Positions 1 to 64,000 of a DNA stretch of 64,000 nucleotides are shown in pieces. The DNA comes from an uncultured Candidatus Poseidoniales archaeon (GTDB lineage Archaea > Thermoplasmatota > Poseidoniia > Poseidoniales > Thalassarchaeaceae). The position numbers and the translations under genes are program-made. Each line of letters begins with the position of its first letter. Positions within the stretch are counted from its first letter, which is position 1. The stretch covers positions 38,650-102,649 of the forward strand of contig CAWVXH010000002.1 of the NCBI GenBank assembly GCA_963934165.1. Reading direction: 5' to 3'. The notes under the pieces were generated by a model. It was not told where the DNA came from. It ran no database searches and saw only the letters and a program-made list of their open reading frames with translations.

Positions 1-448
1 GCGACTAAGGTTGTTCGTTGAAATCCACTAGTATTCGAACCATCAACTACAGTTTTTCTCATTACTTGAAGTGATGAGACCGGTTTTGCATCCATCATCG
101 CTGACATCGTCAAAACCGCATTAACCGCATCTTTATCGTGCTCGAGAGGCGGGGCCTCATCGATTTCTATCAATCCTGCATTTGGCGGCTGGACGTAAAC
201 AAATGATCGGTTTCGTCGCGCCTCAAAGCGTGCAGCAATATCGACTCGCCCACCTTCACCTTGCGAGGCGCGGAGTTTTCGATGGGATTGTGTCCATTCT
301 CGTGGAATTTCTTCAAGTCCTTGGTCGTAAAGTTGACTCGGCATTCTAGAATGTAATTTTCCAGTCGCCAACTGTTGATGGATTTCCAACCCACACATGA
401 AACCAAGGCCTTGCGGATTCAAAGAATCCGAAGCAAACACATCACCGA
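1..448 (-). CDS. gatE: Glu-tRNA(Gln) amidotransferase subunit E (GatE-like), N-terminal 149 aa; gene continues past the window start
   Basis: Minus-strand frame open from ATG at 448 to position 1. It translates to MEPVGDVFASDSLNPQGLGFMCGLEIHQQLATGKLHSRMPSQLYDQGLEEIPRE. The GLEIHQQL block is the N-terminal signature of the GatE/GatB family. It is absent from the supplied ORF track because it has no stop inside the window. It overlaps the listed 78-aa ORF, which is in another frame. Confidence 0.6.
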
Positions 449-505
449 CCGGTTCCATTCTAATCGAGGTGGCGAGGCTCTCGCTCATATGTTCAACGGC
501 TGAGC

Positions 506-2659
506 CTAGACGAAAGAATACTCATCGTTTCGATTACTGAATAGTTGTCCTGCTGTTCTCATCTTGGAAATTACTTCATCGACTGTGAACTCTGGAATCT
601 TTTTGGCTGCAGCACGATTGTAGATTTCAGTGATCGTTGCAATGTTGTTTTTCTCGGCACAAATATCTCTAATGATTTGCCGAACAACGTTAGTCAAATT
701 TCGACTTTTAGTCGTTGTACCTGAATATTCAGACTCATCTTCGATTCCCGCTTCTTCCCTCCAATGTTTGTAAACCGCGATAGCAACTTGGGCATCTTCG
801 TTGGTGGCAATATTGCGTAAGTACATCTTTGCATGAGCCTCAGTTAATCGAATTAAGGCCTCCAGCGCACGTGCGGTAATCGGGATTACATCTGTTCCTG
901 GATCTTGATCACCACGGCCATAAGACTGGCGTTCCTCGGTATAATAATTCAAAATTGCAGCGGTTGCATCATCATCTAAATTTGGGTGGCAATTCAATTT
1001 TGCATATGCGATATATTTGCGTAAGAAATTAGATGTTAAGTGCTCCTTACCATCGACTCCGGTATCGGTAATCTGTTCAGATTTAGAATCGGCTGGATTC
1101 ATCTCCAAATTTTCTTCAATCATCAATTCGCTGACACCAAGGGTTCGAGTCGCCAAAATATGCCGAGCAATTCTTTCATCGTCCTCTTGCTTGACTTCAT
1201 CTCGCATCATCCAAATAATATCGAATCGAGATGCTAAGGGTGGTGGTAATCCCGTTTCGCTAAATGAGTGAAGAACGCTTGCGTTTACACCTCGTTGAGA
1301 AAATCGACCTGCGGTCGGATTGGCAGCAGCAAGAATAGAACAACGGGTGGGTAATGTTGCAGTAATTCCACCCTTTGCGATGTGGATTTGTTGCTGCTCC
1401 ATCGCAGGAAGAATCGATGATCGATCCTCTTTGTTGATTTTATCGAATTCATCGATTGCAGCTAGACCTCTATCAGATAACGGTAGTATTCCTGCTTCGA
1501 GAGCAAAACGTCCATCGGAAAATGAATCTTTGATGGCGGCAGCGGTAAGACCGGCGCTAGAAACTCCGCCACCCGAAGCTAATTTCCCCCGAGGAGATAA
1601 TTTTGACATATATGATAGAAGTTGAGATTTTGCAACACCAGGGTCTCCCATCAAAAGAATATGAATATCACCACGAGTTCGGGTTTTGTCTGGATTTATC
1701 CGAGCTACCCCTCCAAATAATTGCAAAGCGAGTGAGCGCTTGACGAAGGGCAAAACACCGGTTGGGAAAATCGATGGGGCAATGGAATTTTGCATCAATC
1801 TAAACAGATCATCACGTTGAGAAATTTCACGGATTTGTTCCTCCTCTTCTTTGGTGATTTTTATTTCGGTAAATGGTACAGATTCGTGTTCAGAACTAAC
1901 CAAATGATACATGATATCAAACATTGGAGTCTTTTTGTTTCGGCGATATTCAGAGTGAACAACGGGAATTACGTTAACAATAACCCTCTGACCTGGAAGA
2001 TGTTTGTTTACTAAATTGCCCTCTAACAAAGCAGAGGCGCGACCTGGTTGCGAACCACTTGAAACCTGCTCTGGCAATTCCTGAATCTCAATCCACTGAT
2101 TGTTAACCAGCTTTGAAATATTGTAAATCAATTCAAAACGAGTTGCGCCATTTTTAACCGTCTCGCCACAACCACCTTGATCAGTAGGGGCACACTTCAG
2201 AGGTTCGACCAATTCGCGTTCATTATGTTGTGCGATTTCAACATTATATCCACACGCCTCGCACTGGAAAACTGCAATGTGCATCCTCGGCTTCAAATCA
2301 GAGATTTTGGTAACGATAACTTCTGAACTTCGGAGTTTTTCGATGTCCGCAGCTCCAATATCTCTCAAACTGCGGCGAGAATCGCGCGGTAATTCACCAA
2401 CTCGCAACATCACATCAATATCTTCACCACGCTCACGGCAAATCTCTCGCAACATTTCGGTTCCAGATGCGAGGATTTGACGAGGAAATTGCAAAATGTC
2501 TTCAGCAAATTCAGGATCAAAGCCTTGTAACTCGTGAAATGATACTTCCAAAACAGGTGTATTTGACTGTCGGGAAAGAAGGAGAAGGATATCAGAATCC
2601 TTTGCTTCAGAAAAGAAGGTTTTCCATCTTGCAGAGGAATCGTGTGCTGCCATTGCCAT
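506..2659 (-). CDS. mcm: MCM replicative helicase
   Basis: 717 aa. Walker A is GDPGVAKS. Walker B and arginine finger are DEFDK ... SRFDII. Zn-finger cysteines are present (CEACG...CGGCG). This is the archaeal MCM AAA+ core. Confidence 0.95.
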   Translation of the reverse strand: MAMAAHDSSARWKTFFSEAKDSDILLLLSRQSNTPVLEVSFHELQGFDPEFAEDILQFPRQILASGTEMLREICRERGEDIDVMLRVGELPRDSRRSLRDIGAADIEKLRSSEVIVTKISDLKPRMHIAVFQCEACGYNVEIAQHNERELVEPLKCAPTDQGGCGETVKNGATRFELIYNISKLVNNQWIEIQELPEQVSSGSQPGRASALLEGNLVNKHLPGQRVIVNVIPVVHSEYRRNKKTPMFDIMYHLVSSEHESVPFTEIKITKEEEEQIREISQRDDLFRLMQNSIAPSIFPTGVLPFVKRSLALQLFGGVARINPDKTRTRGDIHILLMGDPGVAKSQLLSYMSKLSPRGKLASGGGVSSAGLTAAAIKDSFSDGRFALEAGILPLSDRGLAAIDEFDKINKEDRSSILPAMEQQQIHIAKGGITATLPTRCSILAAANPTAGRFSQRGVNASVLHSFSETGLPPPLASRFDIIWMMRDEVKQEDDERIARHILATRTLGVSELMIEENLEMNPADSKSEQITDTGVDGKEHLTSNFLRKYIAYAKLNCHPNLDDDATAAILNYYTEERQSYGRGDQDPGTDVIPITARALEALIRLTEAHAKMYLRNIATNEDAQVAIAVYKHWREEAGIEDESEYSGTTTKSRNLTNVVRQIIRDICAEKNNIATITEIYNRAAAKKIPEFTVDEVISKMRTAGQLFSNRNDEYSFV

Positions 2660-2876
2660 GTCTAATCCTCACCGGGCATTTGAGACGGGCGTCCACAGTC
2701 TATAACCAAATGGTTTGGAAAAACCTACCCGTATATTTCCACTGGAGAGTTTTGATACGGGCAGGTAAGCGAATGTGGTGCTGAGGGCTTCCACTGCAAG
2801 AATATAATGATTCAAGCCAAGTCCAAAGGAAATCTACCTTCAGGGGAATTAAAATCTAAGGTGCCTATCGCCATTC

Positions 2877-3314
2877 ATGGATTTGCAGCGTGTTGGTGAT
2901 GATGTATTCTTGCGATTAGATCAGGGCGAAGAAATTCATGCTGCAATTCAATCACTCGCTGAACATGGAATTACTACTGCAGCTATTACCAGCGGAATCG
3001 GAAGAGTACGTGATATTGAGTTTGGATTTCTTGATTCGACTGGTATTTACCAAACCGCCATTCATACAGGACCGATGGAATTAATCTCAACTCAAGGTAA
3101 TCTAGCACCATCCTCAGATGGCCCCTTTACACACATTCATTCGATTTTCTCCGATGACAACCATATCGTTCATGGCGGTCATCTAATTACGGCGACAATC
3201 GAAGTTGTCGCCGAGATTCACCTTCGTGTTTTGAATTCTCAAAGTGATGATCCGATGGAGCGGGTCAAAACTGAAAACGACTTCGTGCGTCTATCTTTTT
3301 GTAATTTGAGGTGA
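2877..3314 (+). CDS. PPC/DUF296-domain protein (predicted DNA-binding)
   Basis: 145 aa with a GRVRDIEFGF ... HIH...HGGHL pattern typical of PPC (DUF296) domains. It overlaps the downstream gene by 4 nt, so the two are likely an operon. Confidence 0.5.
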   Translation: MDLQRVGDDVFLRLDQGEEIHAAIQSLAEHGITTAAITSGIGRVRDIEFGFLDSTGIYQTAIHTGPMELISTQGNLAPSSDGPFTHIHSIFSDDNHIVHGGHLITATIEVVAEIHLRVLNSQSDDPMERVKTENDFVRLSFCNLR

Positions 3315-3928
3315 AAGTTTTGAAAGTCCTGTGGGCCCATGGCCTAGAAGGAAGAGCAAATGGTTCGAAACCGACTTTTTTGGTTGAACAATATGGTTGG
3401 GAAGTAGTTTCTCCAGAGATGTCAGCAAATGGATGGACAATTTCAGATCAAACAAATATTATTCTTGAGACAATTTCGGCAAACCCTGATTTCGACTTTA
3501 TTATGGGGTCATCATATGGAGCTCTCGCTATCGCTAATGCTGCATCTCAATTGAAAGATACTGATCTAAAATTAGTACTCCTAGCACCAGCATTTGGACT
3601 ATACAAAAACTTCCACGACAATATTGGGAAAGAAGCGGTCGCTGAATGGCAATCTTGTGGTACTCGATCATATTTTCATCATGGATTCGGACATAATGTT
3701 GAATTTGGATGGGATTTTATGGAAAGTGCTGAAAATAATTCTTGGCCGAAATTTTCTCAATCAGCAGTAATCATCCACGGTACAAATGATGACATTGTTC
3801 CATTTTCTTTTTCAAAAAATTATGCTCAAGAAAATGAAAATATTGAATTAATTACTGTCAATGATGGTCATCGACTACTCGAATCATTGCATCAAATCGG
3901 GAGAGCAGCCGAAAAATTACTGAAATAA
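3311..3928 (+). CDS. alpha/beta-hydrolase, YqiA-like esterase
   Basis: 205 aa. Nucleophile elbow GSSYG (GxSxG). HGTNDDIVP and a late His fit the catalytic triad order of small esterases. Confidence 0.6.
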   Translation: MKVLKVLWAHGLEGRANGSKPTFLVEQYGWEVVSPEMSANGWTISDQTNIILETISANPDFDFIMGSSYGALAIANAASQLKDTDLKLVLLAPAFGLYKNFHDNIGKEAVAEWQSCGTRSYFHHGFGHNVEFGWDFMESAENNSWPKFSQSAVIIHGTNDDIVPFSFSKNYAQENENIELITVNDGHRLLESLHQIGRAAEKLLK

Positions 3929-4648
3929 TCAATCTTTAGAGCCTAGGAAATATTCGCCTATTTCTGGATCGTTGAGAATGTGTTGAGCAGCGCTGGTATG
4001 GACAACTTTTCCGCCAGCTAATATGTATCCACGATCTGATCTTGCCAATGAAAGGCGGGCATTCTGCTCAACTATCAATACCGTAATTCCATCTTTTCTC
4101 AAAGAATCTATCCGCTCTATTATTTGTTGTTGATAGAGTGGTGAAAGCGCTGCAGTCGGCTCATCAAGCAACAAAAATTTCGGATTGGAAATCAATGCCC
4201 GAGAAATCGCCAGCATCTGCCTCTCACCACCAGATAGGGATGCTGCCAAATCATAAACTCGATCAGACAAATCTGGAAACATCTCCAATGCGCGCTCAAT
4301 TCTTTCATTGAGAAGTGCAGTTGGTAAATTGTTGCCACCCATCTGGAGATTTTCATGAACTGTGAGCGTAGGGAATACATTGTCCACTTGAGGGACATAG
4401 GCAATCCCACGATTGACTAATTGGTCAGTTCTCCAGCCTGATACGTCTTCGCCGTGATGCTTGACTATTCCTGAATAATGAGTTGCGATTCCGAATATCG
4501 TTTTGATTAGAGTTGATTTACCACATCCATTGGGTCCGATGATAGTAACGAATTCACCTTCTTCGATATAGAGGTCAATATCATACAAAATTTGTACCGA
4601 ACCATAACCACCATTCAGCCCTTTGACATCGAGTATTCGTTTGCTCAT
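3929..4648 (-). CDS. livF: branched-chain amino acid ABC transporter ATP-binding protein LivF
   Basis: Walker A GPNGCGKST, signature LSGGERQM, Walker B LLLDEP. The C-terminus ends EYFLG, as in LivF. Confidence 0.9.
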   Translation of the reverse strand: MSKRILDVKGLNGGYGSVQILYDIDLYIEEGEFVTIIGPNGCGKSTLIKTIFGIATHYSGIVKHHGEDVSGWRTDQLVNRGIAYVPQVDNVFPTLTVHENLQMGGNNLPTALLNERIERALEMFPDLSDRVYDLAASLSGGERQMLAISRALISNPKFLLLDEPTAALSPLYQQQIIERIDSLRKDGITVLIVEQNARLSLARSDRGYILAGGKVVHTSAAQHILNDPEIGEYFLGSKD

Positions 4649-5433
4649 TCACTTTCCTCCTTGACCCCAGGTGCACCCAGATAGGCTTCGATAACCGCAC
4701 GGTTTGATTTTACTTCTTCGGGAGTTCCCATCATCAAAATTTCACCCTCATTCATGACGATGATTCGGTCTACGCCTTGCCTGAGAATGAAATCCATATT
4801 ATGCTCGATGATAAGAATTGAAACCCCAGTCTCTGAAACGATTTTACGTAAATTATTGAAAATTTTCATCGCTAGAGGGCCGGCTACACCAGCTACTGGT
4901 TCATCGAGCAATAGCAATTTTGGATCCCCCATCATCGAGCGACCTATATCGACAAGTTTCGACTGACCACCAGATAATTCATTTGCTAAATTATGAGCCA
5001 TGTGTGGCACTTCGAGCTGATCTAAAGTTGCATATGCCTTTTCGAGTCGCTCACTTTCAGCAGGCCTGCTACCTGGGAATAATAGTGAAAGAAACCGATT
5101 TGGTGCGAATGGGGCTCTAGGAGGAACAAGTAAATTTTCGATAACTGTCATTTCTCGCCAAAGACGAGTGTGCTGGAATGTTCTGGTGAAACCGAGTTTT
5201 TGAATTTCATCCGGGCGCATGTTTGATGCATCAACTCCAAAGATTTCTACTGAGCCATTGGTCTGATTAAGCAAGCCGCTGATACAGTTGAATGTGGTAG
5301 ATTTACCGCATCCATTTGGACCAATCAAACCAATGAATTCACCTTCCTTTACTTCGAATGAAACATCTTTAACTGCGATGATCCCACCAAATTCTTTGCG
5401 TAAATTATCGACACGAAGTACTGTCTTGGACAT
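4645..5433 (-). CDS. livG: branched-chain amino acid ABC transporter ATP-binding protein LivG
   Basis: Walker A GPNGCGKST, signature LSGGQSKLV, C-terminal AYLG. It overlaps livF by 4 nt. Confidence 0.9.
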   Translation of the reverse strand: MSKTVLRVDNLRKEFGGIIAVKDVSFEVKEGEFIGLIGPNGCGKSTTFNCISGLLNQTNGSVEIFGVDASNMRPDEIQKLGFTRTFQHTRLWREMTVIENLLVPPRAPFAPNRFLSLLFPGSRPAESERLEKAYATLDQLEVPHMAHNLANELSGGQSKLVDIGRSMMGDPKLLLLDEPVAGVAGPLAMKIFNNLRKIVSETGVSILIIEHNMDFILRQGVDRIIVMNEGEILMMGTPEEVKSNRAVIEAYLGAPGVKEESE

Positions 5434-8400
5434 TAGTTCTCACCTCCCGGATTTGATTCAACACGAGGAGGTCGGTGAGGCACTTCAGGCAGAATTCCCT
5501 TAGCATTGAACTTGAGAGATAATATAATCAAACAACCAACTAGTAAGACTTTCACAAAAGCCATGTCGGCTGAAATTTCACCATAAAGGAATGATTCTGA
5601 AACTGATACTGGTCCGAGAAAAATTCCAGCAAAAGTGAAAGTGAAAGCGATTATCGCCCCATAATCTATAAGTTTCTTAGATCCTAATATGTATCCGATT
5701 ATCAACAAACCAAGTCCAATATTCACTACCTGCCAAGACTCCAAAACCACCCACGATACCAAACTATCAATTTGACCCGCTGTCGTATGCAGAGGAAGGG
5801 TCGATGAGCCTTGGCCAGCAACTAAGACGTTGAATACGAATTGCATCAAAACGATGATGAATGCACCGATGACCATTCCTCGGTTATTGGCAGCACCACC
5901 AATAATGAATGCCCCCCAAACCAAAAATGTCGAACGGGCCGGTGACAAGAAAGAAGGTTGGAAACCAGTCAATTTCCATGCCCATAGGGCCCCGGCAAAG
6001 CCAGCGATTGCTCCACCGAGAGCGAGGCTTGCGGCCTTATGAGTTAGAACATCATGACCATGATGCTGAGAAACAGCCTCGTCTTCACGAATCGAGCGGA
6101 GAATTCTCCCCCATGGTGAGCGCAATAGAACCTCTAGTAACCACCAAACGAAAAGCATTGAAATAATTCCAATAATAGCTAACAACATCATGTAAGGTGC
6201 TGGCTCACCTAATTCGAGAAGATTACCGAAAGTGTCGGCGATACTTTCGATTTCAACGGAATCCCTACATTCATCAGGGCTGAATGGATTGATAATATCA
6301 TCTGCAGTTCCAAGGATTGCATCCGGTCCGACCAGTGGATCTTTCATTGGGGTATTCCAACCACAGAACCACCAACCCTCCATTGGCAGAGCATACCTTG
6401 AAATCCCGATCGATGAACCCCATGAACCCGCCCTGAGTAAGGGCTCACCCATCAATAATACTCGAAGAATTTCACCGAGTGAAATCGTAACTATTGCGAA
6501 ATAATCGATACGCAACCTCGCCGTTGGATAAGCGAGCAACCAACCAAATCCGCCAGCGAGAGCAATACCAACTAAAGTCGCAGGCAATACCGGCCAACCA
6601 TATCCGTGAGAATCGCTAGGTGCGGTTAGAATACCGACGGTAATAGCGCCGATACCTACGAAGAAAATTACACCAAAATTTACCATGCCGGTGATTCCAG
6701 TATGGAAATTAAGAGAGAATGCCATCAGTGCGAAAATTGCTAAAGTGACGAGAACATTTGACACTTGTAATGTTTTTATAAATCTCATATTGTCTTGTTC
6801 AGCGACCGGAAGCCATTCTAAGAAAAGAAGTAAAATAATCAGTACCGAGAAAAACATCATCCAAGAGCCAAAGGGACTTTCTCGGCCAAAAGGTGCCTTT
6901 TTCTGATATATTTCTAAAAGACCCCCCCCCTCTTTATACTTCAGATATGCGAAAACCGCTACCCAAAACATCCCGATAATGAATACTCCTCGACTGAAAA
7001 AGTAAGGGAGTTTGGACAATATTATCAATGAAAATAATACCAATGGAATCATTTTTTGTTTGGTATCTAAGTCACTTGTTCGAGTGGATATCTTGTCAAA
7101 AACGCCTGATTGAATTTCTCTAATTGGTGAGTTTATTTTGCTAAACAATTGAGAGAGGTTTGAAGAATTTGATTTAACCGCTTCGTTAATCTTCATGCTG
7201 AAGATATTTAATTGGACTAAAATAGGCTTCAATGGGTCTTCTTCCTTACCCTGAATGAGAAAAACTCCCTCTACGATAGCTAGTAACCAGAGTAATATTG
7301 GCACCGCTGGCCAAATAATATCGCCGAAAGTAATCAACGATTCAAGCACTCCTAACTCACTCTGCATCAAATTTAACCAGCCTGTATTCAAATCAGAAAG
7401 AGCATTTACCGCCCATTCTTCATGCAAGTTAGGGGCTAAATCTGAAGGAGGATCAGGGATATCAGTCAGATCAAATGGGGCATCATCGAGAATAATCGTG
7501 CCATCCCCTCTACCGGTTAAAAACTCAAGGTTTGTGTCGACGCCTTCATTTATTTCACAGGCATTTGAACAAGAATTCCGTGCAAATGAATGCTCCTTAA
7601 TGAAATTGATAATACGGGAAAAGAACAGAGCTGCTACCGAGAGAATTAACATCGATTCTCCTCGAGCTGATTTTTTCTGATGGAATTGATGTGCACCGAA
7701 AATTCCTAGTGGGGAAAATGCCAGTAGAGCCGAAATTTTCGGATTTGATTTTTTGGTTGATTTTGCTTGCCGTCTCATTCGGTCAACCTTCCATTTCTCA
7801 TAGGCAGAACCAATTCCCTCTGGCATAATCATTAAAATTGCTACTAGGAAAATATAGGGCATTACACCATCTAATGCTGTATAATTTGAACGTTCTAGAG
7901 GCATGCCTACACCAATTAATATCGGTGAAGATAATGCTCTAACAAAGCCGACAATCAAGGAGCCGATTACCGCTCCAGGAATTGAGCCAAGTGTTCCGAG
8001 AACAATTATAGCGAATGAGGGCAGTAAAATTGTGAAAGCTGTTTCAGGAGTAAATCGTAAAGTCATCGCAAAAATTGCGCCACCCATGCCGGAAACGCCC
8101 GCTGAAAGGAATGCGCTCGTTAATTGGATTCTCTCGACATTGATACCGCTGCTTGCAGCCAACTCGGGGTTGTCTGAAACTGCCCGCATCCGACGGCCAA
8201 GTCGTGTTTTTCGAAGTAAAATAATCAAAGTGATAGCTGAAGCAAAAATCAGTATTGGCATGGCCGCTTTGTAATATGCATAACCAGTCGTAGCGTGAGA
8301 CACACAGTCATTAGCAACATCATACATCTCGAACATTGGTTTACTTCCAGTGACAGGGATGTGCTCCATCACAGTTTCACCGGTTGTTGAATCTACAACG

Positions 8401-9311
8401 GCTTGACAATTTCCGGAATTGTAGATTTGGCCTTCATCGAGGCTACGGTTACCGAAGATGAAACGGAATTTTTGAGTTGGTATATCCCAACGAAATGATG
8501 GTGTGCGCCAGTCTGCATCGGGCTCAAATATTTTTCTAGCCGAACCAAACCGCAGGTAAATTATTGCACGAAGAACGAGTGCAACACCCAAGGAACTAAT
8601 CAACATAATTTCTGGTTTGGCCTTAGAATCACGGAATCCTTTGTAGACTAGGCGATCGACAATTATCCCAGCCACTCCTGTCAAGAAAAATGCGAGAACG
8701 ATAGTCCAAAGCAAAACAGACCAAACCAATGTTCCATCAGTAGGTGCATCGTAAAGGGGGAAGAAATAATCACTCCAAACCATCACCATAGCAAGGTACA
8801 TTCCAATCATGAAAAATTCACTTTGAGCAAAATTCCCATAACGCTGAACCTTGTAGGTTAAGGTCAGTCCGACAGCAATCGCCAAATATGTTGAAGACCA
8901 TGTCAAAGTGCCAACTCCAATCGATATTAAATCGAGGGTTATCGTCGCTCCCCTATCCAATCCTATAAGCATAAATTCAATTGTCATTCCAACAATAAAT
9001 AGTAAAAATATCGGTGAAAGAAAAATACCAATTGTTCTAGGTGTACTTCGTTTAACATCATCAAAAAGAATCTTGATGAAAAAGAATCCACCGCCGATGG
9101 ATTCGACGGCTTGAAGCAACCAAACCATATCGTTCGGCATCCTTCCACCGATAACAGAATCAAATCCATTCAAAATACCGAAACCGTACAATAATCCGAG
9201 TGAAGAATCCAGCATAATCGCCATGGCGATGATGAATCTACGCTGTCCACGACTCAATGAATTCCATTGAGCCGATAATTGATTAAGCGCATTCCTAGAC
9301 ATGTTAGTCAC
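5433..9311 (-). CDS. fused branched-chain amino acid ABC transporter permease (LivH-like N-terminal half, linker, LivM-like C-terminal half)
   Basis: 1292 aa with many TM helices. The N-terminal half carries the LivH hallmark GRRMRAVSDNPELAASSGINV plus a roughly 100-aa extracytoplasmic insertion. The C-terminal half carries the LivM hallmark RSPWGRILRSIREDE. A roughly 350-aa middle region links them. A 1-nt overlap with livG indicates the same operon. Confidence 0.85.
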   Translation of the reverse strand: MTNMSRNALNQLSAQWNSLSRGQRRFIIAMAIMLDSSLGLLYGFGILNGFDSVIGGRMPNDMVWLLQAVESIGGGFFFIKILFDDVKRSTPRTIGIFLSPIFLLFIVGMTIEFMLIGLDRGATITLDLISIGVGTLTWSSTYLAIAVGLTLTYKVQRYGNFAQSEFFMIGMYLAMVMVWSDYFFPLYDAPTDGTLVWSVLLWTIVLAFFLTGVAGIIVDRLVYKGFRDSKAKPEIMLISSLGVALVLRAIIYLRFGSARKIFEPDADWRTPSFRWDIPTQKFRFIFGNRSLDEGQIYNSGNCQAVVDSTTGETVMEHIPVTGSKPMFEMYDVANDCVSHATTGYAYYKAAMPILIFASAITLIILLRKTRLGRRMRAVSDNPELAASSGINVERIQLTSAFLSAGVSGMGGAIFAMTLRFTPETAFTILLPSFAIIVLGTLGSIPGAVIGSLIVGFVRALSSPILIGVGMPLERSNYTALDGVMPYIFLVAILMIMPEGIGSAYEKWKVDRMRRQAKSTKKSNPKISALLAFSPLGIFGAHQFHQKKSARGESMLILSVAALFFSRIINFIKEHSFARNSCSNACEINEGVDTNLEFLTGRGDGTIILDDAPFDLTDIPDPPSDLAPNLHEEWAVNALSDLNTGWLNLMQSELGVLESLITFGDIIWPAVPILLWLLAIVEGVFLIQGKEEDPLKPILVQLNIFSMKINEAVKSNSSNLSQLFSKINSPIREIQSGVFDKISTRTSDLDTKQKMIPLVLFSLIILSKLPYFFSRGVFIIGMFWVAVFAYLKYKEGGGLLEIYQKKAPFGRESPFGSWMMFFSVLIILLLFLEWLPVAEQDNMRFIKTLQVSNVLVTLAIFALMAFSLNFHTGITGMVNFGVIFFVGIGAITVGILTAPSDSHGYGWPVLPATLVGIALAGGFGWLLAYPTARLRIDYFAIVTISLGEILRVLLMGEPLLRAGSWGSSIGISRYALPMEGWWFCGWNTPMKDPLVGPDAILGTADDIINPFSPDECRDSVEIESIADTFGNLLELGEPAPYMMLLAIIGIISMLFVWWLLEVLLRSPWGRILRSIREDEAVSQHHGHDVLTHKAASLALGGAIAGFAGALWAWKLTGFQPSFLSPARSTFLVWGAFIIGGAANNRGMVIGAFIIVLMQFVFNVLVAGQGSSTLPLHTTAGQIDSLVSWVVLESWQVVNIGLGLLIIGYILGSKKLIDYGAIIAFTFTFAGIFLGPVSVSESFLYGEISADMAFVKVLLVGCLIILSLKFNAKGILPEVPHRPPRVESNPGGEN

Positions 9312-9485
9312 TCCTAGTTCAAACGCAACAATATCCAGTAATGATTGTTGGGGAACTTGTTTATCAATTTCAGATTGAAATTTGATAGTGGTTTTGAGAT
9401 TGTCTTTCTTTCACTTCCAAATTTTCCTCATAGAGCCCTTTGGAATACATCGATTATCTCAATTTTTCAAGCAATTAGAGGGGGG

Positions 9486-9516
9486 GCGCCACGGCGGGAG
9501 AATCCCACCGTGGCGC
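9486..9516 (-). promoter_or_regulatory. GC-rich hairpin between the binding-protein gene and the permease gene
   Basis: gcgccacggcgg-gagaatccca-ccgtggcgc forms an 11/12-bp stem. It sits in the 249-bp gap between the binding-protein stop and the permease start. Confidence 0.5.
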
Positions 9517-9560
9517 TTTACGTCCCATTACTCGATCAGGTTAGTTTCCTAATTTACTAA

Positions 9561-12500
9561 TCAAGCAGTTACAAGGCCGCCATCGCGGCTCCAGTATCGT
9601 GTGCAATCGAAGGAAACTGCTCCATCTGCTGCAACACTGAAGGTTCCAACACAATATCCGTTTCCTGCAACATCTCCAACTGCGTCAAATGTGTGAAGAC
9701 CACTTGCACCAACGAAGTTGTTACCTACTGCTGGGATGATCGCACCTAGTGGAGTTCCCGGAGGGCTCGCTAGTTGGGTAAATACTGAATATCCCATAAT
9801 GAGCATTGCATCGAAAGCTTCTGCTGTGTAAATTCCACCTGCACAATCAGGTATTTCACCGCAAATTGCTGCGAAAGCCATCGAGCGCTCACTAGGAACT
9901 GCTGATGCTGGCTTGGTTGCTACAACTCCATCGACAATAGAAGTATCAGCCATACCTGCTGCTAATCCTTCTTCAGCGACACCATCTCCACCGAAAATTA
10001 ATCCGGTGAATCCTTGTGCCGAAAGTTCTTCGACAAGTGCTGCACCATCAGCTGCGTAAGAAACTAGCATTACACTGTCACAGTTAGCATCCATAACTTG
10101 CTGAACTTGTGCAGTGAAATCAGTTCTTGTATCTTCATAACCAATCCTTGCACAAAGCACCGTTCCATCTTCTGTCCATGCTGCATCGAATGAATCAGCT
10201 AAGCCAGATCCGTAATCGTTAGTCATGTACAATAGAGCAACACTGGTGCCGCCATCAGCAGCAACAACGTCTGCGAGAGCTGGTCCCTGAATCGCATCGC
10301 TTGGTACAACACGGAAGAAGAGCGGGTATGCGGACGCATCGCTCAATCCTGGGTTGGTACTAGCGTAGGAAATCATTGGGATACCCGCCGCCGAAAGAAT
10401 ACCATTAGCTGCCATTGTTGCACCAGAACATGCTGCTCCGACAACTCCGACAACTCCTGCATCAATCAATGTCTGTGCTCCTGTTGCCGCAACGTCACCG
10501 CTGCAACCAGAATCAACCATTACTAATTCAAACTGAAGTCCTGCACCCCATCCACCGATATTCATCATCTCGAGTGCAATATTAGCTGCAACACCGAATC
10601 CAGGTGCATAAACTGCAATTGGCCCAGTCATTGGATTCAAGAAACCAATCTTAACAGTCATTCCTGTGAATTCAGTTTCCTGCATTCCTCCATCCAATGT
10701 CCAGTAGTCATAGCAACCGAAGTAAACATCGACTGAGGATAGAGCATCAAAGGTACAGAACTCAAATCCTGAACCAGCGACATCTCCATTCGCATCGAAT
10801 GTGTGGGAGCCGCTTGCACCTTCGTATGTGCCGATCATTCCCATGTGTTCTACCATATTTGCTCCATCTTCCATCATAGCAGCCTTACCCATAATCATCA
10901 CTGAATCATATGTTTCTGCTGTGTAAACTCCACCAGCACATTCTGCATCTGCAGCACAGCGCTCATTGAAATCTCCGAAAGAGGATGCTGCGCGAGACTT
11001 AACCGCGATTAATCCGTCTAGGATATATGGCGCGGCAGATAATCCAATTACTTCTTCAGATGCTAGAGCTTCCATACCGATAACTGGAATACCTAAACCA
11101 GCGAATGCCATTTGTTCTAGAAGAGCTAATCCATCATCAGTATAGCTGACGAGAACCATCGAGTCACAACCAGCATCTGCAATAGCCTGAATTTCTGCAG
11201 AGAAGTCCGTTTGCATTTCATCGTATCCGATTTCAGTACAAACTGAACCACCAGCACCAGCCCAATATCCGCCAATAACAGCGCCCATTCCGGCACCGTA
11301 ATCATTGGTCATGTAAACTAGAGCAGGATTTGCAAATCCTTCTGACATCATCAAAGTAACCATTGCTGGACCCTGAATTGTCGCAGGAGGAACTACTCTG
11401 TAGAAGTCCGGCGCCATGCTTAGAGCAGGATCTCGGCTAGTGGGGGAAATCATTGGGATTCCCGCTGCCGAAAGAATTGCATTCGCTGCGTGTGAAGCTG
11501 CGGAACAAACTGCTCCGATAACTCCTACAACACCTGCATCTGCCAATGTTTGTGCTCCGGTAGCTGCTGTATCACCGTTGCAACCGGAATCTGCTTCAAT
11601 TATCTCGAAGTTTCCGCCCATTGCGTTCAGATCAGCCACAGCCATGGAGGCCGCTTGAACTGCAGGTCCAATCAATCCAGCAACAGGGCCGGTTCTAGGA
11701 ATTAACAATCCAAGTTTTGTAGGCGGGTATGTGCAACTACCATCATTGGATGTCGCATCGGCGTCGTAGTTGACTGCATCCGAATCCATGCACCCATATG
11801 CATCGTTGCTTGCAACGCCTGCATAGTGGAATGCTATCTCATCAGCGATTGCGTTGCCGATATCGACATCGAAACCTTCTGCATTACCATCAGCATCAAG
11901 ATTCTCAAATGGAGGGTATGAAGTATCTGAGCAGAATTTTAGATTACCTGATTCTAGAACTTGTGTTAGTCTGCTACCTTCTGTTGCCATAGGGTATACT
12001 GTTGCTGTGTCTACGGTGCGGTCATCGGTTAGGACAACTGCGCCATCGAACCATGCACTGAAAATTAAATCATATTCTCCAGAATCAATTAGTGCAGTAA
12101 TTGCTACATCCAATGCGCCAAGAAGTTCTGAATCGCCATCATCGACAGCAAGCCCGAATGTCTCATCTGAGAAAGTAACCATTAGATCACCAGATAGTGC
12201 CATTACAGGAGAGTCTCCTATAGCATAATCTGCATCACCGTTACTGATTGATGCCGTTACTGACGGGAAGTCAGCGTATGCAACAATTGTTGCGTCTGGT
12301 AAATTTGCATTAGTCCAGATATCTGAAGTTGTTCCAGATTGGACTGCTACTCTTGTACCAGCAGCATTTAGATCAAGAGCATCAGATATCATAGCAGAAC
12401 CTGAGGCACCGATTACACCCTGGCTACTTGTGTAGTAACCACGTGTGAAATCAACCACAAGTTCTCTTTCATCGGTCTTGGTCATAGCAGAAAGGATTGC

Positions 12501-12797
12501 GTCACACATCTCTCCGTCGTTCAAGTTGGGGATAATCGGATCCCAGTCTGAAGTCACGAAAACTGCGTTGACATCGTCAGCGGCAGTTAGTGACCATTCA
12601 GGTTCCGGTTCGTCGTGCGTACACGAACCATCATCGGATGTCGCATCGGCATTGTAGTTGTTCGCAGTAGCGTCCATACAGCCCAATACATCTTCCGGTT
12701 CAGGTTCAGGTTCGTCTTCCCCGCCTAAGCAACCAGCGAACGCAGCCGCTAGCATACTTAGGGTCATTATCATTGCAATTATTTTCTTATTTTCCAT
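9561..12797 (-). CDS. tri-domain lipoprotein substrate-binding protein (PBP2-like domain plus two tandem LivK-type domains)
   Basis: Start taken at MENKKII (12797), which has a signal peptide and an AGC lipobox-like site. The listed ORF begins 21 codons earlier. Residues about 90-350 resemble polar-amino-acid PBP2 binding proteins. After that come two repeated LivK-like modules (DSGCNGDTAATGAQTLADAGVVGVIGAVCS and DSGCSGDVAATGAQTLIDAGVVGVVGAACS). Each is preceded or followed by a short two-Cys motif. Confidence 0.85.
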   Translation of the reverse strand: MENKKIIAMIMTLSMLAAAFAGCLGGEDEPEPEPEDVLGCMDATANNYNADATSDDGSCTHDEPEPEWSLTAADDVNAVFVTSDWDPIIPNLNDGEMCDAILSAMTKTDERELVVDFTRGYYTSSQGVIGASGSAMISDALDLNAAGTRVAVQSGTTSDIWTNANLPDATIVAYADFPSVTASISNGDADYAIGDSPVMALSGDLMVTFSDETFGLAVDDGDSELLGALDVAITALIDSGEYDLIFSAWFDGAVVLTDDRTVDTATVYPMATEGSRLTQVLESGNLKFCSDTSYPPFENLDADGNAEGFDVDIGNAIADEIAFHYAGVASNDAYGCMDSDAVNYDADATSNDGSCTYPPTKLGLLIPRTGPVAGLIGPAVQAASMAVADLNAMGGNFEIIEADSGCNGDTAATGAQTLADAGVVGVIGAVCSAASHAANAILSAAGIPMISPTSRDPALSMAPDFYRVVPPATIQGPAMVTLMMSEGFANPALVYMTNDYGAGMGAVIGGYWAGAGGSVCTEIGYDEMQTDFSAEIQAIADAGCDSMVLVSYTDDGLALLEQMAFAGLGIPVIGMEALASEEVIGLSAAPYILDGLIAVKSRAASSFGDFNERCAADAECAGGVYTAETYDSVMIMGKAAMMEDGANMVEHMGMIGTYEGASGSHTFDANGDVAGSGFEFCTFDALSSVDVYFGCYDYWTLDGGMQETEFTGMTVKIGFLNPMTGPIAVYAPGFGVAANIALEMMNIGGWGAGLQFELVMVDSGCSGDVAATGAQTLIDAGVVGVVGAACSGATMAANGILSAAGIPMISYASTNPGLSDASAYPLFFRVVPSDAIQGPALADVVAADGGTSVALLYMTNDYGSGLADSFDAAWTEDGTVLCARIGYEDTRTDFTAQVQQVMDANCDSVMLVSYAADGAALVEELSAQGFTGLIFGGDGVAEEGLAAGMADTSIVDGVVATKPASAVPSERSMAFAAICGEIPDCAGGIYTAEAFDAMLIMGYSVFTQLASPPGTPLGAIIPAVGNNFVGASGLHTFDAVGDVAGNGYCVGTFSVAADGAVSFDCTRYWSRDGGLVTA

Positions 12798-12975
12798 TGA
12801 GTATTCACCCTTCAGTCTCCTACGCGAGAAAGTATTTCTATTATAGACATTATTACGCAATTGTCAAAAAGGTGCTTTCTTAGGGTGATTGATTAAGGAA
12901 ATATCTATGTTTTAGATAGAAAAAGAGTTTTTCGACCCATCAAAGAAAATATCAAACAGAATTGTTCATGCGCTA

Positions 12976-14124
12976 GTGCCACTTCACAAGGTCATGAAAG
13001 ACACGCCGCTCGACTATGCCTCATCGGGCGTGGACATCGATGCAGAAGGGGCGGCGGTTGCAAGTTTAATCGGAGCATTGAGCCCATCTACCCGTAAACC
13101 CGGTGAATATGGTGCCCCTGTCCCATTACCTGGAGGATTTGGAGGAATTATCGAATTTGGAGATTCCTGCCTCGCCCTTGCCGCCGATGGCGTCGGATCG
13201 AAATTGATGCTCGCTAATCAACTCGGACGGTACGAGGGTGTTGGTATCGATTGTGTCGCGATGAACGTTAACGACTTACTTTGTGTCGGCGCAGAACCAC
13301 TCGCCTTCGTGGATTATGTCGCCGTGGTCAAAACCGACCCTGAAACTCATGCAATTCTCGGCGCATCTCTCGCTGAAGCTTGCAGACGCGCTCGTATCAC
13401 TCTCGCTGGCGGTGAAACCGCGACACTGCCTGGAATCGTAACAGAACTTGACATGTCTGGAACTGCCTTAGGCTGGTTCCCTAAAGGTGAAGCAATCACT
13501 GGTGAAAACCTCGAAGCTGGAGACCTTCTGATCGGTTTACCGAGCAGTGGGATCCATTCTAACGGTTACACATTGGTAAGAGCAATTCTCGAAAGAACAG
13601 GCTCTTCTCTAACCGAAGCTGCCCCATTCGATTCTACACATGCACCTCGTGAAATCGAGAGGTTTGAAGGAAATAACAGCACCTCTCGAGTAAGTTTAGG
13701 TGAAGTTTTGCTGAATCCTACAAGAATTTATGTCGACCCATTAATCGATTTAATCAAACAGTGTAGAGATGGTAATGGACCTTGTGAAATCAGTGAAATA
13801 AAAGCGATGGCGCACATCACCGGAGGGGGACTTTCAAACCTTCTTCGCCTACACAAAAGTTTGGGTTGGCATATCGAAAGCCCACTTCCTATCCCACCTG
13901 AATTCACTTGGTTGGCTGAACAAGGTTCTGTCGAAATTCGTGAGATGCATCGTACCTTCAATATGGGCCTAGGAATGGTTCTCGTAGTCTCCCAAAGTGC
14001 CGCTCAATCTGTCCAATCATGGATATCTGAGCGGCTGCCTGGTAGTCAGATAATCGGTGTCGTTAACGATGATGGAAACCGTGTGACTCACTTTAATTCA
14101 GAAGTGACTTTCGAACATTATTGA
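12976..14124 (+). CDS. purM: phosphoribosylformylglycinamidine cyclo-ligase (AIR synthase)
   Basis: YASSGVDIDAEG, GGFGG, DGVGSKL, GIDCVAMNVNDLLCVGAEPLAFVDY and LAGGETA are all canonical PurM blocks. Confidence 0.9.
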   Translation: MPLHKVMKDTPLDYASSGVDIDAEGAAVASLIGALSPSTRKPGEYGAPVPLPGGFGGIIEFGDSCLALAADGVGSKLMLANQLGRYEGVGIDCVAMNVNDLLCVGAEPLAFVDYVAVVKTDPETHAILGASLAEACRRARITLAGGETATLPGIVTELDMSGTALGWFPKGEAITGENLEAGDLLIGLPSSGIHSNGYTLVRAILERTGSSLTEAAPFDSTHAPREIERFEGNNSTSRVSLGEVLLNPTRIYVDPLIDLIKQCRDGNGPCEISEIKAMAHITGGGLSNLLRLHKSLGWHIESPLPIPPEFTWLAEQGSVEIREMHRTFNMGLGMVLVVSQSAAQSVQSWISERLPGSQIIGVVNDDGNRVTHFNSEVTFEHY

Positions 14125-14173
14125 GTCGGGCTTAGGTAGTCAATACCTTGTGTGATGGGCTTGTCGGAAGCCT

Positions 14174-15496
14174 ATGGAGAAACTCGCTGGTTGGCCAGGT
14201 GAGCTTCATCGAGAGGGACGGACATTATTCCGAATTTCGGATGGAGCTTCTCAGAAAGGAGTTGGTCCAGCAACAAAGGATTCGACTGTTGTCTTCTACA
14301 ATCCGGCGATGGCGGGTTCACGAACCCGCAGTGTGATTTTGATGCAAACAATCATCGAGTCAGGATATCTTGGTGAGAAGGAAATTTACGCAATTGATGG
14401 ATTGTCTGCTAGCGGATTACGGGCACGACGCTGGTTGAACGAATTGCCGGAAAAAATTGCAGCTCGGCTCGATGTTACAATTTGCGATATGGATGAAAAA
14501 TCACTCAATTGGGCAATGGCGACACATGAGGAATTTCCTCCAAACAAATTTGGAATTTTGAGGAAGAGAGTAGGTGATTTGCGCACAGCGGTACTCGATC
14601 ATGGTCGACATTGGGTCGATATCGACCCATTCGGCACACCGATGCCATTTCTCGATACCGCGATCCAATCATTAGCTCGCAGAGCGGTTATCGAAGTTAG
14701 TGCAACAGATTCGGCGGCATTGACTGGCTCATCAAAATCTGCACTACTCCGCCGCTATGGCGCTCGTGTTTTGACAGATGGGTTGTGCCATGATTCTGGA
14801 ATGCGGGTGATGCTTGCCAATATCGCTCGAATCGCAGCCAGCCACGACCGCTTTATTGAGCCGATTCTATCAATTTGGGATTCGCATCACCTTAGAGTTT
14901 CTGTTAAGGTTACGAAATCAATAGAAGGTGCAAATCGATTCGAAGAAAATATCGGTTGGAGAATCGCAAAACCTGTTGAATCAGAAGTATTGGTTTCAAT
15001 CAAAAATAATCTACATCCAAAATCGAATCTTGACATCTTACCAATGCATTGTTTCGTCCCATTGAGTCAACCTGTGGATAGTGGAGACAAGCGGATTTCT
15101 GGACCGATGTGGATTGGTCCAACCGGAGTGAGAGAAGTAATGGAGAATATTACTGAACAAGCAACATTTTCACTATCTTCTCCAATATTTCGAATAGATG
15201 ACCCCCTGGGGTGGAGTGAAAAAGAAATTGAACTAGAACAGCGAAAAATTTCAAGGAATGTGCGTTACATTTCAAGCGAAGCCACTGCGATTCATTCCCC
15301 GCATTTTATCCTCACCGATGATTTGGCAAGTTGGTTGAAAATCGGCTCACCTCCCAGTCCAAATATTATGGTAGAATTACTTGAAGAAAGGGGGCACTGT
15401 GCAGCTAGAGCTCATTATGCAAAACCTGCATTTCGAACCGATGCACCGTGGCATATTATTGTTGAAGTTGCAAATTCAATTCAGTCAGAAAGTTGA
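14174..15496 (+). CDS. trm1: tRNA (guanine26-N2)-dimethyltransferase Trm1
   Basis: VFYNPAMAGSRT, VDIDPFGTPMPFLDTAIQSLARR, VSATDSAALTG and CHDSGMRVMLANIARIAA line up with archaeal Trm1 (Pyrococcus-type VFYNPRM ... IDLDPFGSPMEFLDTA ... TATD ... CHEVGTRIL). Confidence 0.85.
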   Translation: MEKLAGWPGELHREGRTLFRISDGASQKGVGPATKDSTVVFYNPAMAGSRTRSVILMQTIIESGYLGEKEIYAIDGLSASGLRARRWLNELPEKIAARLDVTICDMDEKSLNWAMATHEEFPPNKFGILRKRVGDLRTAVLDHGRHWVDIDPFGTPMPFLDTAIQSLARRAVIEVSATDSAALTGSSKSALLRRYGARVLTDGLCHDSGMRVMLANIARIAASHDRFIEPILSIWDSHHLRVSVKVTKSIEGANRFEENIGWRIAKPVESEVLVSIKNNLHPKSNLDILPMHCFVPLSQPVDSGDKRISGPMWIGPTGVREVMENITEQATFSLSSPIFRIDDPLGWSEKEIELEQRKISRNVRYISSEATAIHSPHFILTDDLASWLKIGSPPSPNIMVELLEERGHCAARAHYAKPAFRTDAPWHIIVEVANSIQSES

Positions 15497-15529
15497 CTTA
15501 TTCGAAAAATTCCGAAGCGAATTTTCGAC

Positions 15530-16537
15530 TCATCCCCCGATATATGACATTTCGATTCGAGGTAATGACCTGGTTTCACTGGAGCGATTTTCGCTATAGC
15601 GGTCGTCACGACGCTGCCAAATCGCAGCAATGGCTTCATTCAATTCATCCTCACTAGTCTCACTCTGAATCAGAGCGCGAATATCATGCCCACCAGTAGC
15701 GAACAGGCAAGTTACCAATAGCCCGTCTGCAGACAAACGGATGCGAGAACAATTTTCACAGAAGGGTTCGGATACAGATGAAATAAATCCAATTTCTCCC
15801 GAACCATCAGAATGAACCCAACGAACTGCGACTTCGCTTGGATTCTCTGATTCAAGTGGAACTAAATCAAATATTGTTTTGAGATGAGAAAGAATCTTTT
15901 CTGAGGGGACAATCTGCCCTAATTGCCAACCATTTGTTCGTCCAACATCCATATATTCGATAAAACGAACAACAACACCTGTTCCACGAAAATGTGTGAT
16001 GAGTTTTTCGATTTCAGATTCGTTAACACCACGCTGGACAACACAATTGACTTTCACAGGAGACAAACCTGCCTCCCGTGCGGCATCTATTCCATCCAAT
16101 ACATCCTCAACCGGAATCGCACTATCTGTCATTACAGAATGAATATTGGGGTCTAAGGCATCCAAACTTACAGTCACACGAGACAAACCGGCTTCGCGTA
16201 AATTTTCAGCCTGATCTCGCAAAAGAGACCCGTTCGTTGTCAAAGCAACCTCAAGGCCGAGGGAAGATATTCGTCGGACCAAATCGGCTAAACCTGGCCG
16301 TAATAGTGGTTCGCCACCAGTAATTCGGACTTTTTCCAAACCAAGGGGAAGACAAGAGCGAACCACTTTTTCGATTTCTTCAAAGGATAATAGGGCACGG
16401 CGTGGAAGAAAAGTATGGCTTTCACCAAACCTTTCTCTAGGCATGCAATAACGGCAGCGAAAATTACATCTATCCGTAACCGAAATACGCAAATCTTTCA
16501 ATTGCCGGTCAAATACATCGAGCACGGTTGGCTGCAC
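15530..16537 (-). CDS. moaA: GTP 3',8-cyclase MoaA (radical SAM)
   Basis: CNFRCRYCMP radical-SAM cysteine triad. C-terminal second cluster FCENCSRIRLSADG. GG...L...TNG blocks are present. Confidence 0.9.
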   Translation of the reverse strand: MQPTVLDVFDRQLKDLRISVTDRCNFRCRYCMPRERFGESHTFLPRRALLSFEEIEKVVRSCLPLGLEKVRITGGEPLLRPGLADLVRRISSLGLEVALTTNGSLLRDQAENLREAGLSRVTVSLDALDPNIHSVMTDSAIPVEDVLDGIDAAREAGLSPVKVNCVVQRGVNESEIEKLITHFRGTGVVVRFIEYMDVGRTNGWQLGQIVPSEKILSHLKTIFDLVPLESENPSEVAVRWVHSDGSGEIGFISSVSEPFCENCSRIRLSADGLLVTCLFATGGHDIRALIQSETSEDELNEAIAAIWQRRDDRYSENRSSETRSLPRIEMSYIGG

Positions 16538-16587
16538 AACCTTGCCAACCGAATCAAGGCAATTAGTGTTACTCGATAAAAGACAGG

Positions 16588-17187
16588 TTGAAAAACGGCA
16601 GACTTCAGGGGAGGATGAGAATTATGTTGACTATCACCGACAAGGCTCGTGAGATGCTCGAACAATTCATTTCTCAAGCAGATGGTGGAAAAGACCTTGC
16701 TGTTCGAATTGAAATTATTGGCCGAGGTCCGAAAGGCTTCCAATATGATTTGCAATTGATTGAAAATAAAGATTTGAAGGATGACGATATACTGACAAAT
16801 TCAAGTGGTTTTGATGTGATAATCGCGCAAAGAAGCGTTCAATACATAGATGGAACAACTCTAGATTTCAAGGAGACACTGATGGGGGGTGGTTTCTCTT
16901 TCGAGAATCCCAATCCCCTCTGGATTGACGAATTATCCCAATCCGTAGCTGAAATTATTGAAGAGAAAGTGAATCCCGCTGTGGCTTCACACGGCGGACA
17001 TGTTGATTTTATCGGCATCAATGAGGGTAAGGCATTGATCGCCTTCGGTGGTGGATGCCAAGGCTGTGGTATGGCCGATGTGACTCTGAAACAAGGAGTT
17101 GAAGTAATGATAATCGAGAATGTACCTGGTATTACTGAAGTCGTCGATACAACCGATCACGCGGCTGGAACAAATCCATTCTACTAA
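16588..17187 (+). CDS. NfuA-like Fe-S cluster assembly protein (degenerate A-type domain plus Nfu domain)
   Basis: C-terminal Nfu motif GGGCQGCGMADVTLKQG. The N-terminal IscA-like domain lacks the cysteines. The true start may be the internal Met at 16624 (MLTITDK). Confidence 0.7.
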   Translation: MKNGRLQGRMRIMLTITDKAREMLEQFISQADGGKDLAVRIEIIGRGPKGFQYDLQLIENKDLKDDDILTNSSGFDVIIAQRSVQYIDGTTLDFKETLMGGGFSFENPNPLWIDELSQSVAEIIEEKVNPAVASHGGHVDFIGINEGKALIAFGGGCQGCGMADVTLKQGVEVMIIENVPGITEVVDTTDHAAGTNPFY

Positions 17188-17958
17188 TCAGTAGACCATG
17201 TGGACTTCATCATCATCATCATCATCGCGTGGTGCTGGAAGGGCTGTTGATTGCGCGCGCTCGAAAGCTTCTCTGACGCGCGCTTCAATATTTCTTGCAT
17301 CGTCGAGTAATCCTTGAACAGGAATTTCCTTATCTAGAAGTTCAGATATCCCCTCGATAGCGATTAACGCAGCACGAGCGTCAGGATACATCGGATTGCA
17401 TTCGGCAAGCAGAGCAGTCACATCGAGACCTCTTCGCTCACCTTCAGCGATGAGATATCCCGAAATTCCTGAAACGATGCCGTGTTGAATTCGTTGAATT
17501 CCGGCATCATCAAGGTGATTTCTGCCTATTTGTGAAGAAGAAACTCCCCATAATTCACTATCTTCTTTAATTCCAAGTTCATTACTAACAACACCATCAA
17601 TGACAATTAGTCGATCGAAACCTCCCTTGGTGAACCATTCTAGGACGGTTTCGCCGAAATATATATCATTTTCAGACGGAAATTGTATTTCCGAAGTAAA
17701 AACTCCTATTTCTTCGCCTTGGTAGACACGAACAGGATGCTTTGGAATCGAATCGTGGATTAAGGCAATGGCAGGAAATTGAGGATGTAAAACAGTCCCC
17801 ATCACATCTAAATTCAACGAACTGATAAGATGTGATGTTGTGATCACACCAACTGAACCTACGGTGGAAAATCCACAAATAGCGGTTCCACCGAGGCGAT
17901 TCGGGTCTGCTTCAGCATGCAGAACCAATGGATAGGCCCCGTTGTGGTCTGCTCCCAT
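17188..17958 (-). CDS. PAC2-family protein (archaeal proteasome assembly chaperone, COG1938)
   Basis: ICGFSTVGSVGV N-terminal glycine-rich block. The YPDARAALIAIEGISELL block is typical of PAC2. It has an acidic DDDDDDE tail. Confidence 0.6.
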   Translation of the reverse strand: MGADHNGAYPLVLHAEADPNRLGGTAICGFSTVGSVGVITTSHLISSLNLDVMGTVLHPQFPAIALIHDSIPKHPVRVYQGEEIGVFTSEIQFPSENDIYFGETVLEWFTKGGFDRLIVIDGVVSNELGIKEDSELWGVSSSQIGRNHLDDAGIQRIQHGIVSGISGYLIAEGERRGLDVTALLAECNPMYPDARAALIAIEGISELLDKEIPVQGLLDDARNIEARVREAFERAQSTALPAPRDDDDDDEVHMVY

Positions 17959-18071
17959 ATCAACCGCCTCTGTGTATAGATTTCTTGAATGCGACGGTTG
18001 AAAGTAACCTGCCCAATTTGTTAAAGAACGAGACGATAAATTTACAAAAGCCGACTATTCAGTATTAATTC

Positions 18072-18623
18072 ATGAGCGAGGGCGGTCGATCGGACGTAGG
18101 AAGAATCTACATTAGAGTGGGGAGTCAAGAAATAGATCTTTCCGGGTCAGCGAAAGAAATGGATGATGCTTGGCTAAAAATCAAAGAAGAGGGTTCGTGG
18201 ACTGCAAATTTATCTGTTATTCGAAAAGCTAGAGAAGAGGCTGTCGAAGCTGCTGCACAGCGAGCTATTCAAAGCGGAATCCCAGAGCGTGGCTCTGCGT
18301 TTCGTCGACTTTTGGATTCGTGTAATATCGAAAAAACAGGAGATGTTATTTTGGCGGCAATTCACTATCTACGATTTGTCGAAAAAGAGACTAATACACC
18401 TCCTCGTGAATTGAAAAATTTGATATCTTTAGCAGGAAAATGGACTGAGGGGGAAGTAGAAAAATGGAATTTTTCACTCTATATCAATCGTATGTTAGAG
18501 GGTGGAATCAGAGGAAATAAGCAAGAACCATTACTCCAATACCCAACAGGGATGCCAAAGAAAAACCGCTATGTTGTACTTACTGACGCCGGCCGAAATC
18601 ATATGGAAAGGGTCTCTTCTTGA
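18072..18623 (+). CDS. hypothetical protein
   Basis: 183-aa ORF with no recognisable motif. It overlaps the next gene by 4 nt. Confidence 0.4.
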   Translation: MSEGGRSDVGRIYIRVGSQEIDLSGSAKEMDDAWLKIKEEGSWTANLSVIRKAREEAVEAAAQRAIQSGIPERGSAFRRLLDSCNIEKTGDVILAAIHYLRFVEKETNTPPRELKNLISLAGKWTEGEVEKWNFSLYINRMLEGGIRGNKQEPLLQYPTGMPKKNRYVVLTDAGRNHMERVSS

Positions 18624-19027
18624 GTGAAGAAGACACGCCAGAGAAGCCTGAGCACAAAGATTGGTCGTTTACGTCTCATATCGGCGAAGATTTGCGTGAT
18701 GTGAATCTCTCAGGAGCTGATTTGCGCAGAGCTGTTTTCGATGAAGCTGATTTAGAAGGTGCAAATCTCTCTGGCGCAGATCTGAGAAATGCCTCATTTT
18801 TACGAGCGAATTTGATGAAATGCGCATTTGATGGGGCTGATATGCGAGGAGCGAGATTCCTGAAGGCGAGAATGAACATGTCTAATTTTCAAAATACTAA
18901 GCTCGAAAATGCAGATTTACGGGGCATTCGGGGCCGATACGCAATATGGCGTGATGCAAATTGGTGGGATGCAAGAATGGATGACGAACTCGCAAAAGTT
19001 TTAGCAAAAAAATGGCCAAAACCCTAG
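18620..19027 (+). CDS. pentapeptide-repeat protein
   Basis: Tandem A(D/N)LxxA(D/N)L pentapeptide repeats, for example NLSGADLRRAVFDEADLEGANLSGADLRNASF. Confidence 0.8.
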   Translation: MSEEDTPEKPEHKDWSFTSHIGEDLRDVNLSGADLRRAVFDEADLEGANLSGADLRNASFLRANLMKCAFDGADMRGARFLKARMNMSNFQNTKLENADLRGIRGRYAIWRDANWWDARMDDELAKVLAKKWPKP

Positions 19028-19440
19028 TTAGATTGCATCTTTTCCAATCCTTCACGCATCCATCCCGGGACGGGTATTTTCTTGTTCACCTGCCTCATAT
19101 CAGTACACACCGTAACTTGATCTGCTGTCCAGCATAGAATACCATCTTGATTACGGAATTCGTAGTGCCAAGTGACGGATGTGGTTCCTATTTTTGCAAC
19201 TTTGATAGAGCAATGAACTGTGTCGCCATAGGCTAGAGGGTGTAGGAACTGGGCTTCGCTGTGGACAAGAGGAAATGCGATTTGGTGTTCACTCAGAATC
19301 TCATTGTAATGCATGCCACAGGAGAACTCCCAGGATTCTTCGTAGAATCGGTGCGCTAGATCCCAAAATTTTGGATAGTAGACAATCTTTGCCAAATCGA
19401 CCATCGGGAAGTCGATACGTCGGCTTGATACGAACGTCAT
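19024..19440 (-). CDS. hotdog-fold acyl-CoA thioesterase (YbgC/4HBT-like)
   Basis: Start moved to MTFVSSRRIDFPMVD (19440) because the longer listed ORF runs into a tRNA gene. The protein carries a 4HBT-like core with a DxxxHVNN-type N-terminal region. Confidence 0.65.
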   Translation of the reverse strand: MTFVSSRRIDFPMVDLAKIVYYPKFWDLAHRFYEESWEFSCGMHYNEILSEHQIAFPLVHSEAQFLHPLAYGDTVHCSIKVAKIGTTSVTWHYEFRNQDGILCWTADQVTVCTDMRQVNKKIPVPGWMREGLEKMQSN

Positions 19441-19507
19441 GATATTGCGTCTATGTGATTCCGCTTGAACACTATGTTGACGCACCCAAGGGTTTCTGAC
19501 GAGTAAA

Positions 19508-19584
19508 TGGCGAATCTGCCGCGATTCGAACACGGGTTTCCAGCTCCGGAGGCTAGAGTGATATCCAGGCTACACTACAGATTC
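19508..19584 (-). tRNA. tRNA-Arg (anticodon CCG)
   Basis: Reverse complement folds as a cloverleaf. Acceptor stem is GAATCTG/CAGATTC. The T-arm is CCGTG-TTCGAAT-CGCGG. The anticodon arm is CTAGC-CTCCGGA-GCTGG, giving anticodon CCG. CCA is encoded. Confidence 0.85.
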
Positions 19585-19727
19585 AGTAATATCGCGACAA
19601 GTAGGTCCTAAATGAATCGGTCGAAAGACTAGCATCTACTTTCAATCATCTAATGGCAGCTCTCAGCACAATCATAGATTGTGCCCAGATTCACCATCTA
19701 GTCTTGCTTTCACTAAGACCACCTAGA

Positions 19728-19804
19728 TGGCGGACCCACCGCGATTTGAACACGGGTTTGAGGCTCCGCAAGCCCCAGTGATATCCAGGCTACACTATGG
19801 GTCC
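19728..19804 (-). tRNA. tRNA-Arg (anticodon GCG)
   Basis: Acceptor stem GGACCCA/TGGGTCC is perfect. The T-arm is CCGTG-TTCAAAT-CGCGG. The anticodon arm is GGGGC-TTGCGGA-GCCTC, giving anticodon GCG. CCA is encoded. The D-arm and T-arm are identical to the neighbouring tRNA-Arg. Confidence 0.85.
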
Positions 19805-19862
19805 AGTGAGCCGGTCGACCGGCGACTCCTGTTTAATTTCGCCGGTTTGAAGAATTACTTCT

Positions 19863-20273
19863 TCACAGGCTCAAAGGCAAAACAGTTTTCCAACTTGGTT
19901 GTGCTAATTTCTTTGATTTAGGACCGTCACGAGGATTTGCAGTCCCGTGTATGAGGGTGCCATGCATCCCTTCAACACTGAATTTAATTCGTAGTTCGAC
20001 CATCCTGTCGCGCTCTGCAATTTGCATCATCTCCTCATCGAGTTCGAAAGATGTTGCATTATCTTCAACTCCGTTGTTCTTGATGCTTAGGACATTTCCA
20101 TCGATCTCTGCCCTAGGAGAAAAATCATAGTCGGTTGGGTCGCCCATCAATACCTTGACATCCGCAATCAACCGATCGCGAATAGAGACCTTGGTTATCT
20201 CCATCGACTTGACCATGATGCTGCCACCGAGAACGACTTGAAAGCCCTTCGCACCAAAGCCGATGTTACTCAA
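19863..20273 (-). CDS. hypothetical protein
   Basis: 136-aa ORF that overlaps the upstream PKD-protein gene by 4 nt on the same strand. No motif recognised. Confidence 0.35.
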   Translation of the reverse strand: MSNIGFGAKGFQVVLGGSIMVKSMEITKVSIRDRLIADVKVLMGDPTDYDFSPRAEIDGNVLSIKNNGVEDNATSFELDEEMMQIAERDRMVELRIKFSVEGMHGTLIHGTANPRDGPKSKKLAQPSWKTVLPLSL

Positions 20274-21466
20274 ATTCCAATCTCACTTACTCGTGGAACA
20301 AGAATGATGTATTCAATAACCAATTTCCAATCATTACCACCATCTGGATCGACGCCATCTACTGGAAAGTCAGGGTCACATTGGTCGGCTGTGACTGTCC
20401 AAATCCAAGTTCCTTGACCAAAGCGCTGTCCAGCTTGATTCAACAAATCACCAGTCAACCACTCATCTGAGTCAGCCTGAGTGGAATATCCGCTTTCGGG
20501 GCGGTCATTCATCTCACTTCTTTCAATTGACGAAGTTGCATTTTCAGTGATATTATCGTGAGTTGTAGAAGAAAATGTATTCCATCCAGTCATCGGAACG
20601 CTCAGAGATAGTGTGAAATTATCTTCGGGCCACATTATCGGTAGAATATCTCGGGCGAGAGTAAGGGTTGCATTGACTTGAATCATCCTTGCGCCAGCCC
20701 CTGGTTCGTGTTCAAATTGGATGGAATCTCCTTGATTGAGATATCCTGAACGCTCGATTGTGACATGTTGTTCTTCCCAAACGATATGGAAATTACGAGT
20801 GATTACCTTCACCGTCCAAATCTCTGTCGAAACCCCTCCTTTGTCGTCGACAACGGTTAACTTGCCCGTGCGGTTGCCTGATTCAAAGATATCAAGAGAG
20901 GTTATCGAAGTGGTTGCATCTGCGTCGTTCTGGAAATCTCCGTCGCCGTTTGAATCCGCTCCTATGTTGAAATCCCAAATGAATTCAAGTGGGCCACCTT
21001 CAGGATCGAACGAATCCGTGGCGTCGAGCGTTGCAGATTCACCGGTTCTGACATAAGATGGCGATTCAATGAGAATTGTAGGAGGGGAATTCACAAAAAT
21101 CGTAATGGTAGCATGGTCTTGTTCACCTCTATCATTGACTACGACAACTTCTACATCGTGATTTCCAGCTGTTAGGAAAATGTGACTAACTATGCCCGTT
21201 TTTGTGGTGCGAGTGCCGCCATCATCGAAATCCCAGAGGAAATCCTTGATGATGGTGGGGTCTGGAGAAGAGGAATCTCGAGCATCGAAGTTTACAGTAC
21301 CACCTACATTTACTTCGTTTAGGTCGGCTGAAATATCTGCCCGAGGAATTGTGGCCGATAAACCGGTACATCCAGCCACTGAGACGAGTATCAACATTGC
21401 ACCGATGCCGAGTGTCATCGTCTGCGAGGTGCCCATCAATCCAGTTCTGCGTGATGTTGCCCTCAT
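20270..21466 (-). CDS. secreted or lipoprotein cell-surface protein with two PKD domains
   Basis: N-terminal signal with a VAGC lipobox-like site. Two PKD-like modules are present (WDFDDGGT ... and IWDFNIGADSNGDG ...). Confidence 0.75.
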   Translation of the reverse strand: MRATSRRTGLMGTSQTMTLGIGAMLILVSVAGCTGLSATIPRADISADLNEVNVGGTVNFDARDSSSPDPTIIKDFLWDFDDGGTRTTKTGIVSHIFLTAGNHDVEVVVVNDRGEQDHATITIFVNSPPTILIESPSYVRTGESATLDATDSFDPEGGPLEFIWDFNIGADSNGDGDFQNDADATTSITSLDIFESGNRTGKLTVVDDKGGVSTEIWTVKVITRNFHIVWEEQHVTIERSGYLNQGDSIQFEHEPGAGARMIQVNATLTLARDILPIMWPEDNFTLSLSVPMTGWNTFSSTTHDNITENATSSIERSEMNDRPESGYSTQADSDEWLTGDLLNQAGQRFGQGTWIWTVTADQCDPDFPVDGVDPDGGNDWKLVIEYIILVPRVSEIGI

Positions 21467-21536
21467 AGCGATGTTGGGTTATTACAGAATATGAAGAGGG
21501 TTTTTTCAATATTGTAAGGGAACGGGCAAGAAGTTC

Positions 21537-22376
21537 ATGGACAATGCCCACGGCGATACCTTCGTGTCTAGCGGAATGCTCACCGGCTATCGGGTTCTTG
21601 GATTTGATTTGGAAACTACTGGTTTCAATCCACGAAGTGAGCGGATTGTTGAATATGCATTGATTGGAAGCGATTGTGATGGAAGCCATATCCATTTGCA
21701 ATCATTGGTATATCCAGGTAAACGTATTCCCGAGCAAGCAACTCGAGTTCATGGAATTACAAATTCTGATGTGCGCGAATCAGGAGAATTTGCTCGACAT
21801 ATTTTTGATATTGCAAAATTAATGGATGATGCTGTAATCGTTGGACATAACGTCATTCGTTTCGATTGGACTTTTCTCGAAATGGAATGTGTTCGCGCAG
21901 GTGTTGAAACACCAAAACCACGAGCTATTATCGACACATTAGTCCTCGCAAAGCGTTTGCGAATTCCTGGCCGACACACTCTCGGTCATCTTTGTACAAG
22001 ATTTGGAATCGGCTTGGATAATGCTCACCGAGCAAGTGCCGATGCTGGTGCGACTCTACTTCTTCTGTGGGAAATGATGAAGGCAAACCCTCGTTGGTTC
22101 AGAGGGTCTCTAGATGATTTACAAGATTCTTTATCGGGTCAAAAGATAGATGATACCCTTGGGCCTGGACTTGTCGACCTCGAACCAATTCCTGGAACTG
22201 GGGGTAATTTACGTGAAAGTGAAAATGGTATCGTTATTGCCTTTGGCAAATATAAAGGTAGAACCTTACAGGAATTAAAGGTCATTGATCAACGATATTT
22301 AAATTGGTTATTTTCACCTTCAAGTCCAATTCCACAAACGATTTCAAATCAATTACGCGAAGACATTCTCGACTGA
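21537..22376 (+). CDS. DnaQ-like DEDDh 3'-5' exonuclease with a C-terminal DUF3820-like extension
   Basis: Exo I motif GFDLETTG. Exo II motif GHNVIRFDWTFL. Exo III motif HRASADAGAT. The C-terminal 65 aa (FGKYKGRTLQELKVIDQRYLNWL) resembles the DUF3820 / ExoX C-terminal module. Confidence 0.8.
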   Translation: MDNAHGDTFVSSGMLTGYRVLGFDLETTGFNPRSERIVEYALIGSDCDGSHIHLQSLVYPGKRIPEQATRVHGITNSDVRESGEFARHIFDIAKLMDDAVIVGHNVIRFDWTFLEMECVRAGVETPKPRAIIDTLVLAKRLRIPGRHTLGHLCTRFGIGLDNAHRASADAGATLLLLWEMMKANPRWFRGSLDDLQDSLSGQKIDDTLGPGLVDLEPIPGTGGNLRESENGIVIAFGKYKGRTLQELKVIDQRYLNWLFSPSSPIPQTISNQLREDILD

Positions 22377-23599
22377 TTCTCGCGTTGAGAAAAGAGCAAG
22401 GGCGACCATGGCAATACCTCACTCCAGTCGCCGAGATGGACTATTTTTCCATCGACTCTAGAACTGCCAAGAAAAATCGGACCTTTATATCCAGAATTCA
22501 GTAATTCATTCATCTGAATTTTGGCTTGATCACGAATAATCGCCCCGAATTTATGTTCAGAACGGGCTACTTCACCATCGTGACCGATTGGTGGCATTCT
22601 CTCAAATAATGCAGCACCTGCATCTGAGTCGAATCTTATCACCCGAACCACTTCGTCCCTAAACATCGGTCCTGGAGGCAAAATTCCATCACGCCTTGCA
22701 TTCCACCAAATTGGGCACCAAGCCTTGTACTCGCAAAACCCGCAGGCTTGCTCACTAGGAGTCGCTTCCATTGGCTCATCTGTCGGTCGCATTCCCTCCC
22801 AGGCGATAAGTGCGGCTGGCAACACAGAATCACCATCAGCACGATGAATCGTCTGATTTGCAGAATACCATCCTTCGGCCGAAACTTCAGGATGATCTGG
22901 ATTTATTTCTTTCAATAAATCTCGATAAAATCGTAATTGACGGCTGACCTTCTCATTCAAGTTCACTTTCGGCGGTCTGCCGGTTTTCAAATCCGCAACA
23001 ATCCACCCTCGAGAAATTCCTTCCTTATCGATATCAGCGATCAATAAATCTAGCCTACCCATCAATCGACCACATTCTGAAACCAAAGTTCCTTCGTTTG
23101 CTAAAATTATGGATTGAATTTGCTTCCATTGACCAATCGTCACCTCCGAGAGGCCGATCTCACCGACTGGTGATTTAGAAAATAATATGTTCAAAGCACC
23201 GATTAGTCCATCATGTGCTTTGGTAATCATCTCCGCTTTCCATCTCGGATGACGAGGAGTTTCAAGAAAATTTTTCTTCTCTATCGCCCAATGGCGGTCG
23301 AGAATCGCCTTCGCAGTAGAAGGAAGCCATCCGACTTCGCTTTCGTCTCGGTCGCCCACATCGATATTACAAATATCCTCGACCGAATTATGCACTGCAT
23401 TTCCCATAGCGGCTGGCATGCTTGCCTTACGAGGTAGACGTTGACGTGAAAGCCAATATTTCCTCGGACATTCCTCGTATCTACTCCAAGAAGAAGGTGA
23501 TAATTGATGTGCGATAAATTCCTCAACCATCTTCAATACCTCATGCTCGCTACGATATAAGGTCCTCTTACAGTCATAACGATTAACACCTTTCACCAC
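22349..23599 (-). CDS. Cas4/RecB-like PD-(D/E)xK nuclease with a 4Fe-4S cysteine set
   Basis: N-terminal Cys in a CPRKYWL context, as in the Cas4 YCPRK motif. GRLDLL...IVADLKTG forms the D...DxK core. QLRFYRDLL fits the QxxxY motif. C-terminal CGFCEYKAWC fits C-x2-C-x5-C. There is an extra roughly 120-aa C-terminal region. It overlaps the exonuclease gene tail-to-tail by 28 nt. Confidence 0.7.
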   Translation of the reverse strand: MVKGVNRYDCKRTLYRSEHEVLKMVEEFIAHQLSPSSWSRYEECPRKYWLSRQRLPRKASMPAAMGNAVHNSVEDICNIDVGDRDESEVGWLPSTAKAILDRHWAIEKKNFLETPRHPRWKAEMITKAHDGLIGALNILFSKSPVGEIGLSEVTIGQWKQIQSIILANEGTLVSECGRLMGRLDLLIADIDKEGISRGWIVADLKTGRPPKVNLNEKVSRQLRFYRDLLKEINPDHPEVSAEGWYSANQTIHRADGDSVLPAALIAWEGMRPTDEPMEATPSEQACGFCEYKAWCPIWWNARRDGILPPGPMFRDEVVRVIRFDSDAGAALFERMPPIGHDGEVARSEHKFGAIIRDQAKIQMNELLNSGYKGPIFLGSSRVDGKIVHLGDWSEVLPWSPLLFSQRENQSRMSSRN

Positions 23600-23612
23600 T
23601 CACTGTCCTACA

Positions 23613-24419
23613 ATGTCTGAGGCACCCGCGGTTGAAGTCGACCCCGAAATCGATGTTTCTGGTGCGCTAATCGTATGTTGTTTTCCTTCACTTGGCTTCG
23701 TTAGCAGTATCGTAGCGCATTATTTAGTTGAAAAATTAGAATTGAAATTGGTCGGCGGAGTACGCCATCCCTCTCTTCCGCCGGTCTGTTTGGTTCAGGA
23801 AGGATTGCCCCTACCACCATTGCGATTTTACTCAGGTGAGCCGATTTGTAGTATGAAGGAATGCAATAAAGTAATTTTGATTGCATCGGAAATTCAAATT
23901 TCTTCTAAATTATGTTTACCACTTACCGAAGCCCTGTTGAATTGGTGTAAAACAAATAATACTGGTCCAATGATTATGGTAGATGCCTATGCCCTAGGAA
24001 TTGAACATAAGCACACAATTTTCGATGATGATGATTCAACTGAAACTCTGCTCGGTATCGGTTCGACCACCGCTGCGCACAAGATTTTAACAGATCTTAA
24101 AGTTCCTTTATTGCAACAAGGAGTGGTTGGTGGAATGACTGGAGTTATGATGGGTGAATGTCGACGACGCAATTCGATAGGAATGGCGATTTTAGCTGAA
24201 TCTTCTGGTAAAATCGGAAATGGTGCGATTCCAGATGCAAGAGCTGCTGCGAGAATTATTGAATGTCTAGATGGTTTATTGCCTGCTGTTCATCTCGATC
24301 CTGAACCCTTGTTAGAAGAGGCTCAGAGACTTGAACAACAGATTCGGGACATGATGGCTGCGACTCTGAATCCAGTTGCAGAAGATGCATCTTCGGCACC
24401 TACAACAATGTATGGATAA
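23613..24419 (+). CDS. PAC2-family protein (second paralog)
   Basis: ALIVCCFPSLGFVSSIVAHYL glycine-rich N-terminal block. The IPDARAAARIIECLDGLL block matches the motif in the 17188-17958 paralog. Confidence 0.6.
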   Translation: MSEAPAVEVDPEIDVSGALIVCCFPSLGFVSSIVAHYLVEKLELKLVGGVRHPSLPPVCLVQEGLPLPPLRFYSGEPICSMKECNKVILIASEIQISSKLCLPLTEALLNWCKTNNTGPMIMVDAYALGIEHKHTIFDDDDSTETLLGIGSTTAAHKILTDLKVPLLQQGVVGGMTGVMMGECRRRNSIGMAILAESSGKIGNGAIPDARAAARIIECLDGLLPAVHLDPEPLLEEAQRLEQQIRDMMAATLNPVAEDASSAPTTMYG

Positions 24420-26582
24420 TCAATAGTCGAATAGCGTTGCGCGCTTTTCTTCGTCTTTTTTTGTTGTTTCCGGTTGCGAATTTACATCACTGACTAACAA
24501 ATTGAATTCAACTTCGTTCAATATTCGAACACCTAATCGGGTTGCCTTTTCAAGTTTTGAACCTGCAGATTCGCCAGCGATTAAAACGCTCAATAGACCC
24601 GAAACAGAAGAAACAACTTTGCCACCTTCTGCCTTAATTAACAATGCTATTTCCTTCCTTGGCCGACTCAATGTTCCTGTTATGCAGAATGTTTGGCCGA
24701 AAAAATTTCCCTCAGAGGTGGGGGCCGATTGGTCTGAAATTTCTAGTTGATTTGTCAAATCGACGACTGTTGCTAATCTAATTGCGATTCCATTCAATAA
24801 TTGAGTTGCAACAGTCGTACCTACTCCTTCAATTTCGATTAATTGTGATATCGCAAAATTATGTTTGAATGGTTTACCAGTCTCATCTTCACCGACTTTA
24901 TCATCGCGGGCTTCAACCAACTCAAGAAGAGTTGTGATTGTTCCGACTTTTTCTGCGATACTAACGGCGATTTCTGGGCCTATTCCGGGTAATCCTAATG
25001 CCGATAGGAATCGGCTGAGAGTTAGCGATCTAGTCGCACCTAGTTCATCGATTACCTTCGTTGCAGATCGCTCAGCCATCCGCTCTAATTGGAGTAAATC
25101 TGGGATATTTAGTCGATAGAGATCTGCAAGTGTGTTGACCAATCCTTCAGCGATTAATTGAGCTGCTAATTTTTCGCCGATCCCATCCATCTCAAGTGAG
25201 CGACACCAATATACTATCGAGCGCTCGAGCCTAGATGCACAATCAAGATTTTTACAACGAATAAATGCCCCATCTTCGACTAATTCGAAGGAGCAGGAGG
25301 GACAGATTTTCGGGATAGAAATCTCGGCTATATTTGGTAAAATTCCAATAAATTCGGAGCCATCTGCATGAGAGAGACCGCTAATATCAATAATTTTTGC
25401 TGCGCCGAGGGTTTCAATGATTTTAGGAATTACATCACCTCGTCGAACTATTCTTACCTTATCACCAATTTTTATTCCCAAACGCTCTAATTCACCTGAA
25501 TTATGTAGTGTTACATTCTCGACAGTCACTCCTGAAACCACCACTGGTGCAACACGAGCAACCGGAGTTACCGTTCCTGTTCTGCCGGTTTGCCAATCGA
25601 CATCCATCAACACACTAAATGCTTCTTCTGGCGGGAATTTCCACGCCAATGCCCAACGGGGATGATGTGCGGTTTTACCGAGCAATCCGCGTTTTTCGAG
25701 CTGGTCTAATTTGATGACTATCCCGTCAATCTCCCAATCCGCATCTGCTCGATGTTCAGCCCAATATTTGGTCACATCAATGATTAAGTTTGATGTCGAA
25801 TCATCATCATTTCCTTTGACTACGGTATTTCCAGCAATTTCAATTCCAATCGTAGTAAGCCATTCATTTGCTTCGGAGTCGAAAATATAATTTGGTGGTT
25901 CTGGGCTATCAGGATGACGATATTCATTGCTTGGGAATTGGACATCGTAGGCAAGGAATATCAAATCAGCAGCATCACCTTTTCCTGATTCGATATTTTT
26001 TTGCCGTAGAGAACCAGCTGCTAGATTTCGGGGATTCGGAGCAATTCCAGAATATTTATGTCTAAAAATTGCCAGTGGCATCACGACTTCACCTCGAATA
26101 TGACAATCTCCTTGCCAACTAAGTGATTCGGGAATGTTAGCTATTCGACGAGCGTTGGCAGTCACGTCCTCTCCACGCAAACCACTGCCTCTCGTCGCTG
26201 CCCTGACCAGTCGTCCGCGACGATATTCTAATGAGAGAGCTGAGCCATCAAGTTTTGGTTGACAAACAAATTGCCTACCATGGGCGGTAGTTTGGCCAAC
26301 AAAGTGAGATATCTCATCCGATTCTGTGGCTTTGTCAAGACTACTCATAGGAAAAAGATGGGTGATTTTTTCGGTTCCAGCCGGTGGATCTGACCCGACA
26401 CGATTCAATTGTGGATTTTCTGAATCTAAAGACTTTAATTCATCCCATAATACATCAAATTCAGCATCTGATATTTCCGGAGAGGCTTCGTTGTAATAGA
26501 GGTCTGAATGATAAGAAATTTGCTCGGATAACCATTCGATGAGCGCCCGCTCATCACCTACGTCTGGGCGCTCTCCAACCAT
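24420..26582 (-). CDS. ligA: NAD-dependent DNA ligase
   Basis: Adenylation motif KLDGSA(L). Zn finger CPSCSFELVEDGAFIRCKNLDC. HhH repeats (LPGIGPEIAVSI) and a C-terminal BRCT region (FCITGTL) are present. Confidence 0.95.
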   Translation of the reverse strand: MVGERPDVGDERALIEWLSEQISYHSDLYYNEASPEISDAEFDVLWDELKSLDSENPQLNRVGSDPPAGTEKITHLFPMSSLDKATESDEISHFVGQTTAHGRQFVCQPKLDGSALSLEYRRGRLVRAATRGSGLRGEDVTANARRIANIPESLSWQGDCHIRGEVVMPLAIFRHKYSGIAPNPRNLAAGSLRQKNIESGKGDAADLIFLAYDVQFPSNEYRHPDSPEPPNYIFDSEANEWLTTIGIEIAGNTVVKGNDDDSTSNLIIDVTKYWAEHRADADWEIDGIVIKLDQLEKRGLLGKTAHHPRWALAWKFPPEEAFSVLMDVDWQTGRTGTVTPVARVAPVVVSGVTVENVTLHNSGELERLGIKIGDKVRIVRRGDVIPKIIETLGAAKIIDISGLSHADGSEFIGILPNIAEISIPKICPSCSFELVEDGAFIRCKNLDCASRLERSIVYWCRSLEMDGIGEKLAAQLIAEGLVNTLADLYRLNIPDLLQLERMAERSATKVIDELGATRSLTLSRFLSALGLPGIGPEIAVSIAEKVGTITTLLELVEARDDKVGEDETGKPFKHNFAISQLIEIEGVGTTVATQLLNGIAIRLATVVDLTNQLEISDQSAPTSEGNFFGQTFCITGTLSRPRKEIALLIKAEGGKVVSSVSGLLSVLIAGESAGSKLEKATRLGVRILNEVEFNLLVSDVNSQPETTKKDEEKRATLFDY

Positions 26583-26670
26583 GTACTTCGAGGCGGGTTA
26601 AGTGCCTAAAACCCTCTCTTTACTCTACTTTCTTAATGAGTGAATGATTGTTATCACTAGTCTTCATTGT

Positions 26671-26748
26671 TGGTGGGCCAGCCAGGATTTGAACCTGGGT
26701 CTCGCGACCCCCAGCCGCGAAGTATAGGCCAAGCTAACCTACAGGCCC
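26671..26748 (-). tRNA. tRNA-Pro (anticodon GGG)
   Basis: The reverse complement ends ...CCAGG-TTCAAAT-CCTGG-CTGGCCC-A-CCA. The anticodon arm is CGCGG-CTGGGGG-TCGCG, giving GGG. The acceptor stem pairs 6 of 7. The D-arm is imperfect in my hand fold. Confidence 0.75.
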
Positions 26749-26798
26749 TTTGGGTAATCCTAACGAATTAGGATTAGGTCAAAGCACTAACTGACGAT

Positions 26799-27005
26799 TT
26801 ATGTCTCGCGAGAGATACTGAACGGGGCAACCTCGTCGATTAGATCGACGTGGCCAACGAACATTCTTCGGCAGCAATATCGCTCGATTTCGAGTTTATC
26901 CAAAACGATTTGAGCATCCTCTCCAAGAGCGATAGATTCTTTGTATTCACTATACTTCTGAGCAATGACTTTGCCACAGCTCCAACATCTAACTGGAATC
27001 AACAT
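26799..27005 (-). CDS. rpoN: DNA-directed RNA polymerase subunit N (Rpb10)
   Basis: MLIPVRCWSCGKVI ... CCRRM. This is the classic RpoN zinc-bundle sequence. Confidence 0.9.
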   Translation of the reverse strand: MLIPVRCWSCGKVIAQKYSEYKESIALGEDAQIVLDKLEIERYCCRRMFVGHVDLIDEVAPFSISRET

Positions 27006-27016
27006 TTCTCTTCACC

Positions 27017-27460
27017 TCACCTATACGACTTCTGCCACTTCTTCCGAGCGCCGCGACCCATTTGGTGCTTCGCTTCCTTTCGGCGTGGATCGTTAACTAG
27101 TAAACTACGGTCGAACCGTAGATATTCATCTCGAAGTTCTTCATCAATACCCTCAGCACCGCCGTTATAATGGACTAATCCGCGGGCGATTGCTGTACGA
27201 ATCGCATCGACTTGTCCCATCTGGCCACCGCCTTCTACATTGACGATAACGTCAACATCAGCTAAGCGGTTCATACCTTCAGCAATTTGAACCGGCTCAA
27301 GCGCCTTACGACGAGCAAGGCTTGGCTCCATGATGTAAATTGGTTGGCTATTAACACGAACACGGCCTTGTCCTTTTCGGACGGTTGCTCGAGCGATCGC
27401 AGTCTTCCTCTTTCCACTGGTATTTACAGCGGTTTTCCTCTGCTTCTTTGCCATATTCAT
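27017..27460 (-). CDS. rps9: 30S ribosomal protein S9 (uS9)
   Basis: [14 protein letters not shown] ... C-terminal KKWQKSYR. Start taken at MNMAKKQ. A 4-nt ATGA overlap with rpl13 supports this start. Confidence 0.9.
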
Positions 27461-27942
27461 TGACCTCCCCAACGTGTTGCATCCACACCGAGTGAGGATG
27501 AAATTTCGCCCAATCGAACGAACTTCAATGGTAGTGGGCGATTTAGATGAGTTGTGTCTCCCCATGCGTGGCCGTCAGGCAATTCCTCTCCAGAGAGGTT
27601 TGCTGGCTGACCGATAAGTACACGAAGGTCCCTTACTGCATTTCGACCACTGCTATTCTTCTGATACGGCAGCATTCCACGGACAGTGCGCTTCATGATT
27701 TGGTCAGGCATTCTTGGGAAGAACGGCCCCTTACGAGGATGGTTCAACTTGTACTTGAAATCGTAATCTGCGAAAACCGTCGTTTTGGGTCCCGAAACGA
27801 TTGCGTGTTCTGCGTTCACAACGATAACTCGCAGTGGGCTTCCAGCCTTTCGCGCGGAAAGTAATTCCTTTGCAACATGGCTAGCCAATCTACCGAGAAC
27901 CTTGTCGGTTGCATCGTAAACAAGTGTTCCAGCTTCAGCCAA
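27457..27942 (-). CDS. rpl13: 50S ribosomal protein L13 (uL13)
   Basis: [14 protein letters not shown]... and [12 protein letters not shown] blocks are present. Confidence 0.9.
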
Positions 27943-28300
27943 GGATTCTCACCCCCGAGCCTTCTGGGTTTTCGTTCATCAATTCACGGATCGTGATTAC
28001 ACGCCCGCCTGCTTCTTCAATTTTAGAGCGGGCTCCAGAACTGACACTGTAGGCGGCGACGTTAGGCTTTCCAACCACATCACCGCTACCGAGCAACTTG
28101 CCTGGCACGAGGACTGTGTCCTCTTGCGCAGCATAGCGCGATAGACGGCTGAGGTTTGGTTCAGCCCAGTTGCTGCGACTGGCTTCCAATCGCATAGCAA
28201 CGTCTCGCCATAGTGCAGAACCGGTAGACCTGCTCTGTGCTCTCAAATCACCGATTAAGGCGATAAGGGCAGCGTTGGTCTTTCTCGTATTCTTTATCAT
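27935..28300 (-). CDS. rpl18e: 50S ribosomal protein L18e (eL18)
   Basis: 121 aa with the NTRKTNAALIALIGDL ... SRYA... pattern of archaeal L18e. A GGGAG sits 8 nt upstream of the ATG. Confidence 0.85.
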   Translation of the reverse strand: MIKNTRKTNAALIALIGDLRAQSRSTGSALWRDVAMRLEASRSNWAEPNLSRLSRYAAQEDTVLVPGKLLGSGDVVGKPNVAAYSVSSGARSKIEEAGGRVITIRELMNENPEGSGVRILG

Positions 28301-28448
28301 AATGACTCCCTCGACGTTTCTTGGGTATCGCGGCCACCTGCCTACCTGTTATGAATGCTACTACCACCCCTAAGGGGTGTTTCGACATGCTGCGGACATG
28401 TGAGGGTTGTAGCCCAAATAATTGGGCGTGCAATTCCTACGTCCGGCC

Positions 28449-31400
28449 TCATAAGCTGAAGCCGTCGTTCTCATTTTCTTCATCAATTCCAGCAATTCTT
28501 GTGTTACCTTCAGAATCGATGAACTCACCGGCTTTCACACGCGAGCCATAAAGGGTCGATTCATTAGACGATGTTCGGTTCAACATACTCTCCCCGAGAG
28601 CATTGCTTAGATGATTGATAAGCGCCTGTAGAGCTGCAATTGCTCGATCCCTTTGATCCGCCCCGATTTCGTGGTCTGAATATCGCGCTTCTTCAAAGAT
28701 TGAAAACAATGTATCCAAATCTTCAGGTGGCATTATTCCTCCAAGCATGGCATTTATTGCATCCTCAAATTCACGAGTTGTTTCATAGACTTTCTTCATA
28801 GCTCCACGGCTGCGGAAGAAACGAACTAAATCCTTGTAACAATTGAAAATTGTCTGAATATAATCATTCGATGCTTTCAATGACATCAATGAATCTGTGA
28901 GGATTCCACGAATTATTTCGATTCGGCGGCGCTCATTGTAATTTCGATACATTATCGCACCGATTAGGACAGCGAATGCTAGAGCAATTCCAATAACTGT
29001 CAAGACCTTGAACGTGAAGAAATTCGCGTTTTGTTCAACAAGAGGCTCACCGAGATAAATCACCGGTGTGCTGTTAAGGAACTCTTCTTGGAAAAACGAC
29101 GATTCTTGGAAATGAATCAGAACTCGCCATTTGCCATTCACAGCAGTAATATCGAGCTCTCCAGGCACTTCTTCTCCGGTGTAAATAAAGCTGAAATTCG
29201 CCTCACCATGCTCATTTGTCACAGCGTATTCAACATTATTTGTTTCCCATCCTGTGCCATTCCAATACTGAAAGGTGAAGATAACAGTTTCACCTTCAAC
29301 TGAAACATCCAAACGGTCTCGCAAAATTGCCACGGCCCCAGCGACTTCATCACCGATCTGGTAACCCAATGGATTTGACCAATGGTTCTTCAGCAAAATA
29401 TCAACCTTGCTTCTGACTAGAACTTCGACATCTTGGAACGAACCATTGACGACTGGGGTCGTCTCAGCCCGGCAACCTCCGGGTAATTCCTTAGTCGGCT
29501 CATATGCAACTCTAATCGTCCTGAAGCCCTCTAACTGGTTTCCGTTTGGCTCAACACCACGGCGGCTTGGATTATCATCCGGATCGCCGGAATACCATTC
29601 AATTTCACCAGTGCCATCACGAGTGATGGCAGTTGCGATAGGACGGGTATTAGTTTCAGGGTCGAGGTAGATGTTGAGACACTTTCCTCCGACTGGATTA
29701 CCATTGACTTGAGTCAACATTGCATCGATATGGAACGATTCCTTTAGGTAAAGAACTGGGAAAACAGTTCCGTTTTGGAATTGATATGTGTCGACATCAG
29801 TACGGAATGGCCCTACTTCTTGGAAGGTCATTGTAGAATTAGAAAAGACAGGGAAGAACTTCGTTAAACTCGAATTTTTATATCGATATTGATCTCCGGT
29901 TTCATATGAAAGGAAATTCACAGTTACCTTCGCTTGACCTGCTTGAACGTCATTTAGTGGGCAAATTACATCGAACATGCCATTGATGTCAGTTATATCA
30001 CCTTGGCAAGATTTTACGCCTAAATCAGAGCCGACCATTTCGTATTGAACCTGGATTGCTCGGTTCGATAGATTCGAGCCAAGCTCATCGATTAACTGAC
30101 CGGTAACAACCATCGGTTTATCGATAGCTTGGCCAGTAACTGGGTCAATTTCAGAGGTGTAAACAATCTGATCGTCAACAGAAAGCGTGGTGCGGCCAAT
30201 CAGGCTGAATCCACGCTCATCGTGACGGAAAATCTTTCGATAATGATCGCTGTTGAGAATTTGGTCGCAAGGATCCCAAGCACCTGAAATTCTCAACATT
30301 TCCTCATCGAGAGGTTCACAACCTTCATGGGGAAGGTTTTCTGCGAAACGAAGGATGACATTGACTGGTCCAAATCCGTCAGGAAGGAAGGAATTAGGGT
30401 CATCTCTGAGCAATTGTGGATCTAACAACATTCTGTAATTAATTGAACCCGCATTAGGGCAAAGCGTCTCAACGATTTGCCTATGAATGCGTTGTTCGAA
30501 ATCGACGCCTTCAAGAATCACTAAAATTTCTCCGCCATTTTCATCACATCCATCGAGGAATTCGCCTTTATCCTTGATAGCGGCGGTTCGATTATCGTCT
30601 GTTACCTGAGCACTGAATTCCCAATAATCTCCACTCGAAAGACGATTTTCTGTCGTACTTTGGAGAGACACAAATGTTCGAGAAACAACCCAGAGGTTGA
30701 TTTCGTGAGCACTGCCTTGGCGATATGTGTCGCCTGGATATGTGTAACTTAGAGTGAAATTACCGAGTTGATGCATTTCATCAATTGTCAAATTGACTTG
30801 AAGAACACCGTTATGATCGGTTATCGCTATATCGCTAGTTCCGTCTGCAGACCAAGTGAAATTCACTGGAGCATCGCGAACAGGCTGATACGCATTGTCG
30901 ATGAGCCGTGCCTCAATTGTTGTATTTTGTCCTCGATAAAGACGTGGTATCAGATTCATTTGGAAATCGGTAGTACCAATGACTGAGATGTTCACATATG
31001 CACCTGTCGGCGCGAGAACATTCGATTGATTTCCAGTAAAGTAGAAATTCGAATTTGTAAAATCTGCACGGATTCCAAATACGCCCGCTGCATATTGAGA
31101 ATACCAGGTCCAGTTGTAATCGAATACTGCTTCGCCGTTCACCATATCTGGAGCACGCGCAAATCCAGTCTCTTGGGAACCTGCGAAAACACCGTTGTGA
31201 TCTACATCAACCTGTAGAGCCATAGGGTCGTGAGGCCATGCGGTCATAGTTCGGTTCCAAACCGTTCCAATAATTCTGAACGTTTCTCCTGTGAACATTT
31301 CTGGTACAATTTCACATCTCGCATCGCTTTCCGGATCTCTTGGGTCAATCGGTCCACATGGTGGAACGTTGAAATCCCCCCCATTTTGCATTGCGATGAA

Positions 31401-34400
31401 CCAATGAGTGCCATTCGAAGAGAGGAATGGGCGTAATCTACCAGACTCACCCGTCAATCCTTCAGGCGTACCATCCCAGAGCATAGCATATGGTTTCCCA
31501 AGACTTTCTGTACCGAAATCAAGGCCTGCATTAGCCAAGGACGGGGAGTGGAATAATGCTCGCCATGCTCCGAAAGAAGAGCCGGTGAATTGAGTTGAAT
31601 CCCAAAAGTAAACTGGCCGGATGGATGGGGTTATCACATCTGCTTCGATATACATTCTATGCATTGATCGGATCGCGAATGAATCTGTTTCATCGCCCTC
31701 TAGATATGGCCAAGGCCATTCTGCACCTAAATCGGGTCGAGACATACCAATGAAAAGATAGTCGCCAATCGGTAAACTGGTGTTTGTATATTCATATATT
31801 CCAATCATGCTGTGTGATTTTGAAGTGTTATCCCAAACAATTTCCTCATAAGCACCAGGAACTTTTCCTACTCCATTATCAATTGTTGAATTCCATTGAA
31901 CCTGTTTCCAAATACCTTGGCTTCCGCTCGATTGAACAAAGGAGAGTGAAACCCACCCTCCTGAATCAGATCGATAACCGTAGCCATAACCATCGAACAC
32001 AGTAGGATGAGTGGCATTACCAAATGGGCCACCGTGGACGGTGAACGAAATCGGTGCATGTGAGAGTCTGTTGTCAAATTTACCTCTCTCCCAATCTGCA
32101 GTATAGTGTACCTTGTAATCGATGAAGAGTGGCTGTTCATCACTACGGAAATATGTCCATGCAACATAATCAATTGTTGTGTTCGCTCGGACTTCGGTTG
32201 GAACCGGTTCTGTTGCAGCACCATCGTGAATGAACATTTCAGTTACTTCTGCATATACATTATAAGTCAAATTAGAACCGACTGTCAAATCCTCTGGGAA
32301 GAGGAATTGACCAACCACATAATTACCGTTCTCGTCGGTAAGAACATCGATTGTCTCAAGAGCAGTTGTACCATTACGAGCCCAATCAATATGGATTTGA
32401 ACGGGCAGATTTGGGGCTGGCATGAAGACACCCTGCTCAGGATCTAGCCAATTTACAGTACCATTGAACTTGACAGCATAACGATAATCCAGCCACATTA
32501 CTTCTGGGACGGTTAGTGTAATTCTAGTAGGTATTTTATCATCTTCATCTAAGATGCCATCATTGTCAGAATCCCAGTCAGAAGTATTTCCATCCTCTTC
32601 CTCAAACTGATCCCAATCCGTATCTGTGCGATTATCGGTATCGTCATCTTCATCGATTGCATCTGGGCCGGTTTGAGGATCTGTTGGATTAGCAATACCT
32701 TCGCCGCCTCCGAAATCATCATGATCCCATGGATTAGTTGATTGATTATTGAATCGAGATGGCCAAAGCATAACTTCGTCAGCATCTTCCATTCCATCTG
32801 AATCATCATCCAAGTCAATATCATCTCGCAACCCATCATTATCGTGATCCCATGCTGAAATTAGAGGAGTCGCTGTAGCCAATTCGAGAGTGTTGACTCG
32901 CCCATCCCCATCCCAATCATCATCAGCCCAGTTCAATATTCCATCATTATCGTGATCCCAAACAAATTGTTCTTCTCCGACGAAACAAAGTAGTTCCTGG
33001 TCTGCATCGAGAATTCCATTGTTATCATCATCTGGATCCTCGCCATCCGGAACACCATCGTTGTCATTGTCGACATCGTAATACTTCGGATGTAGTAATC
33101 CTTGCCCTAGTATTCCAACATCCCAAACAGCTTGGTACCATCCGTCGTTATCCGGGTCGGTATCTGTCCCATCATCATCATTGTCATCACAATTTGAACC
33201 GATGAAGAAATTGCCAGCCGGCTCGGTATTAGCATCGTCATCATGGTCATCATTTGTGTCAACTTCGAAATAATCCCAGATACCGTCATTATCATCGTCG
33301 ACATCCCAATGATCGAAAACATTGTCGAAATCATCGTCCAAGTCTGCTGTATCATTGAACATACATTGTGGGTTCATATTTCCTGAAACGGGTGCTCCGC
33401 AATCATCATCTGGATCGACGTCATTATTGAGTAAATCAGCCTTTTCATCGGGGAACCAATTTGCATTTGAATCAGAATTCCACTGGAAAAAGCCGTAGTT
33501 TAAGCCAACGTAAGCAATCCACAAATCTCGGTTATTTGCTATTTGATTGTATGTTACGGCAGAGCTTGGGCTAGGATTACTCCCTGGGTCGAAAGTAAAC
33601 CAGAAGCAATTCTTGTTACATGTCCATTGCCCCTGAGAATTACTGCCATTATATGGACCATCATCATATTCTGAATCTGGGCGAGAACTGTATGGATATG
33701 TGTAAACCAATTGGCCTTGATTGGTTGAACTTGGGCTAATAATCGGTGCTCCGTAGAGCCATGCATAGAACAAACCGCAAACGTGTTCCTCAGCTAATCC
33801 TGCCATAAATGCGAGGAAAAGGGAAGAGCCACATTCATTATCATCAAAAGTACCACCAAATTTGATGTCATTAACGTCGAGTTGCCCATCATTACCTTCA
33901 TCCTGATCCCACCAATCAGGCAGTCCATCTCCATCTTGATCGATATCGATTCCGTTGATTAGAGAATCTCCATCAGTATCTATATCAAAGAAATTGCCGC
34001 CATTGAAAGCACTCCAACGTTGAATAACATGCCAATAAAGTTCTGGGACCTTTCCGCTATCATCAGGTGAGACTGCCGAATCATATCCATTGTAATTCAA
34101 AATAAATCCATCTTCAGAAGTGAATGGATTAAACATCCATGATTGATTCCAATAGAAGTTATGGGCGATATCGTGTGCATATATCTGGCCATCATTCGAA
34201 CCATCGAGCAAATCACCATCGTCAGTTGGATAAGTCGAATCAAAAATATCAGTAGTGTCGAAGTCTTGAATTCCACAATTTCCATCATCTGGGTCGTAAT
34301 AATCAGAAATTCCATCATTATCATCATCCCAATCCTCATCATTCTGTAATCCATCGCCATCGATGTCTGTGTCGAGATGGTTAGGTCCGTCGTCTCGATA

Positions 34401-36401
34401 GAGCGAACCATTCAACAAATGCATGTCATTGTCATCATCGAAATCACAATTATCATCCATATCGAGCCAATCTAGAATCCCATCATTATCATCATCGACA
34501 TCATCCCAATTATTGATTCCATCACCATCCCAGTCATTAAAACCAGTATACGATTTTCTCAATAAGTAACAATTGTCATGAGGATTCTGTGGATTAGGAT
34601 TGGTAAGGCTTGGGCAATCCCAGCCATCTACGGTGTCCTGGTGAACATTTGGGAAGATATCAAGTTCGTTGATTATTCCATCATTATCCAAATCCCAAGG
34701 TTCGTCGTTTGGATCAAGGGCGGGTGCCCCGACTGGATTGTCAGGAAATGGAGTTCCTCCCATATCTGGGTCGAGCCAATCCCATACCAAATCGTAATCT
34801 TGGTCGATGACTCGATAGCGGTCATCATCTGCATCACGATCATAATCTAGTTCACAATCGATTCCCGGGATCTCGATTGGGCCGGACACCGGTAAATCAC
34901 CAACCCCATCTCCATTGGTATCGACTTGATGGCAACGATCAGGAATTCCATCATTATCATCATCGACATCATACATATCGGCCAAACCGTCGTTATCATC
35001 ATCGGTATCCGAAGAATCTGGTGAGCCGTCATTATCATTGTCTGGATCGATGAAATTTGGAATCCCGTCACCGTCTAAATCACCGTCGACAATATAGCTA
35101 AATGATTGCTCGCGGGGATGCCAAGCCATTTCTCTGTCAACGAAATCAACGCCTCCAACATATTGAGAGTAAGTCCGTAAATTAGCTGTTGAATTTACAT
35201 TAATTGACCCAGTCATTGTTGAGTGGATTGTACAATCATAGCCTAAAGTTCCTGCCGTAGCAAAGGTCATTGAAAATGTCCCACTAGGTGCAATATTACC
35301 ACTATCGAATGATCCTCCGATGCTTTCAGTAACTGTATGATCTGTGGTATCATCATTCGTCCAGACGATTGTGTCACCCACATTGATATTGATATTTCTT
35401 GGAGAAAAACCAGAACTAGTTATCGAAACGTGATGCACTTGGGCAGAATGCCAATCTACTGCAGCTGACCAATTTGCTGCAACATTTGTGATATTTCCGG
35501 AACGAGTTGAATCCCAAGGGTGTTCATCCCATAGATCTATTACTCCGTCACCATCATCATCCAAATCAAAATAATCAGCATCTCCATCACCATCAAAATC
35601 ACATGGCCAAGTGAATTGATCAATTCGTCCATCGTTATCATCGTCTTCATCATAAGAACCTCGACCTGAACCATCAATATCTTCATCCGGGATTCCATCA
35701 TTGTCGTGATCGTAGGGATTCTGGTCAATTCTGTAACCATTTCCAATTACTAAACCCGTCCAAGGGTGAACGGTATTCGATTGAACATAACGATCTGAAC
35801 TGACATTTTGCGGATCCGCACCTTGTGAATAATCGATTGGCCCTTCTAGAATTCCGTCGTTATCATCATCCCAATCGAATTCATCTTGAATTCCATCATT
35901 ATCGTGATCGTAAGGATCGGTCCCATAGCAGCCATCGAAACGCTCGATTAAATCAGCGATACCATCGTTATCATCGTCTAAATCATACAAATCTGAGATG
36001 CCATCGTTATCGTGATCTTTGGTATCCGTCTCTTCAAGGAAAAATCCATAACTCGGATCCAACGCAAGGGCGTCACGGTCACTTATCTTCCCATAAACTG
36101 CCATCGGATCATTATAAAACGGATCGGTAAAGGTTGGATCATTAAAGCTGTTTTGAGCAGCAGGGTTACTTACTCCATCTCCAGTTACGGGACCAGATGC
36201 TGTGTTAATTTGTTGATATGATGTACGCTTTTCGGTAGGTTCCCACTCAACATCATTTACCTCTTCATATGAATCAAAATCTTGTAATGAATACATTTGT
36301 GTGCTAAACAACATCAAAAATACCATCAAGACTGCTGTAATTCCTTTTTTGGTATTTGCAATACCGAATCCATTACTGATTTTACCTAACATCGTAACCA
36401 C
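28449..36401 (-). CDS. giant (2650 aa) type-I membrane cell-surface protein with thrombospondin-type-3-like Asp-rich calcium-binding repeats and an embedded cupredoxin domain
   Basis: N-terminal signal/TM. Dozens of DxDxDGxxDxxD repeats (DHDNDGIPDEDIDGSG, DDDNDGILDWLD and so on). The mid-section is a beta-rich NxT-studded region. A single C-terminal TM (FTFKVLTVIGIALAFAVLIGAIMY) precedes a roughly 170-aa cytoplasmic tail. Confidence 0.85.
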   Translation of the reverse strand: MVTMLGKISNGFGIANTKKGITAVLMVFLMLFSTQMYSLQDFDSYEEVNDVEWEPTEKRTSYQQINTASGPVTGDGVSNPAAQNSFNDPTFTDPFYNDPMAVYGKISDRDALALDPSYGFFLEETDTKDHDNDGISDLYDLDDDNDGIADLIERFDGCYGTDPYDHDNDGIQDEFDWDDDNDGILEGPIDYSQGADPQNVSSDRYVQSNTVHPWTGLVIGNGYRIDQNPYDHDNDGIPDEDIDGSGRGSYDEDDDNDGRIDQFTWPCDFDGDGDADYFDLDDDGDGVIDLWDEHPWDSTRSGNITNVAANWSAAVDWHSAQVHHVSITSSGFSPRNININVGDTIVWTNDDTTDHTVTESIGGSFDSGNIAPSGTFSMTFATAGTLGYDCTIHSTMTGSINVNSTANLRTYSQYVGGVDFVDREMAWHPREQSFSYIVDGDLDGDGIPNFIDPDNDNDGSPDSSDTDDDNDGLADMYDVDDDNDGIPDRCHQVDTNGDGVGDLPVSGPIEIPGIDCELDYDRDADDDRYRVIDQDYDLVWDWLDPDMGGTPFPDNPVGAPALDPNDEPWDLDNDGIINELDIFPNVHQDTVDGWDCPSLTNPNPQNPHDNCYLLRKSYTGFNDWDGDGINNWDDVDDDNDGILDWLDMDDNCDFDDDNDMHLLNGSLYRDDGPNHLDTDIDGDGLQNDEDWDDDNDGISDYYDPDDGNCGIQDFDTTDIFDSTYPTDDGDLLDGSNDGQIYAHDIAHNFYWNQSWMFNPFTSEDGFILNYNGYDSAVSPDDSGKVPELYWHVIQRWSAFNGGNFFDIDTDGDSLINGIDIDQDGDGLPDWWDQDEGNDGQLDVNDIKFGGTFDDNECGSSLFLAFMAGLAEEHVCGLFYAWLYGAPIISPSSTNQGQLVYTYPYSSRPDSEYDDGPYNGSNSQGQWTCNKNCFWFTFDPGSNPSPSSAVTYNQIANNRDLWIAYVGLNYGFFQWNSDSNANWFPDEKADLLNNDVDPDDDCGAPVSGNMNPQCMFNDTADLDDDFDNVFDHWDVDDDNDGIWDYFEVDTNDDHDDDANTEPAGNFFIGSNCDDNDDDGTDTDPDNDGWYQAVWDVGILGQGLLHPKYYDVDNDNDGVPDGEDPDDDNNGILDADQELLCFVGEEQFVWDHDNDGILNWADDDWDGDGRVNTLELATATPLISAWDHDNDGLRDDIDLDDDSDGMEDADEVMLWPSRFNNQSTNPWDHDDFGGGEGIANPTDPQTGPDAIDEDDDTDNRTDTDWDQFEEEDGNTSDWDSDNDGILDEDDKIPTRITLTVPEVMWLDYRYAVKFNGTVNWLDPEQGVFMPAPNLPVQIHIDWARNGTTALETIDVLTDENGNYVVGQFLFPEDLTVGSNLTYNVYAEVTEMFIHDGAATEPVPTEVRANTTIDYVAWTYFRSDEQPLFIDYKVHYTADWERGKFDNRLSHAPISFTVHGGPFGNATHPTVFDGYGYGYRSDSGGWVSLSFVQSSGSQGIWKQVQWNSTIDNGVGKVPGAYEEIVWDNTSKSHSMIGIYEYTNTSLPIGDYLFIGMSRPDLGAEWPWPYLEGDETDSFAIRSMHRMYIEADVITPSIRPVYFWDSTQFTGSSFGAWRALFHSPSLANAGLDFGTESLGKPYAMLWDGTPEGLTGESGRLRPFLSSNGTHWFIAMQNGGDFNVPPCGPIDPRDPESDARCEIVPEMFTGETFRIIGTVWNRTMTAWPHDPMALQVDVDHNGVFAGSQETGFARAPDMVNGEAVFDYNWTWYSQYAAGVFGIRADFTNSNFYFTGNQSNVLAPTGAYVNISVIGTTDFQMNLIPRLYRGQNTTIEARLIDNAYQPVRDAPVNFTWSADGTSDIAITDHNGVLQVNLTIDEMHQLGNFTLSYTYPGDTYRQGSAHEINLWVVSRTFVSLQSTTENRLSSGDYWEFSAQVTDDNRTAAIKDKGEFLDGCDENGGEILVILEGVDFEQRIHRQIVETLCPNAGSINYRMLLDPQLLRDDPNSFLPDGFGPVNVILRFAENLPHEGCEPLDEEMLRISGAWDPCDQILNSDHYRKIFRHDERGFSLIGRTTLSVDDQIVYTSEIDPVTGQAIDKPMVVTGQLIDELGSNLSNRAIQVQYEMVGSDLGVKSCQGDITDINGMFDVICPLNDVQAGQAKVTVNFLSYETGDQYRYKNSSLTKFFPVFSNSTMTFQEVGPFRTDVDTYQFQNGTVFPVLYLKESFHIDAMLTQVNGNPVGGKCLNIYLDPETNTRPIATAITRDGTGEIEWYSGDPDDNPSRRGVEPNGNQLEGFRTIRVAYEPTKELPGGCRAETTPVVNGSFQDVEVLVRSKVDILLKNHWSNPLGYQIGDEVAGAVAILRDRLDVSVEGETVIFTFQYWNGTGWETNNVEYAVTNEHGEANFSFIYTGEEVPGELDITAVNGKWRVLIHFQESSFFQEEFLNSTPVIYLGEPLVEQNANFFTFKVLTVIGIALAFAVLIGAIMYRNYNERRRIEIIRGILTDSLMSLKASNDYIQTIFNCYKDLVRFFRSRGAMKKVYETTREFEDAINAMLGGIMPPEDLDTLFSIFEEARYSDHEIGADQRDRAIAALQALINHLSNALGESMLNRTSSNESTLYGSRVKAGEFIDSEGNTRIAGIDEENENDGFSL
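35187..35444 (-). other. amicyanin/plastocyanin-like type-1 copper (cupredoxin) domain inside the giant protein
   Basis: Residues about 320-405: NVGDTIVWTNDDTTDHTV ... GTLGYDCTIHSTMTGS. The His ... Cys-x2-His-x2-Met ligand spacing is identical to amicyanin (CTPHPFM). Confidence 0.6.
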
Positions 36402-36536
36402 CGAAGTACTTTCGCTGACTCTGCACTACTTATCAACGACTACCCTCGTGTGCGCGTAAACGTATCAGAGACTGGTTTGGGTATCATTATTCATCCACTC
36501 CTCAAATTCAAAAAAGAATTTTTATCGCAGGATTTG

Positions 36537-36647
36537 ATGACAGCTTACCGAACCGTCCTCAACTCGAAAATACACCGGGCTTCTGTTATCCAGGCTGATC
36601 TCGATTATGTCGGCTCAATTTCAGATACCAATCAATATACTGATTAA
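36537..36647 (+). pseudogene. panD: remnant of aspartate 1-decarboxylase (panD), N-terminal 36 codons only
   Basis: MTAYRTVLNSKIHRASVIQADLDYVGSIS matches the PanD N-terminus (M-RTML-GKLHRA-VT-ADL-Y-GS), including the Gly-Ser self-cleavage site. The frame stops after 36 codons. The remaining panD-sized space is occupied by rlmH on the other strand. Confidence 0.45.
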
Positions 36648-37078
36648 GCTCGATGATAAGGTAAACCTTTGATGATTGTAACGGCTCGATAAAGTTGCTC
36701 TAAAAGCACGACTGCTGCCAATTCATGAGGGAGGGTAATCGGCCCTAATGAAAGTGATTTAGCTCCAGTTTGCTGCTCACCAAACCCACCAGGGGGCCCA
36801 ATTACGAGGTGTACATCTTGGCTTGCTAATCGCCACTTTTTCATCTCTTCAGCATAACCCATGCTATCAATAATTTCTCCACCTTCATCGAGTAGGATTA
36901 CCGTTGAATCACCAGCTCGCTTTAACACGGTTTTCAAATATTCATTGGGGTCGGTTTGATTTCGGTGTTCGACCAATGAAACACCATCTGAAGAAAGGCG
37001 ATTTGCATACTCATTTATTGCGGTGCGAAATGCAGCATCTTTGGGCCTTCCATGAAGATGAACTACGATACGAGCCAT
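36644..37078 (-). CDS. rlmH: 23S rRNA (pseudouridine1915-N3)-methyltransferase RlmH (SPOUT)
   Basis: Start at MARIVV. VILLDEGG, HLVIGPPGGF and LPHELAAVVLLEQLYRA are the RlmH/YbeA blocks. Confidence 0.85.
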   Translation of the reverse strand: MARIVVHLHGRPKDAAFRTAINEYANRLSSDGVSLVEHRNQTDPNEYLKTVLKRAGDSTVILLDEGGEIIDSMGYAEEMKKWRLASQDVHLVIGPPGGFGEQQTGAKSLSLGPITLPHELAAVVLLEQLYRAVTIIKGLPYHRA

Positions 37079-37155
37079 GTGCGTGGCAGAACCCGCTAGT
37101 CTTTGATGAATTCGCAAGCATCAAAACTGTGAACACACTGGCTAAACTGAGTAAG

Positions 37156-37473
37156 ATGGGTTGGTGGCCGTTCAGAAAAAAATCTAAACCAATTCATGAT
37201 GATCCTCATGTCAAAGGCACTAGGCTCTGGATTCAAGAATTACGAGATGTTTGCGAACGAAATTATGACAATTTTACAGAGGGGCAACGATTAGTTCGAC
37301 AGATGCAAATAGAATGGATTGATGCGAATCAAGAAGGGATTGTAGACAATTTGTTGCTAGAAGGTCTAGATCGACGTGCATTTCGACTATTAAGAGCCGA
37401 TAGCAAAGAATGGTTGGCATGGCTCGACAACGAAGATTTTTGGAAGCCCGGCTGGCGCGGTGATATCGAATAA
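37156..37473 (+). CDS. hypothetical protein
   Basis: The listed ORF starts inside rlmH on the other strand. The first Met clear of rlmH is MGWWPFRKK at 37156, giving 105 aa. Confidence 0.35.
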   Translation: MGWWPFRKKSKPIHDDPHVKGTRLWIQELRDVCERNYDNFTEGQRLVRQMQIEWIDANQEGIVDNLLLEGLDRRAFRLLRADSKEWLAWLDNEDFWKPGWRGDIE

Positions 37474-37481
37474 GAGGTGTT

Positions 37482-38177
37482 TTGATGATTTTTTGGATTT
37501 CTTTATTTCTCATTTTGGGTGCCACTGTGTTCCATTATTCTCGTGCCCAACCTTTTCCAGAAAAAAGTGGAAAATTTGCCTTTTTATTAATTACTACAGG
37601 AGTAATAATGATTATTTCCATTAGTGCCCCTCGCCCTACTGAAGATTTGGTTGCTCCGATGGTTGCCACTATTATCGGTGGACTCGCCGTCATCATCGGT
37701 ACAATCCATATGTCGATTCTACGAGATGATGTGATTATCGCACCATTTGGGGGATTTCTTCTTTGCATTGGTGCGATCGATTTGCTCTCATCTCAATGGG
37801 TTGGAGCCGGACAAATCGAACAAATCGGCTCATTCGCTTTCGCTTCAATTCTAGTGTTACTGGAGATTTACTTAGCATTCAAAGGATTGGTTGTCGGAAT
37901 TCAGGGCATCTCTTGGTCGAAATCAGGGTTGAGGCAAATCCACAGGGGAATTTTGTTAGGAGATTCGGGTGCAATCGCTCATTTTGAGAAATCATGGGAT
38001 ATGGAAAATCAATGGATAAACGCGATGAGTCATTCCGCATTATCGTTAATTTATCGTCATCTAAATAATGATAATATGGAGAAAAAACACGCCATTGAGT
38101 TAGAAAAATTGGGTGGTTGGCAAAGTGTTGATGAATCTTGGATAATTACTATCGAAAATGCATTAGAAATTATTTGA
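37482..38177 (+). CDS. hypothetical membrane protein
   Basis: 231 aa. About five hydrophobic helices are followed by a soluble C-terminal region. Confidence 0.5.
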   Translation: MMIFWISLFLILGATVFHYSRAQPFPEKSGKFAFLLITTGVIMIISISAPRPTEDLVAPMVATIIGGLAVIIGTIHMSILRDDVIIAPFGGFLLCIGAIDLLSSQWVGAGQIEQIGSFAFASILVLLEIYLAFKGLVVGIQGISWSKSGLRQIHRGILLGDSGAIAHFEKSWDMENQWINAMSHSALSLIYRHLNNDNMEKKHAIELEKLGGWQSVDESWIITIENALEII

Positions 38178-38241
38178 GTGTCGGTCTCGAACATTTTATT
38201 GTAGTCGAGACGATTTCATAGAGTGCAACCCAATCCGACAA

Positions 38242-38883
38242 GTGGATATGGTTCGCATTACAAGGATTCACACTGGTGGCGGAGACGGAGGTGAAACTTC
38301 TCTCCTCGATGGAGAAAGGGTTGGAAAGGATCATCCCCGTGTTGCATTTTATGGCACAATCGATGAAGTAAATTCACAGATTGGAGCCGTCAGAATGGAA
38401 CTAAATCGAATCGAAAAAATAGCACCAGATGGTGGCCAAAAAACAAATCTAATTCGTGCAGCAGAATTGGCAGACAAACGCTTAGGTATTATTCAACAAG
38501 AATTATTTGACATTGGGGGAGAATGTTCTTGCACACCAGGAAAATTACCGAAAATGATGGAATTAATATCTGAGCAGCAATGCGAAAGATTAGTCGAGGA
38601 GATGAACGAATGGATCGAAGATCTCGAGCCACTCGAATCTTTCATAATTCCTACAGGATCTCCTCCCGTCGCTACCCTGCACGTAGCTCGGTGTGTCACG
38701 CGTCGAGCAGAAAGGGACGCTTGTGGACTTCGCTCAATTGAAGGTGAATATGCCATTAGAGCAGAAGTAATATCATACTTGAATAGGTTATCTGATTGGC
38801 TCTTCGTTCTCGGAAGATGGATTACAGTAAAAACCGGTGAAGAAGAAGTTTTGTGGATGCCTCTCGGTAAAAGAAATGCTTAG
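38242..38883 (+). CDS. PduO-type ATP:cob(I)alamin adenosyltransferase
   Basis: RIHTGGGDGGETSLLDGERVGKD...AFYGTIDEVNSQIG ... IIPTGSPPVATLHVARCVTRRAER. Canonical PduO/MMAB blocks. Confidence 0.8.
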   Translation: MDMVRITRIHTGGGDGGETSLLDGERVGKDHPRVAFYGTIDEVNSQIGAVRMELNRIEKIAPDGGQKTNLIRAAELADKRLGIIQQELFDIGGECSCTPGKLPKMMELISEQQCERLVEEMNEWIEDLEPLESFIIPTGSPPVATLHVARCVTRRAERDACGLRSIEGEYAIRAEVISYLNRLSDWLFVLGRWITVKTGEEEVLWMPLGKRNA

Positions 38884-39302
38884 ACGGGTCGACCAACAGA
38901 AAGAAGATGGGCATGTGCTGAATTTATCATCTCTTTTTCTTGTTCAAAAGTCAATTGAGAGTGAGCAGATTCGAAGTCAAGCCACAGATAATTACGATGT
39001 TCATATGATAGTTTAACAGTCAATTCATCAGTTTCAGCAAGGTACCAATATACTTGTTTTGGAGTTTTTACACCCTTTCTGAAAAATGTATATTCTGTCC
39101 TCATCTCCCAGCCATCTAATATTTTGACCGATTTGATTCCCGTTTCTTCAGAAAGTTCCCTCACCGCGGTTGAATGATAGTCTGAATCAGTATCCTCTAT
39201 GTGACCTTTCGGAAAGCTCCAATGACCTTGAGGATATTGCAATAATAGGACACTATCATAATTGATTAGAATGAAACCACATGATGTCTCCATGCAACAC
39301 AC
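38880..39302 (-). CDS. Nudix hydrolase, Ap4A-hydrolase-like
   Basis: Nudix box GHWSFPKGHIEDTDSDYHSTAVRELSEETG fits Gx5Ex7REUxEExGU. The GHWxFPKGH context is typical of asymmetric Ap4A hydrolases. Confidence 0.8.
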   Translation of the reverse strand: MCCMETSCGFILINYDSVLLLQYPQGHWSFPKGHIEDTDSDYHSTAVRELSEETGIKSVKILDGWEMRTEYTFFRKGVKTPKQVYWYLAETDELTVKLSYEHRNYLWLDFESAHSQLTFEQEKEMINSAHAHLLSVGRPV

Positions 39303-39378
39303 GGAGAGGACTTTGCCTATTCAATTGTTGCAACTGAGTGGGAAATACAATTGAGTAGAGACCGCCCGTCAAGAAAAG

Positions 39379-40359
39379 ATGGAAGAGGCCGCGCTCGCTC
39401 TAAATATCAGAAGAATCGTTACCGATAGTGATCTCGACGGAGTTGTCACAGGCGCAATTCTGCGTCGTTGGTGGCCAGAAGCCGAGGTAGTATTTGGCCA
39501 CCCTGGAAACCTTCGAGCGGGCATGATGGATCATCTAATCGACCGACATACTGCGATTTGCGATTTGCCTAGACACGAAGATTGTGGACTCAGTATAGAC
39601 CATCATCAATCCAACGAACCGAATGCATCAGAGGATACCGAAACAGTAATTCTTTGGAGGCCAACACCATCTGCAGCAAGAATTGCCTATGATTTACTCT
39701 CTGAAAAAATCGATTTATCCGATTTGACTCAGATGATGATATGGGTCGATAAATTGGATGGTGGGGGCGTGACAAAAGAAGAATTCATGGGCAATCACCC
39801 CGTGGTTTGGCTCGGAAGAATTATCGGTTCTGATGCTGGAATAGCACTCCATATTCTTGAATCACTTCAAGCGGGCTCTTCTGTTGTTTCGATACTAAAC
39901 GACCCAATTATCGAGAGTATAGTGAAAGAAAGAAAAGCTCGTCAAAGTATTCTCGGCGAGTCAATTATTTCGAATATGAAAATTATAGATCGCCTTGCAA
40001 TAGTACGATTTGAAGATAGTGGATTTCGGTCGAATGGCTATCACATCACAGCCCTTGCAGGTGAAAATTGCGATGCTTGTTTGGTAATACACGGGGATGT
40101 TGGGGTGGGATTTGATGAAGAAGACAAGTATCCCGTCTCTGCCTCATTCTACACAAATTCATTCCTACACAAAAACGGCGGAATTTTTGATTTAACAAAA
40201 CTTGCCACACGTTTTGACTCCGATGGGGGTGGTCACGCAAATGCATGTGGTTGTAGAATAAAACCATTAGAGAATGGGGTGGTCGTAGATAGGATGGTTA
40301 ACTCAAAAGATATTGAGAAAAACCTCGAAACATGGCTATCATTGTGGTCAAATCGTTAA
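39379..40359 (+). CDS. DHH-DHHA1 family phosphoesterase (NrnA/HAN-like)
   Basis: DHH motif IDHHQSN. DHHA1 motif GGGH (DSDGGGHANACG). 326 aa. It is divergent from the Nudix gene. Confidence 0.7.
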   Translation: MEEAALALNIRRIVTDSDLDGVVTGAILRRWWPEAEVVFGHPGNLRAGMMDHLIDRHTAICDLPRHEDCGLSIDHHQSNEPNASEDTETVILWRPTPSAARIAYDLLSEKIDLSDLTQMMIWVDKLDGGGVTKEEFMGNHPVVWLGRIIGSDAGIALHILESLQAGSSVVSILNDPIIESIVKERKARQSILGESIISNMKIIDRLAIVRFEDSGFRSNGYHITALAGENCDACLVIHGDVGVGFDEEDKYPVSASFYTNSFLHKNGGIFDLTKLATRFDSDGGGHANACGCRIKPLENGVVVDRMVNSKDIEKNLETWLSLWSNR

Positions 40360-40826
40360 AGAAATTTGAAAAGATAAAGAAAACCAAGAAAGGCATGAAT
40401 CACTATCAATAACGCCATTATATCGCTAATCCTTCCGTGATAATCCTTGATTTGAGAAAATGATTGACCACTATCTCTTTTCGATTTCACTGCCCTGCCT
40501 AATTTCCTAAGGTAGAGAATCATTGCTAAACCAAGTAAACCAACCCACCCATGGAAATGACCAGGGAGTATATTGGTTGACGAAAATGAGCCGTTAATAA
40601 TCGAAAAATAAATCGCTTTCGAAACAAAGGCAAGAAGGATTACTCCCATTACTCCGTAGGTTAATTTTTCCCCAACTTCTTCGTGGTTTTTCAAGGCGAT
40701 TTTTCTGTTATCTGATTTTAGGAGCGATCCTTTTTGCCTCCATTTCCTCTGATTGAAGAAAACCCAAATCAATCCAAGTGCTGAAATTGGATGGAGGAGA
40801 ATGATGATTGTAGCTAGCGCTTCCAT
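40356..40826 (-). CDS. hypothetical membrane protein
   Basis: 156 aa with about 4 TM helices. Confidence 0.45.
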   Translation of the reverse strand: MEALATIIILLHPISALGLIWVFFNQRKWRQKGSLLKSDNRKIALKNHEEVGEKLTYGVMGVILLAFVSKAIYFSIINGSFSSTNILPGHFHGWVGLLGLAMILYLRKLGRAVKSKRDSGQSFSQIKDYHGRISDIMALLIVIHAFLGFLYLFKFL

Positions 40827-40923
40827 GATTTTTGCTACATGATAGTCAAACTTGAGGTCTTGCTTTCACCCCCTTGCTTGGCAAAGCGGATAATTCATAA
40901 CAAAATTAACGGGCGAAGAGTCG

Positions 40924-43900
40924 TTGGAGTGGCTTAATTTGGAGCAGTATCTACTCGATTGTCTCGAAGACCTGCATAAAGCAGGTGATGATGAAGTACG
41001 TCGAAAGAATGCAATTCAGAGATCGGCAACATGGGGTTTACTCGATAAGAGTTGGAAACCTTTAGCAATTATGGCGGCCTCAAAAGAAGCTCCAATCGTG
41101 AAAGAAGATTCACAAGATCCATCTGGTCGACCGAGGGGTGCAAACCGAAGTCACCGGAGTCGAGGGGGGCGCCGTGGGGGGCGAGATTCAAGACGGGGGT
41201 TCGAGGATAATCTTCCCTCACCTGATCGAGTTTTAAGGGATGATCATTCAGCAGGATTCAAACTTGCTGTTTTAATTGCCCAGAAGCATAAAATGACTAC
41301 AAATTGGAATGATTCTTGGGATGGGAATTTAGATTTGGTAAGAATTGAGTGCGCTCAAGGGTTACATCCAGTCTGGAGCCGATTGGCACGTGAGGCTCCT
41401 CTCTTTGCTGAGATGGAGAGGTTTCCCGTAAATGAAATTGAAGTTGAAGTCTATGATTCGAGTGAATGGATTGCCGCTGCTCATATCGACCCAGAAGACT
41501 CTAAACAATTGAGAGAATGGCTTTCTCTCCCCCCCCCATTCAGATTGAATTCCGGCCAGGCGCTTGCACTGGATAAAATAAAGAAGGATCTTGCTGGAAA
41601 ACCACGGCCACAATCTTGGCCTAAAACAATGAAAGAATATTTGCGTGAACTTGAGGGGATTTCTGCAATCTTGGAAAGTTTAATTCTATTGGGTTCAAAA
41701 CATCTCGATTCAATCGATTCATTAGGCCGGGTTGGTAATAATGATTCATTACAATCATTAGCTGAAAAACATGCGAGACTTTCGTCACATCGAAATGGAA
41801 ATTTCGATGAATGGTCGACATCAATCCAACAAACTGGTGATGATAATCTATCAAAGGCAATTAGGGTTGAAGTCTGGAAGAATTACAATTCTTCCTATTC
41901 AAATTTAACAAAAAAAGAGCTGCTCACGGGGTTAAAAATCTTGTCGGAAGAATCAATTCCCCACGCACTCAACTGGCGTATCGCGGAACTTTCGTCAGAA
42001 TCTGGGGGAATGAAAGAGGCACTTGCCATAAGCCAAAAATTGTCTATTGAGAATGATTCGCACCTAAGTATTGCTCTCAAAATATCTACCGCCACCAAAT
42101 CTCCGATTTTAGAAGAAAAAATTATTTCCGTGATTTCAAACATCTCTGAAAAAAGAGTTGCTGAAATAATGCAAAATGATAATTTGCCAATTTCAATTCA
42201 ATTAGCAGCAGCAGCGGTCCTAACAAATATCAATGATGTAAGATATACCAATGAAATTCTTTCAGTATTTACTAGAGCCGCTGACGTAACTTCTCTAGCA
42301 GAAAAAATGATTGCAGATGATTCACTAGCACTCGCCTATCCATTCAGAGCATTGATGGTATGTCAGCTGATATCTGCTGAAGATGCATTAAATATATCTT
42401 CGAATCTGAAAAATCTCAAATCTCACGCATTATTGGCTTTGGGAGAATCAACAGAAGATGATACTCTCTCTGAAGTATCACTTTCTCTAATATCTCTTCT
42501 CGCCGGAGTACCATCAAACATGGATTCGATTCACCAAAAACTCGATACTGATGGCGTTGTTATCCTAAATCAAGTACGAAGAGCCCTCTCTTCAGATGGA
42601 GATGGATTAGTCAAAGAATCTCTAATTGAATCATTAGAAAAATCGATTCGAACCGCAGATGTTTCCCATCTTGAGGCGAGATTGTTTTCTGCTTTGATTG
42701 ATGCTTTATATCTCAATTTAGCAGCCTTAGGATTACAAATGGGCGAGGTAGACAAGAAAGAAAGTTCAATAGAAATATTTGAAAAATTATCGGGTCGTAA
42801 TGAATTGACTAATAGAACGATTCGTTCACTCGATGACCTCGTTGTCGAGCACAGCATAGGAATTGTGTCTCTAGAAAAGTGGTACAGAATTAACGACAAA
42901 GATTCTGCTGAATATCATGTTGTAAGGGCTGCGGTTGAGAGAGAGAGGGGGAATCGTGCAAACGCCGCTCGTTCTTACAAAGAAGCTTCAATAAAAATCG
43001 TAGAAGATTATGAAAACTCATCAATTTTATTGAGAAAATCCTTGATTGAATTCGCCCACGCTGGAGTATGGGATGAAGCCGTTGAAATGATTGAAAATAA
43101 CCCCCAATTAATGGCTGCAGTGACACAAAAATTCCAGCTTTACCTGCATACCTGCGCAGATGTTTCAGCAGGATATACAGACAAAGCAACTCGCCGCTTA
43201 ATCGAGTTTGTATCAAAAGAAGAACGGACGGACCCTGAATTTGAAGGAGTCGACGCAGAATTCAATAAACGGCGAAAAGAATCGTTAGAATTACTCCAAC
43301 GATACCCTGATGAACATAATTTACCAAAGGAAATGTTCAGTGGAAGAATTCGTGCAGCTTTCAAGACCTTAGAAAAAAGTGGCGCTTCTCGTCAATCTGA
43401 TTTAGAGCGAAGATTCCATTTCGAATTGCATGATAAGAAAGATATCTTCGAACTGACTTTGCTCGGTGGGCAAATCGCTGAGAAAAAACCACTACGAGGA
43501 ATTCGAAGATTCGAAGAAGCGATTGAAACTGGATTTTTTGATGATTTAGGTATTCGACGTTTAAGAGATACACAGCGTGCTGTTTTCGTAAGTCACAGCA
43601 ATAGTATTCCAGTAAAAGATCGGAGGACTTTACACCATTTAGGCCTCAAACCACTCATTTTAATCGATACGAATGTGTTAATCGATGCTTTGAAAGATGA
43701 TTTGCTTAGAGAAATTTCAAGTGACCAATACGGATCTCTAGATTGGACGGTCGAAAGGTCGTTTCATATGATGTTAATTCGAAGAAGTAAGGGTGATGTT
43801 TTTGTTACCATCCCCCCATCGGCAAGAAGAGAGTTCAAACATCGAACGAAAAGTCCAGACTCCGTTCTAGATTTATTTGAAGGAGTCTACATCAACCACC

Positions 43901-44316
43901 AAGAATGGGAAAAAATCATTACTCCGGCATTCTTGAAAGAGAGGGTGGAAATTATCTTAAATTCATTCAACACATGGAACCAATTGATCGAAATAGCTAA
44001 TCGAGATGATGTAGAATTAGAAGAATTCTTGTTGAAGCATGAGCAGATTTTTGAAATGGTTGACCAATATAAAAGGGCGCGTTCTAATTCAGTACCAATC
44101 CGAACAGAATTGAAAGGCAAGGAAATTTATCCAGAAAATGGTGATATCGAAATTATGCAAGACGCCGCAGGATTGGCAAAATTGCCCCTTCAAGAAATTG
44201 GTTGCGTCTTAGTCGCGACAAGAGATTCTGATTTTAGATTGATTTCACGTGCTCTAGAAGAGGGATATGGTTTCGGCGTTATCTCTGATGCTCAGCAATT
44301 AAACAGTCGAATCTAA
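40924..44316 (+). CDS. large (1130 aa) protein with an RGG/Arg-rich N-terminal segment, a long helical middle and a C-terminal PIN-like nuclease domain
   Basis: Residues about 66-92 are RPRGANRSHRSRGGRRGGRDSRRG. Residues about 909-1130 are KPLILIDTNVLIDAL ... VTIPP ... DIEIMQDAAGLA ... CVLVATRDSDFRL. Conserved acidic positions fit a PIN fold. Two C9/G7 homopolymers lie in the gene. Confidence 0.5.
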   Translation: MEWLNLEQYLLDCLEDLHKAGDDEVRRKNAIQRSATWGLLDKSWKPLAIMAASKEAPIVKEDSQDPSGRPRGANRSHRSRGGRRGGRDSRRGFEDNLPSPDRVLRDDHSAGFKLAVLIAQKHKMTTNWNDSWDGNLDLVRIECAQGLHPVWSRLAREAPLFAEMERFPVNEIEVEVYDSSEWIAAAHIDPEDSKQLREWLSLPPPFRLNSGQALALDKIKKDLAGKPRPQSWPKTMKEYLRELEGISAILESLILLGSKHLDSIDSLGRVGNNDSLQSLAEKHARLSSHRNGNFDEWSTSIQQTGDDNLSKAIRVEVWKNYNSSYSNLTKKELLTGLKILSEESIPHALNWRIAELSSESGGMKEALAISQKLSIENDSHLSIALKISTATKSPILEEKIISVISNISEKRVAEIMQNDNLPISIQLAAAAVLTNINDVRYTNEILSVFTRAADVTSLAEKMIADDSLALAYPFRALMVCQLISAEDALNISSNLKNLKSHALLALGESTEDDTLSEVSLSLISLLAGVPSNMDSIHQKLDTDGVVILNQVRRALSSDGDGLVKESLIESLEKSIRTADVSHLEARLFSALIDALYLNLAALGLQMGEVDKKESSIEIFEKLSGRNELTNRTIRSLDDLVVEHSIGIVSLEKWYRINDKDSAEYHVVRAAVERERGNRANAARSYKEASIKIVEDYENSSILLRKSLIEFAHAGVWDEAVEMIENNPQLMAAVTQKFQLYLHTCADVSAGYTDKATRRLIEFVSKEERTDPEFEGVDAEFNKRRKESLELLQRYPDEHNLPKEMFSGRIRAAFKTLEKSGASRQSDLERRFHFELHDKKDIFELTLLGGQIAEKKPLRGIRRFEEAIETGFFDDLGIRRLRDTQRAVFVSHSNSIPVKDRRTLHHLGLKPLILIDTNVLIDALKDDLLREISSDQYGSLDWTVERSFHMMLIRRSKGDVFVTIPPSARREFKHRTKSPDSVLDLFEGVYINHQEWEKIITPAFLKERVEIILNSFNTWNQLIEIANRDDVELEEFLLKHEQIFEMVDQYKRARSNSVPIRTELKGKEIYPENGDIEIMQDAAGLAKLPLQEIGCVLVATRDSDFRLISRALEEGYGFGVISDAQQLNSRI

Positions 44317-45282
44317 TGATTCTCCCAGACGACGCATTATAACTGTCGCAGATTCAATATTATCGACCGTCTCAACGCTCTTACCGGCAGAGAAGTATTG
44401 TTTCTTCTTGGCAGCAGAACCACCTTTTTTCCTAGACAATGCCCGAAGTTTAGAAAAAGATAAAATGTTCAAGAATAGCCTAGCAGTGTGTCGAAAACGG
44501 CCAGTTAGTAAACGCCTCATTAACCAAGAATTGTTCTGTTTGAAATGTTTTGAGCGAATAACAGATATCGGGACACCTGTCAAACGGTTGGTCCAAACAA
44601 TATCATCCTCTTTTGCTTCAACTATCGCATCTTTATAATCTTGAGGAGATGTGCATTCTGTAGTTGCAATAAATCGTGTACCCATTTGAACACCATCATA
44701 GCCAATGGCTAATACTTCTGCTAACTCCTTCTCACTACCAACTCCACCTGCACAAATTAGTGGCATTCCAAGATCGGATAATTCTTCATAGAGTTCAGCT
44801 GCTGATTTATCACCGAGATGTCCTCCTGCTCTGTCGTTAACACAAATCAAACCATCGATACCACAATCAATACCTTTCAATGCATGTATTCTAGTCGTAA
44901 CATCATGATAGACGACCCCCCCTTTAGCGTGAACTCGTTCACAAACCCAATCTGGTTTGCCAAGAGATGTTACAAAAAATCGGATACCTTCTTCCAAGGC
45001 GATGTCTATCCATTGAGACATTCGATCAAAATATTTCTTTGAACCCTTTTCTATTAGAGCATTGAACCCAATCGGCTTATCGGTTAGGCTTCGGATATAC
45101 CGAACACCCTCGCGAAAATCCCAATCATGCACATAGGTAAGTGAAGCAGGTTGGATAATTGCGATTCCCCCCCCTTCGGAGGCAGCAGCGACTAACTCGG
45201 GGTTCGAACAGGGAAACATCGCACCACAAATAATTGGATATTCTATGCCCGCCTCTTCTGTAAATTTATTTTGATAGCTCAT
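44299..45282 (-). CDS. nitronate monooxygenase family (NMO / FabK-like) FMN oxidoreductase
   Basis: IEYPIICGAMFPCSNPELVAAASEGGGIAII and GADGVQMGTRF match NMO/2-nitropropane dioxygenase blocks. Confidence 0.8.
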   Translation of the reverse strand: MSYQNKFTEEAGIEYPIICGAMFPCSNPELVAAASEGGGIAIIQPASLTYVHDWDFREGVRYIRSLTDKPIGFNALIEKGSKKYFDRMSQWIDIALEEGIRFFVTSLGKPDWVCERVHAKGGVVYHDVTTRIHALKGIDCGIDGLICVNDRAGGHLGDKSAAELYEELSDLGMPLICAGGVGSEKELAEVLAIGYDGVQMGTRFIATTECTSPQDYKDAIVEAKEDDIVWTNRLTGVPISVIRSKHFKQNNSWLMRRLLTGRFRHTARLFLNILSFSKLRALSRKKGGSAAKKKQYFSAGKSVETVDNIESATVIMRRLGESLDSTV

Positions 45283-45783
45283 TCAATCACCTCTCATTGA
45301 AAGGAAGTTCCATTCAAATTTCCAATCCGAAACAACATCGCCATCAGAATCGATTCCTTTTGCGTGCATCACACAATTTACCGATTTACCACTAATTTCA
45401 GATTCTTCAATCGCTGCTCTGGCTTTTCCAGCATCCTCACAAACAAATTTGATGCGCCCTTTAGCTTGTTTAACGAATTTGACATCAGTGCCAATAACGA
45501 ACATACGTATTTTTCCTGAATAGGCTCTAGAGAGTGCAAAAGGTGTGGCACCGGTTGCGAATTCGGCTGCCATACCTTGTGCAGCCCAGTACATCGTTTT
45601 GAACGGATTTTGAGAACGCCATCCACCCTTGACTGAAATTTGGCAATAATCTTCGTTTACCTCATCAATTTTGAGACCTACGAAAGCAGCAGAAGGCATC
45701 GAAATCAGAGTGAAAAAACTGAACCGAAGGGGTTTCAACAAACCTCGATACTCTTGTTCCAACTTACTCTGATCAATCGTCAA
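45283..45783 (-). CDS. hotdog-fold protein (DUF4442/PaaI-like thioesterase superfamily)
   Basis: 166 aa. The central CQISVKGGWRSQNPFKTMYWAAQGMAAEFATG segment resembles DUF4442 hotdog proteins. Low certainty. Confidence 0.4.
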   Translation of the reverse strand: MTIDQSKLEQEYRGLLKPLRFSFFTLISMPSAAFVGLKIDEVNEDYCQISVKGGWRSQNPFKTMYWAAQGMAAEFATGATPFALSRAYSGKIRMFVIGTDVKFVKQAKGRIKFVCEDAGKARAAIEESEISGKSVNCVMHAKGIDSDGDVVSDWKFEWNFLSMRGD

Positions 45784-45786
45784 CGG

Positions 45787-46065
45787 CTAATCCCCCATCA
45801 ACGAAGGTGACTCGGAGTTCATCAATGAATCCACAAGGTCACAATATCGCTTCATCGCTTCATCGGCAGAAACTCCTCGTAATTTTCTCCAAGCGCGAAA
45901 TTTGGCCATGGCAACAAGGCCCGATATACCACTGATGCCTCTGGCATCGTTATCTGTCGCCTGTTTGTATAATGCATAAAGTTCCAAGAGTTGTTCATCA
46001 CTTGGCTTTACTTTCAATTTCCAAACCCTCTTGCTCGATTTTTCGAAGCGCCTCAATAGGTTCAT
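45787..46065 (-). CDS. acyl-CoA-binding protein (ACBP)
   Basis: KPSDEQLLELYALYKQAT ... KFRAWRKLRGVSADEAMKRY are the ACBP helices. The start Met was chosen to give an ATGA overlap with the upstream hydrolase stop. Confidence 0.75.
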   Translation of the reverse strand: MNLLRRFEKSSKRVWKLKVKPSDEQLLELYALYKQATDNDARGISGISGLVAMAKFRAWRKLRGVSADEAMKRYCDLVDSLMNSESPSLMGD

Positions 46066-47171
46066 CGCATCGCCTCCAACCAATCTTCAACTATCTTGGC
46101 TCTCTCTGGCCGATCAACATGCGATGTGTGAGGCATATTCTCAATGGTGTGGATTTCACAATCGACTTCATCATTGTCGAAATGCTCGAGCAATAATTCG
46201 AAGTGGGTCGAGCCGAGCGTTTCGTCATCTTCTGCTTGAACAACTAGAATTGGGACCTTGGGGATTCCCCAATAAGGCAGTTCGGATGTTGCATAACGAA
46301 CCGGGAGGTCAGGATGAATTCGTTCATATTCTCGACGAAGAACATGTCGAACCCAAGGTCGTGCCATGACCATTTTTCCTGGTAATTTTTCATCAATGAT
46401 TTTTGGAAATGATGAAACTGGAGATTCAAGAATGATTCCTTTGAGAGCGTGTTCCCACCATCCAGATTGATGGCTGGCGAGCCGGATAGTGATGAAACCC
46501 CCCATTGAATGGCCATATATCCACAACTTTTCAGGCGTAAAACCAAGTTGCTGTGGGGCGGCTTCGAGAATGGCTTCGGCATCAGCAATTACTTTCAACA
46601 ATGTCCAATCCATTCTCCCTTGTTGAGTTCCAAATCCCCTTTGATCCATCCCAATGATATTAATTCCAAAGGATTGAATGTGTTGGCAACGTGATTCTCC
46701 ACGCCCAAGTGACGAATCATATCCATGTAAATAAAGCAGTAAATCTTTACTTGATTGATCTGATCTAAGTATATGCCCAACCATTTTTTCCTCCCCCCAT
46801 CCGAGGAAATCAAATTTTTCCCAACGATCATCAGTAACAGGTATAGAATGTGTTTTGGGGGTTGTAAAAACAGAAAGATAAATCTTCCAATAAACGAAGA
46901 GCCAGAGGCCGATTGGGACAGATGAGCCAAACAAAACAACAGCCAAACGGCTAGCCCTAAGGCGAGGAGATGCAAGTATGGCGACTGCCTCAAACAAAAA
47001 TACGATTGTCAAGACGGTTGGGACATCTGGGGTCCAAGTCGTTGGCGTCTTCGCATAGGCAGCTGCACGACGAGCTCTCAATACGATTTTGTCGCGCCGA
47101 CGAGAGCCTTGTAAAGGCTGCTTTCTTCGACCTCTTAACTTAAGCATACCAGGTTGAGGAATTGCCATCAC
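46062..47171 (-). CDS. membrane-anchored alpha/beta hydrolase (lysophospholipase-like)
   Basis: N-terminal TM helices. LYLHGYDSS oxyanion region. GHSMGG nucleophile elbow. A late D/H is present. Confidence 0.7.
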   Translation of the reverse strand: MMAIPQPGMLKLRGRRKQPLQGSRRRDKIVLRARRAAAYAKTPTTWTPDVPTVLTIVFLFEAVAILASPRLRASRLAVVLFGSSVPIGLWLFVYWKIYLSVFTTPKTHSIPVTDDRWEKFDFLGWGEEKMVGHILRSDQSSKDLLLYLHGYDSSLGRGESRCQHIQSFGINIIGMDQRGFGTQQGRMDWTLLKVIADAEAILEAAPQQLGFTPEKLWIYGHSMGGFITIRLASHQSGWWEHALKGIILESPVSSFPKIIDEKLPGKMVMARPWVRHVLRREYERIHPDLPVRYATSELPYWGIPKVPILVVQAEDDETLGSTHFELLLEHFDNDEVDCEIHTIENMPHTSHVDRPERAKIVEDWLEAMR

Positions 47172-48970
47172 ATCATCTCCAAAGGATACTTCATTAGATG
47201 TTTATGACCGGATTGTATGGATGCTGCCAAAGAAATAGTCTCAGGGAATATTCGCTTGAAAAATACTCGCGCACTGGCTAACTTTGCTTGATGAAACTTT
47301 GAATCGGGATTATCTAGGCATACTCTAGCCATCTTAGCCCACATATAAGCAAGTACAACATTTGCGAAATAACGCAAATAATCGCTTGCACCTGCTGCGA
47401 GGAAATGTGGATTGCCCATACCTTCTGTAACCATCAGTAAAGTTAATTGTTGTAGGCCTTTCACCCCTTGATGTAATGGTTTATTGAATTCTTCCATGCC
47501 TTTAACACCTCTATTTTCCTCGATAAAATCTACTAGTGGCCACATCAAATAGCGTAAATTTCTGCCGAGATTTTGTGTGATTTTTCGGCCGGCGAGGTCG
47601 AGCGCTTGAATTCCGTTGGTGCCCTCCCAAATCTTTGATATTCGGACATCACGGTAGAATTGCTCAACTCCGTATTCCGAACAATATCCAGCCCCTCCCA
47701 TAACTTGCATACATGTATCAATCGTTTCACAACCTAAATCTGTGAAGTGGGCTTTGACAATTGGAGTCAGCAAAGCAACGAGGGCTTCGACTCGTTCCCT
47801 TTCCTTCTCGTCTTTGCTATGCATCTGATCAAGAAGAATTCCCACCCAAACTGCGAGGGCTCTGCAACCTTCATTGTTAACTTTTGAAATTAATAACATT
47901 CGACGGACGTCAGGATGCACGAGGATATTATCCGCTGACTCTTGAGGGTCTTGAACACCTCTTAAATCACGGCCTTGGCGACGTTCTCTAACCCACTCGA
48001 GTGAATTCTGATAAGCGACTTCACCGAGAGCGAACCCCATTATTCCAGTATCGAGGCGTGCGCCGTTCATCATCTCGAACATCAATGCCATTCCATTATG
48101 TAAATCACCGACCAGCCAACCGACTGAATCATCGAAATTCAACACACAGGTTGGCGAAGCATGGATTCCCATTTTCTCCTCGATGCCCGAGCAAGTAACA
48201 CCGTTCCGAGTATCGCTCAATTCCTGAGATAATCCCCCAACTCCTCCAGATTGCCATTCTTTAGGCAAGTATTTAGGAACTAAGAACAAAGAAATCCCTT
48301 TCGTGCCTTCAGGAGAACCGGGGACCTTAGCGAGAACCATGTGAAGGATGTTTTCAGTTAAATCGTGCTCTCCAAAACTGATGAAAATCTTAGTGCCAGA
48401 AACAAGGTATGAACCGTCATCTTGAGGCAATGCTTTCGAGCGGATAATGCCGAGATCTGTGCCTGCATGAGGTTCGGTAAGGCACATCGTTCCAGCCCAT
48501 TCTTTAGTACCAACCTTTGTTGCATAATGGTCAACTAGACTCTCTTCTGCATGTGTAGAAATCAGATGATATACACCTGTAGAAAGCCCGGAGGCAACTG
48601 ACATAGACATGTTGGTAGCAATCGAGAATTCATTCGACATCACCCCCATGAAATACGGCAATCCCATACCTCCATGCTCTGGTTTTATTCCGGCCCCATA
48701 CCAACCAGTATCAACTCCTTCTCTGTAAGCTTCTTTGAATCCGGAAGGCATGATTACCTCCCCATTCTCGAATTTAAGGCCTTCTTCGTCACCAATTTGA
48801 TTGAGAGGAAGAAGGACTTCTTGGCAGTGCTCACCATAGCCTTCCATCAACATTTGAATATATTCGCTATCAATTTCTTCCTTTCCGAGTGATTGGGCGA
48901 CTTCGACTACATCGAAAACTTCGTGAAATAAAAATTCATAATCTTTGTAAGGGGGATTGTAAACTACCAT
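47168..48970 (-). CDS. acyl-CoA dehydrogenase (long, with C-terminal extension)
   Basis: 600 aa. ACAD N-terminal, middle and C-terminal blocks are present (GAGYCSEYGVEQFYRDVRISKIWEGTNGIQ). Confidence 0.85.
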   Translation of the reverse strand: MVVYNPPYKDYEFLFHEVFDVVEVAQSLGKEEIDSEYIQMLMEGYGEHCQEVLLPLNQIGDEEGLKFENGEVIMPSGFKEAYREGVDTGWYGAGIKPEHGGMGLPYFMGVMSNEFSIATNMSMSVASGLSTGVYHLISTHAEESLVDHYATKVGTKEWAGTMCLTEPHAGTDLGIIRSKALPQDDGSYLVSGTKIFISFGEHDLTENILHMVLAKVPGSPEGTKGISLFLVPKYLPKEWQSGGVGGLSQELSDTRNGVTCSGIEEKMGIHASPTCVLNFDDSVGWLVGDLHNGMALMFEMMNGARLDTGIMGFALGEVAYQNSLEWVRERRQGRDLRGVQDPQESADNILVHPDVRRMLLISKVNNEGCRALAVWVGILLDQMHSKDEKERERVEALVALLTPIVKAHFTDLGCETIDTCMQVMGGAGYCSEYGVEQFYRDVRISKIWEGTNGIQALDLAGRKITQNLGRNLRYLMWPLVDFIEENRGVKGMEEFNKPLHQGVKGLQQLTLLMVTEGMGNPHFLAAGASDYLRYFANVVLAYMWAKMARVCLDNPDSKFHQAKLASARVFFKRIFPETISLAASIQSGHKHLMKYPLEMM

Positions 48971-48979
48971 TTTCTCACC

Positions 48980-51364
48980 TCAATTCCTCAACGGCTTACC
49001 CGTTTGCACCATATGCTCCATCCTCGCAAGCGTACCTGTTGTTCGAGATAACCTACTGATTGCTTCGCGCTCCATTCGCAAAATATCATCTTCTGAAAGT
49101 TTGTCGAGAGTATCGGTGTCGCCACCGGAAAGTATCATAGCTAATTCCGCTGTTACTATAACATCATGAGGTGTTGCTTGACCAGATCGTGCTAAGTCTG
49201 CTACAGCCATATCAAGAGCATACTTCGCCGTTGCTCCAGGAAGGTTGTATGTGTATGGTTCGGGGGGCAAATAGCCGTCAACTAATTCGAGGGCGCGCGC
49301 TTTTGCATCTCCAATCAAGCGGTCTCGATTCATGGTTATTCGATCATCGGGACGAAGGTACCCCATACGCCTTGCTTGTTCAGCAGATTTGGCAACTTGA
49401 GCGGTTCCAATCTGCTCGAAGGCTTTGAGAATTGGGCCCATTGGCCCAGCAGAAACGAGATTGAATGGACTGAGCCGGCCCAACAATTCCTTGCACCCAC
49501 CCCACCCCGGAACAATTCCTACTCCAACTTCGACAAGCCCGATATAAGATTCTGAATGGGCTTGAACAGCATCACAATGCATCAGAACTTCGCAGCCGCC
49601 GCCAACACAAACCCCGGTTGACGCTGCAACGACTGGAACCGGAGCATACTTCAATTCTTGATAGGTTTCTTGTCCAAGCGCAATGAAATTTTCAACATCC
49701 TTCCAAGCACCTAAATTCGCTGCAAACAATGCCAAACCTAGATTTGCTCCAGCACTAAAATTCTTACCATCATTTGCGATTACGATGGCTTTCCATTCAT
49801 CTTCTTCAGCCAAGTAAACCGCATTTTGCAATATCTCCATAATGAATGGATCCATCGCATTCATTTTCGAATGATATTCGACGAGTAATACTCCATCTCC
49901 TGCATCCCAAAGGCTCGCTGAGCCGTTTCTTCTGATCGGTTTACCTCTGCGCTTGAGATCTGTCACCGTAAGGGTATCAGTTGGTCGATTGATTACGACA
50001 TATTCGCCGTCAATATTGAGGCGTTGGAGGTTGCCATCTTCTATCTTGTAAAACGAACCAGCATGGGCTGCTTTTTGGAGTAGGTTTGGAATGGGTTTTC
50101 CTACTGCTTCAAGGCGCTTAACAAGTTCTGATGCCCCGATTTCATCAATTATCTCAAAAGGTCCACGCTTCCAATTAAAACCAACTTTCATCGCTTCGTC
50201 AATTGCACTGATATCATCTGTCACTTCGGGGACAAGATAAGCAGCATAAGAGAGTGTGTCGAGTAAGATTTCAGTAACGAAAGTTGCGCCTTGGTCGTGG
50301 TGATCAAGCAATCTCAGAATTCCTTGTTTAGCCATCTTTGCAGATGCGAAACCTGCTCGTCGATTTGCGGGGGCATATTCTCCAGTCAAGAGATTTCTAG
50401 CTTCTTTGACTTTACCGCCACCTTCGCGATTGAGGCGATAGAAGCCACCCTTGCCTTTTCGGCCAGTATATCCTTCTTTGATCATCGATTCAATGAATTC
50501 ATTTCCCGCACCAGCAATTTGGTGGAATGGGTCATCTGGTTGAAGGTGTTCGATTAGGCTTGCCATGATATACGGAGTTAGATCGATTCCGACTAAATCC
50601 ATCAGGCCGAAAATAGCAGTTTTAGGAATGCCGAGGGGACGGCCGAGCATGGCATCTGCTTGTTCGACTGTGAAGCCATGCTCTAAGGTCGCACGAATCG
50701 CGCGTTGAATGAAATACACACCAAGTCGATTGCCAATGAATCCGGGCTTATCGTTACAATGGATTACTCGCTTGCCAAGGCGAATATCGGCAAATTCGAC
50801 TATTCGAGACACAACCGATTGGTCGACTTCAGGCCCCGACACTAACTCAAGCAATGGTAGATATCGGGGCGGGTTGAAGAAATGAGTTATGAGAAACCGA
50901 CTTGATAACTTATCCGACATCTGTTCTGTCAGGACCGAACGAGGAAGAGTAGATGTATTTGAGGAAACGATAGTTTCTGGACCGACATATTTGTCGAGTT
51001 TTTCGTAGAGTGAACGCTTTATCCCTAGATTTTCGATAATTACTTCAACTACCCAGTCATAGTCTTTCAGCAATGAAAGATGGTCTTCAATATTACCTGC
51101 AGTAATACGTTTTGCGTAAGATTTATGCATCAGCATTTCGGGGTTAGATTTTGCCATTTTTGTAATTGCTTCTGCTGCGATGGAATCTCTAGCCGACTGA
51201 TCTTTCGAATCCGCTTTGGCTTTTGGAAGAATGTCGAGGAGAAGCACTTCACAGCCAGCATTAGCACAATGGGCTGCAATTCCTGCACCCATAACTCCAC
51301 TACCAATTACGGCTACCCGTTCAATACTCGGAATTGCCGAATTCGATGATTGGTTTTTTGACAA
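48980..51364 (-). CDS. fused 3-hydroxyacyl-CoA dehydrogenase / enoyl-CoA hydratase (archaeal order: dehydrogenase N-terminal, hydratase C-terminal)
   Basis: N-terminal Rossmann VAVIGSGVMGAGIAAH. C-terminal crotonase fold (GGGCEVLMHCDAV...). Confidence 0.9.
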   Translation of the reverse strand: MSKNQSSNSAIPSIERVAVIGSGVMGAGIAAHCANAGCEVLLLDILPKAKADSKDQSARDSIAAEAITKMAKSNPEMLMHKSYAKRITAGNIEDHLSLLKDYDWVVEVIIENLGIKRSLYEKLDKYVGPETIVSSNTSTLPRSVLTEQMSDKLSSRFLITHFFNPPRYLPLLELVSGPEVDQSVVSRIVEFADIRLGKRVIHCNDKPGFIGNRLGVYFIQRAIRATLEHGFTVEQADAMLGRPLGIPKTAIFGLMDLVGIDLTPYIMASLIEHLQPDDPFHQIAGAGNEFIESMIKEGYTGRKGKGGFYRLNREGGGKVKEARNLLTGEYAPANRRAGFASAKMAKQGILRLLDHHDQGATFVTEILLDTLSYAAYLVPEVTDDISAIDEAMKVGFNWKRGPFEIIDEIGASELVKRLEAVGKPIPNLLQKAAHAGSFYKIEDGNLQRLNIDGEYVVINRPTDTLTVTDLKRRGKPIRRNGSASLWDAGDGVLLVEYHSKMNAMDPFIMEILQNAVYLAEEDEWKAIVIANDGKNFSAGANLGLALFAANLGAWKDVENFIALGQETYQELKYAPVPVVAASTGVCVGGGCEVLMHCDAVQAHSESYIGLVEVGVGIVPGWGGCKELLGRLSPFNLVSAGPMGPILKAFEQIGTAQVAKSAEQARRMGYLRPDDRITMNRDRLIGDAKARALELVDGYLPPEPYTYNLPGATAKYALDMAVADLARSGQATPHDVIVTAELAMILSGGDTDTLDKLSEDDILRMEREAISRLSRTTGTLARMEHMVQTGKPLRN

Positions 51365-51373
51365 ATTATCACC

Positions 51374-52525
51374 TCACTCTATTTTTGAAAGAATTGTGGC
51401 GATTCCTTGGCCGCCACCAATACACATAGTTGCGAGTGCGTGGTTAGCATCCTCGCGAACGAGCAAACTTGCTACCTTTCCTGTGATTCGGGCACCACTC
51501 GCACCTAATGGGTGGCCGAGGGCGATTGCCCCCCCATCGATATTAACTTTTGATTGATCCAAGCCCAACTCCTCAATTACTGCTAGCGATTGTGCAGCGA
51601 ATGCCTCATTGAGTTCAATGATATCAATGTCACCGAGTGAAAGTCCAGCACGATCTAGTGCCTTTCGAGTTGCTTCGACAGGACCAATTCCCATAATTTC
51701 TGGTGAGCACCCAGAGACCGCGATTGAAGCGATTTTTGCGAGTGGAGTCAAGCCATTTGCTAGGGCGAATTCTCCTGTGCAAACTACAACAAAAGCAGCC
51801 CCATCTGTCAAGGGAGATGAGGTTCCAGCAGTAACAGTCCCATCTGCATCGAAAACTGGGCGTAATTTTCCAAGTGTTGTAGCATCCGTCCCTGGACGTA
51901 TGCATCCGTCCGAATCTATGACTTTTGATTTAGTAGAAATCTCAATAATTTCATCTGAAAATTTACCCGTCTCGCGCGCAGCGCTTGCTCTCGCATGGCT
52001 TTCAATCGCAAATGCTTCCTGAGTAGTGCGGTCAATCCCATATTTCACTGCAATATTCTCTGCAGTTATTCCCATCGAGGTGAAGGCTCCGGGAGCTTCC
52101 TCCAGAAGACGTGGGTTAGGCATTGGATTGAATCCAGTCATTGGAATTCGAGTCATTGATTCGATGCCGCCGGCGATAAAACACTCGCCAGCGCCCATGG
52201 CAATTCGCCCGGCTGCATCATGAATCGCTTGCATGCTTGAGCCACAGAAACGATTGATTGTAACTCCGGGAACTGTCTCAGGAAGATCGGTTAGGAACGT
52301 TATCATTCTAGCCACATTGAAGCCTTGCTCACCTTCCGGAAAGGCGGTTCCGACAATCAAATCTTCAACCAAAGAGGGGTTGAGATTTAACTTCTTGAGA
52401 AGCCCATCGATAACCGCAGCAGCGATATCATCAGGGCGTGTTCGAGCGAGTTCTCCTCGACGGGCGGGAGTAAATGGTGAGCGGGCGTATCCAGCAATTA
52501 CCGTGTTCATACAGGTGTTCAACAC
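51374..52525 (-). CDS. acetyl-CoA C-acyltransferase (thiolase)
   Basis: Active-site NRFCGSSMQAI. C-terminal CIGGGQG plus GHPLGASG are present. Confidence 0.9.
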   Translation of the reverse strand: MLNTCMNTVIAGYARSPFTPARRGELARTRPDDIAAAVIDGLLKKLNLNPSLVEDLIVGTAFPEGEQGFNVARMITFLTDLPETVPGVTINRFCGSSMQAIHDAAGRIAMGAGECFIAGGIESMTRIPMTGFNPMPNPRLLEEAPGAFTSMGITAENIAVKYGIDRTTQEAFAIESHARASAARETGKFSDEIIEISTKSKVIDSDGCIRPGTDATTLGKLRPVFDADGTVTAGTSSPLTDGAAFVVVCTGEFALANGLTPLAKIASIAVSGCSPEIMGIGPVEATRKALDRAGLSLGDIDIIELNEAFAAQSLAVIEELGLDQSKVNIDGGAIALGHPLGASGARITGKVASLLVREDANHALATMCIGGGQGIATILSKIE

Positions 52526-52529
52526 TCGG

Positions 52530-52680
52530 TGTAATAATTAAACCGTCAGGTTTCAAAAATTACAATAACTACAATTTGCTACATTCGATGTATTTTATTA
52601 CACCTACCCAGTGCAACGATTTCTCTAATTATCTTTGAGAATATGAAATTTCAAATACATTTTACACTTTATGTGTAAAA
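52530..52680. promoter_or_regulatory. candidate operator: two inverted-repeat pairs built on a TTACAC/GTGTAA half-site in the beta-oxidation operon promoter
   Basis: GTGTAATAA (52530-52538) pairs with TTATTACAC (52595-52603). TTTTACAC-tttat-GTGTAAAA sits at 52660-52680. Both lie in the AT-rich 234-bp gap upstream of the thiolase gene. Confidence 0.45.
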
Positions 52681-52759
52681 ATATTATAATTCTTTAAGAA
52701 ACTCATTATTGTACCATTGAAACCATATTACCGAACTCGATAACGGGCCGATGCTTGTG

Positions 52760-54067
52760 TTATTTACGACTTCGGCCGCGGCCTGAACGCCGACTATTAC
52801 GTCCACCTTTGGATTGGCGATTTGATTTCTCATTCGAGCGATTGCCGTTGGATTTGTTATTGCGCGGCTGGCGCCGACCACGACCCCGATTCTGCTGCTT
52901 CTTGGGCGCCTTGTTACCCTTACACGACCGTGCCTTCTCGGAATGGAAAGGGTGTTCCTCATCTACTGGGATGGCTTGACGGATTGTCTTCTCAATATCG
53001 CGCAGATATTCACCTTCGTTTTCATCACAAAAAGCAATGGCGATACCACCTTGGCCAGCACGTCCTGTACGGCCAATTCGGTGTACATAGACTTCGGGCT
53101 CGTTAGGCAGATCCAGATTGATGACGTGGCTGATATCAGAGACATCGATGCCGCGGCTCGCCACATCGGTGGCGACTAGTACCTGAAGGCTACCATTACG
53201 GAATCGGCGGAGGGATTTCTCACGCGCACCTTGGCTCTTGTTGCCGTGGATTGCGAGGGCTTCGATACCGTCTTGTCCAAGTTGTCGGACAATACGATTG
53301 CAACCGTGCTTGGTTCGACCGAACACAAGCACCTTTTCGGGTCGCCCCTCCTTGATAATGTGAGTCAAGAGCCCACGCTTGTCGCTTCTCATGACAAACA
53401 TAAGAGATTGTTCGATGGCCTCTACGGTGGCCAATTCAGGTGTGATTGAGACACTTACCGGGTTGTAGAGCATATCACGGGACAATTCGGTGATCGAGCT
53501 TGGTATGGTGGCACTGAATAGCAGACTCTGGCGCTTCTTTGGAATCTGTGCTAAAATTTTACGGATATCTCGGATGAAACCCATGTCGAGCATTCGATCC
53601 GCCTCATCGAGAACGAGGAATTGGACTGACGAGAGGTTAACGTGTCTCTGAGAGATGAGGTCAAGCAAGCGACCGGGAGTGGCCACTAAGATGTCTACGC
53701 CGCGCCGTAATTTGTTTACCTGTGGACGTTGCGATACTCCGCCAAACATAGCCATCGAACGGACGTCTAAGTATCGAGCATATTGCTCGATATTGTCGTG
53801 AATCTGGGCTGCAAGCTCGCGTGTTGGGCACAGCATCAAAGCGCGGATACGGCGTGAGCCCTTCCACGGATTTTGGGATATTGCATCAAGAATTGGCAGA
53901 GCGAATGCTGCGGTTTTTCCTGTGCCCGTTTGGGCACAACCGAGCATATCTCGGCCTTTAATGAGATCAGGGATGGCCTGGGATTGAATTGGCGTCGGAG
54001 TGACATAACCAATCTCGTCGAGAGCATCCAACAGAGGCTGACTGAGATTGAGGGAAGTGAAATCCAT
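52760..54067 (-). CDS. DEAD-box ATP-dependent RNA helicase with an RG-rich C-terminal tail
   Basis: Q-motif, AQTGTGKT, DEAD, SAT and HRIGRTGRAG are present. The tail is RGRGRRQPRNN...RRSGRGRSRK. Start taken at MDFTSLN. Confidence 0.9.
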   Translation of the reverse strand: MDFTSLNLSQPLLDALDEIGYVTPTPIQSQAIPDLIKGRDMLGCAQTGTGKTAAFALPILDAISQNPWKGSRRIRALMLCPTRELAAQIHDNIEQYARYLDVRSMAMFGGVSQRPQVNKLRRGVDILVATPGRLLDLISQRHVNLSSVQFLVLDEADRMLDMGFIRDIRKILAQIPKKRQSLLFSATIPSSITELSRDMLYNPVSVSITPELATVEAIEQSLMFVMRSDKRGLLTHIIKEGRPEKVLVFGRTKHGCNRIVRQLGQDGIEALAIHGNKSQGAREKSLRRFRNGSLQVLVATDVASRGIDVSDISHVINLDLPNEPEVYVHRIGRTGRAGQGGIAIAFCDENEGEYLRDIEKTIRQAIPVDEEHPFHSEKARSCKGNKAPKKQQNRGRGRRQPRNNKSNGNRSNEKSNRQSKGGRNSRRSGRGRSRK

Positions 54068-54077
54068 AGGGGTCAAC

Positions 54078-55307
54078 TCACATGTGTGTGATAATTGCGG
54101 CACCAAACTCACTACACTTGAGCAGTTTTGCATCATTCATCAGGCGCTCGAAATCGTAGGTAACTGTCTTGGCAGAAATTGCACCTTCCATCCCTCTTAC
54201 AATAAGGTCAGCGGCTTCATCCCAACCCATATGTCGAAGCATCATCTCTGCAGAGAGGATTAGGCTTCCTGGATTGACCTTGTTTTGACCTGCGTACTTT
54301 GGCGCCGTGCCATGGGTCGCCTCAAAAATTGATATTCCAGTATCGTAATTGATGTTCGCACCCGGTGCGATTCCGATGCCCCCCACCTGAGCGGCGAGCG
54401 CGTCTGATATGTAATCGCCATTGAGATTCATCGTTGTCAAAACACCATACTCGCTCGGGCGTGTGAGGACTTGTTGGAGCATCGCATCTGCGATAACATC
54501 TTTCACAATAATCGTGTTGTTAGTTTTTGGATTTTCAAAAGTACACCATGGGCCACCATCGAGTTCGGTAGCACCAAACTCTTCTTTTGCAAGTTCATAT
54601 CCCCAATCACGGAACCCCCCTTCAGTAAATTTCATAATATTTCCTTTATGGACGAGAGTTACCGAATCTTTGTCATTATCGATGGCATATTGGAAAGCTG
54701 CTCGAACTATCCGGGCCGTTCCTTCCTGACTAATTGGCTTGATTCCAATTCCACTAGTATCAGGAAATCGAATTTTTACAACACCCATTTCATTCTGTAA
54801 AAATTCGATAACTTTCTGGGCTTCTGGACTTCCAGCTTCCCACTCAATTCCTGCATAAACATCTTCGCTATTCTCACGGAAAATAATCATATCAACTGCT
54901 CCAGGGTCACGCACGGGGCTTGGTGTTCCTGCATACCAACGAACTGGACGGACACATGCAAAAAGGTCGAGTTGTTGGCGTAATGCAACGTTTAGGCTGC
55001 GAATACCGCCTCCGACTGGTGTTGTTAAAGGACCTTTGATGGAAACTAATCCCGTTCTCATCGCTTCCAGAGTGGCTTCTGGCATCCACTCGCCGGTTGC
55101 GTCGAAAGCCTTCTGTCCTGCAAGGACTTCATTCCAGTGAATTTTGCGAGTGCCACCATAGGCGCGCTCGACTGAAGTGTCAACTACATCGATCATAACA
55201 GGAGTAATGTCGATGCCAATTCCGTCGCCTTCAATATAATGAATTACGGGCTCATTTGGCACGTTTAATTTACCATCTAGCATTGTAATTGGGGCGCCGG
55301 ATGACAT
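54078..55307 (-). CDS. icd: NADP-dependent isocitrate dehydrogenase (prokaryotic homodimeric type)
   Basis: [44 protein letters not shown]. Start at MSSGAPIT. The listed ORF has a 65-codon upstream extension. Confidence 0.9.
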
Positions 55308-55379
55308 GTCTCTCAGAGCGGCGACCTGCCATTCATTGATGAAGCCGACCCCCGTGGAACAAAACGAAGGTGAGACGAG

Positions 55380-55772
55380 ATGAAGGGGTCTGTTGAATGG
55401 GTTGAAGGGAAAGTAATGAGGGGGATTACTGAATCGGGAAAGGTAACAGAATTTTACAGCGATACGGCTGCGAATCCGATGGAAATTGTACAACAAGCTC
55501 ATGCGGCATGTTCGATGATTGACCTTTTTATCGGATTGAAAGATAGAATGGACGATGTAAAGTCGATGAGAATCGACATCAATACAGATAGAAAACCTGA
55601 TCCCCCCCGGGTTTTCACCGATATCAATATGAAATATGTAATCGAAGGAGATATTCCTGAAAAATTAGTTCGTCGAATTATCCAAGCCAGCCACGACAAG
55701 TATTGCTCAGTTGGTAAAATGCTAACCAAATCTGGTGCAGTACTGACGTGGTCACTAGAAATTCAGCCATGA
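55380..55772 (+). CDS. OsmC/Ohr-family peroxiredoxin-like protein
   Basis: 130 aa with the OsmC fold pattern and conserved Cys positions (AACSM ... KYCSVG). Confidence 0.75.
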
Positions 55773-55949
55773 AATTTTTCTCAGTTTATAACAAAAAAAT
55801 TGTTTGTTGAGATCTAAGATTAAATGCCTAATTGCTCTTTCTCAAAGGGTCTCTTTACTCAATCATTAAAGTCCCTCGGTGTTCAAGAGAAATTCCCTTG
55901 CGAGAGAGAGTGACTCAACCCACTCACATGATAACCGGAAAATGATACA

Positions 55950-58900
55950 ATGCAGAGCCGAAACAAAGAATCCATTTCCAACGACGCTGACGATATTGCA
56001 TCCGAAGATGGATTAATTATCGAGCGCCGATTTACATCTGCAGGGGATGACCCGTTCGATGGATTCGATTGGATTACAATGGATGTCGAAATACGCAACC
56101 CAGATGGCACTATGGCAGATGCTATCGAAGGCGTTCAGCTTCCTTCAGGATTTTCTGGAGTGCCGGGGAAAGTATGCGCTCAAAAATATTTGAGAAAGGC
56201 TGGAGTACCAGTTCATCTACGAAAAGTTACGGAAGATGGTATTCCTATTTGGTTACAACGAAGTGAGCCGGATCATGAAAAACTGCAAACTTTACCGGCC
56301 GATGAACGATTCACTAGCGAACTCGATGGACGACAATTATTCCGCCGTCTCGCTGGCACATGGACCTATTGGGGTTACAAACACGGCTATTTTGCCAGTG
56401 AAGTTGATGCTCGGGCATATTACGATGAAATGTGTTATCTGATTGCAAGCCAACGCTCTGCTCCAAACAGCCCACAATGGTTCAACACCGGCCTTCATTG
56501 GGCATATGGAATCGAAGGGCCCGCACAAGGCCATCATTATGTCAACCCAACAACCGGTGAACTCGAGTTATCGGCTAATGCATATGAACATCCTCAGCCC
56601 CACGCTTGTTTCATTCAGTCCGTCAGCGATTCACTAGTGGGAGGGACAGGATCAATTATGGGATTATGGAATCGAGAAGCTTTGTTGTTCAAATTTGGTT
56701 CAGGAACCGGTTCAAATTTTTCAAACATCCGTGGAGCTGGTGAACCTCTTTCAGGTGGAGGGACCTCTTCCGGATTGTTGTCGTTCCTCAAAATAGGCGA
56801 CCGTGCAGCGGGCGCTATCAAATCGGGTGGAACTACCCGTCGTGCTGCCAAGATGGTTACACTCGATTTGGATCATCCAGATATCGAAGAATATATCGAT
56901 TGGAAATCAAGTGAAGAAGAAAAAGTATCAGCACTCGTAATCGGCTCAAATATATTACAACAACATGCAAATGCATTGATGGATTCTATCTGGGCTCACG
57001 AAGACGATGATTCTAGGTTCGATCAGTCTAAAAATCCGGGTTTACACAAGACGATGGTTCGAGCAATTCGTGACAATGTTCCTCCACCACACATCCAAAG
57101 AATTGTCGACCTAGCTAAACAAGGATGGAAGGGAGTTGATTTCGAATGCTTCGATACCGATTGGCAAGGTGAAGCATACCTCTCAGTTTCGGGCCAAAAT
57201 AGCAACAATTCCGTTCGTGCACCTAACTCATTCATGGATGCCGTAAAAGCTGGCGATGATTGGGATCTCGTGTGGAGAACCGAGAAAGATAAGGCTGCAA
57301 AAGAAGGTCGTGAACCGAGTGCATGCAAAACCCTAGATGCTGGTGAACTTTGGGATAAAATTGCATACACTGCATGGGCTTGTGCAGATCCAGGGGTACA
57401 ATTTGATACCACAATCAACGAATGGCATACCTGCCCAGAAGGTGGAAGAATCAACGGATCAAATCCTTGCTCCGAATATATGTTCCTAGATGATACCGCA
57501 TGTAATCTTTCAAGCATTAATCTGCTACACTTTTACGACCTCGACAATCAGACATTCCAGATTGATGATTTCAAACACAGTGTTCGATTGTGGACCGCCA
57601 CGCTTGAAATAAGTGTACTTATGGCTCAATTCCCATCGGCTGAAATCGCCCAGAAATCATACGAATACAGAACTCTCGGCCTTGGCTATTGTAATATTGG
57701 CTCCGTACTAATGCACATGGGGATTCCATATGATGATGAAAGAGCCTACGCGATTTGCGGGGCACTAACCGCAATTATGTGCGGTGAGTCTTATGCCACT
57801 AGTGCAGAAATGGCAGCAATTCTCGGGCCTTATCCTGATTATGAACGGAATGCGGAGCACATGCTCAGAGTCATGAGAAATCATAGAAGAGCAGCATATG
57901 ATGCTCCAGTAGAGGAATATGAAGGATTGTCAATCGCGCCTCAGGGAATCAATGCAAAGAAGTGCCCACAAGATCTTCTCACTGCAGCAAGAGACGTCTG
58001 GGATAAGGTAATTCGAGAAGGAGGGGAACATGGATTCCGTAATGCGCAGACAACTGTTATTGCTCCGACCGGAACTATTGGGTTGGTAATGGGTGCAGAC
58101 ACGACTGGTGTCGAACCGCAATTCTCTCTAGTCCAATTCAAAACTCTCGCTGGCGGCGGATCGTTGAGAATTATCAATCGCGGCGTACCAAACGCATTGC
58201 ACCGCCTTGGTTATTCAGATAGTGTTTCAAAATCGATTGAAGAATATGTTACGGGCACAAAAAACCTCATTAATTGTCCACATCTTTCTGTAGAAAAATT
58301 ACAATCGGAAGGATTTACATCTGATATTATTACAAAAATTGAAAATTCATTCGGCGATGTATTCGACCTTCGAACAGGGTTCTCTCCCTCCATCCTCGGA
58401 GAATCTTTCTGCTTAAACATCCTTGGTATGACTGGAGAACAATTCAGTGATGATTTCTTTGATATTCTATCCCATATCGGCTTGACTTCCGCCCAAATCA
58501 ATGAGGCGAATGATGTAGTCTTTGGAAAAGCTACTCTTGAAGGTGCCCCAGGATTAAAGGATGAACATCTCGCCGTCTTCGATTGTGCTACACCCTGCGG
58601 TAAATATGGTACGCGGTCGATTGATTGGCGCGCTCACGTTTTGATGATGGCTTCGGCTCAATCGTTCATTTCCGGAGCAATTTCGAAGACCATTAATATG
58701 CCCTCCAATTCAACTATTTCTGAAATTCGTGATGCATACGACCTATCGCACGCAACGATGAATAAAGCGTGCGCAGTCTACCGAGATGGCTCAAAACTTT
58801 CCCAACCATTGATGAATCAATTAGTCGATTCAACTACTTTGGCAGAGGATGAACACGAAGAAGAAGAAGTCGTGGCTCAACAAATGGTTCAGCAAGTCAT

Positions 58901-59606
58901 TGAGCAATTGCCAATACCTCAAGAAATTTCTCAGCCAGTAGCAACAAACTTCGTCCACGAGTACATTGCATCAAGAAAGCCGCTACCTGATGTTCGAAGT
59001 TCGAGTACGATGAAAGCGAGAGTGGGGGGGCATACCGTCTATCTCTCATCGAGCACCTATGACGATGGCAGACTTGGTGAAATCATGATTACAACTTCGA
59101 AGGAAGGCGCGGCATGGCGCTCAATGCTAAACCAATTCGCGATAGCAGTGTCCATCGGATTGCAATATGGAGTCCCATTGGATGCTTTCGTGAAATCGTT
59201 CACCTTCCAAAAGTTCGAACCAAGCGGAATGGTTACTGGTGGCAGTGGTAGAGTAAAAATGTCGACAAGTATCGTCGACTATATCTTCCGAGAACTTGCT
59301 ATCCATTACATTGGTCGAAACGACCTTGCTCATGTTACTCCTGAAGATCTGGATAAAACCTCGATTAGTCGCCCAGAAGTTACCGATGAAGGCATAGCTC
59401 GAAATCAAGGTCAACGTAGAGAAGTTCAACTCACTCTCGATGCGATTCCTTCAAACATTGAAGATTCCGAAGCGGAGACAAGAAGAATTGCCAGAGAACG
59501 AGGATTCACAGGCGATATATGCAATGATTGTGGTGGTAGTCAAATGGTTCGGAATGGAACTTGTTTGAAATGCAATTCCTGCGGAGCAACCACTGGTTGT
59601 TCTTAA
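55950..59606 (+). CDS. nrdJ: adenosylcobalamin-dependent ribonucleotide reductase (class II, NrdJ), long form with a C-terminal Zn ribbon
   Basis: Active-site NPCSEYMF...TACNLSSINL, ATTGTIGL and VYRDGSKLSQPL are present. The C-terminal CNDCGG...CLKCNSCG forms a ribbon. 1218 aa. Confidence 0.85.
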   Translation: MQSRNKESISNDADDIASEDGLIIERRFTSAGDDPFDGFDWITMDVEIRNPDGTMADAIEGVQLPSGFSGVPGKVCAQKYLRKAGVPVHLRKVTEDGIPIWLQRSEPDHEKLQTLPADERFTSELDGRQLFRRLAGTWTYWGYKHGYFASEVDARAYYDEMCYLIASQRSAPNSPQWFNTGLHWAYGIEGPAQGHHYVNPTTGELELSANAYEHPQPHACFIQSVSDSLVGGTGSIMGLWNREALLFKFGSGTGSNFSNIRGAGEPLSGGGTSSGLLSFLKIGDRAAGAIKSGGTTRRAAKMVTLDLDHPDIEEYIDWKSSEEEKVSALVIGSNILQQHANALMDSIWAHEDDDSRFDQSKNPGLHKTMVRAIRDNVPPPHIQRIVDLAKQGWKGVDFECFDTDWQGEAYLSVSGQNSNNSVRAPNSFMDAVKAGDDWDLVWRTEKDKAAKEGREPSACKTLDAGELWDKIAYTAWACADPGVQFDTTINEWHTCPEGGRINGSNPCSEYMFLDDTACNLSSINLLHFYDLDNQTFQIDDFKHSVRLWTATLEISVLMAQFPSAEIAQKSYEYRTLGLGYCNIGSVLMHMGIPYDDERAYAICGALTAIMCGESYATSAEMAAILGPYPDYERNAEHMLRVMRNHRRAAYDAPVEEYEGLSIAPQGINAKKCPQDLLTAARDVWDKVIREGGEHGFRNAQTTVIAPTGTIGLVMGADTTGVEPQFSLVQFKTLAGGGSLRIINRGVPNALHRLGYSDSVSKSIEEYVTGTKNLINCPHLSVEKLQSEGFTSDIITKIENSFGDVFDLRTGFSPSILGESFCLNILGMTGEQFSDDFFDILSHIGLTSAQINEANDVVFGKATLEGAPGLKDEHLAVFDCATPCGKYGTRSIDWRAHVLMMASAQSFISGAISKTINMPSNSTISEIRDAYDLSHATMNKACAVYRDGSKLSQPLMNQLVDSTTLAEDEHEEEEVVAQQMVQQVIEQLPIPQEISQPVATNFVHEYIASRKPLPDVRSSSTMKARVGGHTVYLSSSTYDDGRLGEIMITTSKEGAAWRSMLNQFAIAVSIGLQYGVPLDAFVKSFTFQKFEPSGMVTGGSGRVKMSTSIVDYIFRELAIHYIGRNDLAHVTPEDLDKTSISRPEVTDEGIARNQGQRREVQLTLDAIPSNIEDSEAETRRIARERGFTGDICNDCGGSQMVRNGTCLKCNSCGATTGCS

Positions 59607-60941
59607 TCAAAGAATCTTTCCAATCGATTGACTGCGCATCGATATTCTCTTGAAAAGTTCATTGTGTGCTTCTGAGTCTATCTCCAGAATTAATCTCGAT
59701 ATTGCTGTTAATGAGTCTGGGTTTATTCTGCCTAATTCAAGTAATAATCCAGACAATTGAGAACGTGCGGAAAGGTTGGAACTTACCCATATTGACGGGA
59801 TTAAATTACCTGAATCTTTAGAATCAACAGACAAATAATACCTAATCCCTGATTCAACCAATCGTTGAATCATCCGTTCATCTCCACTTTCAATAACCAA
59901 TTTCGCAAATTCAGTAAAAGAAATTGTATCGGATCTTGAAAGACCTCCGAGATATGTAGTTGCCAAAATACGCGTGTCAGAATCGGGATTTATTAGCAAT
60001 TTTTTCATCAATTCCAATGCAAATTTAGGGTCGTCACTTTCAATCCTAGACAAATTCGATGCAACAGTTCTACGACCGAATATATCTTCGTGAAGAATCG
60101 CCGCAGAAAGAATTTCACGCGACCGCTCGGAATCGTTGGAAAAAGATTGAATTCCAGCCCTTATAAGAACTGCAAGACCATCACCTCGTGCTTGACTAAG
60201 AGCAGATTCTATACGATTTGGAATAGATAATACAGAAGAGACGTGGGGCCCAAGTGCTAAGTTTTCAAGCCAATAAGGCAAAATAGAATTCGCTGAATTC
60301 TCATTCATTGAAAGAATATCGAGTATTGCATTAGCGGCTAGCGTTCCGGTAGGGTGAGCGATTTCTTCGATGAAATCTGTCGTTTGGTTATCATTCCATT
60401 CCATGTGAAATGGCCCAGTCACTTTATTGATTGGCCAATTGCCAGGGGGACGTGCGACAACAATCGATGAAAATAAATGAAAACAACCATCCCTAGCGAT
60501 TTTTGAACTATTTAATGCCAATCCTATCAAAACACTCGATGCCAAATACCACCTATCCGCATTTGGAACGGATTCATCTAACGCTAAAATTAACCAGTCT
60601 TTTATTGTTAGAATTAGGATCTTTTCACCGATTAATTCTGCATTTTTTGAAATCCATTTTTCCCGACTAGCCTCTGGATCAATGTCTCTCTTGACATAAT
60701 CTGGCTCAATTGATTCGATTACCATTTCGAGCCGGTATCTGAAGCCTGCTCTATCACTAGATGTAATCCCAAGGGCTTGCTGCGCTAAATCGGTTGAATC
60801 GGCCGGAGGTAGAGCAGGAAAATCGGGTAATTCAAGCGGAGGGTGGGGTAGAGGTTCATATTGAAAAGCAAGAAAAATTGAGGATTTCATCAATTTGGTG
60901 TGTGCATCCCAAACGAGGGCGCTAGCCTCTCGTCGAACCAT
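59607..60941 (-). CDS. hypothetical alpha-helical protein
   Basis: 444 aa, Leu/Ser-rich, probably a helical repeat. It sits 16 nt from TFB on the same strand. Confidence 0.4.
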   Translation of the reverse strand: MVRREASALVWDAHTKLMKSSIFLAFQYEPLPHPPLELPDFPALPPADSTDLAQQALGITSSDRAGFRYRLEMVIESIEPDYVKRDIDPEASREKWISKNAELIGEKILILTIKDWLILALDESVPNADRWYLASSVLIGLALNSSKIARDGCFHLFSSIVVARPPGNWPINKVTGPFHMEWNDNQTTDFIEEIAHPTGTLAANAILDILSMNENSANSILPYWLENLALGPHVSSVLSIPNRIESALSQARGDGLAVLIRAGIQSFSNDSERSREILSAAILHEDIFGRRTVASNLSRIESDDPKFALELMKKLLINPDSDTRILATTYLGGLSRSDTISFTEFAKLVIESGDERMIQRLVESGIRYYLSVDSKDSGNLIPSIWVSSNLSARSQLSGLLLELGRINPDSLTAISRLILEIDSEAHNELFKRISMRSQSIGKIL

Positions 60942-60956
60942 ATATATGTCACCGAC

Positions 60957-61883
60957 TTAAATCTCAAGTTCAATGTTCAAATTTTGGATTAATTCCTTGT
61001 ATCGATTACGGATTGTGACTTCGGTTACTCCAGCAACTTCTGCTACTTCCCTCTGAGTGCGGCGCTTACCACACAACACACTTGCGATGTAAATAATCGA
61101 GGCTGCAATCCCAGTTGGGCCACGGCCACTGGTCAATTCCTTTTCTTGTGCCGCTGCAATCAATTCGTATGCCTTAGCCTGAACTTCAGCATCAAGATCG
61201 AGGCCAGAACAAAACCGAGGAATATAATCTTCGGGCTTGGTTGGAGGAATCTTCATTTTCAATTCTCTAACCATGAAACGATAGGTTCGTCCGATTTCTT
61301 TTCGGCCGGTTCTGCTTGCTTCACCAATCTCATCAAGAGTCCTTGGATTCTGACATTGTCTGCATGCAGCGTAAAGAGATGCAGCTGCAACTCCTTCGAT
61401 AGAACGGCCACGAATTAAACGGGCTTCAACTGCTTTCTTGTAATTCACAGCAGCAGCTTCACGAATTGACTTAGGCAAATCAAGGCGACTTGCCATACGA
61501 TCCAATTCAGCGAGAGCCATTGCGAGGTTACGCTCGGTTGCATTGCTCACACGCGAGCGCTTCTGCCACTTTCTCATTCGGTAAAATTGTGAACGATATC
61601 TTGAAGAAATTGCTTTACCTGAATAATCTTTGTTTTGCCAATCAATATCTGTCGATAACCCCTTGTCGTGCAACATCACGGTCATCGGTGCACCGGTACG
61701 GGCTCGTTGGTCACCTTGTTCTGGGCTGAATACACGCCATTCGGCGCCTTGGTCAATTACCTTGTCCTCAAGCACCAACCCACAGTCATCACAAACGACC
61801 TCGCCACGAGTTTCGTCTCGATTTAGATTACGGCTTCCACATTCATCACATTTTACTGTGTCTTCTACAAGATAATCTGCCAT
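60957..61883 (-). CDS. tfb: transcription initiation factor IIB (TFB)
   Basis: N-terminal Zn ribbon CDECGS...CDDCG, B-finger, and two cyclin repeats. Start at MADYLVED. Confidence 0.9.
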
Positions 61884-62010
61884 TCCATCGCCTCCTTTCT
61901 GAGAGAAAGGTAAAATACTCCGCCAAACCATCATATATAAAACTAACAAAATAATAATTAGGACTAAAGTCTACTAAATCACTAACTTACAAAGAAGAAA
62001 TATATTGAGA

Positions 62011-64000
62011 ATGGTGATATATCAGGCAGTCTTGGCAATAGATGTAATAGGTGCTCTGATGACCGTACAATGGCCTCCAGCAGAAATTTCTCTCACCCCT
62101 GGTAAGCGTGTGTTATTTCTTACAAAAAACCTTGAATTGATTCGAAAACAACTCTATGAAGGATTAAATCTCAAAATGAAGGACCTTTCCATCGAAGATC
62201 TTCTCGATGACATCAATACTGATGTAATGACTCCTGCCTGGGTTTGTTTTGACTATGAACCTGCAATAATAGCAGAAAATGCCTACGCTGGATTATTGCA
62301 TAATGGAAGACGGGTTTTCGAACCACAAGCATTGATTGATGGTGGGTTCGAAGTTATCGTATCTGGTCATAGAAAAGGTACCGGATCTAGTAGAGAGACT
62401 GCCCCGCAGTGTGAACGATGGTCTGGAATCCGAATTGTAATCGCTGCTTCATTCGCCCCAATTCATGAGCGAAATAACATAAATCTTGGTCAATTGATGG
62501 GTGACCACACCATGCTTGAAAGATTGCAAGATGGTGAGCAACTTTCATTGAATGAATTTACTGAAAAATACGATCCCGTAACTCGTTTAATTCTCGAAAA
62601 TGGAGGTCTTTTTCCATTCGCAAAGAATCTGGAATCTGGTAATGTTCAACTGCCGGAAGTTAGCCTTGAGAAACGGCCGATGACGATGGTTGAAAAAATA
62701 ATTTCAAACAAATTAATCGGAATGGAGGGCGCTCGTGGTTATGTCAAACCAAATGACGCCGTTCTGGCTTCTGTCGATGGAGGTTATTCACACGAGTTCA
62801 CTACGGCACAGGTTCATGAATTTTTGAAATTAGAATATGGTAGCGACTATTCTGTGCCGAATCCAAGCAAATTTGCTGTTTTCGAAGATCATTTATTGTA
62901 CGCGACTGGAGTTCCAAGATTCGGTAAATTTACTAACAAAATTCAACTTCTACGCGATTTACAAACCACATTTCAGGTTCACACTGGCGTTCGAGATTAT
63001 TCCGCGGAAGATGGTGTTTCACCAGGAATTTGTCATCAAGTAGCACGGGAAGAATTCATCGATGTTGGAGATTTCATCCAAGCCACAGATAGCCATACCT
63101 GCATGGGTGGGGCAAGTAACTCTCTTGCCTATGGCGTTGGTTCAACAGAATATGCAAATCTAATTCATAATCAATTTGCTTTCGTTAAAGTTCCAGAAAG
63201 CATCCGATTTAATCTAGTAGGGACTTTGGATGATGGTTGCACGGCTAAAGATATAATTTTACACATCCTATGGAAGTACGCTACAAACTCAGATACTCTC
63301 GATCGTAGCATGGAATTCGGCGGATCCGGGCTCACTAGTTTATCAATGGATGAGCGGGCAACTTTGTGCAATATGGCGACTGAATGCAGCGCAAAAACTG
63401 GAATTTGTGATGCTGATAATTTAACTGTCGAATGGCTATTAGATAGACGTCCTCATCTAACTGCAGAAGCCATTCGAGACTCTTTTGTTACTGCCGATTT
63501 GGATGCTGTCTACGATGGTGGCGTACACACTATCGATCTCGACAAAATACGCCCAATGGTCGCTCATCCAGGAAACCCCGATGAGGGTGTGCCATCCGAT
63601 CCAACAAATGGTGCCTATGTTTCTGACATTGGGAAAATCAAAATCAACATTGCTTACGCTGGCTCATGCACAGCTGGAAAAGAGGATGATTTTGCTTACT
63701 ATGCGGAAATTACCGAAGCTGCATTAGCAGCCGGAATGACAATTCATGAAGATGTTGAATGTTACATCCAGTTTGGTTCAAAGGCGGTTAAAGATTTGTC
63801 CGTGCGCAACGGTTGGACAGAAATGTTTGAGCGTGCTGGAATCAAGCTAATCGATCCAGGTTGTGGCGCTTGCATAGGCGCTGGTCCTGGAGTAAGCAAT
63901 ACGAAAGAACAGGTCAGCGTGTCAGCAATAAATCGAAATTTTCAAGGGCGGTCCGGACCAGGTGAACTCTATCTCGCTAGTCCATTGACCGTAATGGCAA
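62011..64000 (+). CDS. aconitase-family hydratase, domain-permuted (swivel domain first); 5' partial, continues beyond the window end
   Basis: Frame open from ATG at 62011 to the window end. That is why it is absent from the ORF track. The N-terminal roughly 200 aa carry GSSRE and IVIAASFAPIHERNNINLG, the LeuD-like swivel domain. Then come ICHQV, DSHTCMGGA, GCGACIGAGPG and NRNFQGRSG catalytic blocks. Confidence 0.75.
   Translation, partial: MVIYQAVLAIDVIGALMTVQWPPAEISLTPGKRVLFLTKNLELIRKQLYEGLNLKMKDLSIEDLLDDINTDVMTPAWVCFDYEPAIIAENAYAGLLHNGRRVFEPQALIDGGFEVIVSGHRKGTGSSRETAPQCERWSGIRIVIAASFAPIHERNNINLGQLMGDHTMLERLQDGEQLSLNEFTEKYDPVTRLILENGGLFPFAKNLESGNVQLPEVSLEKRPMTMVEKIISNKLIGMEGARGYVKPNDAVLASVDGGYSHEFTTAQVHEFLKLEYGSDYSVPNPSKFAVFEDHLLYATGVPRFGKFTNKIQLLRDLQTTFQVHTGVRDYSAEDGVSPGICHQVAREEFIDVGDFIQATDSHTCMGGASNSLAYGVGSTEYANLIHNQFAFVKVPESIRFNLVGTLDDGCTAKDIILHILWKYATNSDTLDRSMEFGGSGLTSLSMDERATLCNMATECSAKTGICDADNLTVEWLLDRRPHLTAEAIRDSFVTADLDAVYDGGVHTIDLDKIRPMVAHPGNPDEGVPSDPTNGAYVSDIGKIKINIAYAGSCTAGKEDDFAYYAEITEAALAAGMTIHEDVECYIQFGSKAVKDLSVRNGWTEMFERAGIKLIDPGCGACIGAGPGVSNTKEQVSVSAINRNFQGRSGPGELYLASPLTVMA

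Follow-up and report, generated by a model that had tools for sequence, protein, structure and literature searches.

A probable HAAT-family amino-acid importer of Marine Group II archaea with a fused LivH-LivM permease and a three-domain receptor

The closest described systems are the LivJ/LivK-LivHMGF transporter of Escherichia coli and the HAAT family to which it belongs (TC 3.A.1.4), and the protein families agree for every part of the operon described here. The 2013 TCDB survey gives each HAAT system two distinct membrane proteins with 9-11 helices (PMC3654945). GlnPQ of Lactococcus lactis, a PAAT system, carries the tandem domains SBD1-SBD2, which have different specificities and are chained beside one translocator (PMC8025302). 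Unlike the E. coli Liv system and its HAAT relatives, the present operon has one permease chain, in which 3-5 extra helices in the linker, an N-terminal extension of 3 helices and three added outside elements are predicted, together with a putatively anchored three-domain receptor. It resembles GlnPQ in that several amino-acid-binding domains are covalently chained, and its PBP2 domain is homologous to the GlnPQ SBDs. The GlnPQ domains, however, are all PBP2-type, unpermuted and fused to a BPD_transp_1 permease, whereas the chain here mixes two structural classes, has a predicted anchor rather than a permease at its N-terminus and is partnered by BPD_transp_2. The transporter type is well known, its build is unusual, and the gene family is already present in public databases under generic names; in the literature, a description of a fused permease combined with a three-domain receptor was not found.

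ORF calling over the window, the whole 64-kb stretch of DNA that was analysed, placed all four genes (binding protein, permease, and LivG-like and LivF-like ATPases) on the minus strand, and every feature given below lies on this strand. The binding-protein ORF spans 9561..12860, in which the ATG at 12797 opens a gene (9561..12797) for a 1078-aa protein with a signal peptide, one SBP_bac_3 and two Peripla_BP_6 domains. The permease gene (5433..9311) encodes 1292 aa when read from a GTG and contains two BPD_transp_2 domains. The 262-aa LivG-like ATPase (4645..5433; ABC_tran and BCA_ABC_TP_C) has base 5433 in common with the permease ORF and is kept 3' of the permease in related loci; the 239-aa LivF-like ATPase (3929..4648; ABC_tran), also kept in related loci, overlaps the LivG-like ORF by 4 bases. 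The first-pass annotation had described a Liv-type importer with a 1292-aa permease and a 1078-aa binding protein, and both ORFs were recovered at the same coordinates. For the two ATPases, NCBIfam ranks LivG (E 6e-65) and LivF (E 3e-62) first, each under its equivalog cut-off. LivG and LivF type ATPases, LivH and LivM type BPD_transp_2 halves and a Peripla_BP_6 receptor are all HAAT-family traits; separate LivH and LivM polypeptides were found neither here nor in any of the 57 related loci that are cleanly sequenced, each of which has a single permease ORF. This fusion is an organisational departure from the HAAT pattern and not a mechanistic one. Judged from its sequence, the operon probably encodes a HAAT-family (LivHMGF-type, TC 3.A.1.4) ABC importer for amino acids of a Marine Group II archaeon (Poseidoniales, Thalassarchaeaceae-like). 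HAAT importers transport hydrophobic or branched-chain amino acids, with urea or amides as substrates of subfamilies. No such specificity, branched-chain included, is to be assumed here, because all NCBIfam scores fall far under the equivalog cut-offs.

The permease most likely starts not at the GTG at 9311 but at the ATG at 9302, three codons in, which would give 1289 aa; AGGAG stands eight bases upstream, and a database protein 98% identical to it (P0001) is called at 1289 aa. Its N-terminal extension (aa 1-125; 8937..9311) has three membrane helices predicted from hydropathy and loop charge, is kept in homologues and has no Pfam match. The LivH-like core follows at aa 134-493 (7833..8912), where BPD_transp_2 matches with E 2.4e-38 when scanned alone and profile positions 4-269 are stretched across 360 residues. 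The LivM-like core with C-terminal helices occupies aa 850-1292 (5436..6764), with a second BPD_transp_2 match at about aa 850-1160 (E 7e-35). NCBIfam models place UrtB/LivH best on the N half and LivM/UrtC best on the C half, with scores under the equivalog cut-offs, so that the two families reported earlier to share one polypeptide are indeed both present.

Between helix 4 and helix 5, each permease core has 80-90 additional residues. In the LivH-like core, they form an insertion at aa 256-345 (8277-8546) with one cysteine pair, placed on the outside face by a charge-based topology, and in the LivM-like core a predicted extracytoplasmic insertion at aa 956-1035 (6207-6446), whose C983 and C1015 are invariant. 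The two cores are separated by approximately 355 residues, in good agreement with the linker of roughly 350 aa proposed before. This linker (aa 494-849; 6765..7832) was delineated by a weak TM2 match, homologue alignment and charge analysis; it has predicted membrane helices at 553-572, 665-687, 753-772, 775-792 and 808-834, and a predicted acidic outside domain at aa 573-664 (7320-7595), in which C581 and C585 are invariant. Its TM2-like motif (PF05154; aa 521-564) scores 20.3 bits, under the Pfam cut-off of 27.9, and the G..G.H motif of this segment is invariant in homologues. The helix pair 753-792 is present or absent as one unit among homologues, which keeps the parity of membrane crossings. 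Where one extra extracytoplasmic insertion had been noted at first, three such elements of 80-92 aa are now predicted, each with one cysteine pair; all six loop cysteines of the permease lie within them.

The permease topology is based on hydropathy and charge only, with predicted inside loops containing 54 K/R per 283 residues and outside loops 21 per 386. An AlphaFold2 model of the permease reached a pLDDT of 37, and a sequence search detected no solved structure for it. On this topology, the LivH and LivM halves would be joined via three to five extra helices, providing the odd crossing count that the fusion requires, and the outer face would have gained three loops or domains, each of 80-92 residues and with one cysteine pair. 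The parity argument needs revision if the TM2-like segment at aa 524-541 is truly membrane-spanning.

The binding protein begins with a predicted signal peptide (aa 1-23, ...AAFAGC; 12729..12797), recognised as a sequence motif and as the sole N-terminal hydrophobic segment. The N-terminus MENKKIIAMIMTLSMLAAAFAGC matches the lipoprotein signal pattern, its end ...LAAAFAGC satisfies the lipobox pattern [LVI..][ASTG][GAS]-C, and all 27 homologues compared have G22 and C23. The protein had been called lipid-anchored: the lipobox is confirmed, while lipid modification, and with it the anchor, is inferred from the motif. From the N-terminus, the order is lipobox signal, permuted PBP2 domain and two LivK-type domains. 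A motif scan also located two cysteine spacer modules, one (CMDATANNYNADATSDDGSC) at 12621..12680, a site with 0-3 module copies among homologues and no Pfam match for the module, and the other (CMDSDAVNYDADATSNDGSC) at 11733..11792. Homologues of the binding protein number 772 at E<=1e-5, the best 120 of which are 1015-1181 aa long and have the identical Pfam set. Per-domain scanning of the operon returned two permease types and three binding domains rather than a single family or domain, and Pfam resolved the polar-amino-acid PBP2-like domain and two LivK-type domains of the original description as SBP_bac_3 and two Peripla_BP_6.

The PBP2 domain matches SBP_bac_3 with 87.6 bits against a cut-off of 26.4; in the PDB, 86 relatives reach E<=0.01, with 8.5e-27 for the best of them. 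Its presence had been recognised in the first-pass annotation, but its altered element order had been missed. The alignments with Pfam and PDB 5t0w divide it into a first segment (aa 76-251; 12045..12572), equivalent to the C-terminal three quarters of a canonical domain, and a second segment (aa 274-325; 11823..11978), equivalent to the canonical N-terminal strand and helix. Pfam profile positions 38-131 come first, followed by positions 1-40 (aa 286-325), and residues 62-245 of 5t0w align ahead of residues 13-61; the canonical order, with the N-terminal strand-helix first, was not found in this domain. Since the canonical N-terminal strand and helix come after the rest of the domain, it is circularly permuted. 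Foldseek aligned approximately 160-180 of approximately 225 target residues to amino-acid-binding proteins, a partial coverage that is expected of a sequential aligner on a permuted domain, and the relocated segment has block-mean pLDDT values of 69-90 in an AlphaFold2 model. Residues invariant in the 27 homologues include W85, S103, T106, R111, G155-T156-T157 and D195 in the first segment and Y294, P296, F297 and E298 in the second. The ligand-contact roles of LAO/HisJ and LivJ residues are taken from the published structures. With these roles, the PBP2 domain has invariant equivalents of LAO/HisJ Y14, F52, S69/S72, R77, S120-T121 and D161, and likewise invariant are the alpha-carboxylate and alpha-ammonium contacts (R111, D195, S103/T106, T156-T157) and the aromatic W85 and Y294 across the 27 homologues.

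The two LivK-type domains were aligned with LivJ (PDB 1z15). D3 (aa 714-1078; 9564..10658; Peripla_BP_6 at aa 714-977, E 6e-41) has a canonical pocket in which Y18, C78-S79, A100/T102, Y150 and Y202 are kept and E226 is replaced by D, and its pocket motifs are near-invariant among the 27 homologues. D2 (aa 361-700; 10698..11717; Peripla_BP_6 at aa 360-671, E 1.4e-39) has a pocket altered in this clade, with Y18 replaced by L and A100-A101-T102 by T-S-R, while the equivalents of S79, Y150, Y202 and E226 are kept; in sum, three motifs are changed and most LivJ contacts are retained. Among the 27 homologues, only P0122 and P0123 have these altered motifs in common with it. Within the clade, identity is 98% for D2, 80-91% for PBP2 and 91-92% for D3; outside the clade, D2 identity drops to 50-61%.

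In bacterial ABC operons, stem-loops occur after binding-protein genes, as with the REP elements in malEFG and hisJQMP. The present operon has a comparable arrangement, with a stable hairpin right behind a receptor gene of high expression and ahead of the membrane-component gene, but this hairpin is single-copy, operon-specific, preceded 5' by ACGUAAA, archaeal and without an Rfam family. Folding and covariation defined the element at 9471..9535 as a conserved ACGUAAA, a 14-bp GC-rich hairpin (9486-9516) and a C-run, with an MFE of -36.2 kcal/mol (z -5.6). It lies 3' of the binding-protein gene in 61 of 61 related loci examined; paired cells make up 97.4% of the alignment versus 34-53% in slid controls, with compensatory changes in 12 of 14 pairs. 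A covariance-model search of 0.9 Mb gave one sense-strand match per locus, and Rfam has no family matching the hairpin. An intrinsic terminator would have a U-run directly behind its GC-rich hairpin, and archaea usually terminate at oligo-T. Here CCCCCCCUCUAAUUG follows the hairpin in place of a T-run, and a run of 7-10 T is found in about 14 related loci; the hairpin may thus serve termination, or else stabilisation or processing. By ending or stabilising the receptor transcript, it may lead to more receptor than permease.

Two related loci, L081 and L084, match a protein named Poseidoniaceae (MGIIa) by NCBI. They share with the present operon a multi-domain LivK-type receptor, a fused LivH-LivM permease (1008-1020 aa) and then LivG and LivF, but their receptor (803-804 aa) has two Peripla_BP_6 only and no PBP2, their linker is shorter and not alignable, and they have no ACGUAAA motif, although L081 has a GC-rich hairpin at the equivalent position. 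Because these MGIIa-type relatives pair a fused permease with a two-domain receptor, the permuted PBP2 domain seems to have been added later. Outside this lineage, too, there are permeases in which LivH and LivM are fused, which had escaped the first reading. The compact proteins P0332 (664 aa) and P0254 (861 aa) have both permease types in one chain, as here, but are far shorter and without the long linker, N-terminal extension and outside insertions; since such fusions exist, the LivH-LivM fusion itself is not unique.

The order receptor, single-ORF permease, LivG and LivF is found in all 57 cleanly sequenced related loci, which come from independent projects and are all Poseidoniales, mostly Thalassarchaeaceae (MGIIb). 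The best 120 permease homologues are full length (1237-1346 aa), and these and the best 120 receptor homologues are named Poseidoniales, MGII or Thalassarchaeaceae. Among GTDB species genomes, 136 matches were obtained and 80 kept; the kept matches are MGII-type archaea except for L051, a MAG labelled only 'bacterium', and most of them cover the whole receptor at 42-68% identity. The fused permease with a multi-domain receptor is a lineage-wide Poseidoniales trait, a point that the first reading had also missed. That the long ORFs are instead frameshifted or chimeric assemblies joining separate livH and livM, or separate binding-protein genes, is scarcely conceivable. The permease does appear in two reading frames at L013 and L065, but each break falls where the public record has runs of N or scattered N, the permease is one ORF in 57/57 clean loci, full-length database proteins number in the hundreds, and the linker is conserved with invariant residues. 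The artefact explanation is therefore refuted, and the frameshift check left the long ORFs intact in 57/57 informative independent assemblies.

PBP2-type receptors normally serve BPD_transp_1 permeases. The operon has only BPD_transp_2, and Pfam scans of 15 neighbouring ORFs found no BPD_transp_1 permease as a route for the PBP2 ligand. It is a serious possibility, albeit the less likely one, that PBP2 does not feed this permease: it would then either hand polar amino acids over to a different transporter of PAAT type (AapQMP-like) that is encoded elsewhere, or work locally as a ligand trap or sensor modulating the LivK-type domains. The usual docking of such receptors on BPD_transp_1 points this way, as do an aapJ-type system reported apart in the same archaea (PMC9723583) and the MGIIa-type relatives, whose just two LivK-type domains make PBP2 an add-on. 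On the other hand, in all MGIIb species PBP2 is covalently joined to the LivK-type domains and is the domain closest to the anchor, and the three extra outside elements of the permease could offer a new docking surface. PBP2 could also be regarded as what remains of a truncated tandem repeat, a degenerate spacer that does not bind, as it resembles the C-terminal three quarters of one domain plus the N-terminal quarter of the next, aligns over the SBD1-SBD2 junction of GlnP (6h30) and has low AlphaFold2 confidence near part of its pocket; this is very unlikely, given that the canonical ligand-contact positions are all invariant among 27 sequences only approximately 70% identical over PBP2 and that few parts of the model are predicted better than the relocated strand and helix. 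Decay of D2 in this clade, in place of re-specialisation, is likewise unlikely: its three pocket motifs are unlike those of all other lineages and it is the most divergent domain between clades (50-61% identity), but it is the most conserved inside the clade (98%), which indicates purifying selection after a shift, and the equivalents of S79, Y150, Y202 and E226 are still in place.

In the favoured model of a binding PBP2 and a re-specialised D2, the receptor would be tethered outside the membrane through its N-terminus, and every receptor domain would close on an alpha-amino acid. Liganded LivK-type domains would then dock on the permease at its enlarged outer face and so trigger ATP-driven import. 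Three tethered sites, with the D2 pocket changed, may widen the substrate range and raise the capture probability in dilute sea water, and broad or cooperative substrate capture is plausible for a receptor of this predicted composition. A BCAA binding protein has been reported in MGIIb and not in MGIIa (PMC6336850), and a published study places livK with the most strongly transcribed genes of Thalassarchaeaceae (PMC9723583). MG-II amino-acid transporters have also been detected in Atlantic metaproteomes (PMC5776962).

The operon comprises four consecutive genes, all in the same orientation on the minus strand (3929-12797). The receptor gene (9561-12797), starting with the ATG at 12797, encodes a binding protein of 1078 aa and is followed, after a gap of 249 bases, by the permease gene (5433-9311; 1292 aa), a LivG-like ATPase gene (4645-5433; 262 aa), and a LivF-like ATPase gene (3929-4648; 239 aa). 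Both ATPases match ABC_tran, and their best matches are LivG and LivF, respectively (Pfam and NCBIfam). The permease, LivG, and LivF ORFs adjoin or share between one and four bases. An alternative ATG at 9302, three codons inside the ORF, is the probable start of the permease, since this ATG is preceded by AGGAG and a database protein with 98% identity is annotated at 1289 aa. The first-pass annotation had placed a fused 1292-aa permease and a three-domain 1078-aa binding lipoprotein at 5433-12797, and ORF and domain scans bear out both the coordinates and the architecture. The permease has two BPD_transp_2 stretches in one ORF, a UrtB/LivH-like half followed by a LivM/UrtC-like half (Pfam and NCBIfam), and the receptor has three binding domains, one SBP_bac_3 and two Peripla_BP_6 (Pfam). 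The long ORFs are real rather than products of frameshifts: the permease is a single ORF in 57 of the 59 related loci with enough downstream sequence, and the apparent splits in the other two fall exactly at N bases of the records. Every part of the operon belongs to a well-known family, and the system is an importer of the HAAT family (LivHMGF-type ABC importers) with an unusual build that is shared lineage-wide.

[quoted passage not shown] In most of these 80, the match extends over the full receptor (42-68% identity), and the gene order of receptor, permease, LivG, and LivF is constant among them. The best 120 permease homologues are full length (1237-1346 aa), so are the best 120 receptor homologues (1015-1181 aa), and the named ones in both sets are Poseidoniales, Marine Group II, or Thalassarchaeaceae. 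Only 80 proteins reached E<=1e-30 when 1.84 billion cluster representatives were searched exhaustively; among the best of them are further LivH-LivM fusions, 861-1336 aa long, as well as a compact 664-aa fusion. One fused permease, P0245, carries the name Poseidoniaceae (MGIIa); in its locus and those of its relatives, the receptor encoded ahead of the fused permease has two Peripla_BP_6 domains and lacks PBP2. Because these loci have both features without PBP2, the permease fusion and the doubling of the LivK-type domain are, on this comparison, the older features, while the distinguishing marks of the form found in Thalassarchaeaceae (MGIIb) are a permuted PBP2 domain, a long linker, and a hairpin accompanied by a sequence motif. 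The fusion sets these permeases apart from the HAAT systems of a 2013 TCDB survey, in which the membrane subunits are two separate proteins with 9-11 helices each (PMC3654945). Some Thalassarchaeaceae genomes have two full receptor-permease operons (loci L023 and L027, both in MAG JAJPRD01; L017 and L031, which share another MAG record). In the MGIIa-type locus L084, another gene for a two-domain LivK-type receptor (12875-15301) lies downstream of the ATPase genes, and the LivG-like ATPases of L081 and L084 are unusually long (409-447 aa).

The receptor consists of a PBP2 domain (aa 76-325) and two LivK-type domains, D2 (envelope 360-671) and D3 (envelope 714-977), as obtained with Pfam on pieces scanned separately; D2 and D3 are defined here more widely than these envelopes, as aa 361-700 and 714-1078. 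The order of its alignments shows a circular permutation of the SBP_bac_3 domain: aa 76-251 correspond to profile positions 38-131 and aa 286-325 to positions 1-40, and likewise residues 62-245 of the amino-acid-binding protein 5t0w align with aa 76-250 and residues 13-61 with aa 274-322. The domain also aligns over the SBD1-SBD2 junction of GlnP (6h30), consistent with a domain that arose by duplication and then lost both ends. AlphaFold2 modelled aa 61-340 with moderate quality (pLDDT 71), the relocated strand and helix being among the best parts, and Foldseek matched the model to amino-acid-binding proteins over approximately 160-180 aligned columns. R111, D195, S103, T106, T156-T157, and the aromatic residues W85 and Y294 are invariant in 27 homologues. 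Apart from the aromatic pair, these match residues which, in published structures of LAO/HisJ-type proteins, contact the alpha-carboxylate and alpha-ammonium groups. The PBP2 domain is thus very probably a functional amino-acid site, as the ligand positions are invariant in homologues that are only approximately 70% identical across the domain. In the homologue P0228, the PBP2 domain is 94% identical to that of the window, but D2 is only 50% and D3 only 59% identical, a pattern suggesting that domains have been recombined between lineages or paralogues of the receptor.

Inside one protein, D2 and D3 share 44-61% identity. D3 retains the LivJ contacts Y18, C78-S79, A100/T102, Y150, and Y202, with E226 replaced by D, and the D2 of most lineages has the same contact motifs. 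In the window and its two closest relatives, D2 has Y18 changed to L, YAST to PTSR, and GADG to GMEA. Such changes might be read as those of a decaying domain, a reading contradicted by the identity of D2, which is 98% within this clade against 50-61% with other clades; PBP2 and D3 show 80-92% within the clade and mostly approximately 70-80% outside it. The divergence of D2 in the clade of the window is therefore the pattern expected from a specificity shift followed by purifying selection.

The N-terminus of the receptor is a signal peptide ending in AAFAGC, of which Gly22 and Cys23 are invariant among homologues, and hydropathy revealed no further hydrophobic segment in the receptor. On these grounds, it is reasonable to regard the protein as held by an N-terminal lipid or membrane tether. 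The receptor linkers contain a cysteine module of approximately 20 residues, GC[MT]D..A.NY....A..DDGSC (12621-12680 and 11733-11792, minus strand), which has no Pfam match and no other occurrence within the window. Its copy number in the two linkers varies by lineage from zero to three (homologues P0133, P0221, and P0232), and it is possibly a disulfide-stapled spacer.

Between the receptor and permease genes lies an RNA element (9471-9535, minus strand) made up of the motif ACGUAAA, which lies thirty-eight bases past the receptor stop codon, a 14-bp GC-rich hairpin (9486-9516), and a C-run. Sequence comparison supports the hairpin as a real conserved element: it is present in every one of the 61 related loci whose spacer is intact. 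Among 58 distinct aligned sequences, pairing is kept in 97.4% of cells and falls to 34-53% when the partner columns are slid; compensatory changes occur in 12 of the 14 pairs, with double changes in 137 cells against 45 in shuffles. The approximately 28 G-U cells and the flanking motif on one side only point to a sense RNA. A covariance model gave 48-76 bits for the sense strand, at the MGIIb loci used in building it, versus 17-35 bits for the antisense strand, and found exactly one sense copy per locus, with no second copy in 0.9 Mb; MGIIa-type loci gave only weak partial matches at the same place. No Rfam family matches the hairpin, and the window shows no enrichment of the motif ACGWAAAGS by itself. 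In approximately 14 loci, the hairpin is directly followed by 7-10 T; in the window, no such run follows it. The element is read as a putative intercistronic terminator or 3'-end stabiliser, through which the receptor would be made in excess of the permease, and as such is a candidate for a new archaeal cis-regulatory RNA.

The permease, scanned in separate pieces, has BPD_transp_2 cores at aa 134-493 (LivH-like) and approximately aa 850-1160 (LivM-like). Its topology was modelled from hydropathy, loop charge, and the two coupling loops, aa 368-395 and 1063-1095, which are conserved and whose position is known to be cytoplasmic. In this model, the N-terminus would be inside and three extra helices would precede a nine-helix LivH-like core, which would end inside with a stretch of 12 Lys/Arg; linker helices are predicted at 553-572, 665-687, 753-772 with 775-792, and 808-834, so placed that the LivM-like core would begin from outside. 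The predicted inside loops contain 54 Lys/Arg per 283 residues and the outside loops 21 per 386. All six loop cysteines, four of them invariant among homologues, fall in three predicted outside elements (aa 256-345, 573-664, and 956-1035), one pair in each. Across clades, the helix pair 753-792 is either there or missing as a unit, by which the parity of membrane crossings is kept. The linker has an invariant TM2-like motif (aa 521-564) that scores under the Pfam threshold, and a TM2 domain, resting on this sub-threshold match, was not accepted; parity and charge argue that its first hydrophobic stretch (aa 524-541) is probably non-spanning. The outside elements are not repeats of each other, as their similarity did not exceed that of shuffles (z -1.4 to 0.9), and the N-terminal extension and the linker have a marginal similarity (z 2.9). 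An AlphaFold2 model of aa 93-1292 from a 17-sequence alignment (pLDDT 37, pTM 0.23) was not used for topology. Sequence and profile searches of a copy of the PDB found no solved relative; the permease offers transporter biology a natural single-chain LivH-LivM unit from a family whose structure is not represented there at detectable sequence similarity.

Marine Group II is an abundant and uncultured group of archaea. [quoted passage not shown] As livK is among the most transcribed Thalassarchaeaceae genes in metatranscriptomes (PMC9723583), uptake through this receptor is probably one of the major ways in which archaea acquire dissolved amino acids in sea water. "livK" here stands for three predicted binding sites of two classes, which calls for a different reading of this annotation and makes a branched-chain specificity label unsafe for this receptor. 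The proteins are already in NCBI, UniRef, and JGI under generic names; the literature searched contains no account of a fused LivH/LivM permease, a three-domain receptor of Poseidoniales, the hairpin, or a natural circular permutation of solute-binding proteins, and the receptor offers such a permutant of a much-engineered binding-protein fold. With this operon it can also be examined whether a receptor of the PBP2 type works with a BPD_transp_2 permease. One speculative reading, to which we assign a rather low probability, is that three tethered receptor modules, belonging to two structural classes, serve a single HAAT-type translocator in an archaeal group that is among the most abundant in the ocean; the permuted PBP2 would dock on the BPD_transp_2 permease through the newly acquired outside domains and the operon-specific RNA would set the receptor-to-permease ratio. 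If true, PBP2 on such a permease would represent a previously undescribed pairing of receptor and permease across classes.

The remainder of the window is ordinary archaeal chromosome, with genes for MCM, ribonucleotide reductase, tRNAs, and beta-oxidation. A giant surface protein is probably encoded by a 2650-aa ORF (28449-36401, minus strand) whose only matches, to Big_1 and DUF4129, are weak; two ORFs, of 1130 aa (40924-44316, plus strand) and 444 aa (59607-60941, minus strand), have no Pfam match at E<=1e-5. An NAD-dependent DNA ligase of the bacterial LigA type with a BRCT domain is encoded at 24420-26582 (minus strand) in this archaeal genome. Two tRNA-Arg genes with the anticodons CCG and GCG lie approximately 140 bases apart (19508-19584 and 19728-19804, minus strand). 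Fatty-acid use has been reported for MGII, in agreement with the adjacent genes at 46062-51364 (minus strand) for an acyl-CoA dehydrogenase and a fused 3-hydroxyacyl-CoA dehydrogenase/enoyl-CoA hydratase of beta-oxidation.

Follow-up and report, generated by a model that had tools for sequence, protein, structure and literature searches.

We consider the genes for a DEDDh exonuclease, an Fe-S nuclease and an NAD-dependent DNA ligase of bacterial type (LigA), found near one another in an archaeon of the Thalassarchaeaceae (marine group II b), to be on balance three independently transcribed housekeeping genes of DNA metabolism. They lie in a conserved core segment and form neither an operon nor a defence island, and LigA in this reading probably docks on the sliding clamp. 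Along the window (the whole 64 kb stretch of DNA analysed, to which all coordinates refer), the gene for a PKD-domain protein (20270..21466, − strand; PF18911/PF00801), a syntenic neighbour used as a control, is followed by the divergently transcribed exonuclease gene (21537..22376, + strand; 279 aa), the nuclease gene (22349..23530, − strand), a gene for a PAC2-family proteasome assembly chaperone (23613..24419, + strand; 268 aa; PF09754, 6.7e-27), whose function is unrelated to DNA metabolism, and the intact LigA gene (24420..26582, − strand; 720 aa). These ORFs are exactly where the earlier note had placed an exonuclease, an overlapping nuclease, one further gene and a ligase. Strands alternate across the five genes; as the nuclease, exonuclease, PAC2 and LigA genes follow this alternation, they do not make up an operon. 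Between the divergent nuclease and PAC2 genes, the intergenic region (23531..23612) carries a TATA-like element, GATATAAGG (~23553-23561), read from the sequence as a putative promoter element.

The two nucleases

The exonuclease matches PF00929 (RNase_T) at 4e-25 in a domain profile search and PF20600 (ExoX-like_C) with 28.1 bits against a cut-off of 26.5. When it is aligned with the PolC exonuclease domain, its D24, E26, D110, H164 and D169 take the DEDDh positions, which bears out the identity first proposed for it. The catalytic domain spans residues 22-182 (21600..22082, + strand; aligned with 2p1j and 9qpc). The ExoX-like motif near the C-terminus, FGKYKGRTLQELKVIDQRYLNWLF, occupies residues 236-259 (22242..22313, + strand). 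PolC/DnaQ exonuclease domains are the closest solved relatives. The protein stays under every equivalog cut-off (ExoX NF005937, 31 versus 202 bits), and about half of the related species encode a form of ~200 aa without the ExoX-like tail. Flavobacterium phage 'epsilon' proteins match 92% of its length at 30% identity. As an ExoX/DnaQ-type enzyme, it would take nucleotides off 3' ends.

The nuclease covers the entire PF12705 (PDDEXK_1) profile (6e-23, 82.5 bits), and its relatives are encoded in 253 species-level genomes. Its ORF extends to GTG 23599 (22349-23599, 416 aa); nevertheless, the start is most likely ATG 23530 (393 aa), where the alignment of homologues begins and 23-30 nt upstream of which lies a TATA-like element. 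Across 15 aligned homologues, C21, D161, D180-x-K182, Q198...Y202 and C263-x2-C266-x5-C272 do not vary. The nuclease domain (residues 9-282, with D161, D180-L-K182 and Q198...Y202; 22685..23506, − strand) is also delimited by its match to AdnA/AdnB profiles, these nuclease domains being the best PDB sequence-profile matches, and C263-x2-C266-x5-C272 (22715..22744, − strand) completes with C21 a four-Cys Fe-S motif, whose cluster would staple the N- and C-terminal extensions of the domain. The description of this protein as Cas4/RecB-like was thus correct as regards the Fe-S motif and D...(D/E)xK, and the D..(D/E)xK residues on which the earlier note had staked it are present and invariant. Cas4 proper, however, is ruled out (TIGR00372, 18.6 bits where the cut-off is 65; PF01930, no match), and the comparison of Cas4/DUF83 with AddB/RecB profiles that had been suggested gives the RecB/AddB type through PF12705.

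The AlphaFold model of the full-length nuclease has a pLDDT of 82.3, and its top Foldseek match is Dna2 (5eax; E 4e-8, 411 columns), followed by AdnAB, ACE1, AddB and Cas4. We therefore assign it as a helicase-less member of the AddB/AdnAB/Dna2/Cas4 structural class. A previously unremarked OB fold of b1-b2-b3-alpha-b4-b5 topology forms its C-terminal domain (residues 289-376; 22403..22666, − strand; domain-only model pLDDT 89.8), for which Foldseek returned HIN-200 OB folds, Teb1 OB-B and SSB-like proteins. Judging from the model, this domain most likely holds single-stranded DNA. By analogy with Cas4 and the Dna2 nuclease, the enzyme may trim 5' single-stranded tails or flaps; both this polarity and these substrates are inferred.

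The ligase and its C-terminal tail

LigA scores 544 bits against TIGR00575, above the equivalog cut-off of 444, and its domain set is complete (domain Ia, K110-LDG, four-Cys zinc finger, HhH and BRCT), as expected from its earlier identification as a bacterial-type LigA. That marine group II has an NAD-dependent ligase without an ATP-dependent one is already published (PMC1684257, PMC4153887); the absence of the latter is taken from a table that covers a single marine group II genome, in which the NAD-dependent enzyme is present (PMC4153887, Table 3, 2014). The ATP-dependent ligase motif KxDGxR was likewise not found within the 64 kb window. On the marine group II fosmid HF70_B12, the NAD ligase gene adjoins RNA polymerase and ribosomal genes, and its product is ~45% identical to spirochaete LigA (PMC1684257, 2006). 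Owing to this published ligase complement, LigA is probably the general ligase of the cell. In this reading it was acquired from bacteria, displacing the ATP-dependent enzyme, and would serve the lineage in both replication and repair, of which the replicative role is inferred. The enzyme named in the earlier note hence stands, but probably not as a dedicated component of an end-processing cluster.

The TIGR00575 match stops at residue 692 (model position 651/652), and residues 693-720 (24423..24506, − strand) are an add-on past the bacterial LigA family model. This tail ends in the PIP-box-like motif R-A-T-L-F-D-Y-COOH (24423..24443, − strand), whose consensus across the family reads Q-x-x-L-x-x-[FYW]-COOH; the strict form terminates LigA in 75 of 82 relatives and a loose form in 80 of 82. 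Pairwise identity is 0.61 over the last seven residues versus 0.20 over the preceding 20, and the linker varies in both sequence and length. Among 94 long ORFs in the window, none has such an end. The archaeal PIP consensus is QxxLxxFx (PMC7776575). RATLFDY, with R in place of the canonical Q and one aromatic residue instead of two, is at best a degenerate PIP. The conserved Q-x-x-L-x-x-[FYW] tail probably docks the ligase on archaeal PCNA. Since this tail resembles the archaeal PCNA-interacting peptide, it suggests that the borrowed LigA has been adapted to the archaeal sliding clamp. No description of the extension or its motif was found in the literature searched, and the tail motif is the new point here.

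Gene order and its interpretation

The order L18e-L13-S9-RpoN-LigA-PAC2-nuclease-exonuclease is kept in 80/80 Thalassarchaeaceae loci, so the conservation on which the earlier note had made its proposal depend is present. The PKD gene comes next in most loci, distant ones included, and PAC2 always lies between the nuclease and LigA genes. GC-rich relatives with ~40% nuclease identity retain PAC2-nuclease-exonuclease-PKD, and some also keep thioesterase and pentapeptide genes further along. One could see in this a true functional module for end or flap processing, in which the OB-fold nuclease would act on 5' tails, the DEDDh exonuclease on 3' tails and LigA in sealing, with selection keeping the genes adjacent; microhomology-mediated end joining, long-flap Okazaki maturation or gap repair would be examples of its role. 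The predicted activities are indeed complementary, and the two nuclease genes adjoin each other in every Thalassarchaeaceae locus and, despite a rearranged LigA side, in three relatives of ~40% identity. As PAC2-nuclease-exonuclease adjacency persists where the flanks are rearranged, some selective constraint on the order is possible. Nevertheless, the module is rather doubtful: the genes alternate in strand and have separate promoters, PAC2 and PKD, which are unrelated genes, keep their positions just as faithfully, as do the thioesterase and pentapeptide genes in part, distant relatives carry insertions of one, two or five genes separating LigA from PAC2, lineage L081 has LigA-PAC2-nuclease-PKD with the exonuclease gene missing, and the ExoX-like tail is dispensable as described above. 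Of the proposed DNA-end processing cluster, the adjacency is therefore real, whereas the functional cluster is not upheld, and inherited synteny is the best reading of the gene order.

Two further readings concern the nuclease genes themselves. Their convergent 3' overlap of 28 nt (22349..22376) was reported exactly, and the earlier note saw in it a suggestion that antisense transcription couples the expression of both genes. An overlap of 4-82 nt does occur in 79 of the 80 Thalassarchaeaceae loci, and with the first T5 tract only ~70 nt beyond the exonuclease stop codon, transcripts probably enter the neighbouring gene. However, its length is not conserved (4, 9, 12, 14, 15, 21, 23, 28, 30 or 82 nt), the nuclease residues involved (384-393) are unconserved and modelled with low confidence, and in GC-rich distant relatives with roomier genomes the two genes lie 13, 368 and 124 nt apart. 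Moreover, the gaps measured for all ten convergent pairs of the window are 0, 33, 0, -4, -28, 0, -4, -4, -18 and 0, such that nine of them abut or overlap. The coupling claim thus fails to convince and we hold it to be scarcely probable; the overlap is more likely a by-product of genome streamlining. Slightly less remote, though still quite improbable, is that the nuclease, either alone or together with the exonuclease, serves as a stand-alone effector against viruses, akin to DruK and solo-Cas4 nucleases. In a defence library (PADLOC), its best match is DruK (1.8e-10), and the exonuclease matches PDC-S48 and Cas-associated DEDDh entries; remote nuclease relatives (alignment A2, hhalign probability 98.4%), which share the layout of a nuclease with a C-terminal beta-domain, adjoin DruA, DruE-like helicase and BrxC/D genes. 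Against this, all relatives examined have the nuclease gene at one set place, surrounded by ribosomal, tRNA, chaperone and ligase genes, which is unlike the patchy and mobile occurrence of defence genes, and the nuclease has no match in a phage collection. The 64 kb window holds no partner helicase or DruA gene and, in agreement with the earlier note, no cas1/cas2, other cas genes or CRISPR array. Solo Cas4-like genes, too, generally evolve as ordinary vertically inherited cellular genes (PMC5704561).

Comparison with known systems

The exonuclease shares its DEDDh catalytic residues and ExoX-like C-terminal motif with E. coli ExoX and enzymes of the DnaQ/PolC type, from which it differs as an archaeal host gene product with a sub-cut-off score and a tail dispensable in about half of the related species. 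The nuclease has D...DxK, QxxxY and C...Cx2Cx5C in common with the PF12705/COG2887 RecB family, including AddB and mycobacterial AdnA/AdnB, but it stands alone, without a fused or adjacent helicase, and adds the C-terminal OB fold. Like mouse Dna2 (5eax), which acts on single-stranded ends, it places a beta-barrel after an Fe-S-stapled PD-(D/E)XK nuclease (domain order of Dna2 from PMC4716839); lacking the SF1 helicase half and the N-terminal OB/alpha1 Rpa-binding elements, and at 13% identity, it resembles Dna2 in architecture, not in membership. With Cas4 (COG1468/PF01930/TIGR00372) and solo-Cas4 it shares the four-Cys Fe-S cluster and RecB motifs, and like archaeal solo-Cas4 it stands alone and is inherited vertically (PMC5704561), although it is twice as large as Cas4, carries an OB domain, scores below cut-off and has no cas/CRISPR context. 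DruK-type nucleases of Druantia-like loci are its best PADLOC match and have the layout of its remote relatives, whereas the window nuclease has a fixed core-genome context without DruA/DruE partners.

The complete LigA domain set is found likewise in bacterial LigA, haloarchaeal LigN and the HF70_B12 ligase, and the window LigA reflects the marine group II acquisition reported with the last of these (PMC1684257, PMC4153887). What sets it apart is the C-terminal extension of ~28 residues with a conserved PIP-box-like end.

Gene order and convergent junctions

The ORF list gave the exonuclease ORF at 21537-22376 (+), the nuclease ORF at 22349-23599 (-), a PAC2 chaperone gene of 268 aa at 23613-24419 (+) and a LigA ORF of 720 aa at 24420-26582 (-). 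Across these four genes, Pfam and NCBIfam matched RNase_T/DEDDh with ExoX-like_C, then PDDEXK_1, PAC2 and a complete LigA. The positions in the earlier note, its 28-nt convergent overlap at 22349-22376 and its single gene between nuclease and ligase (PAC2) were all reproduced exactly. LigA is followed downstream by tRNA-Pro, RpoN, S9, L13 and L18e, in that order. The closest genome contigs share 95-98% protein-level identity with the window, and nuclease homologues carry the taxon labels Thalassarchaeaceae, Poseidoniales or Thermoplasmatota; the DNA is thus archaeal and belongs to marine group II b. A second PAC2-family paralogue lies about 5.7 kb from the first, at 17188-17958 (-) (matches of 1.9e-32 and 6.7e-27); the two are possibly a PbaA/PbaB-like pair.

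Conservation of the order, which the earlier note had put forward as a check, was found in the best 80 loci of a genome scan, all from marine group II b, and in part among farther relatives reached by a representative search and contigs. All 80 loci share the order L18e-L13-S9-RpoN-LigA-PAC2-Nuc-Exo (Nuc and Exo being the nuclease and exonuclease genes), in most followed by the gene for a PKD-domain protein (20270-21466, - strand, in the window). The whole region is syntenic, so the order in these loci alone shows no functional link. The block PAC2-Nuc-Exo-(small ORF)-PKD survives in a freshwater or estuarine locus (L084) and in three GC-rich contigs (GC 52-69%) whose nuclease is about 40% identical; two of these distant contigs also keep the thioesterase and pentapeptide genes. 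Loci L085 (a 3.0 Mb contig, GC 68%), L086 (GC 69%) and L087 (GC 52%) retain PAC2-nuclease-exonuclease-PKD together with the LigA tail motif described below; the size of the L085 contig suggests a larger-genome sister lineage of marine group II archaea.

Such conservation might be taken for a functional pairing of the genes in the block, as in the DNA-end processing cluster of the earlier note, but several observations make this unlikely. The strands alternate, so none of the five genes is co-transcribed. The positions of the unrelated PAC2 and PKD genes are no less strictly conserved than those of the DNA enzymes. In the distant relatives, LigA and PAC2 are separated by one, two or five unrelated genes and the ribosomal block is missing, and in a low-GC lineage (L081; 3067-4649 of contig NODE_13966, GC 37%) LigA-PAC2-Nuc is followed directly by PKD, with the exonuclease gene missing from its usual place. 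Given the alternating strands and the equal conservation of PAC2 and PKD, we read the block as inherited gene order; the proposed functional cluster is not supported.

The overlap between nuclease and exonuclease genes has a similarly ordinary explanation. It is present in 79 of the 80 loci, with lengths of 4, 9, 12, 14, 15, 21, 23, 28, 30 or 82 nt, and on the nuclease side it encodes a non-conserved tail of low model confidence. At one related locus (L032), an apparent overlap of 529 nt was disregarded: its translation contains runs of X, and we take it for an artefact of assembly or masking. Gaps at the ten convergent pairs of the window are 0, 33, 0, -4, -28, 0, -4, -4, -18 and 0 nt (examples of these junctions are 3928/3929, 17187/17188, 19024-19027, 24419/24420, 38880-38883, 40356-40359, 44299-44316 and 59606/59607), so that convergent genes nearly always abut or overlap by 4-28 nt. 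With practically no terminator space between them, termination must fall inside the neighbouring gene all through this genome. The first T5 tract occurs about 70 nt beyond the exonuclease stop, and transcripts therefore probably enter the neighbour; this run-in would apply to every convergent junction and not to the nuclease/exonuclease pair alone. In GC-rich relatives, moreover, the two genes are separated by 13, 368 and 124 nt. In view of these gaps, the variable length and the same arrangement at other convergent pairs, the antisense coupling that the earlier note attributed to the overlap is not supported: the overlap reflects genome streamlining and is no device special to this pair. Both 'cluster' and 'overlap' are thus ordinary outcomes of inherited order and streamlining, a corrective that bears on the reading of similar scan matches in compact genomes.

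Several other genes of the window deserve mention in their own right. A 2650-aa protein (28449-36401, -) contains many aspartate-rich DxDxDG-type, calcium-binding-like repeats; its only Pfam matches are a weak Big_1 and a C-terminal DUF4129, and a homologous giant gene occupies the same place in two related loci (L082 and L083). Two unusually large fused transporter genes (5433-9311 and 9561-12860, both -) are adjoined by two ABC ATPase genes; one product (1292 aa) has two branched-chain amino-acid permease modules, and the other (1099 aa) combines SBP_bac_3 with two Peripla_BP_6 solute-binding modules. In the class II (B12-dependent) ribonucleotide reductase (55950-59606, +; 1218 aa), two separate stretches match the barrel domain and the TSCPD domain lies at a distance; an insertion, for example an intein, could account for the additional length. 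Other information-processing genes encode MCM (506-2659, -), a DEAD-box helicase (52760-54136, -) and TFB (60957-61949, -). Two tRNA-Arg genes with CCG and GCG anticodons (19508-19584 and 19728-19804, -) lie 144 nt apart; the thioesterase ORF (19024-19533) as called enters the first of them, and its true start must therefore be further downstream.

The bacterial-type ligase and its C-terminal tail

The ligase was correctly described as bacterial-type LigA: it scores 543.9 bits against the TIGR00575 equivalog (cut-off 444.45), and its Pfam set of domain Ia, OB, zinc finger, HhH and BRCT is complete. The adenylation lysine (K110-LDG) and the zinc-finger cysteines (C427/C430/C443/C448) were located. 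An NAD-dependent ligase is indeed unusual for archaea in general, as the earlier note remarked, but not for marine group II (PMC1684257, PMC4153887). The marine euryarchaeal fosmid HF70_B12 carries one next to RNA polymerase and ribosomal genes, as reported by Poidevin and MacNeill (2006); it has about 45% identity to spirochaete LigA, and the authors attributed it to a separate lateral transfer (PMC1684257). In Table 3 of Borrel et al. (2014), marine group II has no ATP-dependent ligase and an NAD-dependent one of bacterial origin (PMC4153887). From this published ligase content, LigA is most likely the only DNA ligase of the lineage. Motif and Pfam searches found no ATP-dependent ligase in the window, a weak test that covers 64 kb of a genome of about 2 Mb.

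The bacterial LigA family model stops at residue 692, and the window protein runs 28 residues further, ending ...KKDEEKRATLFDY. Comparison of C-termini across the related loci (L001-L087) divides this tail (24423-24506, -) into a variable acidic linker and a terminal motif, RATLFDY. Among 82 LigA orthologues, the post-BRCT linker varies in length and sequence, with a right-anchored pairwise identity of 0.20 versus 0.61 for the last seven residues. An exact Q-x-x-L-x-x-[FYW]-COOH ending occurs in 75 of them and a looser pattern in 80; examples are RQSTLGEF, QQMSLGDY and TQRSLFEY, and PQSRLSDW and QQASLTDF in GC-rich relatives. None of the 94 window ORFs of at least 100 aa has the same ending. 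The PIP box, or PCNA-interacting peptide, has the form Qxx[LIVM]xx[FYW][FYW] and mostly lies at a protein terminus. The archaeal consensus QxxLxxFx is typically C-terminal in PolD DP2, the RFC large subunit, RNase HII and others (PMC7776575). Judged by its sequence, the LigA ending resembles an archaeal PCNA-interacting peptide in both form and position, and the window's RATLFDY would be a degenerate example, since it has R at the Q position and only one aromatic residue. No such likeness was seen in the conserved nuclease C-terminus (LPWxPLL) or in the exonuclease C-termini checked. The window contains no PCNA gene. Our literature search found no paper on such a tail in an archaeal NAD-dependent ligase; the search was incomplete, and we make no claim of priority.

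If the tail is real, it favours LigA as a PCNA-coupled general ligase over a dedicated partner of the two nucleases. With a working PCNA-binding peptide, LigA would be a clean case of an essential enzyme that was gained by horizontal transfer and then built into a foreign replisome. In one possible scheme, a bacterial LigA would have displaced the ancestral archaeal ATP-dependent replicative ligase in Poseidoniales and gained a C-terminal PCNA-docking peptide that fitted it to the archaeal replisome; its conserved neighbours, an ExoX-like exonuclease and a helicase-less, Dna2-like Fe-S nuclease that brings an OB fold of its own, would serve as a lineage-specific flap- and end-trimming toolkit. 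That the PIP-fitted ligase and this toolkit together form a hybrid bacterial/archaeal system of lagging-strand maturation and repair seems to us distinctly improbable.

The exonuclease and the predicted Fe-S nuclease

The exonuclease is a DEDDh enzyme, as proposed: it scores 89.7 bits against PF00929 (cut-off 24), and alignment to the PolC exonuclease domain places all five catalytic residues at D24, E26, D110, H164 and D169. Its C-terminal tail matches PF20600 ExoX-like_C (28.1 versus 26.5 bits). Its likeness to exodeoxyribonuclease X is confined to this motif, since the equivalog NF005937 is far below its cut-off (31.3 versus 202 bits). Orthologues in L001-L087 fall into two length classes, and the split tracks clades: roughly half of the species have a form of about 200 aa that lacks the motif, and the others a form of 263-284 aa that has it.

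Nuclease homologues can be aligned only from M24 of the ORF, and a TATA-like element lies 23-30 nt upstream of the ATG at M24; the gene is thus probably 22349-23530 (393 aa). In this numbering, C21, D161, D180-L-K182, Q198...Y202 and C263-x2-C266-x5-C272 are invariant among 15 homologues with 52-74% identity to the window protein. The D..(D/E)xK catalytic residues that the earlier note looked for in its Cas4-like ORF are therefore present, and the four cysteines form a predicted Fe-S cluster site alongside the D...(D/E)xK and QxxxY motifs. Of the Cas4/RecB-like label, the Fe-S and RecB features stand and Cas4 proper does not. The protein matches PF12705 PDDEXK_1 across the entire profile (82.5 bits, cut-off 22; positions 1-247 of 247), whereas for the Cas4 model TIGR00372, with its cut-off of 65 bits, the score is 18.6, and PF01930 does not appear among the Pfam matches (E<=0.01); we thus rejected Cas4 in the strict sense. 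In Cas4 phylogenomics, PF12705 forms a separate branch without major CRISPR-associated clades (PMC5704561). The reported absence of cas1/cas2 and CRISPR extends to the whole 64 kb, where large ORFs contained no cas domains and no repeat array was found, and to the related loci.

The family is narrow, with 27 members at <=1e-30 among 1.84 billion representative proteins, mostly fragments. Direct phmmer against PDB sequences gave no match, and profile and fold searches alone were informative; a profile search of PDB sequences returned AdnA/AdnB nuclease domains first and a Cas4 weakly. A viral origin drew no match in tblastn of a phage collection, and the phage fold matches, to RecB-family exonucleases, cover the nuclease domain only.

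A role as a defence effector is a lead. The best PADLOC model is DruK (1.8e-10, 38.5 bits); the match covers only part of the profile (positions 114-242 of 326), and PADLOC gives these models no curated cut-off. Two of the remote relatives examined, which retain the nuclease core and C-terminal beta domain, lie in Druantia-like defence loci. In these loci (L089, 557-7224, and L090, 3113-9700) the neighbours are DruA, a 1815-aa DEAD/MZB (DruE-like) helicase and BrxC/BrxD-like genes. The genomic context in the window speaks against such a role: the gene sits in the conserved block described above, and neither DruA nor the DruE helicase occurs in the window or in any of the Poseidoniales loci, but only beside the remote relatives. 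A literature search for the name DruK found nothing, and no Cas4-like partner is named in the YprA/Druantia preprint.

The AlphaFold model (pLDDT 82.3) has as its best Foldseek match mouse Dna2 (5eax; E 4e-8, 411 columns), followed by AdnAB, ACE1 (an Argonaute-associated Cas4-family protein), AddB and Cas4. Residues 289-376 form a b1-b2-b3-alpha-b4-b5 unit (pLDDT 89.8 when modelled alone) that matches OB folds of HIN-200 proteins, Teb1 OB-B and SSB-like proteins. From the profile and fold matches, we infer an Fe-S enzyme of the RecB/AddB class that lacks a helicase and has a C-terminal OB fold of its own. Single-stranded DNA in Dna2 and AddB threads through a tunnel that the Fe-S module closes (PMC4716839). 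By analogy with these enzymes, the window nuclease may remove 5' single-stranded tails or flaps while its OB fold grips the strand, and it would be a compact candidate for such processing in a lineage whose repair set is reduced and partly bacterial.

Overall, what the earlier note observed is confirmed, and its interpretation is supported in part. The region consists of enzymes of known kinds, among which two variants are noteworthy: this AddB/Dna2-like nuclease, fused to an OB fold and lacking a helicase, and the horizontally acquired LigA with its PIP-like tail. With Dna2, the modelled nuclease would share an Fe-S PD-(D/E)XK domain followed by a beta-barrel. Nevertheless, the C-terminal SF1 helicase domains of Dna2 are missing: the protein stops about 20 residues after the OB fold and has no helicase Pfam match, and the only helicases in the window, MCM and the DEAD-box protein, are both distant from it. 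In AddAB and AdnAB, a UvrD-like helicase is fused or adjacent to the nuclease, whereas the neighbours here are the PAC2 and exonuclease genes.

Follow-up and report, generated by a model that had tools for sequence, protein, structure and literature searches.

What might a type-1 copper site be doing inside a giant envelope protein of a marine archaeon? The question arises from a 64-kb stretch of DNA (the window, taken at its full length) from a Marine Group II archaeon of the family Thalassarchaeaceae, in which an open reading frame of 2,650 aa with a GTG start combines calcium-type repeats with an embedded cupredoxin. A first-pass annotation, made from the letters alone, had offered extracellular electron transfer or copper sensing as possible functions. 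Below we consider what the protein is, how firmly its copper site can be identified, and how the site fares among the orthologs.

A giant gene beside ribosomal protein genes

The features of the gene are collected in Table 1. Public gene calls place the start at the ATG at 36392, which gives a protein of 2,647 aa, and a cluster 100% identical to the giant protein (P0001) occurs on metagenome contigs of 134 kb and 69 kb. Proteins of about 2,600 aa belonging to this family are present in both families of the Poseidoniales, Thalassarchaeaceae and Poseidoniaceae, and only three large indels interrupt an alignment of 11 family representatives. The gene lies just upstream of rpl18e-rpl13-rps9 in the same order on Thalassarchaeaceae and Poseidoniaceae contigs and in SIMO Bin 19-2. 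Among the genes of the 64-kb window scanned against Pfam, no copper, redox or methylamine dehydrogenase partner gene was found.

Table 1. Features of the giant envelope protein gene and its downstream neighbors (positions in the window)
Feature	Position	Strand	Basis
Giant envelope protein gene	28449..36401	-	ORF; 100% identity to cluster P0001
N-terminal hydrophobic segment, residues 21-37, ITAVLMVFLMLFSTQMY	36291..36341	-	read off sequence; kept in orthologs
Asp-rich DxDxDG calcium-loop region, residues 129-1283, split by cupredoxin insert	32553..36017	-	motif count
Cupredoxin (type-1 copper) domain, residues 322-404, lineage-specific insert	35190..35438	-	profile, fold, alignment
His355 codon, N-terminal copper ligand in DHTV	35337..35339	-	aligns with amicyanin His53
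Ligand loop Cys390-x2-His393-x2-Met396	35214..35234	-	aligns with amicyanin Cys92/His95/Met98 and 9CCK CTLHPWM
Highly conserved, mainly beta ectodomain half, residues 1296-2461	29019..32516	-	conservation and low-confidence AF2
Single C-terminal transmembrane helix, ~residues 2466-2485	28947..29006	-	hydropathy scan
DUF4129 domain, residues 2521-2592, in predicted cytoplasmic tail	28626..28841	-	Pfam PF13559
rpl18e-rpl13-rps9	27017..28300	-	directly downstream of giant gene, 148-nt gap

The protein has been named before. IMG annotates it as 'plastocyanin', a published MAG annotation table uses the same name for an ortholog, and in Damashek et al. (2021) a 7.9-kb ortholog beside rpl18e appears as 'plastocyanin (petE)' in the list of genes transcribed by genus O1, with no remark on its architecture. 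The first-pass claim that such a feature is not described in archaeal surface proteins is therefore only half true, and large secreted proteins also carry this cupredoxin subtype as tandem copies. In a published in situ transcript table, the ortholog stands about 10-fold below the adjacent rpl18e and about 100-fold below proteorhodopsin. At these modest levels an S-layer role seems unlikely, even though a C-terminal transmembrane (TM) anchor and an enrichment of N-x-S/T sequons in the ectodomain (37 against 21 expected) would fit one. Literature searches on the function of DUF4129 and on a giant protein or an S-layer protein of MGII returned nothing relevant.

Calcium-type loops, beta-rich domains and the predicted cytoplasmic tail

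The repeats are present as first described. The DxDxDG motif occurs 34 times, compared with 1.25 ± 1.1 (maximum 8) in 2,000 composition-preserving shuffles, and every copy falls within residues 129-1282, so the repeats are confined to the N-terminal half of the ectodomain; Asp content is normal from about residue 1296 to 2460. Of these motifs, 24 extend to DxDxDGxx[D/N] and 15 to DxDxDGxxDxx[D/E]. A spacing of 13 residues recurs, and the first spacings read 13, 23 and 13. The ectodomain as a whole holds 477 acidic and 109 basic residues, and the host is a giant Asp-rich, probably calcium-binding surface protein. Its N-terminal hydrophobic segment may act as a signal peptide or stay on as an uncleaved anchor.

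A close comparison is offered by thrombospondin type-3 repeats and the broader DxDxDG class, including the bacterial TSP3 family (PF18884), which also string together successive DxDxDGxxDxxD loops and share the 13-residue spacing. In type-3 repeats, 13- and 23-residue motifs alternate. The giant protein nevertheless gave no match to Pfam TSP_3 (PF02412) or TSP3_bac (PF18884), either at E ≤ 0.1 with the whole protein or at E ≤ 1 with residues ~105-302, and, with its few cysteines, it does not have the disulfide pattern of true TSP3 repeats. The calcium-repeat region likewise had no significant match among PDB sequences. Rinke et al. (2019) reported that 'thrombospondin' genes, candidates for a part in adhesion, are widespread in Poseidoniales. 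A functional analogy may be drawn with the giant calcium-dependent RTX adhesins of bacteria (for example MpIBP and LapA), which are very large, strongly acidic, calcium-stiffened and extended surface proteins with lineage-specific distal modules. RTX identity itself is ruled out because the GGxGxD nonapeptide has 0 matches here; the giant protein also carries its own C-terminal TM anchor rather than an outer-membrane plug, and it is strongly conserved and syntenic where RTX adhesins are hypervariable.

The membrane-proximal half, residues 1296-2461, keeps a mean column identity of 67% across both families. An AF2 model of residues 1296-2462, built from a 9-sequence alignment, is mostly beta-strand and of low confidence (pLDDT 52), with only residues ~1805-2430 reaching 60-85. 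In the model this better stretch looks like a string of macroglobulin/Ig-like beta-sandwiches. Foldseek matched the membrane-proximal half over about 700 columns to the MG-domain strings of C3 and alpha-2-macroglobulin at E ~1e-14 with a TM-score of only ~0.1. With the whole giant protein, the Pfam match to Big_1 was weak and MG4, at 17 bits, fell short of its cutoff of 24.7; searched against PDB sequences, the C-terminal 1,363 residues gave nothing significant. Because the model is poor, we read the Foldseek matches as a beta-sandwich string, one such string resembling another without implying homology. Membership in the alpha-2-macroglobulin family is ruled out by the missing thioester motif, as no CxEQ occurs in the giant protein.

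The hydropathy scan bore out the single TM helix. The ~165 aa that follow, predicted to be cytoplasmic, had been called unassigned, which needs correction: they match DUF4129 (PF13559) with a score of 37.1 bits (cutoff 24.8; E = 3e-9), and DUF4129 is precomputed for most orthologs.

The cupredoxin and its copper ligands

The claim of a ligand-complete, amicyanin-like cupredoxin was confirmed by four approaches: Pfam profile PF00127, PDB alignment, AF2 and Foldseek. The motifs DHTV and YDCTIHSTM begin at residues 354 and 388, so that the ligands are His355, Cys390, His393 and Met396, all in register with His53, Cys92, His95 and Met98 of amicyanin. Scanned alone, the domain scores 28.3 bits with PF00127 (Copper-bind, plastocyanin/azurin; cutoff 21.2); within the full-length protein the score is 19.8 bits, slightly below that cutoff. 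A search of PDB sequences aligned the domain with the C-terminal cupredoxin of 9CCK (E = 1.2e-12) and with amicyanin (E = 1e-7). The AF2 model of the domain has a pLDDT of 91.5 and a pTM of 0.82, and the structure comparison that the first-pass annotation had proposed returned 9CCK, 5FC9, amicyanin and plastocyanin at a Foldseek probability of 1.00, with an rmsd of 1.4-1.5 Å and a TM-score of ~0.76 to amicyanin. Chance is rejected as the source of the ligand motif, as C..H..M arose in just 39 of 5,000 protein shuffles and the motif lies inside a confidently predicted cupredoxin fold. The amicyanin equivalog TIGR02657 scored 30.5 bits, below its cutoff of 110.2.

The closest solved relative, at 40% identity, is the pendant cupredoxin of Nitrosopumilus maritimus Nmar_1354 (9CCK), which is metalated through His2Cys plus Met ligation. 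Because the domain shares this much identity with a solved, metalated homolog, it most likely binds copper in this genome. Fold and short Cys-x2-His-x2-Met loop are common to Nmar_1354, Nmar_1307 (5FC9) and amicyanin, and the 9CCK domain is also appended to a larger extracytoplasmic archaeal protein. In contrast to amicyanin and Nmar_1354, the domain here is internal to a 2,650-aa non-enzymatic protein, has neither a methylamine dehydrogenase nor a multicopper-oxidase partner, and is often ligand-less in orthologs.

Two other kinds of cupredoxin-bearing protein deserve comparison. Tandem multi-cupredoxin secreted proteins from metagenomes share the subtype (GDTVxWTNxDxxxHTVT...FDSG...C-x2-H-x2-M), reach 3,670 aa with 3-12 matched copies, and mostly have N-terminal signal-like segments. 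They are cupredoxin arrays without calcium repeats (1 of 70 inspected has a single DxDxDG), whereas the giant protein holds one copy within an otherwise non-cupredoxin chain. Two small bacterial proteins, P0373 and P0376, have a hydrophobic N-terminus, ~190 aa of DHDNDG-type repeats and then a ligand-complete cupredoxin, a layout resembling that of the giant protein over its first ~400 residues; at 305-313 aa they end at the cupredoxin or a few residues past it. The context of P0376 is bacterial, with an HU protein and a response regulator. Since both combine an anchor, a calcium-repeat linker and a complete cupredoxin, they hint that a calcium-rigid tether plus cupredoxin may be a functional unit.

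A copper-optional insert and its possible roles

The ortholog alignment reveals the cupredoxin as a clean insertion of ~100 aa between conserved flanks, and 104 of the 120 ortholog clusters listed lack it. It is restricted to part of the Thalassarchaeaceae, many of whose orthologs do not have it, and no Poseidoniaceae-type ortholog carries it. Of the 80 species genomes that carry the insert, only 31 are ligand-complete, 2 are partial and 47 (~60%) have lost the ligands. Orthologs without the ligands were one of the outcomes that the first-pass annotation had named as refuting its claim, and this outcome is largely what the census shows. Half of the insert-bearing cluster representatives (8 of 16) are ligand-complete, and one representative 77% identical overall to the giant protein has lost three of the four ligands. 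Additional ligand states, like the small calcium-repeat/cupredoxin proteins of bacteria, came from a homology search with residues 226-500 that yielded mostly short fragments. Three recent losses (L042, L074 and L084) are nested in the copper-type clade, and the steps can be followed in pairs such as SCLFHQTMTG to SCLFQQ-FTG and ECQIHPAMTG to ECLVNSSYTG.

Selection on the domain was compared with and without the ligands. Ligand-complete pairs give a domain dN/dS of 0.135 and ligand-less pairs one of 0.136, compared with 0.03-0.05 in the flanks, the pairs not being phylogenetically independent. Domain-core identity is 60% in copper-type and 46% in ligand-less sequences, with flanks conserved to a similar degree. 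The four ligands persist in 31 species although the domain core has diverged by ~40%; this persistence and the higher core conservation suggest that the site is actively maintained in copper-type lineages in a role beyond scaffolding. The copper-type state requires three changes on the domain tree, where it is grouped, and six on the tree of flanking sequence, where it is scattered.

The reading we favor, at a probability of roughly 0.6, is that the cupredoxin is an accessory beta-sandwich module, with copper optional, in a core giant envelope protein of the Poseidoniales. The gene would encode a vertically inherited envelope glycoprotein with an N-terminal signal or anchor, ~1,150 aa of EF-hand/thrombospondin-type-3-like DxDxDG loops, ~1,150 aa of beta-rich domains, a TM helix and a cytoplasmic DUF4129 domain. 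Seawater contains Ca2+ at ~10 mM, in which the Asp loops would be calcium-loaded and rigid, giving a surface structure that is held extended and serves in adhesion or in organizing the envelope. In one part of the Thalassarchaeaceae, a cupredoxin of ~100 aa would have been inserted into a linker between calcium-loop blocks; here it retains the canonical amicyanin-type site (His, Cys-x2-His-x2-Met). The fold stays in frame and under purifying selection with or without ligands, so the role shared by both forms would be to act in the distal stalk as a beta-sandwich spacer or interaction unit, the copper site being kept in some lineages only. An optional insert that is ligand-less in ~60% of its carriers is best read as an accessory module, dispensable for the core envelope or adhesion role, and not as evidence for surface electron transfer. 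Neither function first proposed found support, given the lineage-specific insert, the 31 of 80 species with complete ligands and the window without copper or redox genes.

Could the copper-type insert nevertheless be a dedicated redox module? It would then be a single-electron carrier tethered outside the membrane, a halocyanin-like respiratory or extracellular shuttle serving an oxidase or an external substrate at a distance set by the calcium-rigid repeat linker. To our knowledge, type-1 copper sites are electron-transfer sites, and this one is complete with a loop of amicyanin length. Thermoplasmatota are without c-type cytochromes, and blue copper proteins have been proposed in the literature as their carriers; the O1 ortholog is transcribed alongside proteorhodopsin and halocyanin. 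The recurrence of the anchor-repeat-cupredoxin layout in P0373 and P0376 and the stronger conservation of copper-type cores also lean this way. We still judge such a module unlikely, because most orthologs lack the domain altogether, most carriers have lost ligands in full (47) or in part (2), dN/dS is indifferent to their presence, and neither an oxidase nor a copper chaperone nor any further redox gene lies nearby in the 64-kb window. A carrier fixed in a 2,650-aa envelope protein would also be unable to diffuse between partners.

The opposite view, that the site is a decaying relic of a captured cupredoxin gene, neutral everywhere and merely not yet lost here, is hard to square with 31 species retaining all four ligands at ~60% core identity and with copper-type cores evolving more slowly than ligand-less ones. 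Repeated, stepwise losses and the equal dN/dS of the two classes do speak for it, and we regard it as improbable on balance. A functional surface redox center, either a tethered electron carrier or an oxidant- or metal-handling site, might instead be niche-specific in certain MGIIb (O1/Thalassarchaeum) lineages and swapped among them as a cassette. Swapping is supported by the copper-type state being grouped on the domain tree and scattered on the flank tree; the proposal as a whole strikes us as doubtful at best. If it is true, the copper/no-copper polymorphism would mark ecotypes in an archaeal group that is among the most abundant in the ocean. A copper sensor, relaying ectodomain copper occupancy through the single TM helix to DUF4129, has the architecture in its favor (an extracellular metal site, one helix, a conserved cytoplasmic domain) and is very improbable, as the tail and helix are conserved in all orthologs while most of them have no cupredoxin or one without ligands, ~2,000 residues separate site and helix, no signaling output domain or regulator is adjacent, and we know of no type-1 copper site that acts as a sensor.

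The cell surface of Marine Group II archaea, an abundant group without cultured members, is essentially uncharted. The analysis defines a core envelope protein family of ~2,600 aa at a fixed position beside ribosomal protein genes. The MGIIb 'plastocyanin' of genomes and metatranscriptomes is an optional module of this giant protein and not a soluble electron carrier, which corrects metabolic interpretations in which the gene is scored as a redox protein. The family also offers a natural allele series, including at least three recent losses of ligands within the copper-type clade, that may be used to ask what a surface type-1 site is for.

A conserved giant surface protein and its surroundings

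The first-pass annotation described a 2,650-aa open reading frame with Asp-rich DxDxDG repeats, and this reading was borne out. The frame is real when counted from a GTG start, and public gene calls, which begin at an ATG three codons downstream, give a 2,647-aa product that is 100% identical to P0001, the protein's own cluster in the homologue searches. All 34 DxDxDG motifs fall within residues 129-1282, compared with 1.25 +/- 1.1 (maximum 8) in composition-preserving shuffles of the motif region; 24 of them extend to DxDxDGxx[D/N] and 15 to DxDxDGxxDxx[D/E], with recurrent 13-residue spacings along the array. These repeats are confined to the N-terminal half of the ectodomain. A hydrophobic segment lies near the N-terminus (residues 21-37), and residues ~2466-2485 form a single, strongly hydrophobic helix, after which comes a tail of ~165 aa. 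Acidic residues far outnumber basic ones in the ectodomain (359 Asp and 118 Glu vs 31 Lys and 78 Arg), which holds 37 N-x-S/T sequons vs 21 expected, an excess that fits an archaeal surface glycoprotein. The cytoplasmic tail had been called unassigned, but it matches DUF4129 (37 bits vs a cutoff of 24.8), as do the tails of most orthologs; a literature search found no reported function for DUF4129.

Residues ~1296-2460 have an ordinary Asp content and are mostly beta-strand in a predicted model of low confidence. The AF2 model of residues 1296-2462, built from only nine sequences, was poor (pLDDT 52), and within it only the all-beta stretch of residues ~1805-2430 attained 60-85. Foldseek aligned this stretch to the MG-domain strings of complement C3/C5 and alpha-2-macroglobulins with a TM of about 0.1, and a sequence motif scan of the giant protein found no thioester motif. 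For these reasons, the membrane-proximal stretch is read only as a predicted chain of beta-sandwich domains and no further.

A whole-protein search returned 328 relatives, the best 120 of which are mostly 2,500-2,700 aa long, share 51-100% identity, and belong, where named, to Thalassarchaeaceae, Poseidoniaceae, or Poseidoniales. Conservation is striking in the membrane-proximal half, where column identity averages 67% across families, and 11 representatives from both families differ by only three large internal indels (see the table). In the Poseidoniaceae orthologs P0077 and P0116 (locus L003), a ~79-aa Gly-rich insert (GGTGYVTANGVEATGSGADLLVDIVATAGAVTSVTVNDGGRGFTAGDVVTIAGGNSGATIDV) sits at about query residue 507. 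Because this other lineage-specific insert is also in the calcium-repeat half, the distal region of the protein may be a preferred site of module insertion.

The window is a housekeeping stretch of a Marine Group II (MGII) archaeon, with genes for MCM, TFB, NAD-dependent DNA ligase, PAC2, and class II ribonucleotide reductase alongside a cluster for beta-oxidation and genes of amino-acid ABC transporters. A gap of 148 nt separates the giant gene from rpl18e-rpl13-rps9 downstream, and the order giant gene, rpl18e, rpl13, rps9, rpoN is common to Poseidoniaceae contigs and the window's own source contigs. Among the other genes, the permease and solute-binding parts of the transporter are unusually large and fused, the PKD protein is likely another surface protein, and the 1,130-aa frame, with zero Pfam matches, may be another large uncharacterized MGII protein. 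The split barrel match of the reductase could reflect an insertion such as an intein.

Coordinates of the giant gene, family indels, and other features
Feature	Position	Strand	Remarks
Giant protein gene	window 28449..36401	-	
Two ABC ATPase genes	window 3929-5433		after permease and solute-binding genes
ABC permease, amino-acid type	window 5433-9311	-	1,292 aa; two BPD_transp_2 stretches
Solute-binding protein	window 9561-12860	-	1,099 aa; SBP_bac_3 and two Peripla_BP_6/ANF_receptor stretches
PAC2-family genes (two), proteasome assembly chaperone-like	window 17188-17958; 23613-24419	-; +	<7 kb apart
PKD-domain protein	window 20270-21466	-	398 aa
ORF	window 40924-44316	+	1,130 aa; also called on source contigs
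Class II ribonucleotide reductase	window 55950-59606	+	1,218 aa; barrel match in two separate stretches; C-terminal TSCPD
P0376	locus L005:8001-8942		small calcium-repeat and cupredoxin protein; genomic context bacterial
P0373	locus L006:368-1285		small calcium-repeat and cupredoxin protein; second cupredoxin gene directly adjoins
Indel 1	residues 322-404		cupredoxin insert
Indel 2			79-aa Gly-rich insert, one Poseidoniaceae ortholog
Indel 3			45-aa extra calcium loop, Poseidoniaceae

The cupredoxin domain and its relatives

Residues 322-404, in the first of these indels, make up a true cupredoxin. Taken by itself, the domain clears the Pfam Copper-bind threshold (28.3 bits vs a cutoff of 21.2) and narrowly misses that of Cupredoxin_1, and scanned inside the whole protein it scores just below the Copper-bind cutoff. 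The top NCBIfam models were amicyanin, halocyanin, and plastocyanin, all far short of their equivalog cutoffs. Among PDB sequences, 9CCK matched best through its C-terminal cupredoxin (E = 1.2e-12), 5FC9 and many amicyanins came next (about 1e-7), and in these alignments His355, Cys390, His393, and Met396 pair with the amicyanin ligands His53, Cys92, His95, and Met98. An AF2 model of the domain from 15 orthologous domains (pLDDT 91.5, pTM 0.82) retrieved 9CCK (40% identity), 5FC9, amicyanin, and plastocyanins in Foldseek, every one at a probability of 1.00, and superimposed on amicyanin with an rmsd of 1.4-1.5 A and a TM of about 0.76. The matching domain of 9CCK comes from the N. maritimus multicopper oxidase Nmar_1354, where it forms the "dangling" cupredoxin; crystallography and spectroscopy found this domain to be metalated, with His2Cys and an axial Met as ligands (PMC11761707). 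Together, the Pfam, PDB, AF2, and Foldseek results uphold the earlier description of a cupredoxin with four type-1 copper ligands, and the module very probably binds copper in this genome.

When 1.84 billion representatives were searched exhaustively with HMMER, 28,951 proteins proved to contain this cupredoxin subtype (E <= 1e-3). The best-scoring are proteins of 300-3,670 aa with 3-12 matched cupredoxin stretches; most have Cys-x2-His-x2-Met loops and a signal-like segment at the N-terminus. Type-1 copper modules on large extracytoplasmic proteins are thus commonplace at the sequence level. The insert belongs to a known kind of arrangement, in which a large extracytoplasmic protein has a type-1 copper cupredoxin among its modules. 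The clusters P0373 and P0376 (305-313 aa) mirror the first 400 residues of the giant protein, with an N-terminal hydrophobic segment (anchor or signal), ~190 aa of DHDNDG-type repeats, and a C-terminal ligand-complete cupredoxin.

Automatic annotation has already caught the domain, and an ortholog is expressed in situ, as evidenced by IMG names and by the table of Damashek et al. 2021. IMG assigns "plastocyanin" to P0001 and two other clusters, P0005 and P0018. In the genus-O1 MAG SIMO Bin 19-2, gene 515 (9053..16976, 7.9 kb, 148 nt from rpl18e) is annotated "Plastocyanin petE" with a Big_1 match (Damashek et al. 2021). It is the "plastocyanin" of that text, where it figures among genes with higher transcription when O1 was active in the sample (log2 fold change 1.94, adjusted p 0.08), with transcript values ~ten-fold under adjacent rpl18e and ~100-fold under proteorhodopsin. 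The earlier claim of an undescribed feature therefore holds only for the context: the searchable papers contained no discussion of a cupredoxin that forms part of a giant envelope protein. In the same MGIIb MAG, the 777-aa gene 1221 adjoins the proteorhodopsin gene and is labeled 'halocyanin', but the annotation table gives Beta-Ig-H3/fasciclin (Damashek et al. 2021 supplement). If the label denotes a real cupredoxin, this would be a second MGII cupredoxin fused to an adhesion-type module; the window holds no counterpart.

Distribution, ligand loss, and selection

A cupredoxin could be detected in just 16 of the 120 ortholog clusters listed. In the ortholog alignment, the insertion is clean, with ~100 aa between conserved flanks, and it is absent from P0007 (75% identical over the aligned 85% of the query), other Thalassarchaeaceae, and every Poseidoniaceae-type sequence. 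Eight of the 16 insert-bearing clusters are ligand-complete and eight are not: P0002, 77% identical overall, has lost Cys, His, and Met, and P0004 keeps Cys with Gln and Phe replacing His and Met. Scanning GTDB species-representative genomes with residues 226-500 identified 310 that encode a relative. The best 80 of these all carry the insert and are Thalassarchaeaceae where named (including MGIIb-O1, Thalassarchaeum, and N1). The ligand check that had been proposed for MGII orthologs found the site mostly missing in these 80: 31 complete (His plus Cys-x2-His-x2-Met), 2 partial, and 47 lost. The ligand-less genomes have several unrelated degenerate loop types, and in some of them the first His is gone as well.

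On a tree of the flanking sequences from these 80 loci (L007-L086), ligand state requires at least six changes and copper-type inserts are scattered, whereas on a domain-core tree built without the ligand loop, copper-type domains group together with 3 state changes. Three recent ligand losses (L042, L074, and L084) are nested among the latter. The two trees may disagree because recombination has exchanged the cassette between lineages, or through tree error.

Nei-Gojobori dN/dS of the domain was 0.135 for ligand-complete and 0.136 for ligand-less pairs, with flanks at 0.03-0.05; these figures come from moderately diverged pairs that are not phylogenetically independent and are indicative only. 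Because the two values are so close, they indicate that purifying selection acts on the fold whether or not the copper ligands are present, though less tightly than on the rest of the protein, and that ligand-less copies are not decaying. Copper-type cores are nevertheless more alike than ligand-less ones (60% vs 46%) with comparably conserved flanks, which suggests active maintenance of the copper site in the lineages that retain it.

The role of the protein and of its copper site

Thermoplasmatota lack c-type cytochromes, and blue copper proteins have been proposed as carriers. Rinke et al. 2019 reported "thrombospondin" genes widespread in Poseidoniales as adhesion candidates. The giant protein is most likely a conserved, calcium-stiffened, glycosylated envelope or adhesion protein, which would be anchored by its C-terminal TM helix with the DUF4129 cytoplasmic end and into which a cupredoxin would have been inserted in one Thalassarchaeaceae lineage. 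The cupredoxin and ligands of the first-pass annotation stand, and its interpretation is borne out in part. We argue that copper chemistry is not the purpose of this protein because the ligands are lost in most insert-bearing species, most of the order lacks the domain through loss or because it was never acquired, copies with and without copper ligands are equally constrained, and partner genes are absent nearby. The main rival, a dedicated redox role in the copper-type lineages, draws on their better conserved cores and on the recurring layout of calcium repeats plus cupredoxin; set against the same four points, we consider it improbable. A copper sensor that signals by way of DUF4129 is unlikely, given that the tail is universal while the copper site is not.

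This family matters chiefly as a core MGII giant protein, so far uncharacterized. The analysis also corrects its "plastocyanin" annotation and provides a natural series of copper and no-copper alleles.
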